This document shows, one piece after another, positions 1 through 64,000 of a stretch of DNA of 64,000 bases. The notes beneath the pieces are model-generated. The model was not told where the DNA came from, ran no database searches, and saw only the letters and a list, made by a program, of their open reading frames with translations. The translations under genes were made by a program, and so were the position numbers. This DNA comes from Phyllobates terribilis (lineage: Eukaryota), in contig NW_027362761.1 in the NCBI RefSeq assembly GCF_046119375.1, positions 499,472,001 to 499,536,000 of the forward strand. Reading direction: 5' to 3'. The first letter of the stretch is position 1; each line of letters opens with the position of its first letter.

Positions 1-891
1 TTTTTTTTTCTAATGTCACAGCCCTGCTCCACAGCTGAGTGAGGGGTGTTTGTTCCCTGTGCTGCTCTTCTGACATTGATTCATGTCTGGAGCTGTGTTT
101 CTTCTGTCTGCAGCGCATCCTTACATGTAACTAAGACTGGTTGCAATGAGAAATGTGACAAGGGCTGTACTGGTCAGTTTTATTTCTTTGGCATATCTAA
201 ATGATGTATCACCCCATGCAAAATAAGGAGAACTAAGTAGTCTGAAGGCTGCTATTAGTCATCACCTGATTGTTAATGGTAACTGTCCAGGACTGACACC
301 TAACCAAGACCATAGAACAGAACTGCTAAATATAAACCCCCTCTGACAGATACCAGATTAGAGAACAACCTGCTAAATAATAAAGATATCGAAGCCCAAA
401 TCAATACACAACAGGGACAAGGCCCCACTAATGCTGACCACCCAAAACTCTCAAAATACAGACCTATAAAAATGCATTTTGCAGAACCCCATAAAGCAAA
501 CTTTTCACTGCAGAACACCTTCAGAGGAAAACCCCCTTTGTGCACTCCCCCAAACACTTAATATAACTTACAAGGACTCCCACTTTATACACTTTGCAAA
601 TCCCCCCATTAATACTATCCCCCCACAGACTCCCGCTTTGTACACTCCCCAAGTCCTTTGCAGAACCCCCACACCTTATACACTATATAAACAGTGGTGC
701 TTTCACTGTACTACACATTGTCATTGTGTCACTAGGGGCCGTTCTCGTGACTTTGTCATATTTATGTGAAACCAGAAGTGTACATACTACAGGTGCATCT
801 CACTAAATTAGAATATCATCAAAAACTTAATTACTCTGTCGCCTCATTGGGGGACACAGGACCTTGGGTGTTATGCTGCTGTCCACTAGGA

Positions 892-1971
892 AGAATGAAC
901 AAATAAAGTAGCACACTGTAACACTGAGTATATAGATGTGAAATATGAATAGCATAACTGCTGTAAAAAATAGAAATAAATGAAAAATTTTTTGAAAATT
1001 TTTTTTAGCGCATGAAATATGAAGTATGGAAAATGAATAGCATTACTGCTGTAAATAAATGAGAAATCTTAGCGCATAAATTGGCCAATTCATGTGTACC
1101 TGACAGCCGCGGTAAGGCGTTTCTCGATGTCAGGACCTACCAATGTGAATACCTCTCTAAGAGACCTCCGTCTGCTTATGTGTGGGAAAGACAGATCCTG
1201 ATGCATTTAAAACCACCTGCGGCATGGGGGTGGGGGTGGAGTGCTCAGTCAACGCTAAATCTAGTAACAAAGAAAATGACGGCACTTCCACTACAAAAAC
1301 TAGGTGTGAACAGGTGCTTACTAAGAGCAGCTACCTCCATATATAATGAACAAATAAAGTAGCACACTGTAACACTGAGTATATAGATATGAAATATGAA
1401 TAGCATAACTGCTGTAAAAAATAGAAATAAATGAAAAATTTTTTGAAAATTTTTTTTAGCGCATGAAATATGAAGTATGGAAAATGAATAGCATTACTGC
1501 TGTAAATAAATGAGAAATCTTAGCGCATAAATTGGCCAATTCATGTTTTTAAATGCAGGCGGTTTTAAATGCATCAGGATCTGTCTTTCTCACACATAAG
1601 CAGACGGAGGTCTCTTAGAGAGGTATTCACATTGGTAGGTCCTGACATCGAGAAACGCCTTACCGCGGCTGTCAGGTACACATGAATTGGCCAATTTATG
1701 CGCTAAGATTTCTCATTTATTTACAGCAGTAATGCTATTCATTTTCCATACTTCATATTTCATGCGCTATAAATAAAAAAAAATTTTCAAAAAATTTTTC
1801 ATTTATTTCTATTTTTTACAGCAGTTATGCTATTCATATTTCACATCTATATACTCAGTGTTACAGTGTGCTACTTTATTTGTTCATTATATATGGAGGT
1901 AGCTGCTCTTAGTAAGCACCTGTTCACACCTAGTTTTTATAGTGGAAGTGCCGTCATTTTCTTTGTTACTA
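892..1971. repeat. Fold-back insertion of an unclassified ~451-bp repeat (S451), flanked by a 14-bp duplication GCTGTCCACTAGGA
   Basis: About 1.45 head-to-tail units (aatgaac at 894 and 1345, period 451), a short junction at ~1547-1560, then ~420 bp of the reverse complement. The duplicated target lies at 878-891 and 1972-1985. Confidence 0.9.
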
Positions 1972-3057
1972 GCTGTCCACTAGGAGGCGACACTAGGCTT
2001 AATCTGAAAAAGATTAATGGTGGCTCCTCCTCTGCAGTATACACCCCTGGACGGCGTCAGCCATCTTCAGTTTTTGCTTAGTGTCGCAATGAGGCACACC
2101 TAAAGATTTTTACCTCATTTTTTTCCGATTTTTTCTTTTTCCACGGAGTTACAGATGAAGATAAGTGGGTCTCCGGCGAGACTCCCGGCATGGCTCCTTC
2201 CTCTGCCTCCTTTTAGGGGTGCACAGTTGAAGTCGAGACGTCTCCTTACCATGTCGCTCCTTCCCCAACCCCTCAGGTGTTGGTTCGAAGTTGAGAACCC
2301 CCCTCCTTCCCCAATTCCTTTTGGTCTATGGGTTGAGGTCGAGGTGAGGGTGACAGCAGCACCCTCCCTAATCCCCCTCTGGGGGTATTAGGTTGAGACA
2401 CCACAGATAGGGCTTGTGCAGACAGCAATAACAGCTCCCAGTAGCTGTCGCTCTGCACCAACGTCCAGGAATCCCAGCTCTGCTGCAGACTCCTGCTGGG
2501 GCCGGGGGACAGTGCAGGCAGACAAGGCACACAGAGACACAGGCTATTTACAGCCCTGTTTCTCTGCTGGCACCAGCGCTATGGTGCCTCAGGGGGACCC
2601 TTTAAGGCCCCCTCTTAAGATAATATCCCCACCGCCTTCCCTGCCGTTAAAACCGGGGGGGGTCCGGTTCAGATCCGACAACCCCCCGGACTACCGCGCC
2701 GGCCTGGAGCCCTTTTGGGCATAGGTTCTAAATTTAGACCGTGGCTATACAGTGTCATAGAAGGGGCGGAGACGAACTGAAAGGGCGCACTTTCCAGCAT
2801 ACTGCCGCCCTTTTCAGCGCTCCGCCCACCTTCTTCTCCGCACTCCGGCGGCCATTAGCTACTGAAGGAGCGTTAACCCTTTAGCTACCGGTCGGCAGCT
2901 TGTCTCCGGGGGGCACAGGATCGTGGATTTAAACGGCGCTGGACTACAAGAGGCAGACTGGTGGGGTAAGATCACAGCTAGAGTCTCGCACTCTGCTGTG
3001 AATTCTATAAGCTTCTCTGCATTGCTGGCCCCCTCTGCATAGCCACCCCTGTATACT

Positions 3058-4344
3058 ATGCCGGGCTCAAAGTCCAAGAGAACCAGGCAGGATTGCTATT
3101 ATGCACTCTGTACTGCCTGCAGTAATACTCTCCCTAGTGGCAGCACGTATCCACATTGCCAGGACTGCATGCAGACTACTGCACCAGAGCCCCATGAAGC
3201 ACTTCCCAATACTTCGGTGCCTAATACCACACCGGAATGGGTCACTCAGATGTCGCAATCTATGACGCAGTCTATAGATAACCTCACATCCACATTGCTT
3301 CAGGCTCTGCAGACTCATGCTTCGGCTATGAACACTACTCAACAAAGAGAGAGTTCCACTCGGGGACATGATGGCACGGGCACATCCACGTCTAGATCAG
3401 GACGCAAGCGGACCCACAGGTCACGTTCATCTGCGTCATACCATACCACACGGTCGTCCCCTTCCAGTGAGAGACACCGTACTCCCAGCTCATCTAGACC
3501 GTCCCCTGACAGGGACAGACAACGCAGATCCCCACAGCCATCCCTGACCAGAGAAGGCCTCCGCTCCGGTTCTCCCAGCAGGAGACGCCTTGGTGATACA
3601 CAGGATTCGGAAGGGTCCCTGATCCCTATTCCCCCTGGCAATACAGTGCTAGTTGATGATTTAATTTCATCCATCCATCGGGTGCTGGACATCTCCGATC
3701 CACCCCTGGAGACACCAGGACATAAGATTTCCCTTGAAGGAGTCCTGAAACCGCCTAAGGTCTTCTTTGACCACCCAGAGTTTAATGCGATCCTTAAAAA
3801 GCAGTTCTCACAACCTGAGAAAAAGTTTACTAATCGCAAATATCTGGAGGCGCGGTACCCCTTTCCACAGGAGGTCACCAAACAGTGGACAGATCCACCT
3901 GAAGTGGATCCCCCAGTCTCCAGACTAGCAGCACAGACACTCCTTTCACTGCCAGATAGCTCAACCCTCAGGGACACAGCAGACCGGTAGGTGGAACGCA
4001 TGGCTCGTTCAATTTTCGAGGCCGCACGGGCCTCCCTGGCTCCCGCGTTCGCCTCAGTTTGGGCTGCCAAGGCAATCCTGGCCTGGGCCCAAAATTTACA
4101 AACTGGCCTACAAGCATCTACCCCTGAACTGTCGGACCAAGCGGCCCAAATAGCAGTTGTGGCAGATTGCATGTTCCATGCAGCTCTGGATTCTGCAAGG
4201 GGTGCAGCCGGGATAGCTTCAGACGCCATCACGATTCGGCGTATCCTCGCTGCGGGAATGGAAAGCAGATGCAGCTTCAAAGAAGTCCCTCACTCACCTC
4301 CCATACCTCTGGTCGGCTTTTCGGTGAACAGTTGGACACAATGA
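3058..4344 (+). pseudogene. DIRS ORF1 gag-like protein (N-terminal CxxC..CxxC, C-terminal LAP2alpha-like region), interrupted
   Basis: CTAC...CQDC at the N-terminus and PEVDPPVSRL...LRDTADR typical of vertebrate DIRS1 ORF1. An in-frame TAG at 3988-3990 is followed by homologous sequence (ERMARSIFEAA); the frame is lost near 4240. Confidence 0.8.
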
Positions 4345-4699
4345 TATCCAACGCCACCGGGGGTAAGAGTACCTCTCTCCCCCAACTGAAGCCCAAACAC
4401 ACTTACAAAAAGCGCAATCAAGTACGATACCGATCCTTTCGGAACTCTTCCGGCTAGTCCGTCTCGCGACCAGCACAGAATAACCACCGTGCTCCAAGCA
4501 GGGGCAACTCGAGGCCGACGCAAAAGTCAGACAAGACCGGGCAATCAAAGGCAGGCCAGTCAAAATTTAAAGGAGGAAAATCTCGCAATTCCTCCTCATC
4601 ATGGCTCGCGAACTCTGGAAGACACCCCACCTGTAGGCGGCCGTCTTTTGCTCTTTCACCAAGTCTGGCTGCCTATTACAGAGGACAGGTGGGTTAGGG

Positions 4700-6493
4700 A
4701 ACTAGTGTCTTCAGGATACAAGATAGAGTTCACTTCCAACCCGCCAAACAGATTTTTTTCTGTCTGTTCCCCCAAAACCGCCAGCCAAGGCTCGTGCCTT
4801 CCACCACGCGGTTTCCTCGCTTCTTCAACCAGGAGTCATAGTATCGGTCCCCACGGCCGAGCGCTTCCAAGGGTTCTACTCGAATCTATTCATAGTCCCC
4901 AAAAAAGAAGGCAGCGTACAGCCCATATTGGACCTAAAACGGCTCAACAAATATGTACGGGTACGTCATTTTCGCATGGAGTCCCTTCGGTCCATAATTG
5001 CGTCCATGGAGAAGGGAGAATTTCTCGCCTCCATAGACATTCAAGACACATACCTACATATACCAATTGCGCCAGCTTATCAGAGATTTCTCAGGTTCGC
5101 AATCGACCAGGAACACTACCAGTTCGTGGCTCTCCCGTTCGGACTCGCCACAGCTCCCAGAGTGTTTACCAAGGTCATGGCAGTCACCATGGACATCCTG
5201 CACTCCAGAGGCATAATAGTGGTTCCATATCTGGACGATCTCATCAAGGCTCCCACCTTCAAGGACTGCGGAATCAGCGTCTCAATCACAATCGACATTC
5301 TGAGTCGTTTGGGCTGGTTAGTCAACTTAAAAAAGTCATCACCAACCCCGAGTCAGTCTCTGACCTTCTTGGGAATGTTATTCAACACCCTCAAGAGTCT
5401 AGTACTCCTCCCCAAGGACAAAGCACTGCCTCTCCGTATAGGAGTCCGCACCCTACTTCGCAAACCCCCTCGGTCTCTCCGGTTTGCCATGAGAGTCCTT
5501 GGCAGGATGGTGGCGGCAATAGAAGCTGTCCCATTTGCCCAGCTTCACCTCAGACCTCTCCAACTAGCCATCCTCAAGTCATGGGACAGGAATCCTTTTT
5601 CTTTCGACAGGGAGTTTCAGTTGACGTCGTCAACCAGAAGATCCCTGCACTGATGGCTCAAGCCAACCTCACTAGAAAAGGGGAAATCCTTCCTCACGGG
5701 TCAATGGAAAGTTCTGACCACCGATGCGAGCCTGACGGGTTGGGGTGCGGTACACCTACACTACAGAGCACAGGGCAAGTGGTCCCCAACAGAAGCGACC
5801 ATGCCCATCAACATCTTGGAAATTCGTGCCATTCTCCTGGCGTTGAGAGCCTTCCATCACTTACTGACAGCCTCTCACATCAGAGTACAGTCAGACAATA
5901 CCACGGCTGTGGCATATGTAAATCACCAAGGGGGGACCCGCAGTGCCAGGCGATGCTAGAAGTGACACACATTCTCCACTGGGCGGAAGACACAGGTTCG
6001 GTTCTCTCTGCGGTCCACATTCCGGGTGTGGACAACTGGGAAACAGACTTCCTCAGCCGGCAGGGAATGGACTCGGGAGAGTGGTCCCTCCATCCCGAAG
6101 TTTTTCACCAGATCTGCCATCGCTGGGGGACTCCGGACTTGGACCTAATGGCATCCCACTTCAATGCCAAGGTCTCCAACTTCATGGCCAGAACACACGA
6201 CCCGCGGTCGCTGGGAGCAGACGCCCTGGTTCAGGACTGGACTCAGTTTCAGCTCCTGTACATCTTTCCACCTCTTCCCCTGATATCCAGAGTGGTGAGG
6301 AAGATCAAGCAAGAGGGAGTTCCAACCATCCTCATCGCACCAGACTGGCCCAGACGTACGTGGTACGCCGACATCGTTCAGCTTACAGCAGACGTCCCCT
6401 GGCGTCTCCCCAACCGCCGGGATCTTCTGTCACAGGGCCCGTTCTACCACCAGAACTCAGGGGCCCTCAATTTGACGGCGTGGTCATTGAGAC
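4700..6493 (+). pseudogene. DIRS RT, RNase H and N6-adenine methyltransferase-like domain (frameshifted)
   Basis: RT motifs DLKRLN, SIDIQDTYLH, LPFGLATAPRVFTK, YLDD. RNase H-like TTDASLTGWG at ~5716. MT-like DLMASHFNAK, LYIFPP and ILIAPDWPRRTWY in a different frame. Confidence 0.9.
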
Positions 6494-7161
6494 CTACAGA
6501 CGACCACTAGAGACGTGGGATCTCAACCTGGTGCTGACAGCGTTGCAGGAAACACCTTTTGAACCCCTTAGGGAAGTCTCACTCCACCTTCTATCCCAGA
6601 AAGTGGTTTTCCTAGTGGCAATCACCTCGCTACGCAGGGTGTATGAACTCACAGCACTCTCCTGCAGACAACCCTTCCTGGCTTTTTACCAAGACAAGGT
6701 AGTTCTCCGTACGGTTCCATCCTTCCTTCTGAAGGTTGTGTCCGACTTCCACCTCAATAAGGAAATTTCACTGCCATCCCTCTGTCCGGCCCCGGTTCAT
6801 AGAGTGGAAAAGGCTCTGCATACGCTTGACCTTGTCAGGGTATTACGTATCTATGTGTCTAGGACTGCGCCCTTCCGGAAGTCTGATTCTCTTTTCCTTC
6901 TTCTGGAAGGCGGCCGCAAGGGTCTACCAGCTTCCAAAGCTACCCTTGCTAGGTGGATCAAACCCACCATACAAGAGGCCTACCGCCTCAAAAAGGACCT
7001 CCTGGGCCATTCGGCTCCAGGCCTCGGCGCAACAAGTGTGTAAGGCAGCCACCTGGACTAGTCTACACACGTTTACCAAGCACTACAGGGTTCATACCCA
7101 ATCCTCGGCAGATGCGAGCCTGGGTAGACGTATCCTACAGGCGGCAGTGCCCCAATTATAG
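6494..7161 (+). pseudogene. DIRS tyrosine recombinase, truncated
   Basis: WDLNLVL, AITSLRRVYEL (catalytic R region), ARWIK and TFTKHY (catalytic Y) are present. The N-terminal core-binding part is missing at ~6493 and the HxxR motif is lost at a frameshifting deletion near 6995. Confidence 0.85.
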
Positions 7162-9579
7162 GGGCCTGTCTACACAATATTCATCCATTGCTTCCCACCC
7201 AGGGACTGCTTTGGGACGTCCTAAGGTCCTGTGTCCCCCCAATGAGGCGACAGAGTAAAGGAGATTTTTGTGTACTCACCGTAAAATCTTTCTCTTAGCC
7301 TCTAATTGGGGGACACAGCTCCCACCCTGTTGCCCGTCTCGGGCCGTTGTTACGTTGAGTTCTCATATTGGTGTTTTTTCTTGAGCTCGTACATAGTTGC
7401 CTTCTTATAGGCATGATTGTTATCCATGTTACGTTCCTCCTACTGTTTTTGCACAAAACTGAAGATGGCTGACGCCGTCCAGGGGTGTATACTGCAGAGG
7501 AGGAGCCACCATTAATCTTTCAGATTAAGCCTAGTGTCGCCTCCTAGTGGACAGCAGCATAACACCCAAGGTCCTGTGTCCCCCAATTAGAGGCTAAGAG
7601 AAAGAGATTTTACGGTGAGTACACAAAAATCTCCTTTTATTTTAGTTCTTCAATATAAAAAGTGAAACTCATATTATATAGTCATTACAAACAGAGTGAT
7701 CTCTTTCAAGTGTTTATTTCTGTTAATGTTGATGATTATGGCTTACAGCCAATAAAAACACAAAAGTCATTATCTCAGTATATTAAAATAATTAACAAAA
7801 AACACCTGCAAAGGCTTCCTAAGCGTTTAAATATGTCCCTTAGTCTATTTTAGTAGGCTCTGCAATCATGGGGAAGACTGCTGACTTGACAGATGTCCAG
7901 AAGGAAATCATTGGCACACTCCACAAGGTCTCAGAGTTTCAATTTTCATTTGGAAATCAAGGTCCCAGAGTCTGGAGGAAGAGTGGAGAGGCCACAATCC
8001 AAGCTGTTGAGGTCCAGTGTGAAGTTTCCACAATCAGTAATGGTTTGGGGAGCCATGTCATCTGCTGGTGTAGGTCCACTGTGTTTCATCAAGACCAAAG
8101 TCAGCGCAGCCGTCTACCAGGAAATTTTAGAGCACTTCATTCTTCCCTCTGCCGACAAGCTTTTTGGAGATGGAAATTTCATTCTCCAGCAGGACTTGGC
8201 ACCTGTCCACACTGCCAAAAGTACCAATACCTGGTTTATAAACAACAGTATCACTGTGCTGCATTGACCAGCAAACTCGCCTGACCTTAACCCCATAGAG
8301 ATTCTATGGGGTATTGTCAAGAGGAAGATGAGAGACACCAGACCCAACAATGCAGACGAGCTGAAGGCTGCTATCAAAGCAACCTGGGTTTCCATAACAC
8401 CTCAGCAATGCCACAGGTTGATCGCCTCCATGCCACGCCGCATTGGTGCAGTAATTGATGCAAAAGGAGCCCCGACCAAGTATTGAGTGCATTTACTGAA
8501 CATACATTTCTGTAGGCCAACATTTCGGATTTTAAAATCATTTTTCAAGCTGTTATAAAGTATTCTAATTTACTGAGATAATGACTTTTGTGTTTTCATT
8601 GGCTGTAAGCCATAATCATCAACATTAACAGAAATAAACACTTGAAATAGATCACTCTGTAATGACTCTATATAATATAGGAGTTTCACTTTTTGTATTG
8701 AAGAACTGAAATAAATTAACTTTTTGTTGATATTCTAATTTCGTGAGATGCACCTGTATATAAAAAGACACATATGCATGTTTTTCTCAATATCTGACAT
8801 GAAATCAGAATAGACCTTTCCCGTTTTTGGTCAAGTAGTATTACCATAATTTTCAATATTTGCCAAATGCCAGAATAATGACAGAGAGAGACAATGTTTT
8901 AAGGCATTTTTATTACTTACTGCAAAGTCAAAAGTTTACATACATTTCATTAGTATTTAGTACCATTGCCCTTAAACTGAATGACTTGGGTCAAACATTC
9001 GGGATATCCTTCCACAAGCTTCTCACAATAGTTGGTCAGAATTTGGGCCCATTCCTCCTGACAAAACTGGTGTAACTGATCCTGGTTTGTAGGTCGCCTT
9101 GCTCGCACCTGCCTTTTCAGCTTTGCCCATAAATTTTCAATAGGATTGAGATCAGGGCTTTGTGATGGCCACTCCAAAACATTGACTTTGTCATCCTTAA
9201 GCTACTTTGTTGCCATTTTGGCAGTATGCTTCGGGTCATTGTTCATTTGGAAGACCCATTTCCGCCCAAGCTTTAACTTCCTGGCTGATGTCTTGAGATG
9301 TTGCTTCAGTATTGCCAGATAGTCATCTTTTCTCATGATGCCATCTATTTTATGAAGTGCACCAGTCCCTCCTGCAGCAAAACAACCCCACAACATGATG
9401 CTGCCATCCCCGTGTTTTACAGTTGGGATGGCGTTCTTAGGCTTCCAAGCTTCTCCCTTTTTTCTCCAAACGTAGCGATGGTCATTATCCCAAAAAAGTT
9501 ACATTTTAGTTTCATCAGACCACAGGACATGTCTCCTAAAATTAAGTTTTTTGTTCCTGTGTGCATTTGCAGACATTAA

Positions 9580-10134
9580 AGAAGTTGTACACTACTTTAT
9601 ATTACCCCCCCAATGTACCCCCCCAGAGGCCTATAAGACTTTTTGTAAATACCTTACTTTGCTGATAGTGCCGCTCACAGGCATTATCGGTGGCTGCTCA
9701 CAGGCATCATGTGACCCCGCACTGACGTCACGACAAGTGAGGCGTGACTCAGTGCTGGGGTCCCCGCGGTGGCTGCTGGGTTGTGGGCGGGGTTACCCCT
9801 CGCGTCACACCCAGCATCCACCGCACGCTTTCCCAATGAATGGGGAGAGGCAGAGCGCGCGGTGGATGTCGGGTGTGACGTGGGGGGTAACCCCGCTCAC
9901 AGCCTGGCATCCACCTGGAGCGTGGAAGACAATGACCCCCTTCTGCTGCCAGCACTTGTCGTGACATCAGCGGATGTCAGAGCCGGCTGCAACCGGGGGT
10001 CACGTGAGGCCTGTGAGCGTCCAGTGATAGTGCCACTCACAGACAGTATCTGCAACGTAAGGTAATTACAAAAAGCTTTAGGGACCACGGGGGGGATACA
10101 TTGGGGGGGTAATATAAAGTAGTATACAACCCCT
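9580..10134. mobile_element. T2/Kolobok-like MITE with TTAA TSD, inside Tc1 A
   Basis: TTAA at 9576-9579 and 10135-10138; long inverted arms (agaagttgtacactac versus gtagtatacaacccct). A related copy lies at 52616-52958. Confidence 0.8.
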
Positions 10135-11279
10135 TTAATCTAACTTTTTTATGTATCTTTTGGAGTGATGGCTTCTTCCTGGCAGAGTAGCCTTTCAGCC
10201 CATGTTGATGCAGTACTCATTTCACTGTGGTTATTGACACAATCTTACCAGCTTCCGCCATCATCTTCACGAGGTCTTTTATCTTTGTCCTTGGGTTGAT
10301 ACGCACATGTCGGACCAAAGCACGTTCATCTCTGGGACACAGAACCCGTCTCCTTCCTGAGTGGTATGATGGCTGGACATTTCCATCTTGTACAGATGAA
10401 CGAGGCACCTTCAGGTATCGTGAAATTGTACCCAAGGATAAGCTAAACTTGTGCAAGTCCACAAGTCCTCCTGATATCTTGGCTGATTTTCGTTAGACTT
10501 TCCCATGATGCTACACAAAGAAGCAGTGTGTTTCGGGTGTGCATTAAAATACATCCACAGGTGTGTCTCTTAATTAACTCAGATGTTGCCAAAAAAGAAG
10601 CTTCCAAACACATGACATCATTATATGGGCAGTCCAGAATTTAAAGGCATAGTAATCTTAGTGTATGTAAAACTTTTGACTTTACAGTAAGTAATAAAAA
10701 TGCCTTAAAACATTCTCTCTCTCATTATTCTGGCATTTGGCAAATATTAAAAATCATGGTAATCCTAATTGACCTAAAACGGGAAAGTTTTTTTCTGATT
10801 TCATGTCAGATATTGAGAAAAACATGCACATGTGGCTTTTTGTATAGTGTATGGAAACTTCTGGTTTCAACTGTAACTGCAATACCAAGAACTGACACTT
10901 CAAAAACATTGTGCTGGGCAGTGCAGAACACTCACTATCACTTACAATGGTGGATTAAAGGGGTTGTCCGGTGAAAACAAGTTATCACCTATCCTGTTGA
11001 TAATCGGTGGGGTTACAACCGCTGTGACCTGCATTCATTGGCAGAATGGGAAAATCTCTCCCAGTTAGAAAGGAGCGGCAGTGAGCATGCTGTACACTCC
11101 ATTCATGTGTTTAGCTTTATCCTGCAGCCTCATAGAGAATGAAAGGAACAGAAGTTTGTTATAAAAGCTCCCCCATTCTGCTGATTGGTGCGGTCTCAGT
11201 AATTGGTACACCGATCAGTAATTATCACCTATTATACAGATGTGGCTTCAGTTTCCGGCACTCCCTTTTTGGTTTCTCT

Positions 11280-14230
11280 GTAGCCTCTGCATCCCCGGGT
11301 GGAAAGCCTTCGTCTGAAGTCATGGTGTTTGAGTTGCAGCTGCTTAGGACTAAAGACGTTTGCAAAAATTTGATTTCCTCTTTGCTGAAAGAAAGTTACT
11401 ACTGATATCTATGGCAGATATGGAAGAGTTTTTTTGTTATTTTAAACTTTTCCGGTATAAACCTCTTTTAAAATAATCCGGTCCCATGGTCTCAGATTTT
11501 GGGATCTAGAATTGAGCCTTTTAGTTAATGACCTTAAAGAAGCACTTTTCCCATCAAAGTTTGTATCCTATTACTATATTGCAATCACATTATATAGCAC
11601 TGTGTACTTACAATTGCTCATTTTGCCTTTTTACCTAGCTAATTCTTCTTGTTAGAAAGAGTTTCAGGTGTTGTGGAATCCTGTGTTAAGGAGGCACTTC
11701 CCCGTGAGTTGTCCCCTTTGGGATTTCACCTAACTGCTAGCATAAAAGAACGTATTTGGAGAACTGACGATATAGATTTATTGTTTCCTTTTGCAAATGA
11801 GGATGTTGTGTGTGATAAAAAAGACAAAAAGAATGATGCAGAAGAGAGGAAACGTATTTTGCCAAGGTTGTTCAACAACTGACTCCAAGCCTTTGGTATA
11901 TATGCTTCTGTTTTAGGTGAAAATTGCCTGGATCAATGCCACAGTCTTTTTTAACATGTTTAATATTGTTTTAGAAGTATATCGCAATTTCGGCAGCATG
12001 GCATGGTTCATGAGATGTTTAGACAAAAATTGGCTGTGTATCCGTCACTTTAGTGGGGTAACAAAGACGTACTGTAGGTCTGTGGTTGAATGTCATTCTT
12101 CCGCAAAGATCTATGCATCTCTATTGTAGATTATCCCCCTTGGGTATTTGTCCCTAAGAAGGTACCAGGTTCGTTTAGATGAATTCATCTTTTATCATTT
12201 CTTTCTGAATTTTCTTTGAATGATGAAGAGAATAAGGCTGGGTGCCCACGTAGCGTTTTTCAAGCGTTTATGCTGCGGAATTTCCGCAGCGGAAACGCTT
12301 GTGAAACGCTAGGTAATCCGCACCCCATGGTCCTCAAGGGGATTCCGCATGTTCTATGCACATGCTGCGGATTTTTCCGCAGCGTTTATGCTGCGTACAA
12401 AAATCCGCAGCATGTCATTTAATTTTGCGTTAGCGCAGCGGAACTCCTGCCATTGACTTGCATAGAAACCGCGACTGTACATTTCTACAAGCGGCTTCTA
12501 TGCGTTTCTATGTGCGGATGGTACCCAGTTCTGGAGGAGAGGAGACTCTCATCCAGACCTGGGTACCATTGTACCTGTAAAAAAAGAATAAAATAACAAA
12601 GTTATATTCACCTGTCCGGCGTCTTCTCTCTGAATGCCGGCATCGCTTGAGGACCTGCGGTGACGTCACAGTCATGTGACCGCAGGCCCTTCACCGCTCT
12701 GTCTCGCCATATGCCGGCAGCCGGGAACCAGACAGGAACGAGCGCTGCTGCACACACCGGGGCCTCGGGGGTGAGTATAGCTTTATTTGTTTTAATTTTT
12801 ACGGTTCACACTGTATAAATCCATGCCGGTTGCATGGATTTATACAGTGTGACCTAGTTGTCAAGCACTTTCCAAGTGATGCTAAAATCGCCTGGAAAGC
12901 GCTTGTCAATCTGGATGTGGATCCGCATGTGAATCTGCATGTGGATCCGCATGTATTCTGCAGGAAAAACGCATGCACAATCTGCATGCGTTTTTTCTGC
13001 CAGGGAGATGCAGAAATGCTGCAGAAATTTTCTGCTTCATTTCTGCATCGTGGGCACATAGCCTAAGTCTAATGCTTCACTCATGATGAAGCGTTAGCAT
13101 TGTTCTGGGTTTTTGGCAATGTTGCATTGTTAGCCAATGCCAATATAAAATCTGCTTTTAGACTCCTTCCGGTTTACCCGGATGGTTTTAGTTGTTTGGC
13201 CTTTCAATTTGATGGGAATTTTTATTTTGACAGATGCCTTCCAGTGGGTTTTTCTTTATCTTGTTTTTATTTTAAAGGTTTCTTTAGTTTTTTACAGTGA
13301 GTATTGCAGCAGTATATTACGGAAGGAGGAGTCCTTCACTATCTTGATCATTTTTTATTTGTTGGTAATTCTAAATCTGATTTATGCTATTTCCTATTGC
13401 AGAAATTTACAGATATGTGTGCTTCCTTGGGATTCCTTTAGCTGAGTAGAAAACAGTATACACTTGTTCCTGTTTGGAATTTTTAGACATCATTATAGAC
13501 ACAGAGAAAATGGAGTTTAGATTGAAGGACTCAAAACTAATTAAAATAAGGTCATCGGTAAAGTCTGTGTTAGCCAGGAGGAAGACAACACTAAAGGAGA
13601 TGCAATCTTTATTAAGCCTTCTAAATTTTGCCCTAAAAGTTATTCCAATGGGAATGGTTTTCTCCAGAAGACTTTACTTATTGATTAGAGGATTAAAGTC
13701 TCCTTATGCACATATTAGGTTAAACAAACAGCTAAAAGATGATCTCAGGGTGTGGTCGCAATTTTTAGCAAAATTTAATAGGCGCAGCTGTTGGCAGCAC
13801 AATTTTATTGAGGAGGAATCCTTGAATTTATTTACAGATGCAGTTGATATGTCGCTTTTTTTATCGGAAATGGTCTGCGGAGGTGTTGCCTGTGTCATGG
13901 ATCATTAATATGGTTGTTAAAAATATTGTTGTTGAACTGTTTCCGGTGGTAGTAGCTATAGTCATTTGGGGAGAGGCATTTAAAGATAGGAGAATTTAGA
14001 TTCATAGTGACAATAAAGCGGTAGTATTTGCAGTCAATACTTTGTCTTCAACGTGTTATGTGTCAGTCACGTTACTGAATATAACATATGGTTAAAGGCG
14101 AAGCAAGGATTCTTTTTTTCTTGCTAGGGACTCCTGGCCGTTATGTAGACATTTTAGGCTCTTTGACAAATACTCTTTTTCTTAGGGAATTTATTCTAGA
14201 GAATTTAACAAAAATTTTAACATTTTAGTC
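11280..14230 (+). mobile_element. Highly degenerate Ngaro/DIRS-group retrotransposon remnant
   Basis: ORF1-like SPLGFHL...IKERIW and NNxLQAFGIYASVLGE; RT-like IKSAFRLLPV, FYFDRCLP.G and HYLDHFLFVG; RNase H LFTDA. Many stops and deletions; boundaries approximate. Confidence 0.7.
12236..13063. mobile_element. PIF/Harbinger-like MITE (3-bp TAA TSD)
   Basis: taa|ggctgggtgcccacg ... cgtgggcacatagcc|taa. Internal 20-bp perfect hairpin at 12807-12851. Same family as 38232-39042 and 43633-45853. Confidence 0.8.
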
Positions 14231-14394
14231 ATGGAAATTAAAATCTAATATAAATATTAATTTAAATAAAATTGGTTCATTTACTGGATTTTAATCCATT
14301 AAATATAATTTACATTAAAACAAATCCATAAAACAGTCTCACTCAGAGAACCTTTGCTGGGATCCTGGAAATACAGCAGTATGATAACCAGTAT

Positions 14395-14677
14395 TCACCT
14401 ATACACAAGACCTAAGTGAGCCTCAGGATAAAACCGTCTAGATTTTTCTGTCAGGTAGTCCACACTGAACCCAAGATCTTTCATGTTGAAACAGTAAGTC
14501 CTTAGGTCTCTTAGCTCAGAACGTAGGGCAGTTTCCTCCAATTTCCTGACCAGGGCTTGAAGTTCGGTGTTGAGTTTTTGCAGAGCTTCATTTTCATAGT
14601 GCAGAATGTTCTTCTCTTTTATGGCGAGGTCACGTTCCCATTTGGCTAGAGTTATCTTCTCCTCAAGTTCTTGCAGT
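14395..14677 (-). CDS. CARD-coiled-coil gene, coding exon 5 (coiled coil, TGA stop)
   Basis: Acceptor ttacag|A completes the phase-2 codon from exon 4. Open frame LQELEEKITLAKWERDLAIKEKNILHYENEALQKLNTELQALVRKLEE...VYR*, 283 nt. An AG|gtgaat donor overlaps the stop, so further exons are possible. Confidence 0.75.
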
Positions 14678-14954
14678 CTGTAAGTTCATGAATATACAGA
14701 CAGTTGTAATAGACGAGTAACAATATAAATTGCAGTTCTTTAAATGTTGGTTCTGGTTTCTATTATAAAGCATCATCTGATATGACGGTTAGTCATAGGG
14801 GTCATACAAAAGTCTCATTTCTGCCATACTAATAAATTATAAGGCAGACATGTGAACCTACAGATGAAAGCTAATCCATTCTTATAACCCTATAAACTTC
14901 CTTTATTGTGAAGGTGCTAGTTTCTTATTTGATCCAGCCTTGTCTGCTCTAAAG

Positions 14955-15125
14955 ACCAACCATTAAAAGTATATTTATTATTATAGTTCCATTTATTCCA
15001 TGGCACTTTACATGTGAAAGGGGGTATACATACAAAAATAATTACAATAATCTTGAACAAAATGTGATGGCGACTGGTACAGGAGGAGCGAGGACCCTGC
15101 CCTCGAGGGCTCACAGTCTTATAGG
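14955..15125 (-). mobile_element. L2/CR1-group LINE 3-prime end fragment
   Basis: atttattattatag..ccatttattccatggc matches the tail of the longer LINE at 18450. Confidence 0.6.
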
Positions 15126-16208
15126 GATTGTGTTCAAAAACATTTTCAATTTGGTCTCAGGGTATAGATATTTGGGTACAATGTTTTGGAGATCCAGACG
15201 CACATATTTGTTCTTTAGAAGTTTTAAAGTGATTTTCGGAAAAAAACATCTGATCACTGCAAACCCCACCAAACACTAGAACTGAGCTCCCTGTTTTTTT
15301 TTCAGTCTATTAATTGATAGGGGTGCAGCGATCAGACATTTATTACCTATGACAGGTGATAAATGTCTGTCCAGGGAAACCCTTTTTAAAGTGATGAGTC
15401 CAGGATAGGTAATGTAAGAGGAGTGATAAAGGCCGTTTATGTCAAGAGCCAGATCTAGCGGAGACCAGATTTAGTCTACATCCTAAAGGGTCTTCCAATC
15501 TGGACATCAATTTTCCATCTGCACTATTAGGGCATATTAATTTTATCAAGGAGTAAAGTCCATTCAGGACCATCCTATTAGCTACAGAGAGTATTATACA
15601 GTGTGACTTCATAATATATGGTCACTGATTCATTGGCGTGGCCGCTCTGTGATACAACAGTAGCCTGTGCTAGAGAAATACCACAAGCATTTCAGATAAA
15701 TTCTTCTGCCTATGAGGGACAGAAGGAAAAAAAACATGTCTGCTTATAGTCTGAAGGGTCTTTTTATAGATATCATAGACTAATTAATTGTGAATTGCTT
15801 GTTATTACTATGGGACGATACCAAACCAGCCCAACTCTGAATCCAGTTTAGGCAACCCCTAATGATCTGAAAGGATCCACAATGATTTGTTGATCAATGG
15901 AAGAATTAATTGATATTAATGAACTTAAAGCTCTGGATTCCCTTCCTGAGGAAATGTTATTTTCCGCTGCTGCGGCTGATAGAAGTCCTGAGCAATGAAC
16001 TCCTTGTTATTACAGGGCAGATGAAGACCTGCACCCTTCCTACCCAAACCAGACAGGATTACTTTTGGTTTTCCCTTTTTAGAAATGTAACAGATGTATA
16101 GTATATTTGTTTTACAAGACTCGATTACAACATTCATTGAGTGCACAATCGGGTCAGAATTGGAGCTCCTTTACAATGACATTATTGATGTATAGCATGA
16201 TGACGTAC

Positions 16209-16344
16209 TTGGTCATGAATTTGCTTTGCATCCTTTGAATTTTCCTCCTCAGCTGCACATTTTCTTCTTTGAGTTTCTTGTCATATTCCTTATGTAGCAT
16301 AATGGCTTCACTTAGGATGTGTTTATGTTGTGAAATGGATGATA
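16209..16344 (-). CDS. CARD-coiled-coil gene, coding exon 4
   Basis: Polypyrimidine acceptor ...tttctcctaag| and donor AA|gtacgt. 136 nt, phase 1 in and phase 2 out; SSISQHKHILSEAIMLHKEYDKKLKEENVQLRRKIQRMQSKFMT. Confidence 0.8.
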
Positions 16345-17444
16345 CTTAGGAGAAATTGTGGAAAAGAAAAGTTTACAACACAATAAGAAAGCCCATCAGC
16401 GACTATAAGTGTACAAATAGCTTGCCGACTACTCAGCCAATATAACTATTGTTCTTCTAGTAGCATTACCTTCAATCCCCTCTATGTGCTTGCACCCTTG
16501 GGCCAAATGAGTGTGTATGTTTATTCAATGAGGTGAGAGGAATTAGTCATTTACATGCTCCTCTGGTAGTGGATTTTCTTCTGCATGTGAAAAGAATCAG
16601 GCATGTTGAAATCAAACGTGCCTGATCCTTATTTCCACTGACATCTGCCATTGGTGAGATGGACAGGAGACACCCACTCTATTGAACAGGGGGTTTGGTT
16701 CACAATTATGTAATGTGTATGGCGACATTTAGTTATAACAAAGTATTTCAATCAATTGTCATCTGCAAAAAAAAACACAACATAGAAGTTTCCATAGTGG
16801 GTTAAAAAATAACATACACCCATCAATTTCCATCTGTATTTATAATAGAGAGATTTAGGGGCAAAGAATGTTTGAAAATGATCTTACATCAATAATGCAA
16901 ATTACAAGCCTGATATTTCCATGTAGGACAAGTATGGTCCTCCCAAGCAAGTGTCCCTCTTTGTATCTGCTCTCCACCCTGACCAAGAGATGAGGAACAG
17001 GGAATACCTTTTTTAACTCTTAAAATGTATATGAAAATGTGTTTCTAAACCAAAAGAAGCCCTTTGAGCACAACCAGGACTTGCCTTAGATGGCACCATG
17101 CTGGATGTTTTTTTTTAGTGCCTCTTTCCACCAGCCCAACATCTGTAAATTACTTCTAATCAAACAATAGGTGAGGAGAAGCTTCTCCAAATTTTAATAC
17201 CCATCATGAATCAAGTGTCATTATAGCTGTTTTTCGAAAAGCTGCTTACTTCTCCTTGTACAGTCTGTGAGTTCAGATGATAGTGTCTTTGGCTGGAGGG
17301 GAGACAGACCTGGCATTCCCTTCGCTCGGTTAGAGTGTGTGGTGACACTGGTCATGCACCTCTAAATCCAGCTCTGGTCACAGCATTTGAGGAAATTTTC
17401 AAAAGAGTTAAGATGAGGGTCTCCTTGACAAATAGTCATCTTAC

Positions 17445-17610
17445 CTTCAGGTAACAAAGGTGTTTTGTTTATTGCTTTCTGTAAAACTTGTGCAAGGTGA
17501 TGGTGACCAGTCTCATGAAGTACGACACAGAAGGATGTGAACATGTGATGGTCCTTGCTTTTTAGCACTTCGATAAGTTTGGCAACTTTCCGATCTGAAG
17601 ACTCCTCAAG
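17445..17610 (-). CDS. CARD-coiled-coil gene, coding exon 3 (C-terminal half of CARD)
   Basis: LEESSDRKVAKLIEVLKSKDHHMFTSFCVVLHETGHHHLAQVLQ resembles CARD helices 4-6. Donor G|gtaaga; acceptor ataaag| is non-optimal (AAG). 166 nt, phase 0 in and phase 1 out. Confidence 0.75.
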
Positions 17611-19058
17611 CTTTATTTTGTAATACATAGACAGATAAGGTAAAATATTGGTTTACATAGAGAGTTCATGTAAAATAACTAGAAATGGATACATAGTGAT
17701 GTGGCTTCTATCAGTTGACTTCATTTTTCCTACACTGAATGCAATTTTTAGAGGCACATGTCCTTTCACTATTGAAGCCTCTCTATGGAAAACACGTGAT
17801 CGGGGAGTGTGACATGAAATGAAGCGATCAAGTTTTACATGATTCGGTTTCAATGTGCATATACATTAGTATGGGAAAATCGAGACATCTGAGTGACTTT
17901 GAGACATGGTCATCGGTTTTGGAGTAGCTGAGGCCAGTGTTTAAAAAAACTGCCAATATTATGTGGTTTTCAGCCAATGGTGTGTATAAGAGTATATCGA
18001 GGATGGTGTGATCAAGAAAGAACATCCAGCAAAAAGACATCCCGAGAACATAAAAAATTAGTCACCGAAAGTGGTCAGAGGAGGCTGTCATGAATTGATC
18101 TGAAGAACAGGCAGTGCATACTTCAAATTGCTTTATGCTCTGTGATACCTTTACAGACACAGTAGGGCTTATCTATGCATATTGGCCACTAAGTTCATCC
18201 GTTCATAGCAGCCGTTTATCCTACTGCTGAAGAATGCTTTCAGTAGGACAATCCACCATGCCATAAGGGTCGTGTAATCATGGACTGGAACATGACAGCA
18301 AGTTCCGTTTCTTTCTTAGCCCTAAAAGACCCTTTACAAATTTGATAGCTATATCTCCCAACTACCCCATACATACTCCGCTGAGAACTCCTGTCTTTAT
18401 GAGAGAGTTGCTGCTAAATTCATCTGGTAGCAGCTCATCTCCAGGAAATTTATTATTTATTATTATAGCGCCATTTATTCCATGGCTCTTTAAATGTGAA
18501 AAGGGGTAGGTGAGTGTAGAGCTGGTCGTGCAGCGATATGCTGCAGCGGTGGTTACTGCAGGTTGTAGGCTTGTCGGAAGAGGTAGATCTTCAGGTTCCT
18601 TTTGAAGGTTTACACGGTAGACGAGAGTCTGATATGTTAAGGTAGAGAGTTCCAGAGTAGGGGGGGTGCACGGGAGAAATCTTGTATGCGAATGTGGGAA
18701 GATAAGATAAGAGGGGAATAGAGAAGGAAATCTTGTGAGGATCGTAGGTTGCGTGCAGGTAAGTACCGGGAGACTAAGTCACAGATGTATGTGGATGGCT
18801 TTGTATGCCGTGGTTAGGGTTTTCAACTGGAGTCTGTGGACAGTGAGGAGCCAGTGAAGGGATTGACAGAGGGGATAGGCCAGGGAATAGTGAAGGGACA
18901 GGTGGATTTGTCTGTCAGCAGAGTTTAGGATAGATTGGAGGGGTGCGAGAGTGGTAAAAGGGAGGCCACAGAGCAGGAGGTTGCAGTAGTCGAGGCAGGA
19001 GATGATGAGAGCATGTACTAGGGTTTTTGCAGATTCTTGATTAAGGAATATACGGATC

Positions 19059-20030
19059 TGTGACGATACAGCCTATAATCTTAATAAGCCAGACGTTTAG
19101 ATTTGTTAATCCAAGAGAAATACACTATTATCTTTGTGTTGACTTCTATTGCTCTGTGGAACAATGAATGTTTGCTAATTATGTTGATTAACCTTTGTGG
19201 ACCCTGTGACTTATTGACTCACAAGACAGGAGGACAAACTAAGCAAATTCATTAAATGCTTAAACAATGAGACATGAGGCTGCCCTTTCCCCCCCAACCT
19301 GTAGATGTATACTTAAAAAGGACATGTGCTTCTGTAGCAGGGGAGACTTGGAACAGAAATTAGAAAGAGACTTTACAGAGAGAGTCAAGGTTCAGACTCT
19401 GTCACACCATCAGCTTGGAAGCATAGCTTTACCTAAAGAGACACATATTTGGATTCTACATGATTCTAGTCTAAGGGTATATAGCCCTGACTGGAAAGAT
19501 GCTGATCTTCTCCATTGACCATCAGAGAGACCATGGATACATTTGGGGAGACCAGGTTGGGACGATGAAGTCACCTGGCCCCATGGATATGTTTGGGGTT
19601 GCCAGATGGGACCCTCCAGTCGTCTGGAACCCATGGAGACATTCGGAGAAGCTAGATTGAGACCAGCTGGTCATCTGTTACCATGGAAACTCTCGGAGAG
19701 GCCAGCGTGGGACCCTCTGGTCTCCTGGCCTAGTACATCGATGGACTGTCGGCTTCCTAAGCTTGCCGCTACCTTCTTTCTGTGGGGGCCCTCCAGAAGC
19801 AGGGGGCCACTGGTTGAGGTAGTTGGCCCTGGAAGTCCCAAAGTCGCAGCTGTTCTCGCCCGGGCAGAGCGGACGGGTGAGACTGTGTAATGTTGTACCA
19901 TCTTGGGTATTCGCTGTGACTGTTCTGTGTGTTTATTGGCCGCTTTATGGTTCAATAAAGTATTGCCATGCTGTTTTACCCTAACCCAGTGTTTGAGTAT
20001 GACACCCACGGAATACCCCGGGTCTTCACA
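19059..20030 (+). mobile_element. Solo LTR (972 bp) with 5-bp TSD GGATC
   Basis: ggatc|TGTGAC ... cttcaCA|ggatc, with an AATAAA at ~19954. It splits the LINE cleanly. Confidence 0.8.
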
Positions 20031-20325
20031 GGATCCCGGAAATATTGTTGAGTTGGAGTCAGCAGGAAGTGGAAAGGGCTTGGATATGTGGTTTGAAGAA
20101 GAGATTAGAGTCCACGGTTACCCCGAGGCAGCGAGCTTGCGGGACTGGGGAGAGTGAGCAGCCATTTACTTTAATGTATAGGTCTGTTGATTGAGATGAG
20201 GGAAAGATGATGAATTCTGTTTTGTCCATGTTAAGTTTTAGAAATCTAGCATAGAAGGGTGAGATAGCGGACAGACATTGTGGGATTTTGGTTAGTAAGG
20301 ACGTGATATCGGGTCCAGAGAGGTA

Positions 20326-21895
20326 CAGTGACAAGCAAAAGGGTAACAATGTTTTGAACTTTTGCCTTCTAATACTGCTTCGAATGTGAGACTTTCATCA
20401 TTTTATAGACAATCATCTTGGCTATCTCATACATAAATTTGACTTGCAACTATTTAGCATATGATTAATTTTGCAGATTTTTGTCATATCACTGCATTGT
20501 TACTGTTTAGATCCTAAAAATCAAAATTGTAATTTTAATTATTTTGCTAGTATTTTGTAAATCCACCTTTTGCTTTCAACACTGCCTGAATCCTTCTGGG
20601 CATGCTCTCGATCAGATTCAAGCATGTCTTGACCAAAATTTGATCCCAGGTCTCTTCTAGGCTTTTCCAAAGTTGGTGGATACTGGTCGACTCACTTAGG
20701 TATGTATACAGTTTTTTCTTCAACTTTACTCACAAGTGTTTATTTGGGTTGAAGTCTAGGGACTGTGGGGACCAATCCAGCACCTCTGCTTCATTATCAT
20801 TGAACCATTTCTTTGCCAATCTTGATGTATGCTTTGGGTCATTGTCCTGCTGGAACACTGTCATCCTTTTCATACCCATAGTACTCAAGTGTATGAAGTA
20901 ATTCGTCTTGTAGGATACTCGCCTATAGCTCAGCATTGAGATCATCATAAATCCTGGTCAAGTTTCCAACGCCTTTGGCTGTGAAACAACCCCATATCAT
21001 AAGGCATCCTTCACTAAACATGACAGTTCCTTCAAATTCGCAATTCGTTAGCCTCTTTTTCCCTTTTTTCTTCATTTGCACTCATCAGAGCTTAGCCCAT
21101 TGACTTTCGTCTCATCACTTAAAATCACTAGTTTCCAATCTTCAACTGTCCACTTTTCGTACTTTTTTGCAAACTTGAGCCGACGCTTCTTATGATGGTA
21201 TTGAAGTCGAGGCTTCTTCACCTTGTTTCAAGCCACTATTCCAGACTTGTGTAATGTGCATTGCATGGTGCTTGCTTGCACGTCTGTGGTCTCACTATAA
21301 GAAAGCATACGAGCCACTCCACTGCCACATTTGTCACGCCAGAATTGATAGATCTTGTGATGAACCAACTTGTTGACTTCAATATTTTGCCTGGACATCC
21401 ACCTCTTGGCTTTTGAATGGATGGACAGACTTCATTTTGTATTCTTCCAACTGTAATGGCACTCGCATAATGCAGTTTGTCAATTTTCTTGGCCGAGAGA
21501 CCGCTATTGATGAGCTGGATTATGCTGTTTCTCTTTTCTTAAGAAATCTTCTTCATGGCTACTTCTCTATTCGAACCAGTGACCTCTCACTTGGGAATCA
21601 ATCTAATAACACACTGAGCTATTAGGGAATGTGAGAACAGATTGTATTTTGTAGTATACAGAAAGAAAAATACTTTTCCACCACCAGGAGCAAAACAGTA
21701 ACAATGTAGTGACATGACAAGAATCCGCATAACTAATCATATGCAAAATATTTGCAAGTCAAATTTATGTATTAGATAGCCAATATGATAGTCTATAAAA
21801 TGATGGTAGTCTCATGTTTGAATCAGTCGTGGATTTTGAGATATGGAGCCTGAAGGTCAAAAGTTCAAAACATTGTTCCCTTTTGCTCGTTACTG
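20326..21895 (-). mobile_element. Tc1-like element (degenerate) inside the LINE
   Basis: TA|cagtgacaagcaaaagggtaacaatgttttgaacttttg versus caaaagttcaaaacattgttcccttttgctcgttactg|TA; QQDNDPKH on the minus strand. Confidence 0.85.
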
Positions 21896-24800
21896 TAGAT
21901 CTGTGTGTCATCAACATTAAGGTGATACTGAAATCTGTAGTAAAAGGGAATGGTTAACTGTGTCAAAAGCAGAGGACAGGTCCAGGAAGAGGAGGACAGA
22001 GTAGTGTTGCTTGGATTTGGCAGTTAGGTCATTGGTGAGTTTAGTCAGGGCAGTTTCAGTGGAGTGATGTGGTCGGAAGCCAGATTGTAAGCTGTCAAAG
22101 AGGAAGCAGCAGGAGAGGTGGGAGGACAGTTCAAGATGGAAGTGTTGTTCCAGTAGTTTTGAGGCGTAGGGGAGAAGTGATATGGGGCGATAGCTAGACA
22201 CAAAGGGTAAGTCAAGGGAGGGCTTTTTGAGGATTGATGTGATTGAGGCTTGTTTGAAGCATAAGAGAAAAACACCAGTTGTTAGTGACAGGTTGAAGAG
22301 ATGGGTTAAGTTTGGGATGAGATGGGATCGGGTCGAGTGCACATGTGGTGAGGATGTGATCTTGAGAGTAGAGAGGAAAGTTGATCTTCTGTAATGGTGG
22401 AGAAGCTGGTTTTTGAGGGGATGGGCTGAGTAGTTATGAGGAGGGACTGTGGGAGCTGTAGGCCAAAGCTTTCTCTGATGTTATCGATCTGCTTGAAGAA
22501 TGAGGCAAAGTCTTCAGCTGAGAGGAGAGCGAAGAGGTGCTGGGGAATGGAGGAGAGAATTGAAAAGGTTGAATAGCTGTTTAGGCTTGTGAGACAGGGA
22601 GAATATGAGAGATGAGAAGTAGGTTTGTTTTGCTACAGTGAGTGTGGACTTGAAAGTAGTGAGGGACTGTTTTAATGTTATGAAGTGCTCATTGGAATGG
22701 GATCTTTTCCATCTCCGCTCAATAACCCTGGAAGTCCGCCTCAGTTCTTTAGTCAGGCTGGTGTGCCAGGGTTGCCTGTTGATTTTGCGAGCTTTGGTAT
22801 GTGTGAGGGGGGCGACCGATTCGAGAGCTGCAGCTGTTGCAGTGTTATATAAAGCGGCAGCAGCATCTGCATTGTGTAAGGAACTTATGTTTGCCAGAGG
22901 GAGAAGGGATTCAGAGAGTGAGTGCAGATCAAGGTGTTTAAGATTTCTGTGAGGGTGTGCAACATTGTGGACCTGGAGAGGAGAGGGAAGAGAATGTAAG
23001 TAGGCTATGATCAGAAAGAGGGCGAGGTGAGCTAGAGAGGTTAGAAGGGGAACAGAGGCGGGTGAAGATGAGGTCCAGTATGTGGCCATCTTTGTGAGTG
23101 GCTGCGGGCGACCATTGAGCGAGGCCAAAGGACAAAGTGATAGAAGTTTAGAGACAGCTGAGTGGGAAGTGTCAATGGGGATGTTGAAGTCACCCATGAT
23201 GATAGTGGGGATGTCAGCGGAAAAGAAATGAAGTAGCCAGGTGGCAAAGTGGTCGAAGAAGGTGGTAGCTGGCCCTCGGGCGCGGTAAATGACAGCCAGT
23301 TGGAGAGGGGGTAGATGTGCACAGAGTGCACCTCAAAACAAGGGAGAGCACCAGAGAGTGGCAGTGGAACTTGGGTGAATAAAAGGATCAGCCATTTGAA
23401 AACCAACAAGCTGGATTCTTCTCTCCCCTATCATCTGTCGTGAAAGAGTCCAGAGTACACATTAGACTGCCAGCCGATCTAGCCGATATCTAGTCTAATG
23501 TGTATGGAGCCCGAACAGTCCACTGATCTTAATCTTACAGAGCATCTCTGAGACAAGATAGAACAGAATGTTTAGATCATATTAGTGCAGTCATCTTATT
23601 TGCGGCAACTACAAAAAGCCATCCTGTCCACATATACCGATATGTTGTGTAGAAAAATGTCAACACTTAAAAGGATATTCACATCTCCAACATCCTGTCC
23701 CAAAATGTAGTAGGTGTAAAAATAATAATATTAGCAATGTAGTATAATTCTTCTGATTAGCTATGTCGCTTACCCCTTGTGCACAACATTGCAGTAGCTT
23801 AGGTCTCCATGGTTATGACCACAATCAACTAACTATCACTATATGAGTGGTCGTAACCTTGGATACTGTAATGACCTGCACATGGGGTAAGCAACCTAGA
23901 AATGTAGTATAGTTCTAGTTCTTCTGATTAGCTATGTCGCTTATCCCATGTGCAGTGCATTGCAGTAGCTTAGGTATCAATGGTTACGACCACTCATATA
24001 GTTACAGTTAATTGTTAGTGGTCATCAAAACCATGGATACCTAAGCTACTGCAATGCCCTGCCCTTGGGATAAGCAACATAGCTAATTAAAAAAACTATA
24101 CTACATTTAAAATTGGAGGTGTTTGCTAATATTACTATTGTTACATCTAGAAAACCAAAGTAGACCAAGCCAAACCAAGTCGGCAAAAAAAGGGTATACA
24201 GTGTTAAGAGAACCAGACAGAGAAAAATATACCCAATAAAAATTAATTTTTAATTAATTATAATTACCATTAAAAGTGTCCTTAATAGTCCAAATGGGAC
24301 ACATCATAACTAAACATATCAGATAAAAACATATGGGGGAGAAATAAGGATGCCAGGATATACAGACAAGCTTGCCCTATATGGCCCTTATAAGGTAAAT
24401 ACCCTACCTAACAGCGGAGTGTTTTCACCCTAACGAACGGTTTGGTGTCCCCGCTCCACGAAGGCTGTCCCTTGTCTGACACTAAATCTCCCTAAACAGA
24501 CACACAATTTAAATTTCATAGGTATTGACCAAAATCAGTCATGCCATTATTAACATGCTAAATATTTATGTTAAATGGGGGAAGAAGTGAAAAAAACAGA
24601 GGGAAATATATCCCATAAATATTTATCAGTAGGATCATAGCCAGTCCTCCACCATTAGTGCACATAGGTGGGGGCCGTACAAACAAACACGAACACCCCC
24701 AAACGTTTAAACAGATATAGATTGGTTGGGACTATTTCTAATGGACACTTTTGCTTATGGGTCTACACCAGTGATTTTCAACCTTTTTTGAGCCGCGGCA

Positions 24801-24920
24801 CACTTTTTATACTTAGAAAATCCTGGGGCACACCACCAACCAAAATAGCACAAAATGACACTAAAACAGTCATATTATACATATAGTTAATAATATAGAT
24901 TCTAAATTTATTTTACTCAC

Positions 24921-26825
24921 TCAGTGTGAAACATGGGCCTGTTTCGATAAACACAAAAGGGATATCCTGGCAGGAATGGTGGAAAGACACACACGAAGCT
25001 CTTCCTCAACAGTTCTCAGTTTCTCCCTGTTTTTAGTTTTTATCGCAGTCAAGCTTGAGAAGCCCAGCTCACATAGATATGTGGTTGAAAATGGGAGCAA
25101 TGTCAAAATAGCTTTGTTGGCCAGAATAGGGAACTCCTTGGCAACAGATAACCAAAAACTGTCCAAAGGAAGATCAGCAAACTTTAGCTTTAAACCGCGA
25201 TCTTGCTTCAGTTCAACGAGTTCCTCTTGCTCCTTTAAAGTCATGCCCTTTCCAGCAACGGATAATGAGCTGTATGGGTCCCTAACCCAGTCAAGGCATT
25301 CTGTGAAGGCTGAAGAGAAATAGAACGATAACTTCTCCTCAAGAGTTTTCAAATGTCTGCCAATCGCTTCGCACATTGCAGCAGTATTGTCATCATGCAG
25401 TTTCTCGGTGAGTGGGAACATCTGAAGGTTGCCACCCTGCACATGTTGTTGCCAGAGCTGCACCTTTAAACGGAATCCGTTCATTTTATCAGTGCTTGTA
25501 AGCAGGTTTTCATTTCGACCTTGCATCCGTGTGTTTAGTTCATTCAGATATTGAAATATATCAGCCAGGTATGCCAGCTTTGCACACCACTCATCACTTG
25601 CAAGCAGCTTTGAATAATCGGACCTCTCGTTTGTAAGAAATATTTTAAGTTCCTCTCGCAACTCATACACACGGGCCAGCACTTTGCCGCGTGACAGCCA
25701 CCTGACCTCCGTGTGGAGCAATAAGATTTTATGTTCCGCTCCCATTTCTGTACACAAAGATGCAAATAAGCGACATCTCAAAGGTCGCGTCTTCACAAAG
25801 TTCACTATGCGCACAACATCATCCAACACAGGAGCTAGATCTGCTGGTAAGGTCTTTGCAACGAGGGCCTCACGGTGCAAGAAACAGTGGGTAGCAAGAA
25901 CATCTGGGTTTCTTTCTTTAACCCTACTTACAAAGCCTTTGATGCGCCCGACCATGGCTGCGGCTCTATCAGTGCAGACACCTGTGCAGTTTTCCCATGT
26001 AAGTCCACTTTTATCAAGATATTCTGATGTGACTTGGAATATTGCCTCTCCTGTTGATTTTTCTGTCAGTGACTTCCAAAATAGGAAGTTTTCTCTAATG
26101 GCTTCACCATCCACAAAACGCACATTGGCCAACAACTGACAATGTCCACTGATATCCGTCGACTCATCAAGTTGCAAGGCAAATTTCTTCCTGATGCGCA
26201 CCTTTTCCAAAACAACTGTTTCAATGTCCGCAGACAAGTCATCAATCCGTCTGGCAATTGTGTTATCAGAGAGAGGCACTTTAGCTATCTCTTTAGCTGC
26301 TTCAGGGCCAAGCATCTCATTTACAATAGCTTTACAAGCTGGTAGTATTAATGTTTCTGCCACAGTGTGGGACTTTTTTGATTTAGCTATGAGTTCAGCA
26401 ACAAGGTAGCTAGCTTTGAGGGCTCTCTCATTTACCTTTGTGCTTTTTCTCAAAAAAGTTGCCCCTTTCTCATTGTTTGTACGTAAGCGTACAAAATACT
26501 CCATCGGTTTATTTTGAACGGAAGGGTGTTTCGTTTGGAGATGGCGTTTAAGTTTGCTTGGCACCATAGCGCTATTGGAAAGCTTCTCACCACACACCAA
26601 GCACAGTGGTGTTGGTGCTGTCGCATCCCCAGTGGAAGTAAATCCAAATGAAAGATAGCTTTCACTGTATTGCCTTGAGCTCACCGTCTTGTCTTTTTTC
26701 TTTTGTCGAACTCTCATACTAGGGCCTTCATTTGGGTTAGAATTGTGTCCAGGGTCCTGTTCGGCATTTGCCTTTTCCATTCTCAAATACTTCTCCATCA
26801 CTGCTGAGATAGTGTGCGCAGCCAC
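24921..26825 (-). CDS. hAT (Buster/ZBED5-like) transposase, 634 aa, uninterrupted
   Basis: BED finger CLVC...[10 protein letters not shown]; LDESTD; CTDRAAAM; HCFLH (CxxH); EVRWLSRG; C-terminal dimerisation region [15 protein letters not shown]...EEELRVCLS. Confidence 0.9.
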
Positions 26826-26866
26826 ACACTAAAATAGAAGAGTATTACATTATCTGCCACACTTAA

Positions 26867-27264
26867 AGGACCTCTGCTAGGCATATTTCATTCCTGAGGG
26901 CTTAAAAAGCAGCTCTCGTGGTGACAAGAAGCTGATTTAAACCCCCCAAGAGTGAACTTCGCGAGAGCTGTATGTGTGTGATAATAACTTCTATTACTAC
27001 GGTCTGCATTTCCTGCTTGAATTGACACTAGTGACGTAGCACTCAGCTTTCTCTATAAGTAGAATAGAGCCGGCTGCCAAGTGCTACGCCACTAGAGTCA
27101 ATTCAAGCAGGACATGACTGCTGAAGAACGGTACTAATATCATTTATTATTCCATACATACAACTCTCACGGAGTTCACTCTTGGGGGTTTTAAATCAGC
27201 TTCTTACCACCACAAGAGCTACTTTTTTAGCCCTCAAGAGTGAAATATGCCTGGCAGAGGTCCT
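26867..27264. mobile_element. T2/Kolobok-like MITE in the hAT 5-prime region
   Basis: ttaa|aggacctctg ... cagaggtcct|ttca, with ~100-bp inverted arms. It lies about 40 bp upstream of the transposase ORF start. Confidence 0.75.
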
Positions 27265-29816
27265 TTCAATAAATTATTTATTTTAAAAAAGTGAAATAAA
27301 AAAGGATAACCCCCTCATATATTCAATCCCATGTAACCTCATAAATACAGTCCCACGTATATGAGCACATGATTATCAGCATCATATACTGTGGTGATGT
27401 GCACTGTACAGCGCCACAGTATATGGTGCTGATTATTATGTGGCTCATATACTGCAATATAAAGGGGTACAATGAGAAGTACTATGGCCATGAGGCCAGA
27501 GTACAAGTGCCAGCTCATATACTCAGCATATGAGCTGGTACTTGTAGTACTCCAGCCTCATGACTATAGTATTTCTCATTTTACATTTCTCATCGTTATA
27601 TGCAGTATACTGCTGGAGTACTAAAAGTACCAGCTCATATGCTGAGTATTCTGCCAACAGTTCATATACTCAGGCAAAAGCTCATATTGTCAGCATTATT
27701 GGCGGGCATTACCTTGGCGGCGGGCAAATGCGAGAGTCTCTCCGCTCTCAGGATGACGCGCCGTCCTCGGTGACGTCATTAAGTCGCGCGAGGTTCAAAG
27801 CTTGCGCATGTGTTATTGTACACGTCTCCTACATTGTAAGAAGGCGTGACTGCGCATCGAGCGCATTGCCGGGAAACAAAACACAGGGGGCACCATAGTT
27901 TGGGGAACTTTCCCCGCGGCACACCCGACCATGTGTCGCAGCACACTAGTGTGCCGCGGAACACTGGTTGAAAATCACTGGTCTAAACCACCTTGAAGGA
28001 CCAGGAAAGTGGGAGCCCGGATTGATTGGAAATTCTTTGTGAAGTCTTAACTGTGAATTTATATTGGAACCATACAGCCACCTATTGAGGGGCCTAAAGA
28101 ATTACTATCTGAGACGCCTGCTGGGACCTTCGGATGGACTAGAGACCAGATAAGTCCATTCCTTTCGTTATACTTTGACCAATCTATATCTGTTTAAACG
28201 TTTGAGGGTGTTCGTGTGGTTTTTTGTACGGCCCCCACCTATGTGCACTAATGGTGGAGGACTGGCTATGATCCTACTAATAAATATTTATGGGATATAT
28301 TTCCCTCTGTTTTTTTCACTTCTTCCCCATTTAACATAAATATTTAGCATGTCAATTATGGCATGACTGATTTTGGTCAATACCTATGAAATTTAATTGT
28401 GTGTCTGTTTAGCGAGATTTAGGGTCAGACAAGGGACAGCCTTCGTGGAGCTGGGACACCAAACCGTTCGTTAGGGTGAAAACACTCCGCTGTTAGGTAG
28501 GGTATTTACCTTATAAGGGCCATATAGGGCAAGCTTGTCTGTATATCCTGGCATCCTTATTTCTCCCCCATATGTTTTTATCTGATATGTTTAGTTATGA
28601 TGTGTCCCATTTGGACTATTAAGAATGTAGCACCCTGAGGATTCGGCTGCTACAGGGGTATTACACCTCAAGCCAGAGGTGTGGTATTCCACTCCCGGGT
28701 AAGGATGGAGTGTGGAACTGAGCTCAGTAGGCTGCATGCACTACATACATCCCATTTCCGGGGGACAGACCGATGGTACTCCCACTAGAGAAATGTGCAG
28801 GTACGACAGTGTCTGTCCCTGGCTGGAGTGGGAGGGGGGTGGAACATCCCAGTAGTGTAGGGGCAGATAGGGGGAGCAGTCTGGGTAATGCTAGGAGCTC
28901 ATTGGGTGCTGGTCACCTGAGCTCACACATAGAGGGAGTATATAAGGTGGGAACCATCTTAGAACAGGGTCTTTTGTAGAGGTTTGGTCTGAAAGTCAAC
29001 AGCCAGCTCCAAGGCCAAGAGAGAGAGAGAGGAGAAAGAAGGACCCAGAGGGGGAGAAGAGGGAACTCCAAGAACCCAAAATTAGACCAGAGGGTGAAGA
29101 GTTGGCACAAGGGTACCGGATCCCAAGCTGGTGGAGGGCACTAATCCTTAGCCAGAGACCGGAGGTCGTGGGCAGGATCTGCCACGACCACCCACTAAAT
29201 CCACCCAGAAGGCAAACCAAGAATAGGGTCAGGGAACCCAGAGACAAGGGTTTTACCAACAAGAGGCCCGAGGGAGCCGGACTTAGGTGGATCCCTGGTG
29301 GGGAAGGCCAGAGAGAAGGACAAGTCAGAAAGGGAGCTCAGGAACACGCTCCAGAATCACCTGGGGGTTGGCCGAGTCCAGGACCTGGTGGACGCAGCAC
29401 GGCTCGGGTGGTCACTCAAGGCCGGAGTGACCAGAACAACAGCAGTAAGTAAAACCCTGAACTGCACAGCCCGACTCGGAGTCTTATTACCACCCTCACT
29501 GCACCACCACAACCACCACCCTCTACAACTGACCCCCTGAGGCTATACCCCTCCCGTTGGGGGTTATACTACCCGAAGCTGCACACACACCACCAGCCTC
29601 AGCGGACCCTGCTGCAGCGGCGGCCGTAGTGACCGCAAATCAACGGGTGGCGTAGTCGACACTAAAGAACATCCAGTAACATCTGTAGGACTGCCACACA
29701 CTGAGCTTGACACCCTGGGCACGGACCGGGTCACCGCCTCTCGGAGACTACAACCCCCATCTGATCCGGCTCCGGGTATCCCCCAAACAACACTGGCCCA
29801 GGGGGCACGTCAACTT

Positions 29817-29834
29817 TGGCGTAGTCGGCAGGAT
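29817..29834 (+). promoter_or_regulatory. Primer-binding site complementary to the vertebrate tRNA-Ser 3-prime end
   Basis: TGGCGTAGTCGGCAGGAT is the reverse complement of ATCCTGCCGACTACGCCA (tRNA-Ser 3-prime end including CCA, recalled from the human tRNA-Ser(AGA) sequence). It starts 4 nt after the 5-prime LTR. Confidence 0.85.
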
Positions 29835-29971
29835 AACGTGCCCGCAACAACCGGGTACTGCGTGCCTGAAGAAAAGTTCATCGTTACCTTAAAAAGAAGT
29901 CTCCCGCCGGTTCCGGAGGGTCCCCGCCAACGGACTCCATCACAGGTCGTTTCCCGCCGGTTGTCCGCCAT

Positions 29972-31777
29972 TTGCAGCTTTTCCCGCCATCCATGGAGTT
30001 TCCCGCCACTGGGAGACGATTCCCGCCATTTCCAAAGATTTCCCGCCTTGGAAGAGCGGACGCCATTATGGGCGTGCCAGAGGGTGGCAAGAGGCCACCT
30101 CCCATCGTGGGCCAGGTCGAAGAATGGCGCCAAAAGCGGAAACCGCGCCCACCAACAGAGACTGTGATGCTGGAAGTGTCCATCAGCGTGAGAGAACTGC
30201 CCCTGGAACTGACAATCACAAAGTTGCCCCGGGACCACCTTCAATGTGGGCGGAGACAGAACAAGAGAGCAAAGATGGGTGTCGCCTGGAGGAGTCTGGA
30301 GAGAGCGCACCCGGAGACAAGAAGTCTGGAGAGGAGTCCAGAGAAAGCGTACCCGGAGATGGAGGGAGAGACAGGCAGCACCGACCCAGTGGTCAGGAGC
30401 CTGCTGCAAGCAACAACCCCACTAGGCTTAGTGGAGATCCTAGCACAGCTCCCCCGAGACCGGGAGTGTGCACAGACTGCGCTGGAGGGCCTCGCACGGA
30501 GGATGGCCCGGGTGCAGCGAGAGACGTTGGCGGAGTGGAGCCGAGAGATGGCCCAGCGGACCGAAACCCGTCAGCGGAGCACGCCACCCGAGACGAGGAG
30601 ACAGACCGCCTCTGAGGATGGTGCAGGAAGAGTGAAGGCCGGAGACGGCGCCGAGAAGGGAGCTGAACGGACGGAGGCAGGTAAAGGGGACGTCTCTACC
30701 CCGAGCCGGGAAACCGCGTGCCTGCCCCAGCTCCCCGTCGCAGAGCCCGAAATTCCCCCTGCCGTGCCCGTCGCTGCATCGTCACCGCCGCAGACTAGGC
30801 CTCAACCGGAAACCGCGGCCGCGACCCCTGTGACGTCACGCGCTTCGACCCTGAGCGCGGCAAAGCAGGAAATACCATCGGCCTGGTCGCAAGGCCTAGT
30901 ACACCCGGGCGCCGCCATTCCAACAGCGCCCCCTACCTCCGCGGAGCCACCAGCCTGGTCGCAGGGCCGAGTAACCACGGGCGCCGCCGTTCTTACGGTG
31001 CCCTTTTCCTTTAGCGTGCCCCAAGCCTGGTCGCAAGGCCTGGTCAACCCGGGCGCCGCTACCACCACAGCGCCCATAACACCTAAAGTACCGCACCTGG
31101 GTGAGGACCTGTTCGCCCAGCATACGTGCCCGGATGGGCAGCCCTTTGTGTGGCCACCGGAGTTTCACCATCCCCGACTCCGGAAAGAAAGACCCCTAGA
31201 TGAGCCCCTGATTCCGGTTCCGAAGCCCGTCAGGAGAACCCCGCTCCCGCTAGAAGAAGCACAATTCGAGTGGGACCCCACCGGAGGAGATCTCATGGGG
31301 TTCACTCAAGAAACGCGGGCAGCCGCAGCAGAGCGAGTGGAGTGCTGCCGCCAGCAGTTGGCAGACTTCGAGCGAGAACGGAAAGAGAGGCGGATCCGTG
31401 AGCAGCGGCTGCAGGAACGGAGCGCAGGGCAGAAGAGCCGGACCAGGAGGAGCCCCCGTGCGGCTCATGGTCCCCGTACCACCGGGACTGTGATTAAATT
31501 CAACCTGCAGCATGGGTGGGGCTTCATAAGAGACCATCATACCCCCGGCGACGTCTTTGTCACCCGCAGAGACGTAGAAAGCCATCTGCCGGAGGGACAC
31601 AGAGGTCGTGACCTGTATGTAGGGGACGAGGTCACCTTCGCCCGGCACAAGTGTGCCAAAGGACCCTACGCCCTCCATGTACATCGCCTGACGGAGGAGG
31701 AGCTGCGGTGTGAGGAGGAGCAGGAGGACCCGGACGGGTCTGAAGATAAAGAAGGAGCAGGAGGACGCCGTCGTTAA
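29972..31777 (+). CDS. Retroelement-borne protein (~600 aa): helical region, Pro/Ala/Thr-rich linker, coiled coil, C-terminal cold-shock domain, acidic tail
   Basis: The CSD at ~31484-31689 is GTVIKFNLQHGWGFIRDHHTPGDVFVTRRDV...LYVGDEVTF...GPYALHV, with RNP1-like GWGFI and RNP2-like DVFV. First ATG at ~29992. Three 24-aa AWSQG repeats (72-bp period at 30881, 30953, 31025). Confidence 0.8.
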   Translation: MQLFPPSMEFPATGRRFPPFPKISRLGRADAIMGVPEGGKRPPPIVGQVEEWRQKRKPRPPTETVMLEVSISVRELPLELTITKLPRDHLQCGRRQNKRAKMGVAWRSLERAHPETRSLERSPEKAYPEMEGETGSTDPVVRSLLQATTPLGLVEILAQLPRDRECAQTALEGLARRMARVQRETLAEWSREMAQRTETRQRSTPPETRRQTASEDGAGRVKAGDGAEKGAERTEAGKGDVSTPSRETACLPQLPVAEPEIPPAVPVAASSPPQTRPQPETAAATPVTSRASTLSAAKQEIPSAWSQGLVHPGAAIPTAPPTSAEPPAWSQGRVTTGAAVLTVPFSFSVPQAWSQGLVNPGAATTTAPITPKVPHLGEDLFAQHTCPDGQPFVWPPEFHHPRLRKERPLDEPLIPVPKPVRRTPLPLEEAQFEWDPTGGDLMGFTQETRAAAAERVECCRQQLADFERERKERRIREQRLQERSAGQKSRTRRSPRAAHGPRTTGTVIKFNLQHGWGFIRDHHTPGDVFVTRRDVESHLPEGHRGRDLYVGDEVTFARHKCAKGPYALHVHRLTEEELRCEEEQEDPDGSEDKEGAGGRRR

Positions 31778-33750
31778 AGTACGGTAAAGAGACTGTAAAT
31801 GGTTACCCATCGGGGTACAGTGAACTGTTGCTGCTTTAAATATGTCCCCGTTGGGACAAGAGTGAACTGTTAACCCGTGTGTCCCTATTCCCATTACCTG
31901 GCCGAGAACTGAGAGCGGCCATATTCCCCCTGTATATAGTTGCGCTTTCTAAGGCGCCCTCTACAGGTTTTATAGGAAAACCGTGTTAGACTGTCGCACT
32001 TTACCCGGTCACAAGTTGCACCGTGGCCGGAGGAACAAGAATGTTATTTATGAAAAGTTTATGCTGATATATATATTGTTTTATATGTTTATGTTTATGA
32101 AAAAAAATTGTATGTTTTGGATGTTTTTTTATATCTTACAGCCCGAGGACGTGCTGTGATTTACCAGGGGGGAATGTAGCACCCTGAGGATTCGGCTGCT
32201 ACAGGGGTATTACACCTCAAGCCAGAGGTGTGGTATTCCACTCCCGGGTAAGGATGGAGTGTGGAACTGAGCTCAGTAGGCTGCATGCACTACATACATC
32301 CCATTTCCGGGGGACAGACCGATGGTACTCCCACTAGAGAAATGTGCAGGTACGACAGTGTCTGTCCCTGGCTGGAGTGGGAGGGGGGTGGAACATCCCA
32401 GTAGTGTAGGGGCAGATAGGGGGAGCAGTCTGGGTAATGCTAGGAGCTCATTGGGTGCTGGTCACCTGAGCTCACACATAGAGGGAGTATATAAGGTGGG
32501 AACCATCTTAGAACAGGGTCTTTTGTAGAGGTTTGGTCTGAAAGTCAACAGCCAGCTCCAAGGCCAAGAGAGAGAGAGAGGAGAAAGAAGGACCCAGAGG
32601 GGGAGAAGAGGGAACTCCAAGAACCCAAAATTAGACCAGAGGGTGAAGAGTTGGCACAAGGGTACCGGATCCCAAGCTGGTGGAGGGCACTAATCCTTAG
32701 CCAGAGACCGGAGGTCGTGGGCAGGATCTGCCACGACCACCCACTAAATCCACCCGGAAGGCAAACCAAGAATAGGGTCAGGGAACCCAGAGACAAGGGT
32801 TTTACCAACAAGAGGCCCGAGGGAGCCGGACTTAGGTGGATCCCTGGTGGGGAAGGCCAGAGAGAAGGACAAGTCAGAAAGGGAGCTCAGGAACACGCTC
32901 CAGAATCACCTGGGGGTTGGCAGAGTCCAGGACCTGGTGGACGCAGCACGGCTCGGGTGGTCACTCAAGGCCGGAGTGACCAGAACAACAGCAGTAAGTA
33001 AAACCCTGAACTGCACAGCCCGACTCGGAGTCTTATTACCACCCTCACTGCACCACCACAACCACCACCCTCTACAACTGACCCCCTGAGGCTATACCCC
33101 TCCCGTTGGGGGTTATACTACCCGAAGCTGCACACACACCACCAGCCTCAGCGGACCCTGCTGCAGCGGCGGCCGTAGTGACCGCAAATCAACGGGTGGC
33201 GTAGTCGACACTAAAGAACATCCAGTAACAGCTGTAGGACTGCCACACACTGAGCTTGACACCCTGGGCACGGACCGGGTCACCGCCACTCGGAGACTAC
33301 AACCCCCATCTGATCCGGCTCCGGGTATCCCCCAAACAACACTGGCCCAGGGGGCGCGTCAAGAACACTTTTAATGGTAATTAATTAAAAGTTCATTTTT
33401 ATTGGGTATATTTTTCTCTGTTTGGTTCTCTTAATATTGTTACATCTACTACATATTGGAATAGGATCTTGGAAATGGGAATATCCCTTTAATGGAATCT
33501 ATGCCACAATGCTGTAGTTCTGCACCCTACTAGATTGGTGTCTCTATTATAGTGATCATTCAGTGTATATATATTTCTAGTTAGCATAAATGCTTGCGGA
33601 CACAAGACCTAGAAAATCCACTAGAAATTGAATATCCACAAATAATAAAGTCTCAGCTTGTCTACATTGTTATATTCAGAATTATAGCGCTATGCCACTG
33701 TGGATTTGTAAATTACTGTACACAAAACTAACTATAAAACCATATTTTAC

Positions 33751-33890
33751 CTCCAGCAACCCTATCTGCTCAGTTGTCAGGATTCCATTTTCTTTGAGCC
33801 TTCTGTACACAGGAGACGTGAGAGTGAGATGTTTCACAATGAGCTGATGGTAATGCTCCAGAACACCAGAATGGCCGATATCCTTTCTTG
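33751..33890 (-). CDS. CARD-coiled-coil gene, coding exon 2 (N-terminal half of CARD)
   Basis: Acceptor ctctgcag| and donor GAG|gtaaaa. 140 nt, phase 1 in and phase 0 out; RKDIGHSGVLEHYHQLIVKHLTLTSPVYRRLKENGILTTEQIGLLE resembles CARD helices 1-3. Confidence 0.75.
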
Positions 33891-34227
33891 CTGCAGAGCC
33901 AACTAAAATATCAAAGGAGACATAAGAGGGTTAAAAATCCTGGCAATGCAGAACTATGTACCAGCAAAATGGAAGAGACATGCAATTCTTTTATGTAACC
34001 AATATCCTGTTTTTCCACTTAGCCTTCAGTTAGCAGCAAATTACATACATAAATTTCTATGAAAGTAGTCTTATAGAACAAGAAGCCCTGTTTGCCACAG
34101 TAACTTGGTTATTTGAACCCTTGTCTTTTCACCATTTCAATTGTCACTTATGCATCATCGAGATATGTGGTAGGTTGCCTTACATGGGGCTTCTTATGTA
34201 TGGGCCTATTGAAAATTGTATTTTTAA

Positions 34228-35133
34228 AGGGAATCTGTCACCCCCTGGCACTTATCTGACCTTTAATATGGGCATACAGGTGATAGAAATGTACATCTAT
34301 ACATTCCTGTATGCCTCATATAGCACAAATAACTAGTATTTTTTATAAAGTTCATCCCCTGAACTGACCAAATAAAGCCCAGGCAATCTGACTCTAAATC
34401 AACACATCTCATATTGATAATCTAGATGTAACCTATAGGAACACCCTCAGATGTTTACAAACTTTTGGGATTGATTTAAAGGGAATCTGTCACACCCTGG
34501 CACTTATCTGACCTCTAATATGGGCATACAGGTGATAGAAATGTAAATCTATACATACCTGTATGCCTCATATTAGAGGTCTTGTTGCTGTGAAATGTCT
34601 TTTTATTCAATCAAGTTTCTGATGCCTGCAGGCCCGGGGCCCTGAAGAAATCCACAGCTCCTGTGGTAATTATAATGTCCCCCCCCCTCCCCTGCATGTC
34701 ACAGTGCCCTGTGATGTGCAGTTGCCATGGCCAAATCCAGGCACCGTGATGTGCAGGGGAGGGGGGAAACATTATAATTACCACAGGAGACGGGGATTTT
34801 TTTCAGGGCCCTGGGCCTGCAAGCATCGGAAACTTGATTAAATAAAAAGACATTTCACAGCAACAAGACCTCTAATATGAGGCATACAGGTATGTATAGA
34901 TTTACATTTCTATCACCTGTATGCCCATATTAGAGGTCAGATAAGTGCCAGGGTGTGACAGATTCCCTTTAAATCAATCCCAAAAGTTTGTAAACATCTG
35001 AGGGTGTTCCTATAGGTTACATCTAGATTATCAATATGAGATGTGTTGATTTAGAGTCAGATTGCCTGGGCTTTATTTGGTCAGTTCAAGGGATGAACTT
35101 TATAAAAAATACTAGTTATTTGTGCTATATGAG
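34228..35133. repeat. T2-like MITE (34480-34968, TTAA TSD) with an inverted duplication of its flank and an extra left TIR
   Basis: agggaatctgtca...tgacagattccct. Flank 34322-34475 is the reverse complement of 34973-35126. A partial TIR lies at 34228-34321. Confidence 0.9.
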
Positions 35134-36929
35134 CTGAGTTAAGATCCAGAAAGTGTAAGTCACCCAAATTGTTAGAGGAATGTCAAATTCTGCGACAGAC
35201 CCAATGAAGGTAAGTTATATATGCTAACTATCTAGATTTCCTCACATGATTTACCTTCTAGCTCATTTAGAAAAAAAGGATAAATAAGAGTATACTTTCC
35301 GAATTTACCTCGCTGGTTTGTGGGACATGGCTCAAAGCTCGTTGCTACGTTATAAATTTTTGTTCACAGTCATAACCCTTTGTGAGCCCATGCTTCCTCT
35401 ACACCTATTTCTATTTTCCGCCTCTCCTAGTCTTGATCCCTATCTCTCCAAGACAAAAAAAACTCTTGGAATTCTTAGATTCTGGGTGATTTTGGGCATT
35501 TTGTGGCGCCCTTGAGATTTGTCTTCCGTTAGTCTTTGAGGACTCTCTTTTTCTGAGAGTTGACAACTATGATGTAAAGCTATGCACTCCTAAACCATAA
35601 CTGCTGTTATTACAACATTAATGGTGCAGTAAGAACAGACTGTCAGTAAAACATGCGCATCTGGCAAGGAGGAGGCAAGAAGAGACCTTTGAAACTTGAG
35701 GTTGAGAACCATTGCCATTTAGACCTCCAATTTTCAGTCAGAAATCAGCAGGAAATACGTAGCATGCTGCCTTTTTTTGCGGGGGCACTGAAAAAATTTG
35801 TTATTACACGTGAATACAGCGGTGGAAATCCATGCTGATATCTATGTCAAATCGGATATGTGTGCCTTTGGTACGTGTTTAGGAGTTCTCGACTATGCTT
35901 GAACAATTGGAAAATTATCTCAAAAGCTCTTTAATGAGCTGCATGGCCTATTCCCTTAATTAAGCCGGTAAAAGCTGATTCCAGGTGTGGTATTCGCATT
36001 TGGAAGCTGTTGCTGTGAACCCACAAGATGCAGTCAAAGGAGATCTCAATGGAAGAGAAACAGACCATCATTTGGCTGAAAAAAAAGAAATCCATCAGAG
36101 AGATAGCAGAAATGTTAGTAGTGGCTAAATTAACAGTTTGGTACATCTTGGACGTCCACGAAAGACAACTGTAACATCCCTGGCGGCGTGCTTGCATAGT
36201 GCACCACCTCCCACTATGCAAGACCGCAATATTACCTGTCAGTCCAGCCTGCAAACCTTGCTCCAGTTCATGCTGTGTGCATATCTCTTGACTGACTGCT
36301 TAGGGCGGCGGCCCGGTTACTTCCTGATTCTTATAGCTGCTGTGGGCGCACCCCTAATGCGTCTCCAGCCTATTGCTGTGAGTCACTGGATATTTAAACC
36401 CCCTCCACCCAGAAGGAGGGGCCTGAGCAACACCTTCACTCAGTTTGTCTTTGCAACTGAATTGCCAGGTCCTGTCCTGTATCTTGCCTGTTTCCGCCAC
36501 TCTGGGGGCTGCATACCCAGACCTGTTACCTGTGACTTCTAGTCTGTTTCCGCCACTCTGGGGGCTGTATACCCAGGCTCGTTCTTGTATCTCATTGCAG
36601 TAGAAGTTCCTGTCTGAACTGTATCCTAGCCTGTTACCTGTTTGTCTCTAAGTCCGTACCTTCCCTTTTCCTGCAGTATCTGAACCTGCACCTAACTCCT
36701 ACTCGTTGTCTCTGTACTTCTGTTTGTGAGTTTTGTGTCCACTCGCTACTTCATAGTAAGTACCTTATGTGTATCTGGTTCTGCTTGTCCCTTTTCCCTT
36801 CCTCCGTATCTTCCTCCTGTGTTCTAGCCATCTTCCTGTATTTTCCAGTCTGTTCCATGTGAACAGAGCCCTGTCCTCTCTGCCTGCACCTTCAGCCCTG
36901 TTCGGCTCTGGTTGCTCACTGCGCCAGTG

Positions 36930-37345
36930 GTTTCTCTCTGCTCTGACTTGCCCACCGCTCCGGCGGCTTCCCTCTGCTCTGCCTTGCCCACCGCTCCGGT
37001 GGCTTCTCTCTGCTCTGCCTTGCCCACTGCTCCGGCGGTTCCGCTCTGCTCTGCCTTGTCCACCGCACCTGCGGTTCCGCTCTGCTCTGCCTTGTCCACC
37101 GCACCTGCGGTTTCGCTCCGCTCTGCCTTGTCCACCGCACCTGCGGTTCCGCTCTGCTCTGCGTCGTCCACCGCACCTGCGGTTTCGCTCAGCTCTGCCT
37201 TGTCCACCGCTCCGGCGGTTCCGCTCTGCTCTGCCTTGCCCACCGCACCTGCGGTTTTCGCTCCGCTCTGCTTGCTCACCGCACCAGCAGTTCCTCTCTG
37301 CTCTGCCTTGTCCTCCGCTCCGGCGGTTTCTCTTTACTCTGCTTG
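36930..37345 (+). repeat. 36-bp minisatellite (about 11 units)
   Basis: Unit ctctgctctgccttgtccaccgcacctgcggttccg; it generates the spurious Ala/Pro-rich ORFs in the track. Confidence 0.9.
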
Positions 37346-37548
37346 ACTAACGCATCTGTGGCTCTGAACCTGTCTCCCAGTCTGTACTGGACCCTATCCA
37401 GCCTGCGCTCCAACCTGCTAGTACTGCACTCCAGCCGTGCTTGCCAGTGCCCACCTGTCTGCATACCAGCCGTGCTTGCCAGTGCCCACCTGTCTGCATA
37501 CCAGCCGTGCTTGCCAGTGCCCACCTGTCTGCATACCAGCCGTACTTG

Positions 37549-39130
37549 CATAGGCGGATTATAATGAGGGCAATCCGGGCTACTGCCCGGGGCCTCAGGG
37601 GGCCGAGGCTCCGGGGTGTCTATGGCCAGATTGCCCTCATTATATGTGCGGCGCCGTGGCACATACTGGCAGACAGTGGCGGGGGGGCCCCCGGACCGCT
37701 CCCCCAGCAGCGGCGCACGGACGCTGCTTCTTCTCCGGTCGGGCCAGTACTGCAGCAGTTAACTTCCCTGTGCTGGCCTGGCCGCGTCACTGCTAGGAGG
37801 CGCGGCCCTGTGCGCGGACTTGTCTCCTAGCTGTGACGTCACGTAGTGCGCGCCCTGCACTGCTACTTACCACCGGAGAGGAGCAGGACTGGAGCCGAGC
37901 CGGGGGATGGTGAGTCTGTGTGTGTGTGTGAGAGAGAGTGTGTATGTGTGAGAGTGAGTGTATGTGTGATTGAGTGAGTGTGTGTGTGCAGGCAGATATC
38001 ATTGTGTGATGTCTGTTTATATGTATTTTTGTGTTTTCAAATGTGTGTATGTATATGTCTGTGTGTGCGTGACTGCGTGTGGCCTCCCGCTGTCTGAGGG
38101 GGGCGCCGTGCGGCCTCCCGCTGTGTATAGATGGCGCCGTGTGGCCTCCTGCTGTGTATAGATGGCGCCGTGTGGCCTCCTGCTGTGTATAGATGGCGCC
38201 GTGTCAATATTGAGTCATACAATTAATGTAAGGCTATGTGCCCACGATGCACAAATGCTCCGGATTTTTTTTGAGCGTTTCTGCATCTCCCTGGCAGAAA
38301 AAGCGCATGCGGATTTTACATGCGTTTTTCCTGCCAGGGAAATGCGGATGTGAAGCGTTCTTCACATGCATTTCTGTATGCTAGTTATCAAGCGCTTTTC
38401 CAAGCGATTTTAGCATCACTTGGAAAGTGCTTGACAACTTGGTCACACTATATAAATCCATGCAACCGGCATGGATTTATATAGTGTGACCGTAAAAGAA
38501 TGGTAAAAAATAAATATATACTTACCTTCTGATGGCCTGCCAACGTCAGCGGTCGCGTGACCCGTCACATGACTAACTGACATCACGGCAGGTCCTTTTC
38601 AGACCATCGTGAGCTGCCGGCAAGCCAGGATGCATCGGATAAAGACACCGGGGGCCATCAGAAGGTAAGTATAATATTTATTTTTTATTTTATTCTTTTT
38701 TTACAGGTACTATGGTACCTGGGCCCAGAGGAGAGTCTCCTCGTCTCCAAATGCGGGTACCATCTGCACATTGAAACGCATGGAATCCGCATGTACAGAT
38801 GCAGTGATGCGGATTCCATGCTTTCCAATGCAAGTCAATGGCGGCGAAAACGCCGAGCTTCCGCAAAATAATTGGTAATGCTGCGGATTTTTCCGCAATG
38901 ATAATCCGCAGCGGAAATTTCCGCAGCATGTGCACAGCACATGCAGATTATCATTGGGTAACATGGCAGACCTTCTATCAAGCGTTTTCTAAGCGTTTCT
39001 GCAGCGGAATTGCTTAAAAAAACGCATAGTGGGCACACAGCCTAAAAAAAATTATAATTAATATTGTGCCAAATTTCACGTGAACTATCACATGATCTAT
39101 CACAGGGGATCATGTGACATGTGATACATC

Positions 39131-39163
<33 letters not shown>

Positions 39164-39224
39164 GGGGCCTGCGCCTGCGCCTTCTAAACTGCCCGGGGCC
39201 CTTGCTACTCTTAATCCACCCCTG
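37549..39224. mobile_element. hAT-like MITE (8-bp TSD cgtacttg/cgcacttg)
   Basis: Imperfect TIRs cataggcggattata versus ttaatccacccctg; 8-bp TSD with one mismatch. Confidence 0.7.
38232..39042. mobile_element. PIF/Harbinger-like MITE (TAA TSD), reverse-oriented relative of 12236-13063
   Basis: taa|ggctatgtgcccacg ... gtgggcacacagcc|taa; 23-bp perfect hairpin at 38441-38491. Confidence 0.85.
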
Positions 39225-41819
39225 CGCACTTGCCAGTACCCACCTGTCTTCATACCAGCCGTACTTGCCAGTATCCACCTGTCTGCATACCGACCGTGCT
39301 TACCAGTATCCACCTGTCTGCATACCAGCCGTGCCTGCCAATACCCACCTGCCTGTATGCCAGTCTAACCTGCCTGTTCCTGCATTCCCCGGTGTGGGTC
39401 AACAACTGTGACCGGGGTCTGACCTGGAGTAGCACCTGGTCCCTCTGCTCGGTTCCTCCTTGGTTCACGGAGTTGACAAAGCCGCCGTGCGACCTTGGTC
39501 GGATCGGGTTGATACTTAGTTACACCCCTCCAGGCAGTCCTCGGTTCATGGTACAGTGGGATCACTAATCACGCACACGCCAGTCATTCCGGGCGTGTGC
39601 ATAACAACAACAGTGGTGGATTATCACAAAGTCCTTTCTATGGTGAAGAACTCCTTCAAAACATCCAACCAAGTGAAGAACACTCTCCAGAAAGTAGGTG
39701 TTTCATTATCTAAGTCTACCATACAGAGAAGACTTCATAAGAGCAAATAGAGTGTTAAGCACAAGGTGCAAACCTTTAATCAAACCATTAATCAGCCTTA
39801 AAAATAGACTTTGCAAAAAAACAACTAAAGAAGCCAACCCTGTTCTGAAAAGCATTCTTTGGACAGATGAATCTAAGATCAACCTGTAGTAGAATGATGG
39901 GAGGAAGAAAGTATGGCGAAGGCTTGAAACAGCTCATGATCCAAAGCACAGCATCCTCTGTATAAAAACGGCAGAGGCAGTGTGATGGCATGGGTATACA
40001 TGACTTCCAATGGCACCGGGTCACTTGTGCTTATTTGATTATGTGACTGAAGACAGAAGCAGCTGGATTAATTCTGAAGTATACAGGGCAATACTTTCTG
40101 TTCAGATTCAACCAAATGCAGCAAGGTTGATTGGACAGCGATTCACAATACAGATGGACAATAACCCAAAACATACTTTAAAAGCAACCCAGGAGTTTTT
40201 TTAAGGCAAAGAAATGGAACATTCTGCAATGGCTGAGTCAATCACCAGATCTCAACCCCATCGAGTAGCATTTCAGATGCTTAAAGTGCACCTGTCAGCA
40301 GGATTGCGTTCAGTAAACCGCATACACTGTCAGGATTAATATGATACGTTGGTTGATGAAATCCGTCCTGTGGTTCTTGTGTAATCTTTACTTTCAGTTT
40401 GGAGACAATGATATGCTCGTGCTCTGGGGCGGCCTGTGGGGGGGCATTCTATCTGGTGCTCTGCTTACATATTCATCTATATGCTCTTATGACAGCTCAC
40501 TGTGCCTTCACTGACCTGCCTCCTAATTTACATAATGCATCTAGTAGAGCGGGGCTAGGTAAAATAGGTAGAAAGAAACAGAAGGTAGGTGTAGTATAAA
40601 GAACAGAAACAGCAATGAGAAAAATCCTAGCTGGAACTTCACTGACTAGCTTTAAAGGTACAGCAAAATGGCTGAACATCCACAAAAAACTATCACCAGC
40701 AGGAAATGCCAGCAGGGGGACAGAATATAAAGCCGCACCCGAAAGGTGATAGGGCAGACAAATGAAAACACCTGTGTCATGCTAAACAGACTGCAGCCAG
40801 AATAACAGAACCTAAACGCCCGGAGAAAAGGTGTGTCTGCTGTGGCTCGACTGACACAGAAGCCAACCACAAAACACAGGCTCAAGGGTTCGAACCCAGG
40901 AGCGTGACAGCGACTCTGATCCATCCAGCAGACTGACACACATTTGGAACACAGGCTCTGGTTCTAGATGAGATGATGTTTTCAGTGGTACAATTTTTTT
41001 GTGTCAGTATAATAAAAAAGCTACATTTTTGGCATTTTTTTTACAATGTTAATCGTATGGGTTATTTTTTTTTTTAGCTTTATGGCTTGGCCCGTTTACA
41101 CAAAACAGCATTTTTAGTAGCAAAATATTATTCCATACTTTATTTAGAATTTTTTTTTTCCTTCTTTACTCAGTCCCTATAATGGACTTTAACTTATACT
41201 TGTCTGACCGCTGATCTAATATCCTACAATACTTCTGTACTCTGTTCAGTAGGACATTAGATCTCCAAGTTTAAGGGTAGGTTCACACGAACGTAAAAAA
41301 ATCATCAGAGTTTCATCCAGAAAAGTGGAACAATTTTTTTTTGCTATTAATCATTTACAAGACTATTTACAGTTTCCTATTTTACAGAATTGAAATGTCT
41401 CCATAAAAAAAATCGGATGCTGTACTATGTCTCTGTATGGCATCCAATTTTTTTCACACACCTATAGACTCATCTGATTTACGAAAGAAATCAGTGAATG
41501 CTGGAATTTTTATTTTTCCACATGTAAATTTGGTCAGTGAAAAAGAAAATCACTCATTTGCACTGTCTCATTGAATAATATTGGGCCGAGTGCTGTCCGT
41601 TTGTTTCACCGACAGCACTCGGACCGAAAATGCGGTCATGTGAACATTCACAAATCGCCTGTTAGACCTGCTTATTGAAGAGCGATACAGGCCACCGATG
41701 CTGGCTGACCCAAAGGCCATTACTAAACGGTAACTAAACCGGCACCCCGCAGGGAGCCAATAGACTTGAAGAGGGAGCCCCCTATCTCAAATAACCATTT
41801 AGTTACCACTGTCACTTTA

Positions 41820-42060
41820 GGGAGCACAGTGACAAAGTGATTAGCACTGGTTCAAATCCCATCAAAGACAGCATCTGCAAGGAGTTTGTATGTTCTCCCC
41901 GTGTTTGCGTGGGTTTCCTCCGGGATCTCCGGTTTCCTCCCACACTCCAAAGACATAAGGATAGGGAATGTAGATTGTGAGCCCCAATCGGGACAGTGCC
42001 CATAATGTCTGTAAAGTGCTGTGGGATTAATGGCGCTATATAAGTGAGTAAAATGAATAA
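41820..42060 (+). mobile_element. V-SINE-like tRNA-derived SINE
   Basis: B-box-like ggttcaaatccc; V-domain-like gtttgtatgttctccccgtgtttgcgtgggtttcctccggg; LINE-like tail gcgctatataag...aataa. Confidence 0.75.
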
Positions 42061-42270
42061 GGGGTTTAATGACCATGATCAGTGCTAATAACGATTGTGA
42101 CGGTGCAGCAGAGTGTCAGCTATGATATTCAGCTGGAACCCTCTGATTATGGAGCTGACTCTGCTTGTGAGTTGGCACTACCATCTTGCAGTGTATGGCA
42201 GTTTGTCAGAAGTCGCCAACCGCTTTGCCATACATGTACAGCAGATATTGGGAAGGGGTTAAAGGGAATA

Positions 42271-42560
42271 CAGGTGCATCTCACTAAATTAGAATATCAT
42301 CAAAAGGTTAGTTTATTTCAGTTCTTCAATACAAAAAGTGAAACTCATATATAGAGTCATTACACACAGAGTGATCTATTTCAAGTGTTTATTTCTGTTA
42401 ATGTTGATGATTATGGCTTACAGCCAATGAAAACACAAAAGTCATTATCTCAGTAAATTAGAATACTTTATAACAACAGCTTGAAAAATGATTTTAAAAT
42501 CTGAAATATTGGCCTACTGAAATGTATGTTCAGTAAATGCACTCAATACTTGGTCAGGTC
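42271..42560. mobile_element. Tc1 TIR fragment (family of element B)
   Basis: TA|caggtgcatctcactaaattagaatatcatc...; no transposase. Confidence 0.8.
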
Positions 42561-43632
42561 AATTCCAGCGATGTATCACTTAGTTTACTGGGTGCAGCAC
42601 TTATGACACAATCAGGGTTTTTTAGATGAAGCATGTAGCAGAGCTCAGGAAGCTGTCCCCATTCACACCCCTAATTATCAGGTTTTTTTGTACGTTGACA
42701 GCAAGCTGCTAATCAGTGCTGGGGGCGTGGTTGGACCAGCATGCAGGATGGCACCAGTCCGACAGTGATAATCTTCTGCTGATAAACACTCATTGTATTG
42801 ACACAACAGCACACAGCCTAAGGCCTCATTCACATGTCTGTGTTTAAATACGTACATGAAAAAGGGATATGGGGTAAATCAGTGTTATGTATCAGTGTGT
42901 CTGTATTTATCATCAGTGTGCATCAGTGTTTTTCATGGATGAATAAATAAATAAATTACAAAGCTTCTCCTATACTTTGCAGCAATGTTAAACACAGATG
43001 TCATCCATGTTCTGTATGTGTTTTTCACTGACCAATAGACTTGTATTGGCCCTTGTCATCTGTGCGGACAATGGACATGTTTCCCTGTGTTTTGCAGACA
43101 CACGGTCCATGAAAAAACACGGACATGTGAATAGCACCACAGATTATAATGGGATGTTCATTCTGTAAAAAAAAAAAGGATACAACATGTACACACGTGG
43201 TCAAAATTGTTGGTGGTCCTCGTTTAATGAAAGAAAGACCCACAATGGTCACAGAAATAACTTGAATCTGACAAAAGTAATAATAAATTAAAAATCTATG
43301 AAAATGAACAAATGAAAGTCAGACATTGCTTTTCAACCCTGCTTCCACAGAATTGTTTAAAATATTAAACTCATGAAATAGGCCTGGACAGAAATGATGG
43401 TACCCATGAAAATAATGTGACAAAAGGGACATGTTAAATCAAGTTGTGTCCACTAATTAGCATCACATGTGTCTACAATCTTGTAACCAGTCAGTGGGCC
43501 TGTATATAGGGCTACAGATACTCACTGTGCTGTTTAGTGACATGGTGTGTACCACACTCAACATGGACCAGAGGAAGGAAAGGAAAGAGTTGTCTCAGGA
43601 GATTAGAAAGAAAATTATAGACAAGCATGTTA

Positions 43633-45853
43633 GGTTAAGTGCCCACGTAGTGTTTTTGTAGCGTTTTTACGACTGTGAAAACGCTTGTAAAACAGTCTGC
43701 CATTCAAAGCAATGTGAATTCGGATGTGCTGTGCACATAATAATTAGCGCGCCGAATTCGCATTGCGTTGCAAAACGCAGCATGACCATTTCTACCGCGA
43801 TTACGCTGCAAATTCGCGGCCATTGAGGAACATTGAAACGCAGCAAACCCGCAGGTATATGTGGATTTGCTGCGTTTCAATTAAATTCAATGGCCGCGAA
43901 TTTGCAGCGTAATCGCGGTGCGTGTGGTACCCGGGATGAAGAGAAGACTACAACTCCTCTTCATCCCGGCTACCATGCGGTGAAAAAAAGAAATAAAAAA
44001 GTTAAAAATAAACAAAACCTGTATATTTGTAGCACCCCGAGGGCTCGGCTGCTACAGGGGTATTGCACCTCAAACCAGAGGTGTGATATTCCACTCCCGG
44101 GTAAGGATGAAGTGTGGACCAGGGCTCAGTTAGCTGCATGCATCACACACACCCCATTTCCGAGGGACAGCTCAACGGTGCTCCCACTAGACAGAAGTGC
44201 AGGCACGACAGCATCTGTTCCTGGCTGGAGTGGGGAGGGGGTGGAATACCCAGTGGTGTAGGAGCAGATAGGGGTGGGTCTCTGGGCATAGATAGGAACC
44301 CATTGGTTGCTAGTCACCTGGGCTCACACATAGAGGGAGGTATATAAGGTGGGCACCATCTTAGGACAGGGTTCAGTTCAGAGAGGAGGAGAAGAAGACA
44401 GGAGCTCAGCCAGAGAGGGCTGACAGGGAGCTGTGGCTCAGTCTGGGCCCAGCTCCAGAGGCAGGCCTGGAGTGGAGGCCAGAAACAGCAGAAAGAGAGA
44501 GGAGAAGGAACGGAAAGGAAAGTAAGAAAGGAACTGGAACAGAGGAGAAAGGAAGCAAGGAACACAGAGAAAGGCCCAGAGACACGAGGACCGAAGGAAC
44601 CCCATATGCCCAGAGGAGATACAGGGTGAAGGGTTGGCAGAACAGGGTACCGGAACCCAAATTGGTGGAGGCGACTAATCCTCAGCCAAAACCGGAGGTT
44701 GTGACCACATCTTGGTGCAACCCCTCACTACATCCACCAGGAAAGCATACCACATAGGGTCAGGGAAACCGGGAGAGGTTTCGCCAACAGAAGGCCCGAG
44801 GAAGCTGGACAAAGGTGGGTCACTGGTGGGGACGGCCAGAGAAAGGTAGAGAAGGGAGCTCTGAACCACACTCTGGAATTACCTGGGAGTTGACAGAGTC
44901 CCTTGCCTGGTGGACGCAGCACGGCTCGGGCAGTCATCGCCTGCAGCATTGACATGAACAACAACTGTGAATAAAGCATTGAAAACTGCAACCGCACGTC
45001 TCTGTGGTTCCTCGCCGCACCAGCACCATTAGCACTGGGACGCTCACACCATCATTCCCATCATCTCTCACATTAGCTGCCCTGAGGCAATACTTCTCCC
45101 GTGGGGAGTTATCCCATACTCCGCTGCGCAAACAACATCAGCCTCAGCGGTCTGCAGCGCAGCGGCGGTCCCCACTGACCGCAATCCACGGGTGGCGTAG
45201 TCAGACATTTGCTATACATTAAGACTGCCACTGGTTTGACCACCCTGGGCACGGACCGGGTCACCGCCACACGGAGACTACAACCCCCAGCATCCTACAA
45301 CAGGCCCGGTTCCGGGTTCCCCAGCACAGCACAGGCCCAGGGGGCGCGTCATATTCACCTCTCCGGCGGCCCCCAATCTGCTCCCGGCCACTTCCTCTCT
45401 GCTTGGCGTCCCGCGGTGTACTGTCAGGACCTGCGGTGACGTCATTTAGTCACCTGATGGTCACGCGACCGCTGACGTCGGCGGTCAGGTGATGGTCGCG
45501 TGACCATCAGCTGACTAAATGAGGTCACCGCAGGTCCTGACAGTACACTGCGGGACGCGAGGAGAGTGGACGCCGCCGGCAGCAGACTGGAGGAGACCGG
45601 AGAGGTGAATATACAGGTTTTTTTTATTTTTAACGATTTAATTCTCTTTTTTTCACTATAGATGCTGCATTTAAAGCATCAGTTGTTCACACATTATAAA
45701 TCCATGCCGGTTGCATGGATTTATATTGTGTGACCAACTTGTCAAGCACTTTTCCAAGTGATGCTCAAAATCGCTTGGAAAACTGCTTGAAAAAACGCTT
45801 CTGTCTGGCAGAAAAAACGCTCTGCATCAAATCTGCTACGTGGGCACATAGCC
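43633..45853. mobile_element. PIF/Harbinger-like MITE (TTA TSD) interrupting the transposase; hosts a solo LTR
   Basis: tta|ggttaagtgcccacgtag ... ctacgtgggcacatagcc|tta. Confidence 0.85.
44028..45351 (+). mobile_element. Solo LTR (1324 bp) related to the cold-shock-domain element, 4-bp TSD TATT
   Basis: tatt|TGTAGCACCC ... ggggcgcgtCA|tatt; both ends are clearly homologous to the 28626 LTR and the middle is diverged. Confidence 0.9.
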
Positions 45854-46165
45854 TTAAAGGTAAAGGTTATAAGACCATCTCCAAGCAGCTTGATGTTCCT
45901 CTGACTAGAGTTGCACATATTATTCAGAAATTTAAGATCCATGGGACTGTAGCCAACCTCCCTGAACGTGGCCGCAGGAGGAAAATTTATGACAAATCAA
46001 AAAGATGGATTATACGAATGGTAACAAAAGAGCCAAGGATAACTTCTAAAGAGATTAAAGGTGAACTTCAAGCTCAAGGAACATCAGTGTCAGATCACAC
46101 CATCCGTCGTTGTATGATCCAAAGTGGACTTCATGGGAGATGACCAAGGAGAACACCATTGTTGA

Positions 46166-46819
<654 letters not shown>

Positions 46820-46859
46820 TAAGTTAAGAGTACTATCATTTCTGTCCAGGCCTATTTAA

Positions 46860-48143
46860 CCCCTTAAGCCCTGGAGCATTTTTCGTTTTTGCATTTTCGT
46901 TTTTGCTCCCCTTGTTCCCAGAGCCATAGCGTTTTTATTTTTTGGTCAATATGGCCATGTGAGGGCTTATTTTTTGCGGGACGAGTTGTACTTTTCAACG
47001 CCATTACTAGTTTTACCATATCCTGTACGGGAAAACGGGAAAAAAATTCCAAGTGCGGTAAAATTGCAAAAAAAGTGCAAAACCACAGTTGTTTTTTATT
47101 TATTTTTTTTACCACGTTCACTGAATGCTAAAACGGACCTGCCCTTCTTATTCTACAGGTCATTACGAGTTCATAGACACCAAACATGTATAGGTTCTTT
47201 TATATTTAAGTGGTGAAAAAAAATTCCAAAATTTGGTAAAAAAAAAAATTAAAAAATAGCGCCATTTTCTAAGACCCGTAGCGTCTCCATTTTTCGTGAT
47301 CTGGGGCTGGTTGATGGCTTATTTTTTGCGTGCCGGGCTGACGTTTTTATTCATAACATTTGGGGTAGATCCGATGTTTTGATCGCCCGTTATTGCATTT
47401 TATTGCAATTTTGCGGCGACCAAAAAACGTAATTCTGGCGTTTAGAATTTTTTTCTCGTTACGCCGTTTACCGATCGGATTAATTCTTTTTTTATATTGA
47501 TAGATCGGGCGATTCTGAACGCGGCTATACCAAATATGTGTATGTGGGTTTTTTTTTTATATATATATTTTATTTTGAATGGGGCGAAAGGGGGGTGATT
47601 TAAACTTTTATATTTTTTTATTTTTTTTTATATTTTTAAAAACTTTTTTTTTTTACTTTTTGCATGCTTCTATAGTCTCCATAGGAGACTAGAAGCAGCA
47701 ACTATCCGATCGCCTCTGCTACATACAGGGGACGAGCAGGTCCCCTGCATGCAGCAGAAATGGTCCTGTGCTATGAGCGCCGACCACTAGGTGGCGCTCA
47801 TAGCGACAAGATCATGACAACCACAGGCGTCTGCTGCAGACCCTGGGTTGTCATGCACGCCCATCGGCGACCCGCGATCACGTGACGGGGTCGCCGGTGG
47901 GCGGGGCTTATGACGCGCTACCCGGAAGCGCGCGTTAAATGCTGCTGTCGGAGATTGACAGCAGCATTTAACATGTTAACAGCCGCGGGTGGATCGCGAT
48001 TCCACCCGCGGCTGTTGCGGGCACATGTCAGCTGTAAGAATCAGCTGACATGTGCTCCGTTCAGTGAGGGCTCAGCGCAGCAGCCCTCACTGAACGGAGG
48101 GATCGCAAATATGCGTACTAATACGTCCCCGGTAAGTAAGGGG
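46860..48143. mobile_element. piggyBac-like non-autonomous element (TTAA TSD, CCCCTTA termini) in the Tc1 right TIR
   Basis: TTAA|ccccttaag ... taagggg|TTAA. Confidence 0.75.
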
Positions 48144-50714
48144 TTAAAGAGATTCATTTTTTAAAAAATTCTGTGGAAGCAGGGTTGAAAAGCAATGTCT
48201 GACTTCCATTTGTTCATTTTCATAGATTTTTAATTTATTATTACTTTTGTCAGATTCAAGTTATTTCTGTGACCATTGTGGGTTTTTCTTTCATTAAACG
48301 AGGGGTACCAACAATTTTGACCACGTCTGTATGTGCAACATGGATGTTTGAATGAGGTCTAATAAGTGACACATCACTGAAACCAGTGTCTCAACCCCTA
48401 CCTCCTGCTGCTATCAGATTAAATAGCAAAAATCTGCTGACAGATTTAATTTAAAAGGAAAAAAATCCCTCCCATATTCACCTACCACCAGGGATCTGTC
48501 AGCGCAGGAACTAGATGCCTCTGCTATGACACATTGTGCTCCTCCATGAGGTCTCCAAAGGATGCCAGCACACTCTTCTTTCAGCCTGTTCACTGCGGTC
48601 CCGAGGATGTCTCGGGATCTTCGGTACCCAGTGAGACGCAGATGACAACCTCAGAGACTGCATGCGGCCCCAGGGCTGGATGTTGGAGACTCCTGGCCTA
48701 ATGTGTATTTAATAAAGGTAAACTTTCTTCTTCATTACAACCAAGGTGGCTATCACAGAGGAAAATTATCTGGTCATGCCTGATATCTCTCCAGGCCACA
48801 AGGAGAAGTTGTAGGGCAGAACATTTCTTAAAGACTTGATGTAACAAACAATTCTACATGATGTCAGGTTTGTCTTGTACTGAGGTCATTACAGGTCTGG
48901 CATTTCAAGTCAATTAGTAGCTGTGTATGTAGAACAATACTCTGTACATATTCCCTGCAGCAAAAAAAGTCCTAAACAACAAAAAACAGTTATGACAAAG
49001 AGTCCATAGGGCTGTTGTCAAGAATTAAACGTGTGTTTGTCACCTTCAATTATTATTTTTTTTAATTATTGTGATTAAGGTTAAGTTCACACAGTCCGTT
49101 TTTGGTGCGTTTTTTGTGCATTTTTTTTCAGCTCGTAAATGGGCCAAAATCGCATTACATACCTTATTCCATGACTTCCACCGACATTTTGCAAATTCTG
49201 TGCACGTGATCAAGAATTATTCTGACCGGATTTCATGTGCGGAAAAAAGCGCAGCATGTCCATTCTTTGTGCATTTCCACATAAAAAAGGAATGTAAACG
49301 CTGTGGAAAATGCAGCGTTTTTGCTGCCAAGAGGTGCAGAAACGCTGCAGAAATTTCTGCAAGCAATTCCTGAACATGCGCACATAGCCTAAAGGTGCGT
49401 CTGGAAAAAAATAAAACTGCCTAGGCAACGGGATGTGTAAAAAATAAAAATACCAAACTCAGACAAACTCACCTACAGGCGTCTATCTGAATCCAGCAAA
49501 GACCGCTCCATAGTCTGCGCAGAGACAGGAAGCAGTGACGTCACCATTCCACCAGACTGCTGCAGCCTGTGATTGTCTGCACCAGTCAGGTGACTTGAGC
49601 ATCAATATAAAAGGCTTCAGCGGTTCAGCTGCTGGTGGAATGGTGACATCTCTTCCTGTGCATGCACAGACAGCAGAGCATAGAGTGCTTAGGAGGCACA
49701 GACCACGGAGATTGCTTAGGAGGCGCTATGGGAGTATTACTTAATTTTTTTGTCCTCCAAGCCACCTGTAAGCTTTTCATTTTGACCAAACAACCACTTT
49801 AAATCCAACCAAAAAAAGGTTTAAAAGTTTAAAGGCGTCGGACACTTTATCTTGTTTACTCACAAACTGACCATCATTTCTGTCCTGATGGAGGAGCAAT
49901 TGACTAGACCTGTCCATCAGCCTCCTCCAAAATAAAAGCAGCTATCCCATGTGAGCTTTTTTAGTTTGATTAGGCTGATGGACAGGTCTGGTCACATGTT
50001 CCTCCACCAGCAGCGATTGTATGGACAGAAGTGTTGGTCAGTTTGTGAGGAAGGATGCACTTACAAGAGAAATTGGCAAACCTCTTTAATACGACGTCAA
50101 ATTTTGGAGACAAAAATAAAGGGAACCTGTAAGACCTGCTTCCCCTCCTGAGAACTTGCACATGTGCCCTCATGTCTGGGGGTGGCACATGCACAGTAAG
50201 GTCCTGATGACCGTGAGAGTCAAAGTATCGGCCTACCCCTGAAATGACTGTACTAGTGTGAGATCTCAGGTGGGGAGCAGGTCACATAGATGAGTTACCT
50301 GTCTCTCACTGACAGAAGGGCGGCAGTGGGCAGAGAAAGAGATAGAGAGCTGGAGAGCTGTAAGTGCAGGGCCAAACCTCCTGCACTTGTGGCTCATTTA
50401 CGTAAAATTTTGCTGATGGATGTCTTTAAAATGTAGACTTATAAAACAAAGGTATGAATGTAATTAACATTACAGGAACTTTACATAGATGATATTGGTT
50501 TGGGGTCTAAAACCTGTTTAAGGTGGAAAATAGACCTCATCACACATGGGATATGTGATTGTGTAAAGGGCTGTCTCCAATATCAGTGTGTTGACATGAT
50601 GTTACGGATGAAAATATCACCAAGACACAATAATAATAATTTCTCAATAATACATTATCCAAAATAAAATAAACTGTTCTTAATTTTTTAGCAAACCCCA
50701 GGTTCATTACTTAC

Positions 50715-50772
50715 CGAAGATGGGCTCCTCATTGAACGTAACTTTTCTCCTGCTGGTTCTCATTCTGTACAT
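50715..50772 (-). CDS. CARD-coiled-coil gene, candidate first coding exon
   Basis: aagATG preceded by an in-frame TAG; MYRMRTSRRKVTFNEEPIF; consensus donor G|gtaagt with phase 1 matching exon 2. The link across 16.8 kb is inferred from phase only. Confidence 0.55.
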
Positions 50773-52615
50773 CTTCTCATAATAAGATATCCACCACTAG
50801 GCAGTATTTATATCCAGAAGATTTCCGAATGATTCAGTCCACCGTGCCTATAGCGTAGTGCGGCCATGAAGGTATCTGTTCAGGAGCCACACCATTGTGC
50901 GTACTGTGGATGGCCTTTTGCTAATTGTTTGAGCTCTCCTATTTCATGTTGCTATGAGAGTGGGAGTTACTCCTTTACTTTAAAAGAACACATTAGAAAA
51001 GTTGCCTAGCAGTTTTATCTGCAGCTTTATAATCCCTTTCATGTAGTGTTTGTTTGCTTTTGCTTCCTGGTATTTACTCTGAGTTGTACCTGAGTTCAGA
51101 GCTTACTGTTCCTTTTACAAAGATATGTAATCGGAAATGCATCATTTTATGCGATCATTATAACTTTTACAAGTGATTCTGAGACTGTTTCTTCATGACA
51201 CATTGTACTTTATGTTAATGGTAAGTTTAGGCTGATATGTCTTGTATTTACAATAAAAAAATATGAAAGTTACTGTGAAGATCTGAGGTTGTGGGATTTA
51301 ATAATCACCTAGGCAGGTTAATGTTGCAACAATATTTTATTCCTTTCATCAAGGTTTTACAACAACTCCAGGTAAATGGCCTAAATACAGTTCTCTCAGT
51401 CCTCAAGTTCCCACATGGGATCAGTAGTTCCACTGCCTTTGTATCGGGCGATACTCACTGTCTCCCAACTTTTGGTTGGCCCACAGATTTCGTATCTCCT
51501 GCCAGTATAGTCTGTATTCACATTCCATGATCCTCCAGACAACAGATAAAACAATGGAAACGCGGGTATCCAGTAACAACAGTCCTTTAAGAAAGTTTAT
51601 CAAATCCAGACGACAGATCCCACAACTATAGCACGTTTATCCAACCCAGTCGGCAGCCAATCTCTACACCATATGCAATCGATCCATCAATGGTTCAGGT
51701 CCTCATACTAAATCTTATCCCTTCGACATCATTCCAACAATTGTTGACTAAACATGTGGCTTCTATTCTCCTTCACTGGGATCAGCCCCCTCAAAGCTAA
51801 GTGTGCATTAGTGGAGGCATTTTTCTCAAGCCGAACTCATCACCTGGGACTGCATGTGCGACTCCCTATGATGACGGCTCTGCTGGATCTACTTTCCCAA
51901 TCCACACAATGGGTCTAGTCGCTGTTTGAACAATGGCTTAAGGCTCCTGAGATACTGATGAGATTACTGGAATGCTGGACACTTTACCAGTGAAATGAAT
52001 GCACATAAACTGATGAGCAAGCAGAACATTAATAAAACACAGCAAGCAAATCTCTAATAAAACAATAATAATATCAACAGAAACGGAGCTCCGAGCTGGA
52101 AAAATCCGATAGTCTTTAGTAAGTGGCCAGCTCCTCACAGTTACTAAAAATTTAGAAAGATCTGAATTTTTCTACATTTGAATTTCTCTTCTCTTAAGAC
52201 TGGGTTCACATCTGATTTTCACCTAGATAAAATGGATGATTTTCATCTATATGGTGGTCAGTATGTAATCTGTATGTCATCAGGTTTTTTATATCAACAT
52301 CTACAAGAACAAATACAGTTTCCTCTGTTAAGTACTGCAATGTATCCATAAAAAAAAACAGATGTTGATCCGTATAAGATCTTTCTTTATTCTGTGCACG
52401 AATAGACGAGTCTCATCCGACATATGGAAGAAACTAGTGAATGCTGTGACTTTTTTCACATACAGATTCAGACCATGAAAAAAAATGCTCATATGAGCAG
52501 CTCAATTGAATAACATTGGTCCTAATACTTTCTCGGTGCTGTTTGTTTTTTTCTAACAGCACTGGAACCAAAAATGCGCTTACCCTAACACAATCACGCC
52601 TCACACAATAGTTAA

Positions 52616-52958
52616 AGCAGTTGTCCAGTACTTTTGACAAATGCCCCAATGTATTTACCTTGGGCCCATAAGTGTTTTTGTTATTACCTTGCTGTGTCTT
52701 TATGGCCTGTGAGCGGCGCTATCGCGGGCCGCTCACAGGCATCACGTGACCCCCGGCTGCATCCGGCTCTGACATCCGCTGATGTCACATCAAATTCTGG
52801 CTGCAGCCGGGCGTGACTCAGTGTGGTTACCCCACGCATCACACCCAGCATCCACCACGCGCTCTCCCTCTCCTCATTTATTGGGAAAGCGCGCGGTGGA
52901 TGCTGGGTGTGACGCGCGGGGTAATTGGGGCATTTATCAAAAGTACTGGACAACTTCT
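52616..52958. mobile_element. T2/Kolobok-like MITE (TTAA), internally deleted relative of 9580-10134
   Basis: TTAA|agcagttgtccagtac ... gtactggacaacttct|TTAA. Confidence 0.75.
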
Positions 52959-53935
52959 TTAATAATTAAGATTTACCATATGTCTGCTTCATGTTATTGT
53001 TATTCTTTTGATTCTTTTAGCCTATTAGAAGGGTAATAAATTAAGCAGCAATTTCATTTTTACATTTTTAAGACATTTTCCAAAATCAATTTTTTGAAGG
53101 ACCTATGCAATTTTAACGCCATTATGTCCAATGACGGACATAGCCCATCTTGTGCAGGTGTCAGTTTCCGCACCATGACGGTCTTTCCTAGTCATGACTT
53201 TGAATTGTCACTGTGTGTAAACACACAGTGACAGTTCAGTGCTGACAGCTGTCAGTGACACCTGCAAGGCATGGGATGAGGTGCGGGAATCCATGCCATC
53301 GGTCCCCGCACCCAGATCGCTGTTTTCGGTCAGTCATTCTGACTGACCGGCAGGAGTGGGCTGGGCCAGGGGGGCACAGGGGCTACAGGGGGCAAATGCC
53401 CCCTGGGCCGGTCCCCTAGCGGCTGTTTCGGGCCGCTCTGCTAGAAAGCAGGTGCTGGCTCTGTACATTTAAATATGTACAAGTCCCGGCAGCCGCTTTC
53501 TAGCCCCGTAGACACACCTACACTGTGTGCAGTGAGTCTGCTCAACTCGCATCATCTAGGGCACAGGGCTGCTTCTGGTAGGAGAGCAGTTTGTAAGCAC
53601 AGTATCAGGTCAGCTGGGGCGAGGCAGGAGATCTTTGATGTTTTTAGGAGGAGGTGAAAGGACAAGGCTCGCCTCAGGCTCTTGGTATGTTCATGGCCAG
53701 ATCATGCGTCTGTCTGCAGTCCTGCTGTCTGATTTATTGCAGTAGACTGACCCATCACACAAGTCGGGTCGTGCTGTCAGTGGGGTCATCGGCTCCAGCT
53801 TTACCTGATCTGTATGGAAGGTCAGTCTGCAGTAATAACTCAGTGAGGGTCAGATAAAGCGACTGCAGACAGGAGTATACAGCACCCTGAACTGACTGAT
53901 CCTGAGCCTACAGGACACCATATAGTATATATGTA

Positions 53936-57713
<3,778 letters not shown>

Positions 57714-57717
57714 TATG

Positions 57718-57763
<46 letters not shown>

Positions 57764-57777
57764 CATACATACACACA
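57714..57777. repeat. (TA)n/(TACA)n microsatellite between two Tc1 elements
   Basis: Direct reading. Confidence 0.9.
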
Positions 57778-59383
57778 CAGTACAGACCAAAAGTTTGGAC
57801 ACACCTTCTCATTTAAAGACTTTTCTGCATTTTCATGACTATGAAAATTGTACATTCACACTGAAGGCATCAAAACTATGAATTAACACATGTGGAATTA
57901 TATACTTAACAAAAAAGTGTGAAACAACTGAAAATATGTCTTATATTCTAGGTTCTTCAAAGTAGCCACCTTTTGCTTTGATGACTGCTTTGCACATTCT
58001 TGGCATTCTCTTGATGAGTTTAAAGAGGTAGTCACCAGAAATTGTTTTCACTTCACAGGTGTGCCCTGTCAGGTTTAATAAGTGGGATTTCTTGCCTTAT
58101 AAATGGGGTTGGGACAATCAGTTGTGTTGTGCAGAAGTCTGGTGGATGCACAGCTGATAGTCCTACTGAATAGACTGTTAGAATTTGTATTATGGCAAGA
58201 AAAAAGCAGCTAAGTAAAGAAAAACGAGTGGCCATCATTACTTTAAGAAATGAAGGTCAGTCAGTGTGAAAACTTGGGAAAACTTTGAAAGTGTCCCCAA
58301 GTGCAGTTGCAAAAACCATCAAGCGCTACAAAGAAACTGGCTCACATGAGGACCGCCCCAGGAAAGGAAGACCAAGAGTCACCTCTGCTTCTGATGATAA
58401 GTTTATCCGAGTCACCAGCCCCAGAAATCGCAGGTTAACAGCAGCTCAGATTAGAGACCAGGTCAATGCCACACAGAGTTCTAGCAGCAGACACATCTCT
58501 TCAACAACTGTTAAGAGGAGACTTTGTGCAGCAGGCCTTTATGGTAAAATAGCTGCTGGGAAACCACTGATAAGGACAGGCAACAAGCAGAAGAGACTTG
58601 TTTGGGCTAAAGAACATGAGGAATGGACATTAGACCAGTGGAAATCTGTGTTTTGGTCTGATGAGTCCAAATTTGAGATCTTTGGTTACAACCACCGTGT
58701 CTTTGTGCGACGCAGAAAAGATGAACGGATAGACTCTACATGCCTGGTTCCCACCGTGAAGCATGGAGGAGGAGGTGTGATGGTGTGGCGGTGCTTTGCT
58801 GGAAACACTGTTGGGGATTTTATTCAAAATTGAAGCATACTGAACCAGCATGGCTACAACAGCATCTTGCAGCGGCATGCTATTCCATCCGGTTTGCGTT
58901 TAGTTGGACCATCATTTATTTTTCAACAGGACAATGATCCCAAACACACATCCAGGCTGTGTAAGGGCTATTTGACCAAGAAGGAGAGTGATGCCTCCAC
59001 AGTCACCAGACTGGAACCCAATCGAGATGGTTTGGGGTGAGCTGGACCGCAGAGTGAAGGCAAAAAGGGCCAAAAAGTGCTAAGCATCTCTGGGAACTCC
59101 TTCAAGATTGTTGGAAGACCATTTCCGGTGACTACCTCTTGAAGCTCATCAAGAGAATACCAAGAGTGCGCAAAGCAGTCATCAAAGCAAAAGGTGGCTA
59201 CTTTGAAGAACCTAGAATATAAGACATATTTTCAGTTGTTTCACAGTTTTTTGTTAAGTATATAATTCCACATGTGTTAATTCATAGTTTTGATGCCTTC
59301 AGTGTGAATGTACAATTTTCATAGTCATGAAAATACAGAAAAATATTTAAATGAGAAGGTGAGTCCAAACTTTTGGTCTGTAC

Positions 59384-59385
<2 letters not shown>
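57778..59385 (+). mobile_element. Tc1 element, full length, degenerate transposase
   Basis: cagtacagaccaaaagtttgg versus ccaaacttttggtctgtact. Transposase remnant from 58192 to ~59221 ([22 protein letters not shown]-like) with stops and frameshifts. Confidence 0.9.

Positions 59386-59436
<51 letters not shown>
59386..59436. repeat. (TA)n microsatellite
   Basis: Direct reading. Confidence 0.9.
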
Positions 59437-59437
<1 letters not shown>

Positions 59438-59603
59438 CCATATAATATAGCATGAGAGATCCTGTAGCCAGGAGCAGATTCAGTCAGTGCATATAACTTT
59501 ATATATCTGTGGACAATATAACACATCCAGTGTACATATTGTTATATACCATCTGGTGTCTGTAGCCATGGTATATTATATATTGGTGATCCCGGACCCT
59601 GAG

Positions 59604-59760
59604 GATTATTCGGTCACTATGTGGTGGTAATATGTGGTCCGGTCATGGTATGGCAATATTTGTCCCTTGTATGTGGTATTATTCAGTCACTATGTGGTGG
59701 TAATATGTGATATAGTCATAGTATGGTGTTATTTATCCCTTGTATGTGGTATTATTGGTC
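59604..59760 (+). repeat. ~73-bp tandem repeat, about 2 units
   Basis: attattc(a/g)gtcactatgtggtggtaatatgtg ... cccttgtatgtggt recurs. Confidence 0.6.
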
Positions 59761-62700
59761 ATTTTAAAAAATGTGTGTGACACATTCACAGGAATGCTAT
59801 GTGTTCTGCTTAATTAAGGGTTAAATGGCAGGAGAATGGCTTTCCAGCCGCTTTCAGATGGTCATGTAGCTAGGAGAAGTTAGGGAGATGATTGGACCTA
59901 AGGCCCGTCCATTCAGGGCACCGTAACAGGGGAGATATGTTTTTCTGCCCTGGAGATGGACCGTGATTGGAGCGGGTATCAGCTGGGGGATATAAGGGAG
60001 CAGTGCCGGAGGTTCATGTCTGTCCTCCGGCACTGTCATACCTGAAGTGCTGCCCTGCCCTCCCTCCCTGAATTTTTGGCACGGCCTAGCGTTAGTCGTC
60101 CAGGTATCTGGATGGACAGGTAGTAGATTAACGGGCTTAAGCCTTATGGCCGAGCTGCGGTGTTTGAAAAATGGTTTGAACCTTTTAAGAAGTTATTATG
60201 TTAATATGGTTATATTTATATGATATGTTTTAATATTTTAATAAAGGCTGTGGCCAGTCTTTTATCCACCAAGTCAATGTGTCAAGCAGTATTTGTTATG
60301 CGCTGTGTAGATAGAGAGTTAGATTAATGTGTAATGCCTTTGCAATGTATCTGTAAAAATCGAAAGCTATACTATGGCTCTGTATGGCATCTGATTTTTT
60401 TTACGCACCCAGACTTGAATGTGCGATTCTCATCTGATTTATAGAAGAAACCAGAGCACGCTGCACTATTTTTCTCACACAAATTCAGTCAACGAGAAAA
60501 AAAGTCTCATCTGCACTGTGCCACTGAATAACAATGGTCCGAATGTGGTCCGTTATTTCAACAGACAGCACCCGGACCAAAAATACAATCCTGTGAATGA
60601 GCCCCAATCCTGGCTAGAAATCAGACATGAATTGCAGCAGCTGCTTACTGATGGTCTCCTGGCCAATCTCCTGCCAGCCTCCAGGCTTTAAATCACAGAG
60701 AGGAAGCAGTCAGCAGATTGTGTGCTGTGATGAGGGCCTTTATGAGAGGGTGTAAAGATAGCAGCAGTGATGACCAGGGTAAGTGGAAGGGCTCTGGCGG
60801 GTGCAAGGGTTAAGTTACTTGCATGTTGTCTGGTTATAGGTAAATTCCACTTTTACATTGTGCTGCTGTTTTATGAGATTTGCATTGCTGGGTTCTTCAT
60901 GGTTTATTGTGGAGGCATGTCATTGTATGATTTTCCATTTTTCTTTTTTTTGTCTTATTGCTGAAACTAGAACTTGGCTTCTTCACTCTTTTTAGGCCAT
61001 TAAAAAAAACAAAACCCTTGTTGCTTACTGAAATTCCTGCTGTGACTTTGCTGCTTGCCTACAGGACTGAGTACTGGGCTAGCTGAACCTAACCCTGACA
61101 GCACATGTAACTCCTTTAGTGATATGGGTTAGGATGCAGTTTTCTCCCATTCTGACTAGACTTTTAGTTGGGTTTATGCTGATTAAATGGCTATAAATTA
61201 CCTGTTTTCCTATAGCGATCGCAGCCCCCTATAATGTGCCCACACTACAACTATGAGACACTTAATTTGCTGAAGAACAGTCTGGACAGCTGAGTGTTTC
61301 TGGCTTGTCGTTTCCAGAGCATGCGTATTAAAGCCGACAACATGGAGACTGCAGTCGCTGGGAACAAGGCGACTACCAGACAGCGGCAAAGAAACGCTCT
61401 GAGAGATATTGGAAACTGCATGCAGGCTCGGACTGGCCCATCGGGAAATGAGTGAATTCCCCCGGTGGGCCTGACTCCAACACTCTCTCTTCTCAGTCTG
61501 CAGCACATACGCTGTGTATCCATCTAAGCTCCGCCCCTCCCCTCTCCGCCTATAAGAAGAAGGGAGAAAAGCTGATAGAGCAACTTCCTCACTGTGGGCT
61601 CCTGCATTGCCTGGTATAAGGTAGGGTGGGGATCAGACACTAACAGGCTCAGACTGTAGCATCAGATAACTGTGCCAGGTGGATCTCTTCCTTGTCTCTC
61701 ACTCCTGGCTATGATGGTTGGGAGGGAGGCTCGGCACAGCGCCCCCCTGCACCCATTGACTACTGCTGCTCCAGCAGCCTGACAGCTGTAAGCCCAGCCA
61801 CCAGCACGGACCTGCTGTGAAGTCTCAGGCTGCTGGAACATGGGGCCAGGAGAGCTGTGCAATCATTGCTGAAGGTAGCAGTGAAGAAAGTGCTCACAGA
61901 AAAAAGTGAGGAGAAGGTGTCCTCTCTCTCCTGCAGTGCTGTCAGCTAAGCTCTGTGGTCGGCACTATCAGGAGGGGGAGGGGAGGGTCCAGAGGAGCAC
62001 AGTGCTGACCTCAAGTGAGTACTGGAGCCTCCTGTATTATACCTCTAGCATCTCCACTCTCTCCAACAAAAGTAGCTTTTTCCTGTTTGCACCCTCTACC
62101 CTTTCTGCTGTGGAGTTATCACAATGTCTTCCCCACTGCTGTTCTGTGATGGTGACAGGGGGGGTCGCCATCTTCTTCATTGATGCCAGAGATCCTGTCA
62201 TCTTATTTCTGTGTGTGTATTAATGTATCCACAAATGCTTCTATATACACTATATAAATACATTGTATATGTCTGCATTTATGTGAATGTGTATGTGTGA
62301 CATTTTTAGTGATAGACATTAAAAAGCATATATGCTTTACCTAAAAACACATTCACCTTTTAAAAAATATCTGGTATTTTTATTTGCAGAATAAATTAAT
62401 ATATCAATAATGTTGTTTATAGCAAAAATATGATCACCTCCCCACGCCCACAGAAGTTAATAATAGTAAATCACCAAAAGGGTTGTTCCATTTCAAAAAT
62501 GACTCCATAAGCTTAAGGGTATAAAAAAAAAATAACAAAAAACTGAAGTTTTACTTTTTATCTTTGTTGATTGTCTGCAGCTGTGAAGTTGCTTGCAGTG
62601 CTGTAGTCAATCACTAAACTCCGCGTCTGATGTAGACTTCACAAGCCACTGAGCTCGGTGATAGTTTACAGCACAGTAGACATGAAGTCACCACTGCAGA

Positions 62701-64000
62701 CAATCAGCAAAGGCGAGAGCCGTGGCAAGAGGCATTGTTAGACCCTGGTAGAGTGAGTAAGGTTATGTACACACTGTGTCTTTTTCAGGATTATTCTGCT
62801 TGGAAAACACCTGAAAAAGTGCAAAAAAAAGAATCAAATAATCAGCAATGTAAAATGACTTGTGCATTAGTTGACTCTTTCAGCTTCTTCCAACTGCTTT
62901 AGGTTTTCAAAGATGAAAAATGGTTAAAAGAAGTCAGCAAGAAGCTCCCTATTAACACGCACAATATTAAAAGAAAATAAAGTTGCCTGTAAAATAACTA
63001 AATAATAAAAAAAAATAATCTAAAGACTCTTCAGAAAAAACACCTCTGTTGTGTTCATGAAAACTCTTCCTATAGCAAAAACAATGTGGGTAGACGAGTG
63101 TCTAAAAGACGTCATGTGCGCATAGCCTAGAACAGCAGCAGTGGTGAACCTATGGCACGAGCACAACGAGCCCTCCCTGTGGTCACGTGCACCTCAGCCC
63201 ATGAGTGTGCGGGATCCGCCATCACCAACTCCATCTTCTGCTGGATGAAGTATTGCAGCACACGAACTTGCCGGATCCGTGTGCTGCAATACTTGCTGCC
63301 AGCTGATCAAAGACCAGCGGCTGACGTCGCTGTGCATGTGACCTGGCACATTGTGCACCTACATCGCTTGGACCCTGAAGTCAGCTGCTTGCTTCAGAAG
63401 ATGTCGAGGCGCGGCCAGGGAAGGTGAGTAGGAGTCTTTTTTTTTTTTTTTTTTTTTCTATGTATTTAACAGATGCGCCTGCAGAATTGGTGAACATGCA
63501 CAAGGATGTAGGGGGGGGGGGGATGCATATATGCCAGGATTGGGGGGGACATATATACCAGGATATGGGGAGCATATTCCTTTAAATCTGCAGTCTGGTA
63601 CCCCTGCTCCTGTTTGTGTCTGCTCTCTGCATGATTTTATTTTTTCTAAACGAAAATCTCTGTATTCAGGTAAAATTGCTGTGTTGGCACTTTGCAACAA
63701 TAAGTGTTTTAGGTTGCAGGTTTGGCACTCGGTCTCTAAAAGGTTCAGCATCACTGCCCTAGAAGCTCAGGGTTTTTTTTGTGTCCCCAAACCTACGGAG
63801 TAATAATCTTTTATGCTGGATAACCCCTTTAAATGATATGCACCCTCTGTTGACGGCAAGATAGGACTTTGGAAAACTAGAAAAATATACTGACTCTTGA
63901 AGACCTAAAAGTGAACAGGTGTAGCTAGGATCACATTAAGCATTCGGGTTTTTTTTTTTTTGTATTTTTATAGTAACAGAAATATTAAGCTAAAAGAAAT

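What the first reader, a model, noticed from the sequence alone, without database searches (positions are those of the whole stretch)
892..1971. Unclassified 451-bp multimeric repeat inserted as a 5-prime-inverted fold-back with a 14-bp target duplication
Seen: inside the DIRS left terminal repeat sit 1.45 head-to-tail units, a junction with a short templated duplicate (ttttaaatgc-aggcgg-ttttaaatgc), then ~0.93 unit in the opposite orientation, all between two copies of GCTGTCCACTAGGA. There are no TIRs, poly(A) or coding capacity. Established: long variable TSDs with inverted 5-prime segments are typical of target-primed reverse transcription (L1 twin priming, Penelope-like elements), and tandem monomers are typical of retrozyme-like RNAs. 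Inference: S451 is a non-autonomous retro-mobilised multimeric RNA rather than a static satellite.
Basis: partly seen in the sequence, partly recalled or inferred. Interest (0 to 1): 0.7.

Follow-up and report, generated by a model that had tools for sequence, protein, structure and literature searches.

The report
Mobile 451-bp repeat inserted as fold-back
A very abundant, non-coding 451-base repeat of a frog-like genome was pasted into another transposon as two head-to-head pieces inside a 14-base target duplication, most likely by reverse transcription of a repeat RNA that also carries a predicted, untested hepatitis-delta-type self-cutting fold.

Summary
Positions 892-1971 hold 1.45 head-to-tail units of a 451-bp repeat (S451), an 8-nt templated filler and 0.93 unit in inverse orientation. 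The block lies between two copies of GCTGTCCACTAGGA, inside the left inverted terminal repeat of a DIRS-like element. The other terminal repeat (7529-7567) keeps the exact empty site.

New evidence:
- A second S451 insertion lies in a Tc1 element (54683-56523). It has a target duplication of about 337-341 bp and ends within 4 nt of the same S451 position (unit 368-372).
- Both arms of locus 1 are sub-segments of the locus-2 insert, including the same G-then-A difference between successive units. The template was therefore a discrete molecule of non-identical units, not a monomer circle.
- The geometry fits twin-primed reverse transcription of minus-strand S451 RNA.
- That same strand carries a 74-nt hepatitis-delta-like double-pseudoknot fold (1134 to 1061). 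One of 1500 shuffles did as well. It is non-canonical (C at +1), Rfam does not detect it, and cleavage is untested.
- There is no hammerhead and no Penelope gene nearby, and I found no evidence of expression.

Earlier notes of this scan describe similar 421-, 429- and 459-bp repeats on other DNA of this genome.

Verdict: a real, recent mobile insertion, probably RNA-mediated. It is a new variant of the retrozyme / non-LTR kind.

The parts
878..891 (.). Left copy of the 14-bp target-site duplication GCTGTCCACTAGGA
   Evidence: D16; single copy at the empty site
892..893 (+). Two bases (AG) between the duplication and the repeat that neither side templates
   Evidence: compared by eye with the unit junction at 1340-1345
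894..1546 (+). Left arm: S451(+) unit positions 1-451 (G at unit position 45, window 938), then 1-202 (A at position 45, window 1389). In the model this is cDNA primed from the top-strand nick, antisense to the RNA
   Evidence: (D1)
1547..1554 (+). 8-nt filler ttttaaat that repeats 1563-1570, with 2 nt (gc, 1555-1556) shared with the right arm: a templated insertion at the joint between the arms
1555..1971 (-). Right arm: S451 in inverse orientation. The + strand reads S451(-) unit 327->1 then 451->368, and ends ...ctttgttacta(g) against the right duplication. In the model this is the 3' part of the RNA copied from the bottom-strand nick
   Evidence: (I1, I2)
1972..1985 (.). Right copy of the 14-bp duplication. 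Its first G could equally belong to S451
1061..1134 (-). Candidate HDV-like ribozyme, complete copy, in the first unit of the left arm. Helices: P1 CCUGACA/UGUCAGG, P2 GAGAAA/UUUCUC, P3 GCC/GGC, P4 CAUGAAUU-GGCC-AAUUUAUG. L3 is UUACCGC; P1.1 is UA with UA; J4/2 is CG-CUAAGA. The predicted cut lies between window 1135 (U-1) and 1134 (C+1)
   Evidence: not found by Rfam
1641..1714 (+). The same candidate ribozyme, complete copy, in the right arm
1512..1546 (-). 3' part only (P2', J4/2, P4) of a third ribozyme copy. The left arm stops here, 39 nt short of the predicted cut
831..2074 (+). Left inverted terminal repeat of the DIRS-like host element (831-891 plus 1986-2074), split by the insertion
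7455..7603 (-). Right inverted terminal repeat of the same element. It holds the exact empty site at 7529-7567
54683..55434 (-). Second locus, copy a: S451(+) unit 369->451, 1->451 (G at 45), 1->218 (A at 45) on the minus strand, inside a Tc1-like element
55772..56523 (-). Second locus, copy b. It has the same extent as copy a, and the whole 1089-bp period differs from copy a at a single base (55013)
54343..56860 (-). Three copies of one Tc1 segment of about 337-341 bp (54343-54683, 55432-55772, 56521-56860) alternating with the two S451 inserts. This reads as a long target duplication followed by a tandem duplication of the 1089-bp period
   Evidence: (D2, D5)

Best explanation
S451 is a non-coding, non-autonomous mobile repeat. 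The block at 892-1971 is one recent insertion, made by target-primed reverse transcription with twin priming.

The template was a linear RNA of the S451 minus strand, at least about 1.7 units long, with non-identical units. Its 3' end, or its obligatory start site for reverse transcription, lies at unit position about 368 (...UUGUUACUAG).

Proposed steps:
1. A bottom-strand nick primed cDNA from that end and gave the right arm.
2. A second nick 14 bp away on the top strand primed inside the RNA and gave the inverted left arm.
3. The two cDNA ends were joined by microhomology-mediated joining, with an 8-nt templated filler.
4. Filling the 14-nt stagger gave the duplication.

Each unit of the same RNA strand carries a candidate HDV-like self-cleaving fold. 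I propose that it sets the 5' end of the RNA, as in R2, RTE and L1Tc elements, and that it halts the reverse transcriptase. Two of the three cDNA stop points lie 23 and 39 nt inside it.

Shown: the insertion, the duplication, the empty site, the shared end, the shared unit order, and the fold on the predicted strand. Inferred: the RNA intermediate, the enzyme, the cleavage, and the role of the fold.
For: - Exact empty site and 14-bp duplication. The empty joint is also present in contigs of three runs.
- A second insertion in a Tc1 element also has a target duplication. Its S451 boundary is at unit 369-373, against 368-369 at locus 1. Two independent boundaries within about 5 nt on a 451-nt circle have a chance of roughly 1-3%.
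- With that shared end taken as the priming end, all three segments fit one RNA strand, S451(-). The left arm then needs only internal priming. This is the published architecture of twin priming (PMC2837659, abstract).
- Left arm, right arm and the locus-2 insert share the order 'A-unit, G-unit, 84-nt tail' at unit position 45. The template was therefore a defined multimer.
- The fold: only the S451 copies reach 24 helix pairs with my HDV-type descriptor in 128 kb of window. Among 1500 dinucleotide shuffles of the unit (both strands), 1 reached 24 pairs and 43 gave any hit.
- Features of solved HDV ribozymes that the fold also has: U at -1; L3 with U at its first and G at its sixth position (the U20/G25 pair, PMC13635239); a two-pair P1.1 taken from L3 positions 2-3; a C-containing J4/2. 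U:A pairs in P1.1 occur in fast cellular HDV ribozymes (PMC13635239). U-1 is the preferred base (PMC1874588, abstract).
- The inner ends at unit 218 (locus 2) and 202 (left arm) both fall within 40 nt 3' of the predicted cut at 241/242. The chance of that is about (40/451)^2, or under 1%.
- S451 is non-coding, about 36% GC and very abundant: summed contig depth is about 1e5 against 6-9 for the unique flank. That matches the published description of animal non-LTR retrozymes as low-GC tandem repeats whose duplications exceed 4 bp (PMC7229834).
Against: - There is no direct sign of RNA. All holders look like DNA, and the run guessed to be RNA shows the same S451:DIRS ratio as the DNA runs.
- There is no poly(A) or other recognisable 3' signal, and no partner reverse transcriptase. 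The only RT in the window is an unrelated, broken APE-type LINE at about 19.5-23.4 kb, with no similarity to S451.
- The insert ends do not coincide with the predicted cleavage site.
- The templates must have escaped cleavage at one or two internal ribozyme copies.
- The fold has C+1 paired to G in place of the G1.U37 wobble that binds the catalytic metal.
- Rfam's HDV-family models give nothing, even on 136 nt at E<=10.
- Nested-fold energies are ordinary (z -0.1 to -0.9).
- All copies are nearly identical, so no covariation can be scored.
- The descriptor was written after I had seen the candidate.
- Only two insertions could be examined.
- A duplication of about 340 bp and the tripled structure at locus 2 are unusual for simple target-primed reverse transcription.
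Confidence: 0.55

Rival explanations
1. DNA-level templated insertion. A broken or stalled replication end switched template into S451 satellite DNA or a linear extrachromosomal piece of it (MMBIR/FoSTeS, or polymerase-theta end joining). It copied 0.4-0.75 kb once or twice and returned, which duplicated 14 bp or about 340 bp of the target.
For: The junctions carry 0-3 nt of microhomology and an 8-nt templated filler, which is typical of theta-mediated joining. Locus 2 looks like a tandem duplication with an insert at the joint, later repeated. Many other head-to-head S451 joints exist genome-wide, and some are themselves amplified: the +208|-272 joint has depth 1072 and 3657 against 6-9 for unique sequence. 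No RNA evidence was found.
Against: Random template switching does not predict the same S451 end point at two loci, the same unit order in all three segments, or a clean 14-bp stagger. The end-joining features are equally expected when two cDNA ends are resolved in twin priming.
Confidence: 0.22
2. The classical retrozyme route. A self-cleaved, ligated monomeric S451 RNA circle was copied round and round by a reverse transcriptase primed from both cut DNA ends.
For: The inserts are multimeric with circularly permuted ends. This is the published model for animal retrozymes (PMC7229834; bioRxiv 10.64898/2026.07.22.740005).
Against: Successive units differ (G then A at unit position 45), and they do so in the same order at both loci. 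A monomer circle cannot give that. The shared start point at unit 368 is not expected on a circle. The circular fold is not rod-like (z about -1, 56% paired). A dimeric circle is not excluded.
Confidence: 0.1
3. Assembly or chimeric-read artefact. The fold-back, and the tripled structure at locus 2, were made by the assembler in a highly repeated sequence.
For: S451 is present in about 1e4 unit equivalents. No listed contig bridges 1546/1555. The periods at locus 2 are almost identical.
Against: A fold-back chimera gives arms that mirror each other at the joint. Here the arms meet at unit 202 and unit 327 with a templated filler, and the whole block sits precisely within a 14-bp duplication of a site that is intact in the paralogous repeat.
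Confidence: 0.05

Closest known systems
Animal non-LTR retrozymes (tandem repeats with type I hammerhead ribozymes; Cervera and de la Pena 2020, PMC7229834; Li, Clavereau and Pollet 2026 preprint)
   Same: Non-coding tandem units of a few hundred nt, low GC and high copy number. They occur as dispersed multimers with target duplications longer than 4 bp. A self-cleaving motif is predicted in every unit. They occur in amphibians.
   Different: No hammerhead on either strand; the candidate motif is HDV-like. The unit is not a highly paired rod. The inserts come from a template with non-identical units and a fixed end, not from a monomer circle. No link to Penelope pLTRs could be tested.
L1 twin priming (5'-inverted L1 insertions; PMC2837659)
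   Same: A target duplication flanks a 3' segment in sense orientation and an inverted upstream segment. The inner joint shows microhomology or filler. The duplication is in the 7-20-bp range.
   Different: No poly(A), and no T-rich nick site (the inferred first nicks are ...CAGC/AGCA and ...ATAG/AACA). The template is a tandem repeat. The two arms overlap in template coordinates and do not lie side by side on it.
HDV-like ribozymes at the 5' ends of non-LTR retrotransposons and their non-autonomous derivatives (R2, RTE, Baggins, L1Tc/NARTc; review PMC6765202)
   Same: A double-pseudoknot fold on the element's RNA strand is proposed to release the 5' end from a longer transcript. The carrier is a retroelement without a promoter of its own.
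   Different: Here the fold recurs in every unit of a tandem repeat. Insert 5' ends lie 23-39 nt inside it, not at the cut. +1 is C. Cleavage is untested.
Penelope-like elements
   Different: The window has no reverse transcriptase or GIY-YIG ORF of that type, and S451 has no minimal hammerhead.

Membership tests
Animal non-LTR retrozyme | Type I hammerhead ribozyme in every tandem unit | tested here: not met
   Rfam cmscan at E<=10 on 600-2300 and on 1030-1165, both strands, gave no hammerhead. The only CUGAUG string is followed by C, not A.
Animal non-LTR retrozyme | Non-coding tandem units of low GC, dispersed with target duplications longer than 4 bp | tested here: met
   451-bp unit of about 36% GC, longest ORF 93 aa, 14-bp duplication with an exact empty site.
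Animal non-LTR retrozyme | Abundant circular monomer RNA with a highly self-paired fold | tested here: inconclusive
   The predicted circular fold is ordinary (z -0.9 to -1.3). No usable RNA run was available. The unit heterogeneity within the inserts argues against a monomer circle as template.
HDV-like ribozyme | Nested double pseudoknot P1-P1.1-P4 / P2-P3 in the canonical order, with the cut immediately 5' of P1 | tested here: met
   Descriptor search: P1 7 bp, P2 6 bp, P3 3 bp, P1.1 2 bp, P4 8 bp within 74 nt. This is the best hit in 128 kb. 1 of 1500 shuffles equals it.
HDV-like ribozyme | Catalytic cytosine in J4/2 and the U...G pair in L3 | tested here: met
   J4/2 is CGCUAAGA and L3 is UUACCGC, with U at position 1 and G at position 6. 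The roles of these bases are taken from PMC13635239. Presence of the bases does not show function.
HDV-like ribozyme | G1.U37 wobble at the cleavage site | tested here: not met
   +1 is C, paired with G. The importance of the wobble comes from the literature cited in PMC13635239 (its ref. 28) and from my own knowledge.
HDV-like ribozyme | Self-cleavage, and covariation that supports the helices | not testable with these tools
   All copies in the window and the public contigs are nearly identical in the 74 nt. There is one variable site, in unpaired L3, at window 1663 = 1112. No bench assay was possible.
Insertion by target-primed reverse transcription with twin priming | Target duplication, sense 3' segment, inverted upstream segment, one consistent template strand | tested here: met
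Insertion by target-primed reverse transcription with twin priming | RNA intermediate and a reverse transcriptase/endonuclease partner | tested here: inconclusive
   No RNA evidence. There is no partner in the window and no 3'-tail similarity to the one LINE fragment.
Penelope-like element or derivative | RT plus GIY-YIG ORF, or pLTR homology | tested here: not met
   No GIY-YIG, and no second RT among 43 window ORFs scanned against Pfam: 33 of at least 95 aa through alignment A1 and 9 of at least 150 aa singly. pLTR homology could not be tested because no repeat library was available.

The most novel reading that the evidence does not exclude
S451 belongs to a set of frog 'delta-type retrozymes'. 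These would be non-coding tandem retroelements whose minus-strand RNA is cut by an HDV-like ribozyme, not a hammerhead. They would be pasted in as direct or head-to-head multimers by twin-primed reverse transcription from a fixed 3' start site. No paper I could find describes a ribozyme/carrier combination of this kind.
Probability: 0.35. Interest if true: 0.8.

Novelty: new variant of a known kind. Interest (0 to 1): 0.6.

Why it matters
If the fold cleaves, retrozyme-like spreading of satellite-type repeats would not be tied to the hammerhead or to Penelope elements. A second ribozyme class would have been recruited for the same life style in a vertebrate. The locus also gives a clean, datable example of a 'satellite' moving to new sites: exact empty site, two events, one template. 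That bears on how satellites seed new arrays. The prediction can be tested directly with one in-vitro cleavage assay and one genome-wide boundary table.

Tried and rejected
- Hammerhead, twister, pistol, hatchet and other known ribozymes or ncRNAs: Rfam gave nothing above noise. The weak SNORD29, dCoV and snoRNA rows are chance.
- tRNA-like 3' processing signal at the shared end: ARAGORN found none.
- A special hairpin at the shared end (unit 368): the predicted hairpin puts the site in a loop, but its energy is ordinary (z -0.87).
- Rod-like circle: rejected.
- Helitron-like reading (the minus strand ends in CTAG): rejected, because there is a clean duplication, no A/T insertion site and no 3' hairpin.
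- Snap-back second-strand synthesis: rejected, because the arms do not mirror each other at the joint (unit 202 against unit 327).
- Partner element: the APE-type LINE fragment at 19.5-23.4 kb shares nothing with S451, and low-stringency BLAST of the S451 tail against the masked window gave only 11-mers.
The scan's sequence index was blank.
- Expression: the run guessed to be RNA (X12) behaves like DNA.
- Depth along the unit did not show the 2:1:2 pattern expected if all copies were one discrete 776-nt element (my reading). Arrays or related families must therefore also exist.

Full report
**1.

Reading 1-3600 and the repeat finder show a 451-bp unit at 894-1344. It is repeated head-to-tail for another 202 nt (1345-1546; 201 of 202 identical). 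The same sequence follows in inverse orientation at 1555-1971; the arms 999-1220/1555-1776 and 1261-1457/1776-1972 are 98-99% complementary.

Between the arms lies ttttaaatgc-aggcgg-ttttaaatgc. Of this, 1547-1554 belongs to neither arm and repeats 1563-1570.

GCTGTCCACTAGGA stands at 878-891 and at 1972-1985. Tandem Repeats Finder lists nothing because there are fewer than two full copies.

The block has no long ORF, no tRNA, no terminal poly(A), and about 36% GC.

**2. It is an insertion, and the empty site survives**

A probe made of the two flanks with one copy of the 14-mer matches 39/39 at 7529-7567 on the minus strand, with none in 100 shuffles.

With the insert removed, 831-891 plus 1986-2074 align at 95% with 7603-7455 in inverse orientation. 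A short internal copy lies at 7220-7258. The ORF between them has a Dam-type methyltransferase domain.

This fits a DIRS-like element, 831-7603, whose left inverted terminal repeat was hit. Contigs of three public runs, one from a second organism label, also carry the joint 877->1972 with 14 shared letters. That is the uninterrupted repeat.

**3. A second, independent insertion**

BLAST of the unit against the window finds S451 again at 54683-56523, on the minus strand, inside a Tc1-like transposon. That transposon has terminal repeats at 53926-54073 and 57576-57723 and transposase motifs.

There, a 752-nt piece (unit 369->451, 1->451, 1->218) occurs twice. It alternates with three copies of one Tc1 segment of 337-341 bp. 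The uncertainty is 1 and 3 nt of microhomology at the joints. The two 1089-bp periods differ at a single base.

I read this as one insertion with an unusually long target duplication, followed by a tandem duplication through the duplicated flanks. An assembly error in the copy number cannot be excluded.

**4. What the two loci share**

- The S451 boundary next to one duplication is ...TAGTAACAAAG at locus 1 and ...TAG(C)AACAAAG at locus 2. In unit coordinates these are 368-369 and 369-373.
- Unit position 45 is G in the unit nearest that boundary and A in the next unit. This holds in the locus-2 insert and in the left arm of locus 1. The right arm has G.

Both arms of locus 1 are therefore sub-segments of the locus-2 insert. 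The two loci differ consistently at unit position 106, so they are not copies of each other.

The template was thus a discrete molecule with non-identical units and a fixed end. This argues against a monomeric RNA circle copied round and round, and against random capture of satellite DNA.

**5. Geometry**

Take the shared boundary as the point where DNA synthesis started on the target's 3'-OH. All segments then fit one template strand, the minus strand of S451 as I oriented it.

- At locus 2, the insert reads 5'-218->1, 451->1, 451->369-3'.
- At locus 1, the right arm reads 327->1, 451->368, up to the right duplication.
- The left arm is the complement, started inside the template at unit 1 and extended to unit 202.

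This is the architecture described for twin priming (PMC2837659). The inner joint shows 2 nt of microhomology and an 8-nt copy of nearby sequence, as expected when two cDNA ends are joined.

Simple snap-back is excluded, because the arms meet at different unit positions.

**6. A ribozyme-like fold on that strand**

Earlier notes of this scan report HDV-like folds in 421-, 429- and 459-bp repeats of the same genome. Prompted by them, I looked for such a fold and found one on the minus strand at 1134->1061 (74 nt).

| Element | Sequence |
|---|---|
| P1 | CCUGACA / UGUCAGG |
| P2 | GAGAAA / UUUCUC |
| P3 | GCC / GGC |
| L3 | UUACCGC |
| P1.1 | UA with UA (L3 positions 2-3) |
| P4 | CAUGAAUU-GGCC-AAUUUAUG |
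| J4/2 | CG-CUAAGA |
| -1 | U |

The statistics of my own descriptor for this topology were:
- It hits the unit once.
- In the whole window, both strands, it gives 15 places. Only the four complete S451 copies reach 24 helix pairs. The others are AT-rich or microsatellite hits with long loops.
- Of 1500 dinucleotide shuffles of the unit, 43 gave any hit, 3 reached 22 pairs and 1 reached 24.

The U/G pair of L3, the cytosine in J4/2 and U:A pairs in P1.1 agree with solved HDV-family ribozymes (PMC13635239). U-1 is the preferred base (PMC1874588).

Against it:
- +1 is C paired to G, not the G.U wobble.
- Rfam's HDV models see nothing.
- Nested energies are ordinary.
- No covariation can be scored, because the copies are nearly identical. 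Public contigs show one variable site in the 74 nt, in unpaired L3.
- I wrote the descriptor after I had seen the candidate.

I rate it a credible candidate, at about 35-40%.

**7. Relation of the fold to the insert ends**

The ends do not lie at the predicted cut (unit 242|241). Two of the three points where synthesis stopped do lie just inside the fold: unit 218 is at the P3/P1 strands, and unit 202 is at the start of P4. These are 23 and 39 nt from the cut.

This is what would be seen if the RNA began at the cut of the 'A' unit and the enzyme halted at the folded core. The full RNA would then be 241 + 451 + 84 = 776 nt. This is inference from two events.

It also requires that the internal ribozyme copy stayed uncut. 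A slow, non-canonical ribozyme would allow that.

**8. Abundance and spread**

Summed contig depth over S451 is about 1e5 in two DNA runs, against 5.8 and 9.2 on the unique flank at 600-770. This suggests roughly 1e4 unit equivalents, but the tool warns that depth is not a copy number.

A second organism label holds a 348-nt contig with one difference. G- and A-type units are of similar abundance.

Many other head-to-head S451 joints exist, and some are themselves amplified. An example is +208|-272, seen from both strands in two runs at depths 1072 and 3657. Fold-back joints are therefore a recurrent outcome for this repeat.

The run guessed to be RNA gives the same S451:DIRS ratio as the DNA runs, so nothing can be said about expression.

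**9. Surroundings**

No Penelope-type gene is near. Pfam scans of 43 window ORFs (33 of at least 95 aa through alignment A1, 9 of at least 150 aa singly) gave one RVT_1 hit, at 21917-22342 on the minus strand. It belongs to a broken APE-type LINE that shares nothing with S451.

**10. Literature**

Animal retrozymes are described only with hammerheads, as low-GC tandem repeats with duplications above 4 bp (PMC7229834, PMC7761336). A 2026 preprint derives them from Penelope pLTRs (10.64898/2026.07.22.740005).

HDV-like ribozymes are known at the 5' ends of R2, RTE, Baggins and L1Tc, and of some non-autonomous elements (PMC6765202). Full-text searches for a tandem, retrozyme-like carrier of an HDV-like ribozyme found none. 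The library is incomplete.

**11. Limits**

- Only two insertions could be studied.
- No repeat library or eukaryotic genome search was available.
- The organism is coded. 'Frog' comes from earlier notes of this scan, not from my own test.

**12. Verdict**

This is a real, recent, mobile insertion of an abundant repeat. It is probably RNA-mediated (about 0.55), with a DNA-level template-switch origin as the main rival (about 0.22).

Noticed in passing
window 54343-56860: A Tc1-like transposon carries three identical copies of one of its own segments (about 340 bp), alternating with two identical 752-nt S451 inserts (period 1089 bp, one difference). This looks like a very long target duplication that was later duplicated in tandem.
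   Followed up: partly
window 788-832 (also 8714-8758 minus, 42269-42313 plus): A 45-nt piece just left of the DIRS-like element is by far the most abundant sequence in the public runs: summed depth is about 9e5-1.8e6 against 6-9 for unique DNA. Hundreds of contigs diverge at 788 and 832. It is probably the end of a very high-copy small transposon.
   Followed up: no
genome-wide, seen through window 1101-1673: Specific head-to-head S451 joints are themselves present at roughly 100-400 times single-copy depth in two independent runs. Examples are unit +208 joined to -272, and +270 joined to -290 with 2 extra bases. Palindromic S451 junctions have therefore been amplified.
   Followed up: no
window 831-7603: The DIRS-like host element has 150-bp inverted terminal repeats (95%), a short internal copy of the repeat end at 7220-7258, and an ORF with a Dam-type methyltransferase domain. 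Pfam RVT_1 did not detect its reverse transcriptase.
   Followed up: partly
window about 19500-23400, minus strand: A broken APE-endonuclease plus reverse-transcriptase LINE (motifs [23 protein letters not shown]) is cut short by a Tc1-type insertion.
   Followed up: partly
window 29972-31777: An ORF of 601 aa has a cold-shock domain at its C-terminal end (Pfam CSD, E 3.6e-8). It lies inside the stretch another note of this scan calls an LTR element with a cold-shock cargo.
   Followed up: no
window 894-1060 within each unit: The AT-rich half of S451 contains an internal direct sub-repeat of about 40 nt (unit 46-84 and 134-174, 88% alike). Public contigs show a deletion variant that joins the two (joint 1424->1053).
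   Followed up: no

Follow-up and report, generated by a model that had tools for sequence, protein, structure and literature searches.

The locus at positions 28626-33361 of the window (the whole 64,000-nucleotide stretch of Phyllobates terribilis DNA analysed here) raises the question of how an LTR retroelement lacking gag and pol is copied, and why its single gene should encode a cold-shock domain (CSD) protein. The window element is a Ty3/Gypsy-type LTR retrotransposon without gag or pol. Its 5' LTR (28626..29812, + strand, as for all features given below; TGT...TCA) and 3' LTR (32175..33361) are each 1187 bp long and are separated by exactly 5 substitutions and no gaps, where the initial annotation had counted about 5 differences. 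They are flanked by an AGAA target-site duplication (28622..28625 on the left, 33362..33365 on the right) and enclose an interior of 2362 bp. The interior contains an 18-nt tRNA-Ser primer-binding site (29817..29834), pairing with the 3' terminus of a tRNA-Ser(TGA) gene found in the genome, CCA added, and a polypurine tract, AGGGGGGAA (32166..32174), which abuts the 3' LTR; the duplication, both priming signals and an interior of 2.36 kb had all been correctly recognized beforehand. A TATA-like box (28939-28944) and an AGTAAA poly(A)-like signal (29448-29453) in the 5' LTR are assigned putative functions from their position. The empty target site can be read independently from the other arm of the inverted-repeat element that hosts this insertion. 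Inspection of ORFs and Pfam matches, which also covered family members, detected no RT or integrase of the element's own.

The reading frame is open from 29870 to 31777 (635 codons). The ORF of about 600 aa originally proposed is indeed uninterrupted, with 594 aa counted from the first ATG (29993), but the ATG retained in all 15 subfamily representatives is that at 30068, from which translation probably starts, yielding a single ORF of 569 aa (30068..31777) with no gag, pol or CCHC motif. The encoded protein is predicted to comprise a long helix 1 (aa 132-170; 30461..30577; region dN/dS 0.37), a Pro/Ala/Ser/Thr-rich, predicted disordered linker containing three 72-bp AWSQG repeats (30875..31090), a conserved W-D-x-x-G-x-D-L-M-G-F motif (aa 402-412; 31271..31303; dN/dS 0.10 over aa 401-440), a long charged helix 2 in which half of the residues are D, E, K or R (aa 414-461; 31307..31450), and the CSD (aa 470-540; 31475..31687). 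Coiled-coil heptads are weak (hydrophobic a/d 0.45-0.46), and no oligomer is therefore claimed. A protein search with the whole ORF returned one relative only, and the best ESM Atlas scores, at 0.84, serve purely as leads. Contigs from four sequencing runs of uncertain kind cover the element and are uninformative on expression.

The CSD is the sole Pfam family at E<=0.1 in the ORF (PF00313, E=3.5e-8; score 33.6 bits, cut-off 27). Its model is a five-stranded OB barrel (pLDDT 87) with a loop of Y-box length, and Foldseek matched it to CspA at TM 0.83 and to YBX1/YBX2 at TM 0.76-0.82, so that profile and fold both confirm the domain anticipated from its motifs. The further claim of Y-box likeness stands for the RNP motifs and the long loop, but not for the positions of Y-box W65 and H87, which are occupied by K and T. 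None of the 62 lineage-1 domains keeps W65, which gives way to K or R, or H87, which gives way to T, N, K or A. F74 and F85, by contrast, do not vary, and W stands in for Y72 in 61 of the 62; according to PMC7498358, positions F74, F85 and Y72 are nucleic-acid contacts in YB-1. Two of the four Y-box base-stacking residues, W65 and H87, are thus replaced in the element CSD, and canonical Y-box RNA binding cannot therefore be assumed. The near-invariant CSD with W65, F74, F85 and H87 that characterizes the Y-box family is not found in the element, whose domain is probably derived from that family rather than a member of it.

The window CSD itself scores YBX and bacterial CspA about equally, and its origin was addressed through related CSDs, which are present in poison-frog and toad proteins. 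Diverged relatives give gap-free alignments to YBX, with scores 3-12 bits higher than for bacterial proteins; three relatives have YBX1/2 as their top, gap-free PDB matches, and one relative (L345) is a decayed Y-box-like copy whose status as an element is undemonstrated. In a tree containing no true vertebrate YBX row, 21 element-type domains group together at 93/91, and a search for host YBX exons with a Y-box-like protein recovered only a decayed copy and a low-copy CSD gene. The relatives trace best to Y-box proteins and suggest that the CSD was likely captured from a host Y-box gene.

The junction between LTR end and primer site has 36,371 matches in the 10.6-Gb genome, which bears out the expectation of a multi-copy family and an ORF that is not unique. 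In a sample of 40 consecutive junction matches, 26 were CSD-type elements and 13 were gag-bearing Ty3/Gypsy elements with a common U5 and primer site, and the CSD-type copy number was estimated at 23,600 (17,600-28,900), about 1% of the genome. Target duplications were tallied on 20 fetched copies, of which 4 with an incomplete LTR were excluded; the 16 whole copies show a 4-bp duplication in 15 cases and a 5-bp duplication in one. LTR pairs are 98.4-100% identical in the 20 of 40 sampled elements having a matched duplication. The label "young" fits the window copy but not the family, which is old and diverse; copies as little as 56-60% identical in DNA keep one reading frame.

The autonomous partner postulated for this non-autonomous element is present as a co-resident gag-pol family, of which one scanned copy encodes a PNMA-like gag, a zinc knuckle, RT, RNase H and integrase, arranged as in Gypsy elements. 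The last ~280 bp of the window LTR (U5) are 74-82% identical to this family, and the primer site with the next ~40 nt is 87-95% identical to it in most copies; the LTR comparison found no U3/R similarity. Over the last 120 nt of U5 the window subfamily is only 83% like its nearest partner, and its specific helper is therefore not pinned. Passenger and partner are linked by recombinants in which LTR parts have been swapped. Recombinant L201 joins a passenger U3 and a partner leader to a U5 that, in each of its two LTRs, matches a partner copy at 95-96%; and one truncated interior is bounded by partner-type LTRs at 2 of 5 loci and by passenger-type LTRs at the other 3. A solo LTR of a sister subfamily within the window (44028..45351, TATT duplication) has a U3 85% like the window element and a U5 89% like a gag-pol partner copy, as against 72% like the window element. 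The common cis signals, together with the swaps in both LTRs of recombinants, indicate that the passenger is likely mobilized in the partner's particles. The pol frames adjoining two copies (L088 and L096) were rejected as evidence of partnership, because the passenger had inserted into those elements, and a 3' untranslated motif common to passenger and partner is unsupported, since its AT-rich match scored 45 and shuffled sequences reached 44.

The domain also occurs on other carriers. A second CSD family has LTRs that match the window element only at the primer site, and none of 30 of its interiors carried gag within the first 1.5 kb examined. Short elements exist whose ORF begins at the CSD, and the CSD is the only part common to the long, short and second-family forms. 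Selection was estimated as pairwise NG86 dN/dS with codon bootstrap, on pairs that are not independent and between subfamilies that have likely recombined. For the CSD, dN/dS was 0.13 (0.08-0.20) at a dS of about 1.1 in 15 subfamily representatives drawn from 42 whole ORFs, with shifted-frame controls at 1.5 and 1.9; it was again 0.13 (0.07-0.23) in 11 representatives of 21 second-family frames, and 0.14 and 0.20 in two pairs of short CSD-start elements. Synonymous divergence increases along the ORF, dS being 0.30 at its 5' end and 1.1 by the CSD, and the first 72 codons evolve almost neutrally (dN/dS 0.70, 0.51-0.98). The CSD and the motif and helix preceding it are under purifying selection, at values well away from the dN/dS near 1 that would have undermined the original reading of the ORF.

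Copies without the domain are nevertheless mobile. Among the 26 sampled CSD-type copies, 11 are broken or deleted, including 5 with a deletion running through the CSD, and two CSD-deletion junctions have 129 and 30 genomic matches, respectively. All 6 fetched copies of the first junction are genuine insertions, each bounded by matching LTRs and a 4-bp duplication. Seven copies with this junction are 96-98% alike, equally close to an intact copy, and group together with support of only 68/90, so this junction may recur at microhomology instead of marking one lineage. The second deletion group, with copies 92-95% alike, has evidently persisted through several rounds. Since CSD-deleted copies still integrate, an individual copy does not strictly require the protein, and these copies, together with the replaced stacking residues, count against a strict packaging role.

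The explanation that we favour, tentatively, is that of a passenger with a private RNA-protecting factor. Element RNA would be copied by the enzymes of the co-resident gag-pol partner family; the protein, through a likely Y-box-derived CSD that probably binds element RNA, would protect the RNA of its own element, and the protected RNA would enter partner particles in larger amount. The advantage would be partial rather than essential: CSD-less copies often arise and integrate yet stay rare, and CSD-bearing lineages last long. Host YB-1 aids retroviral RNA metabolism and particle production, as described in the accessible portion of PMC6040738. We put forward with somewhat less assurance a broader proposition, namely that these elements form an anuran passenger class defined by one Y-box domain, which would have been captured once before the toad/poison-frog split, moved among unrelated LTR backbones and been rebuilt as an accessory protein that beats the helper or disarms germline RNA silencing, helping to drive giant poison-frog genomes.

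The strongest competitor, unlikely though deserving attention, casts the protein as a counter-defence factor. Acting as a mimic or decoy of Y-box proteins in the cell that expresses the element, it would blunt silencing by the host (through Y-box masking, small-RNA or RNA-surveillance pathways), to the benefit of passenger, helper and deleted copies alike. Such a role would suit a binding face that has been remodelled while the fold is strictly kept, and would accommodate the movement of CSD-deleted copies; the strongly conserved short motif and the helix before the CSD may resemble a protein-contact site, and both families are amplifying now, to judge from their LTR identities. A product freely available to all copies, however, should decay faster than is suggested by a dN/dS of 0.13, seen in two unrelated families at saturated dS, and the host partner is putative only.

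More doubtful is the idea that the protein transactivates its own LTR through a Y-box-like DNA site in U3. Passengers retain their own U3 though U5 is common with the partner, three of five passenger LTRs and none of three partner LTRs have an ATTGG some 40 bp upstream of the TATA box, the acidic tail and basic stretches of the ORF protein would be compatible with such a function, and a trans-acting product would account for deleted copies. Yet ATTGG is also the ordinary CCAAT box, which counts against this reading, it is absent from 2 of 5 passenger LTRs, and related CSDs serve LTRs without detectable U3 similarity.

A highly diverged gag, with the CSD in place of nucleocapsid and the helices in place of capsid, is already disfavoured and appears very improbable. 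The ORF directly follows the primer site, a gag-like position, and PMC4585706 describes Xenopus 1a11 as an LTR element that lacks pol and encodes a Gag-like protein of 71 kDa. Against this, profile comparison with the partner gag gave E=0.85, a gag family match was found in 0 of 20 members, and the short forms hold little besides the CSD. The capsid fold that might have lain hidden in the N-terminal part was likewise not recovered: outside the CSD the structure model, whose confidence is low (mean pLDDT 49), consists solely of disorder and two isolated helices, and viral fold matches at E<=0.001 are CSDs only. That the gene is neutral cargo, a captured retrocopy carried along, is scarcely credible, for although the near-neutral N-terminal codons and the broken or deleted copies would fit it, the dN/dS results refute it for the CSD and the region before it, with equally low CSD values in two families and a single frame kept across the most divergent copies.

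LTR passengers tend to be regarded as non-coding or in decay. The passenger described here keeps a likely host-derived protein under strong selection and is about twice as common as its helper among the 40 sampled matches (26 against 13), and its natural series of long, short and deleted forms on two backbones offers a view of how selection keeps a gene in a dependent element. It also accounts for frog gene models that carry the name 'Y-box-binding protein 2-A-like' or are fusions with host genes. Soybean SARE and SNRE are an autonomous/non-autonomous LTR partnership with LTR swapping, which likewise involves a common primer site and LTR part and the exchange of LTR segments; in that plant system we know of no Y-box-derived gene under selection. 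Vertebrate YBX1/YBX2 have the same barrel and long loop as the element CSD, but are only ~30% identical to it and retain W65 and H87; the element protein is, in addition, intronless, with its CSD near the C-terminus after two helices.

Surveys of Ty3 elements that count pol ORFs, as in the available text of PMC12822217, miss this passenger fraction. In the open-access literature searched, neither this element nor any other Gypsy passenger that lacks gag and pol and carries a CSD is described, and 'cold shock' is absent from the accessible parts of PMC6278860, PMC12822217 and PMC4585706. Xenopus laevis 1a11, Xretpos and lambda-olt 2-1 are likewise pol-less frog LTR elements (PMC4585706, available text); 1a11, which is transcribed from midblastula to gastrula, encodes one 71-kDa protein, which is described as Gag-like. 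A published precedent for the capture of a CSD by LTR retroelements comes from birds, whose endogenous retroviruses (PMC12287698) resemble the frog element in having taken up a host PF00313 domain. The available text of that article reports 46 CSD-carrying ERVs arising from several captures, read as adaptive by its authors, and neither 'frog' nor 'YBX' occurs in its main text. The bird carriers are RT-classified retroviruses of the ERV-A/B and ERV-G groups (PMC12287698, same portion), whereas the frog carrier is a Ty3/Gypsy passenger without gag, pol or env, in which the CSD ORF is the only gene, copies number in the tens of thousands and selection has been measured. Taken with the independent captures by bird retroviruses, the frog passenger suggests that Y-box function is a limiting step for LTR elements.

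The element at 28626–33361 (hereafter the passenger) is bounded by two 1,187 bp LTRs, identified by LTR comparison at 28626–29812 and 32175–33361, that differ by 5 substitutions, enclose a 2,362 bp interior and carry AGAA at both flanks, with an 18-nt primer site matching a tRNA-Ser(TGA) gene of this genome with CCA appended. Its single open frame (29870–31777) encodes 569 aa from the ATG conserved across subfamilies (30068). A Pfam search of this ORF detected only a cold-shock domain (CSD), the predicted structure of which (pLDDT 87) resembles CspA and YBX1/2 (TM 0.76–0.83). The LTR pair, duplication, primer site and long CSD-bearing ORF of the initial annotation are thus confirmed, the domain by both profile and structure prediction. 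By eye, a pyrimidine-rich, splice-acceptor-like stretch ending in AG (~32120–32141) lies just 5' of the purine tract and is similar across diverged subfamilies.

The passenger interrupts one of the two arms (97% identical over 448 bp) of an inverted-repeat DNA element spanning ~24200–33430. On the minus strand this long element holds an open 635-codon frame (24921–26828) that has weak BED/DUF4371 matches and probably encodes a hAT transposase. Elsewhere, Tc1/mariner transposase pieces (DDE_3, HTH_Tnp_Tc3_2) lie at 46166–46822 and 58270–58833, and 3043–7043, whose frames show a Dam-like methyltransferase match and recombinase-like sequence, is presumably a DIRS-type retroelement.

The junction of LTR end and primer site has 36,371 exact matches in the 10.6-Gb genome, against 0 for the reversed control. 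The nearest database proteins carry poison-frog labels, which points to a poison-frog genome. The first 40 matches by position, a non-random sample from the initial 12 Mb of a single contig, comprised 25 copies matching the ORF, one truncated relative (L201), 13 gag-bearing copies and one unassigned copy. CSD-type copies, solo LTRs excluded, are estimated at ~23,600 (17,600–28,900), or ~1% of the assembly, bearing out the multi-copy family that had been proposed. No break interrupts the frame between the conserved ATG and the end of the CSD in 15 of 26 CSD-type copies. Where the duplication matched (20 copies), LTR pairs are 98.4–100% identical, so amplification is recent, though subfamilies are strongly diverged (ORF identity as low as 56%).

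The dN/dS test suggested for the CSD was run as pairwise NG86 on 15 representatives <93% identical, drawn from 42 whole ORFs, and yielded 0.13 (0.08–0.20) for the CSD, 0.19 for the 129 codons preceding it, 0.37 for the helix 1 region, 0.55 for the linker and 0.70 for the first 72 codons; the CSD read in shifted frames gave 1.9 and 1.5. In those first 72 codons (30068–30283) dN and dS are both low (dS 0.30 vs 1.1 at the CSD), which may reflect an RNA signal, an overlapping frame (30124–30615) or recombination. A second CSD family in the same genome (L296–L314, e.g. L299; L315–L344), reached through a toad protein annotated as 'Y-box-binding protein 2-A-like', has the same tRNA-Ser primer site, unrelated ~1020-bp LTRs and 470 exact junction matches; gag was found in 0 of 30 copies within the first 1.5 kb of the interior, and no helper was found. 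Short elements (L090–L092, L135, L152) have a different primer site, shared with an existing gag-pol family, an ORF starting at the CSD and an interior of ~1.4 kb where measurable (L092). Since CSD dN/dS is also 0.13 in the second family and 0.14–0.20 in the short elements, the CSD is the selected core common to all forms.

Element-type CSDs also occur in database proteins, known as proteins only, labelled Phyllobates, Ranitomeya (two species), Anomaloglossus and Bufo. In a tree of 28 rows that included no true YBX row, 21 element-type rows grouped together (93/91), and the window's lineage joined four other poison-frog proteins (100/100). The window's own CSD is too diverged to choose between YBX and bacterial CspA; the toad protein and L347, a low-copy CSD ORF, align gap-free to YBX1/2, which ranked first. 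Of the YB-1 nucleic-acid contacts W65, F74, F85 and H87 listed in the available part of PMC7498358, F74 and F85 are invariant in all 62 domains of the window's lineage, while W65 is replaced by K/R and H87 lost in 62/62; Y72 is W in 61/62. Low-copy intronless CSD ORFs at L347–L349 (three copies inside 40 kb) and L295/L351, where paired LTRs were not found, could represent ancient elements, domesticated genes or the sequence from which the domain was captured; the H87 position is retained in L347, and the toad protein P0163 and L351 are 51% alike. Intronless multi-CSD copies (L051–L056), one continuing into a LINE-like frame, resemble CSDE1 retrocopies. Four gene models (P0157, P0158, P0159, P0162) fuse element-type CSDs to host or transposase sequence (R3HCC1, UVS.2-like, serine protease 33-like), through either annotation artefact or exonisation.

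The gag-bearing copies, with young LTR pairs and duplications, are Ty3/Gypsy elements encoding, in the one copy scanned, a PNMA-like gag, zinc knuckle, protease, RT, RNase H and integrase. Similarity to the passenger covers the final ~280 bp of the LTR (73–82% identity) and, at 87–95% in most copies, the primer site and ~40 nt beyond, but not U3/R; these copies fit the anticipated partner with a matching LTR end. L201 combines passenger U3 with the partner's leader and, in both LTRs, a U5 with 95–96% identity to that of a partner copy. Matches to the L201 junction number 30, and the five loci seen carry passenger-type (3/5) or partner-type (2/5) LTRs; the solo LTR at 44028 is swapped in the same way. 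A swap carried by both LTRs, as in L201, must have gone through a round of reverse transcription, consistent with passenger and partner having shared particles. L188 pairs a partner LTR at its 5' end with a passenger LTR at its 3' end and could have arisen by later recombination at the DNA level.

Deletions through the CSD affect 5 of 26 sampled CSD-type copies. One deletion junction has 129 matches, possibly recurrent deletions from different intact parents, and all six copies fetched are real integrations; the L201 group, with its truncated CSD, persisted for several rounds and numbers only 30 copies. Individual copies can thus do without the protein, yet CSD-keeping lineages dominate. We tentatively favor, from sequence comparisons, a model in which the partner's enzymes would copy the passenger and its protein, as a private Y-box substitute, would bind and protect its own RNA, which would bring a partial advantage. 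According to the portion of PMC6040738 available, retroviral RNA metabolism and particle output are supported by host YB-1, and an excerpt of PMC6278860 reports that Gypsy transcripts as a class, rather than this family in particular, are high in the ova of a different poison frog. A counter-defence decoy is a less likely role for the protein, and LTR transactivation is doubtful. A diverged gag is very improbable: in keeping with the gag-less reading of the initial annotation, no gag similarity was found by profile comparison (E=0.85), Pfam or viral folds, and the cryptic capsid it had raised did not materialize, the full-length model predicting two single helices besides the CSD and otherwise low-confidence disorder. 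Neutral cargo, finally, is scarcely credible for an ORF with a selected core.

The literature yielded no account of a Gypsy passenger that lacks gag and pol and has a selected CSD as its only gene, Repbase and Dfam lying outside the search. The CSD passenger is real, and CSD capture by LTR elements is itself already known, its repeated occurrence in bird ERVs being described in the accessible text of PMC12287698. Among frog LTR elements, Xenopus 1a11 and Xretpos also lack pol; they are known here by description only, from part of PMC4585706.
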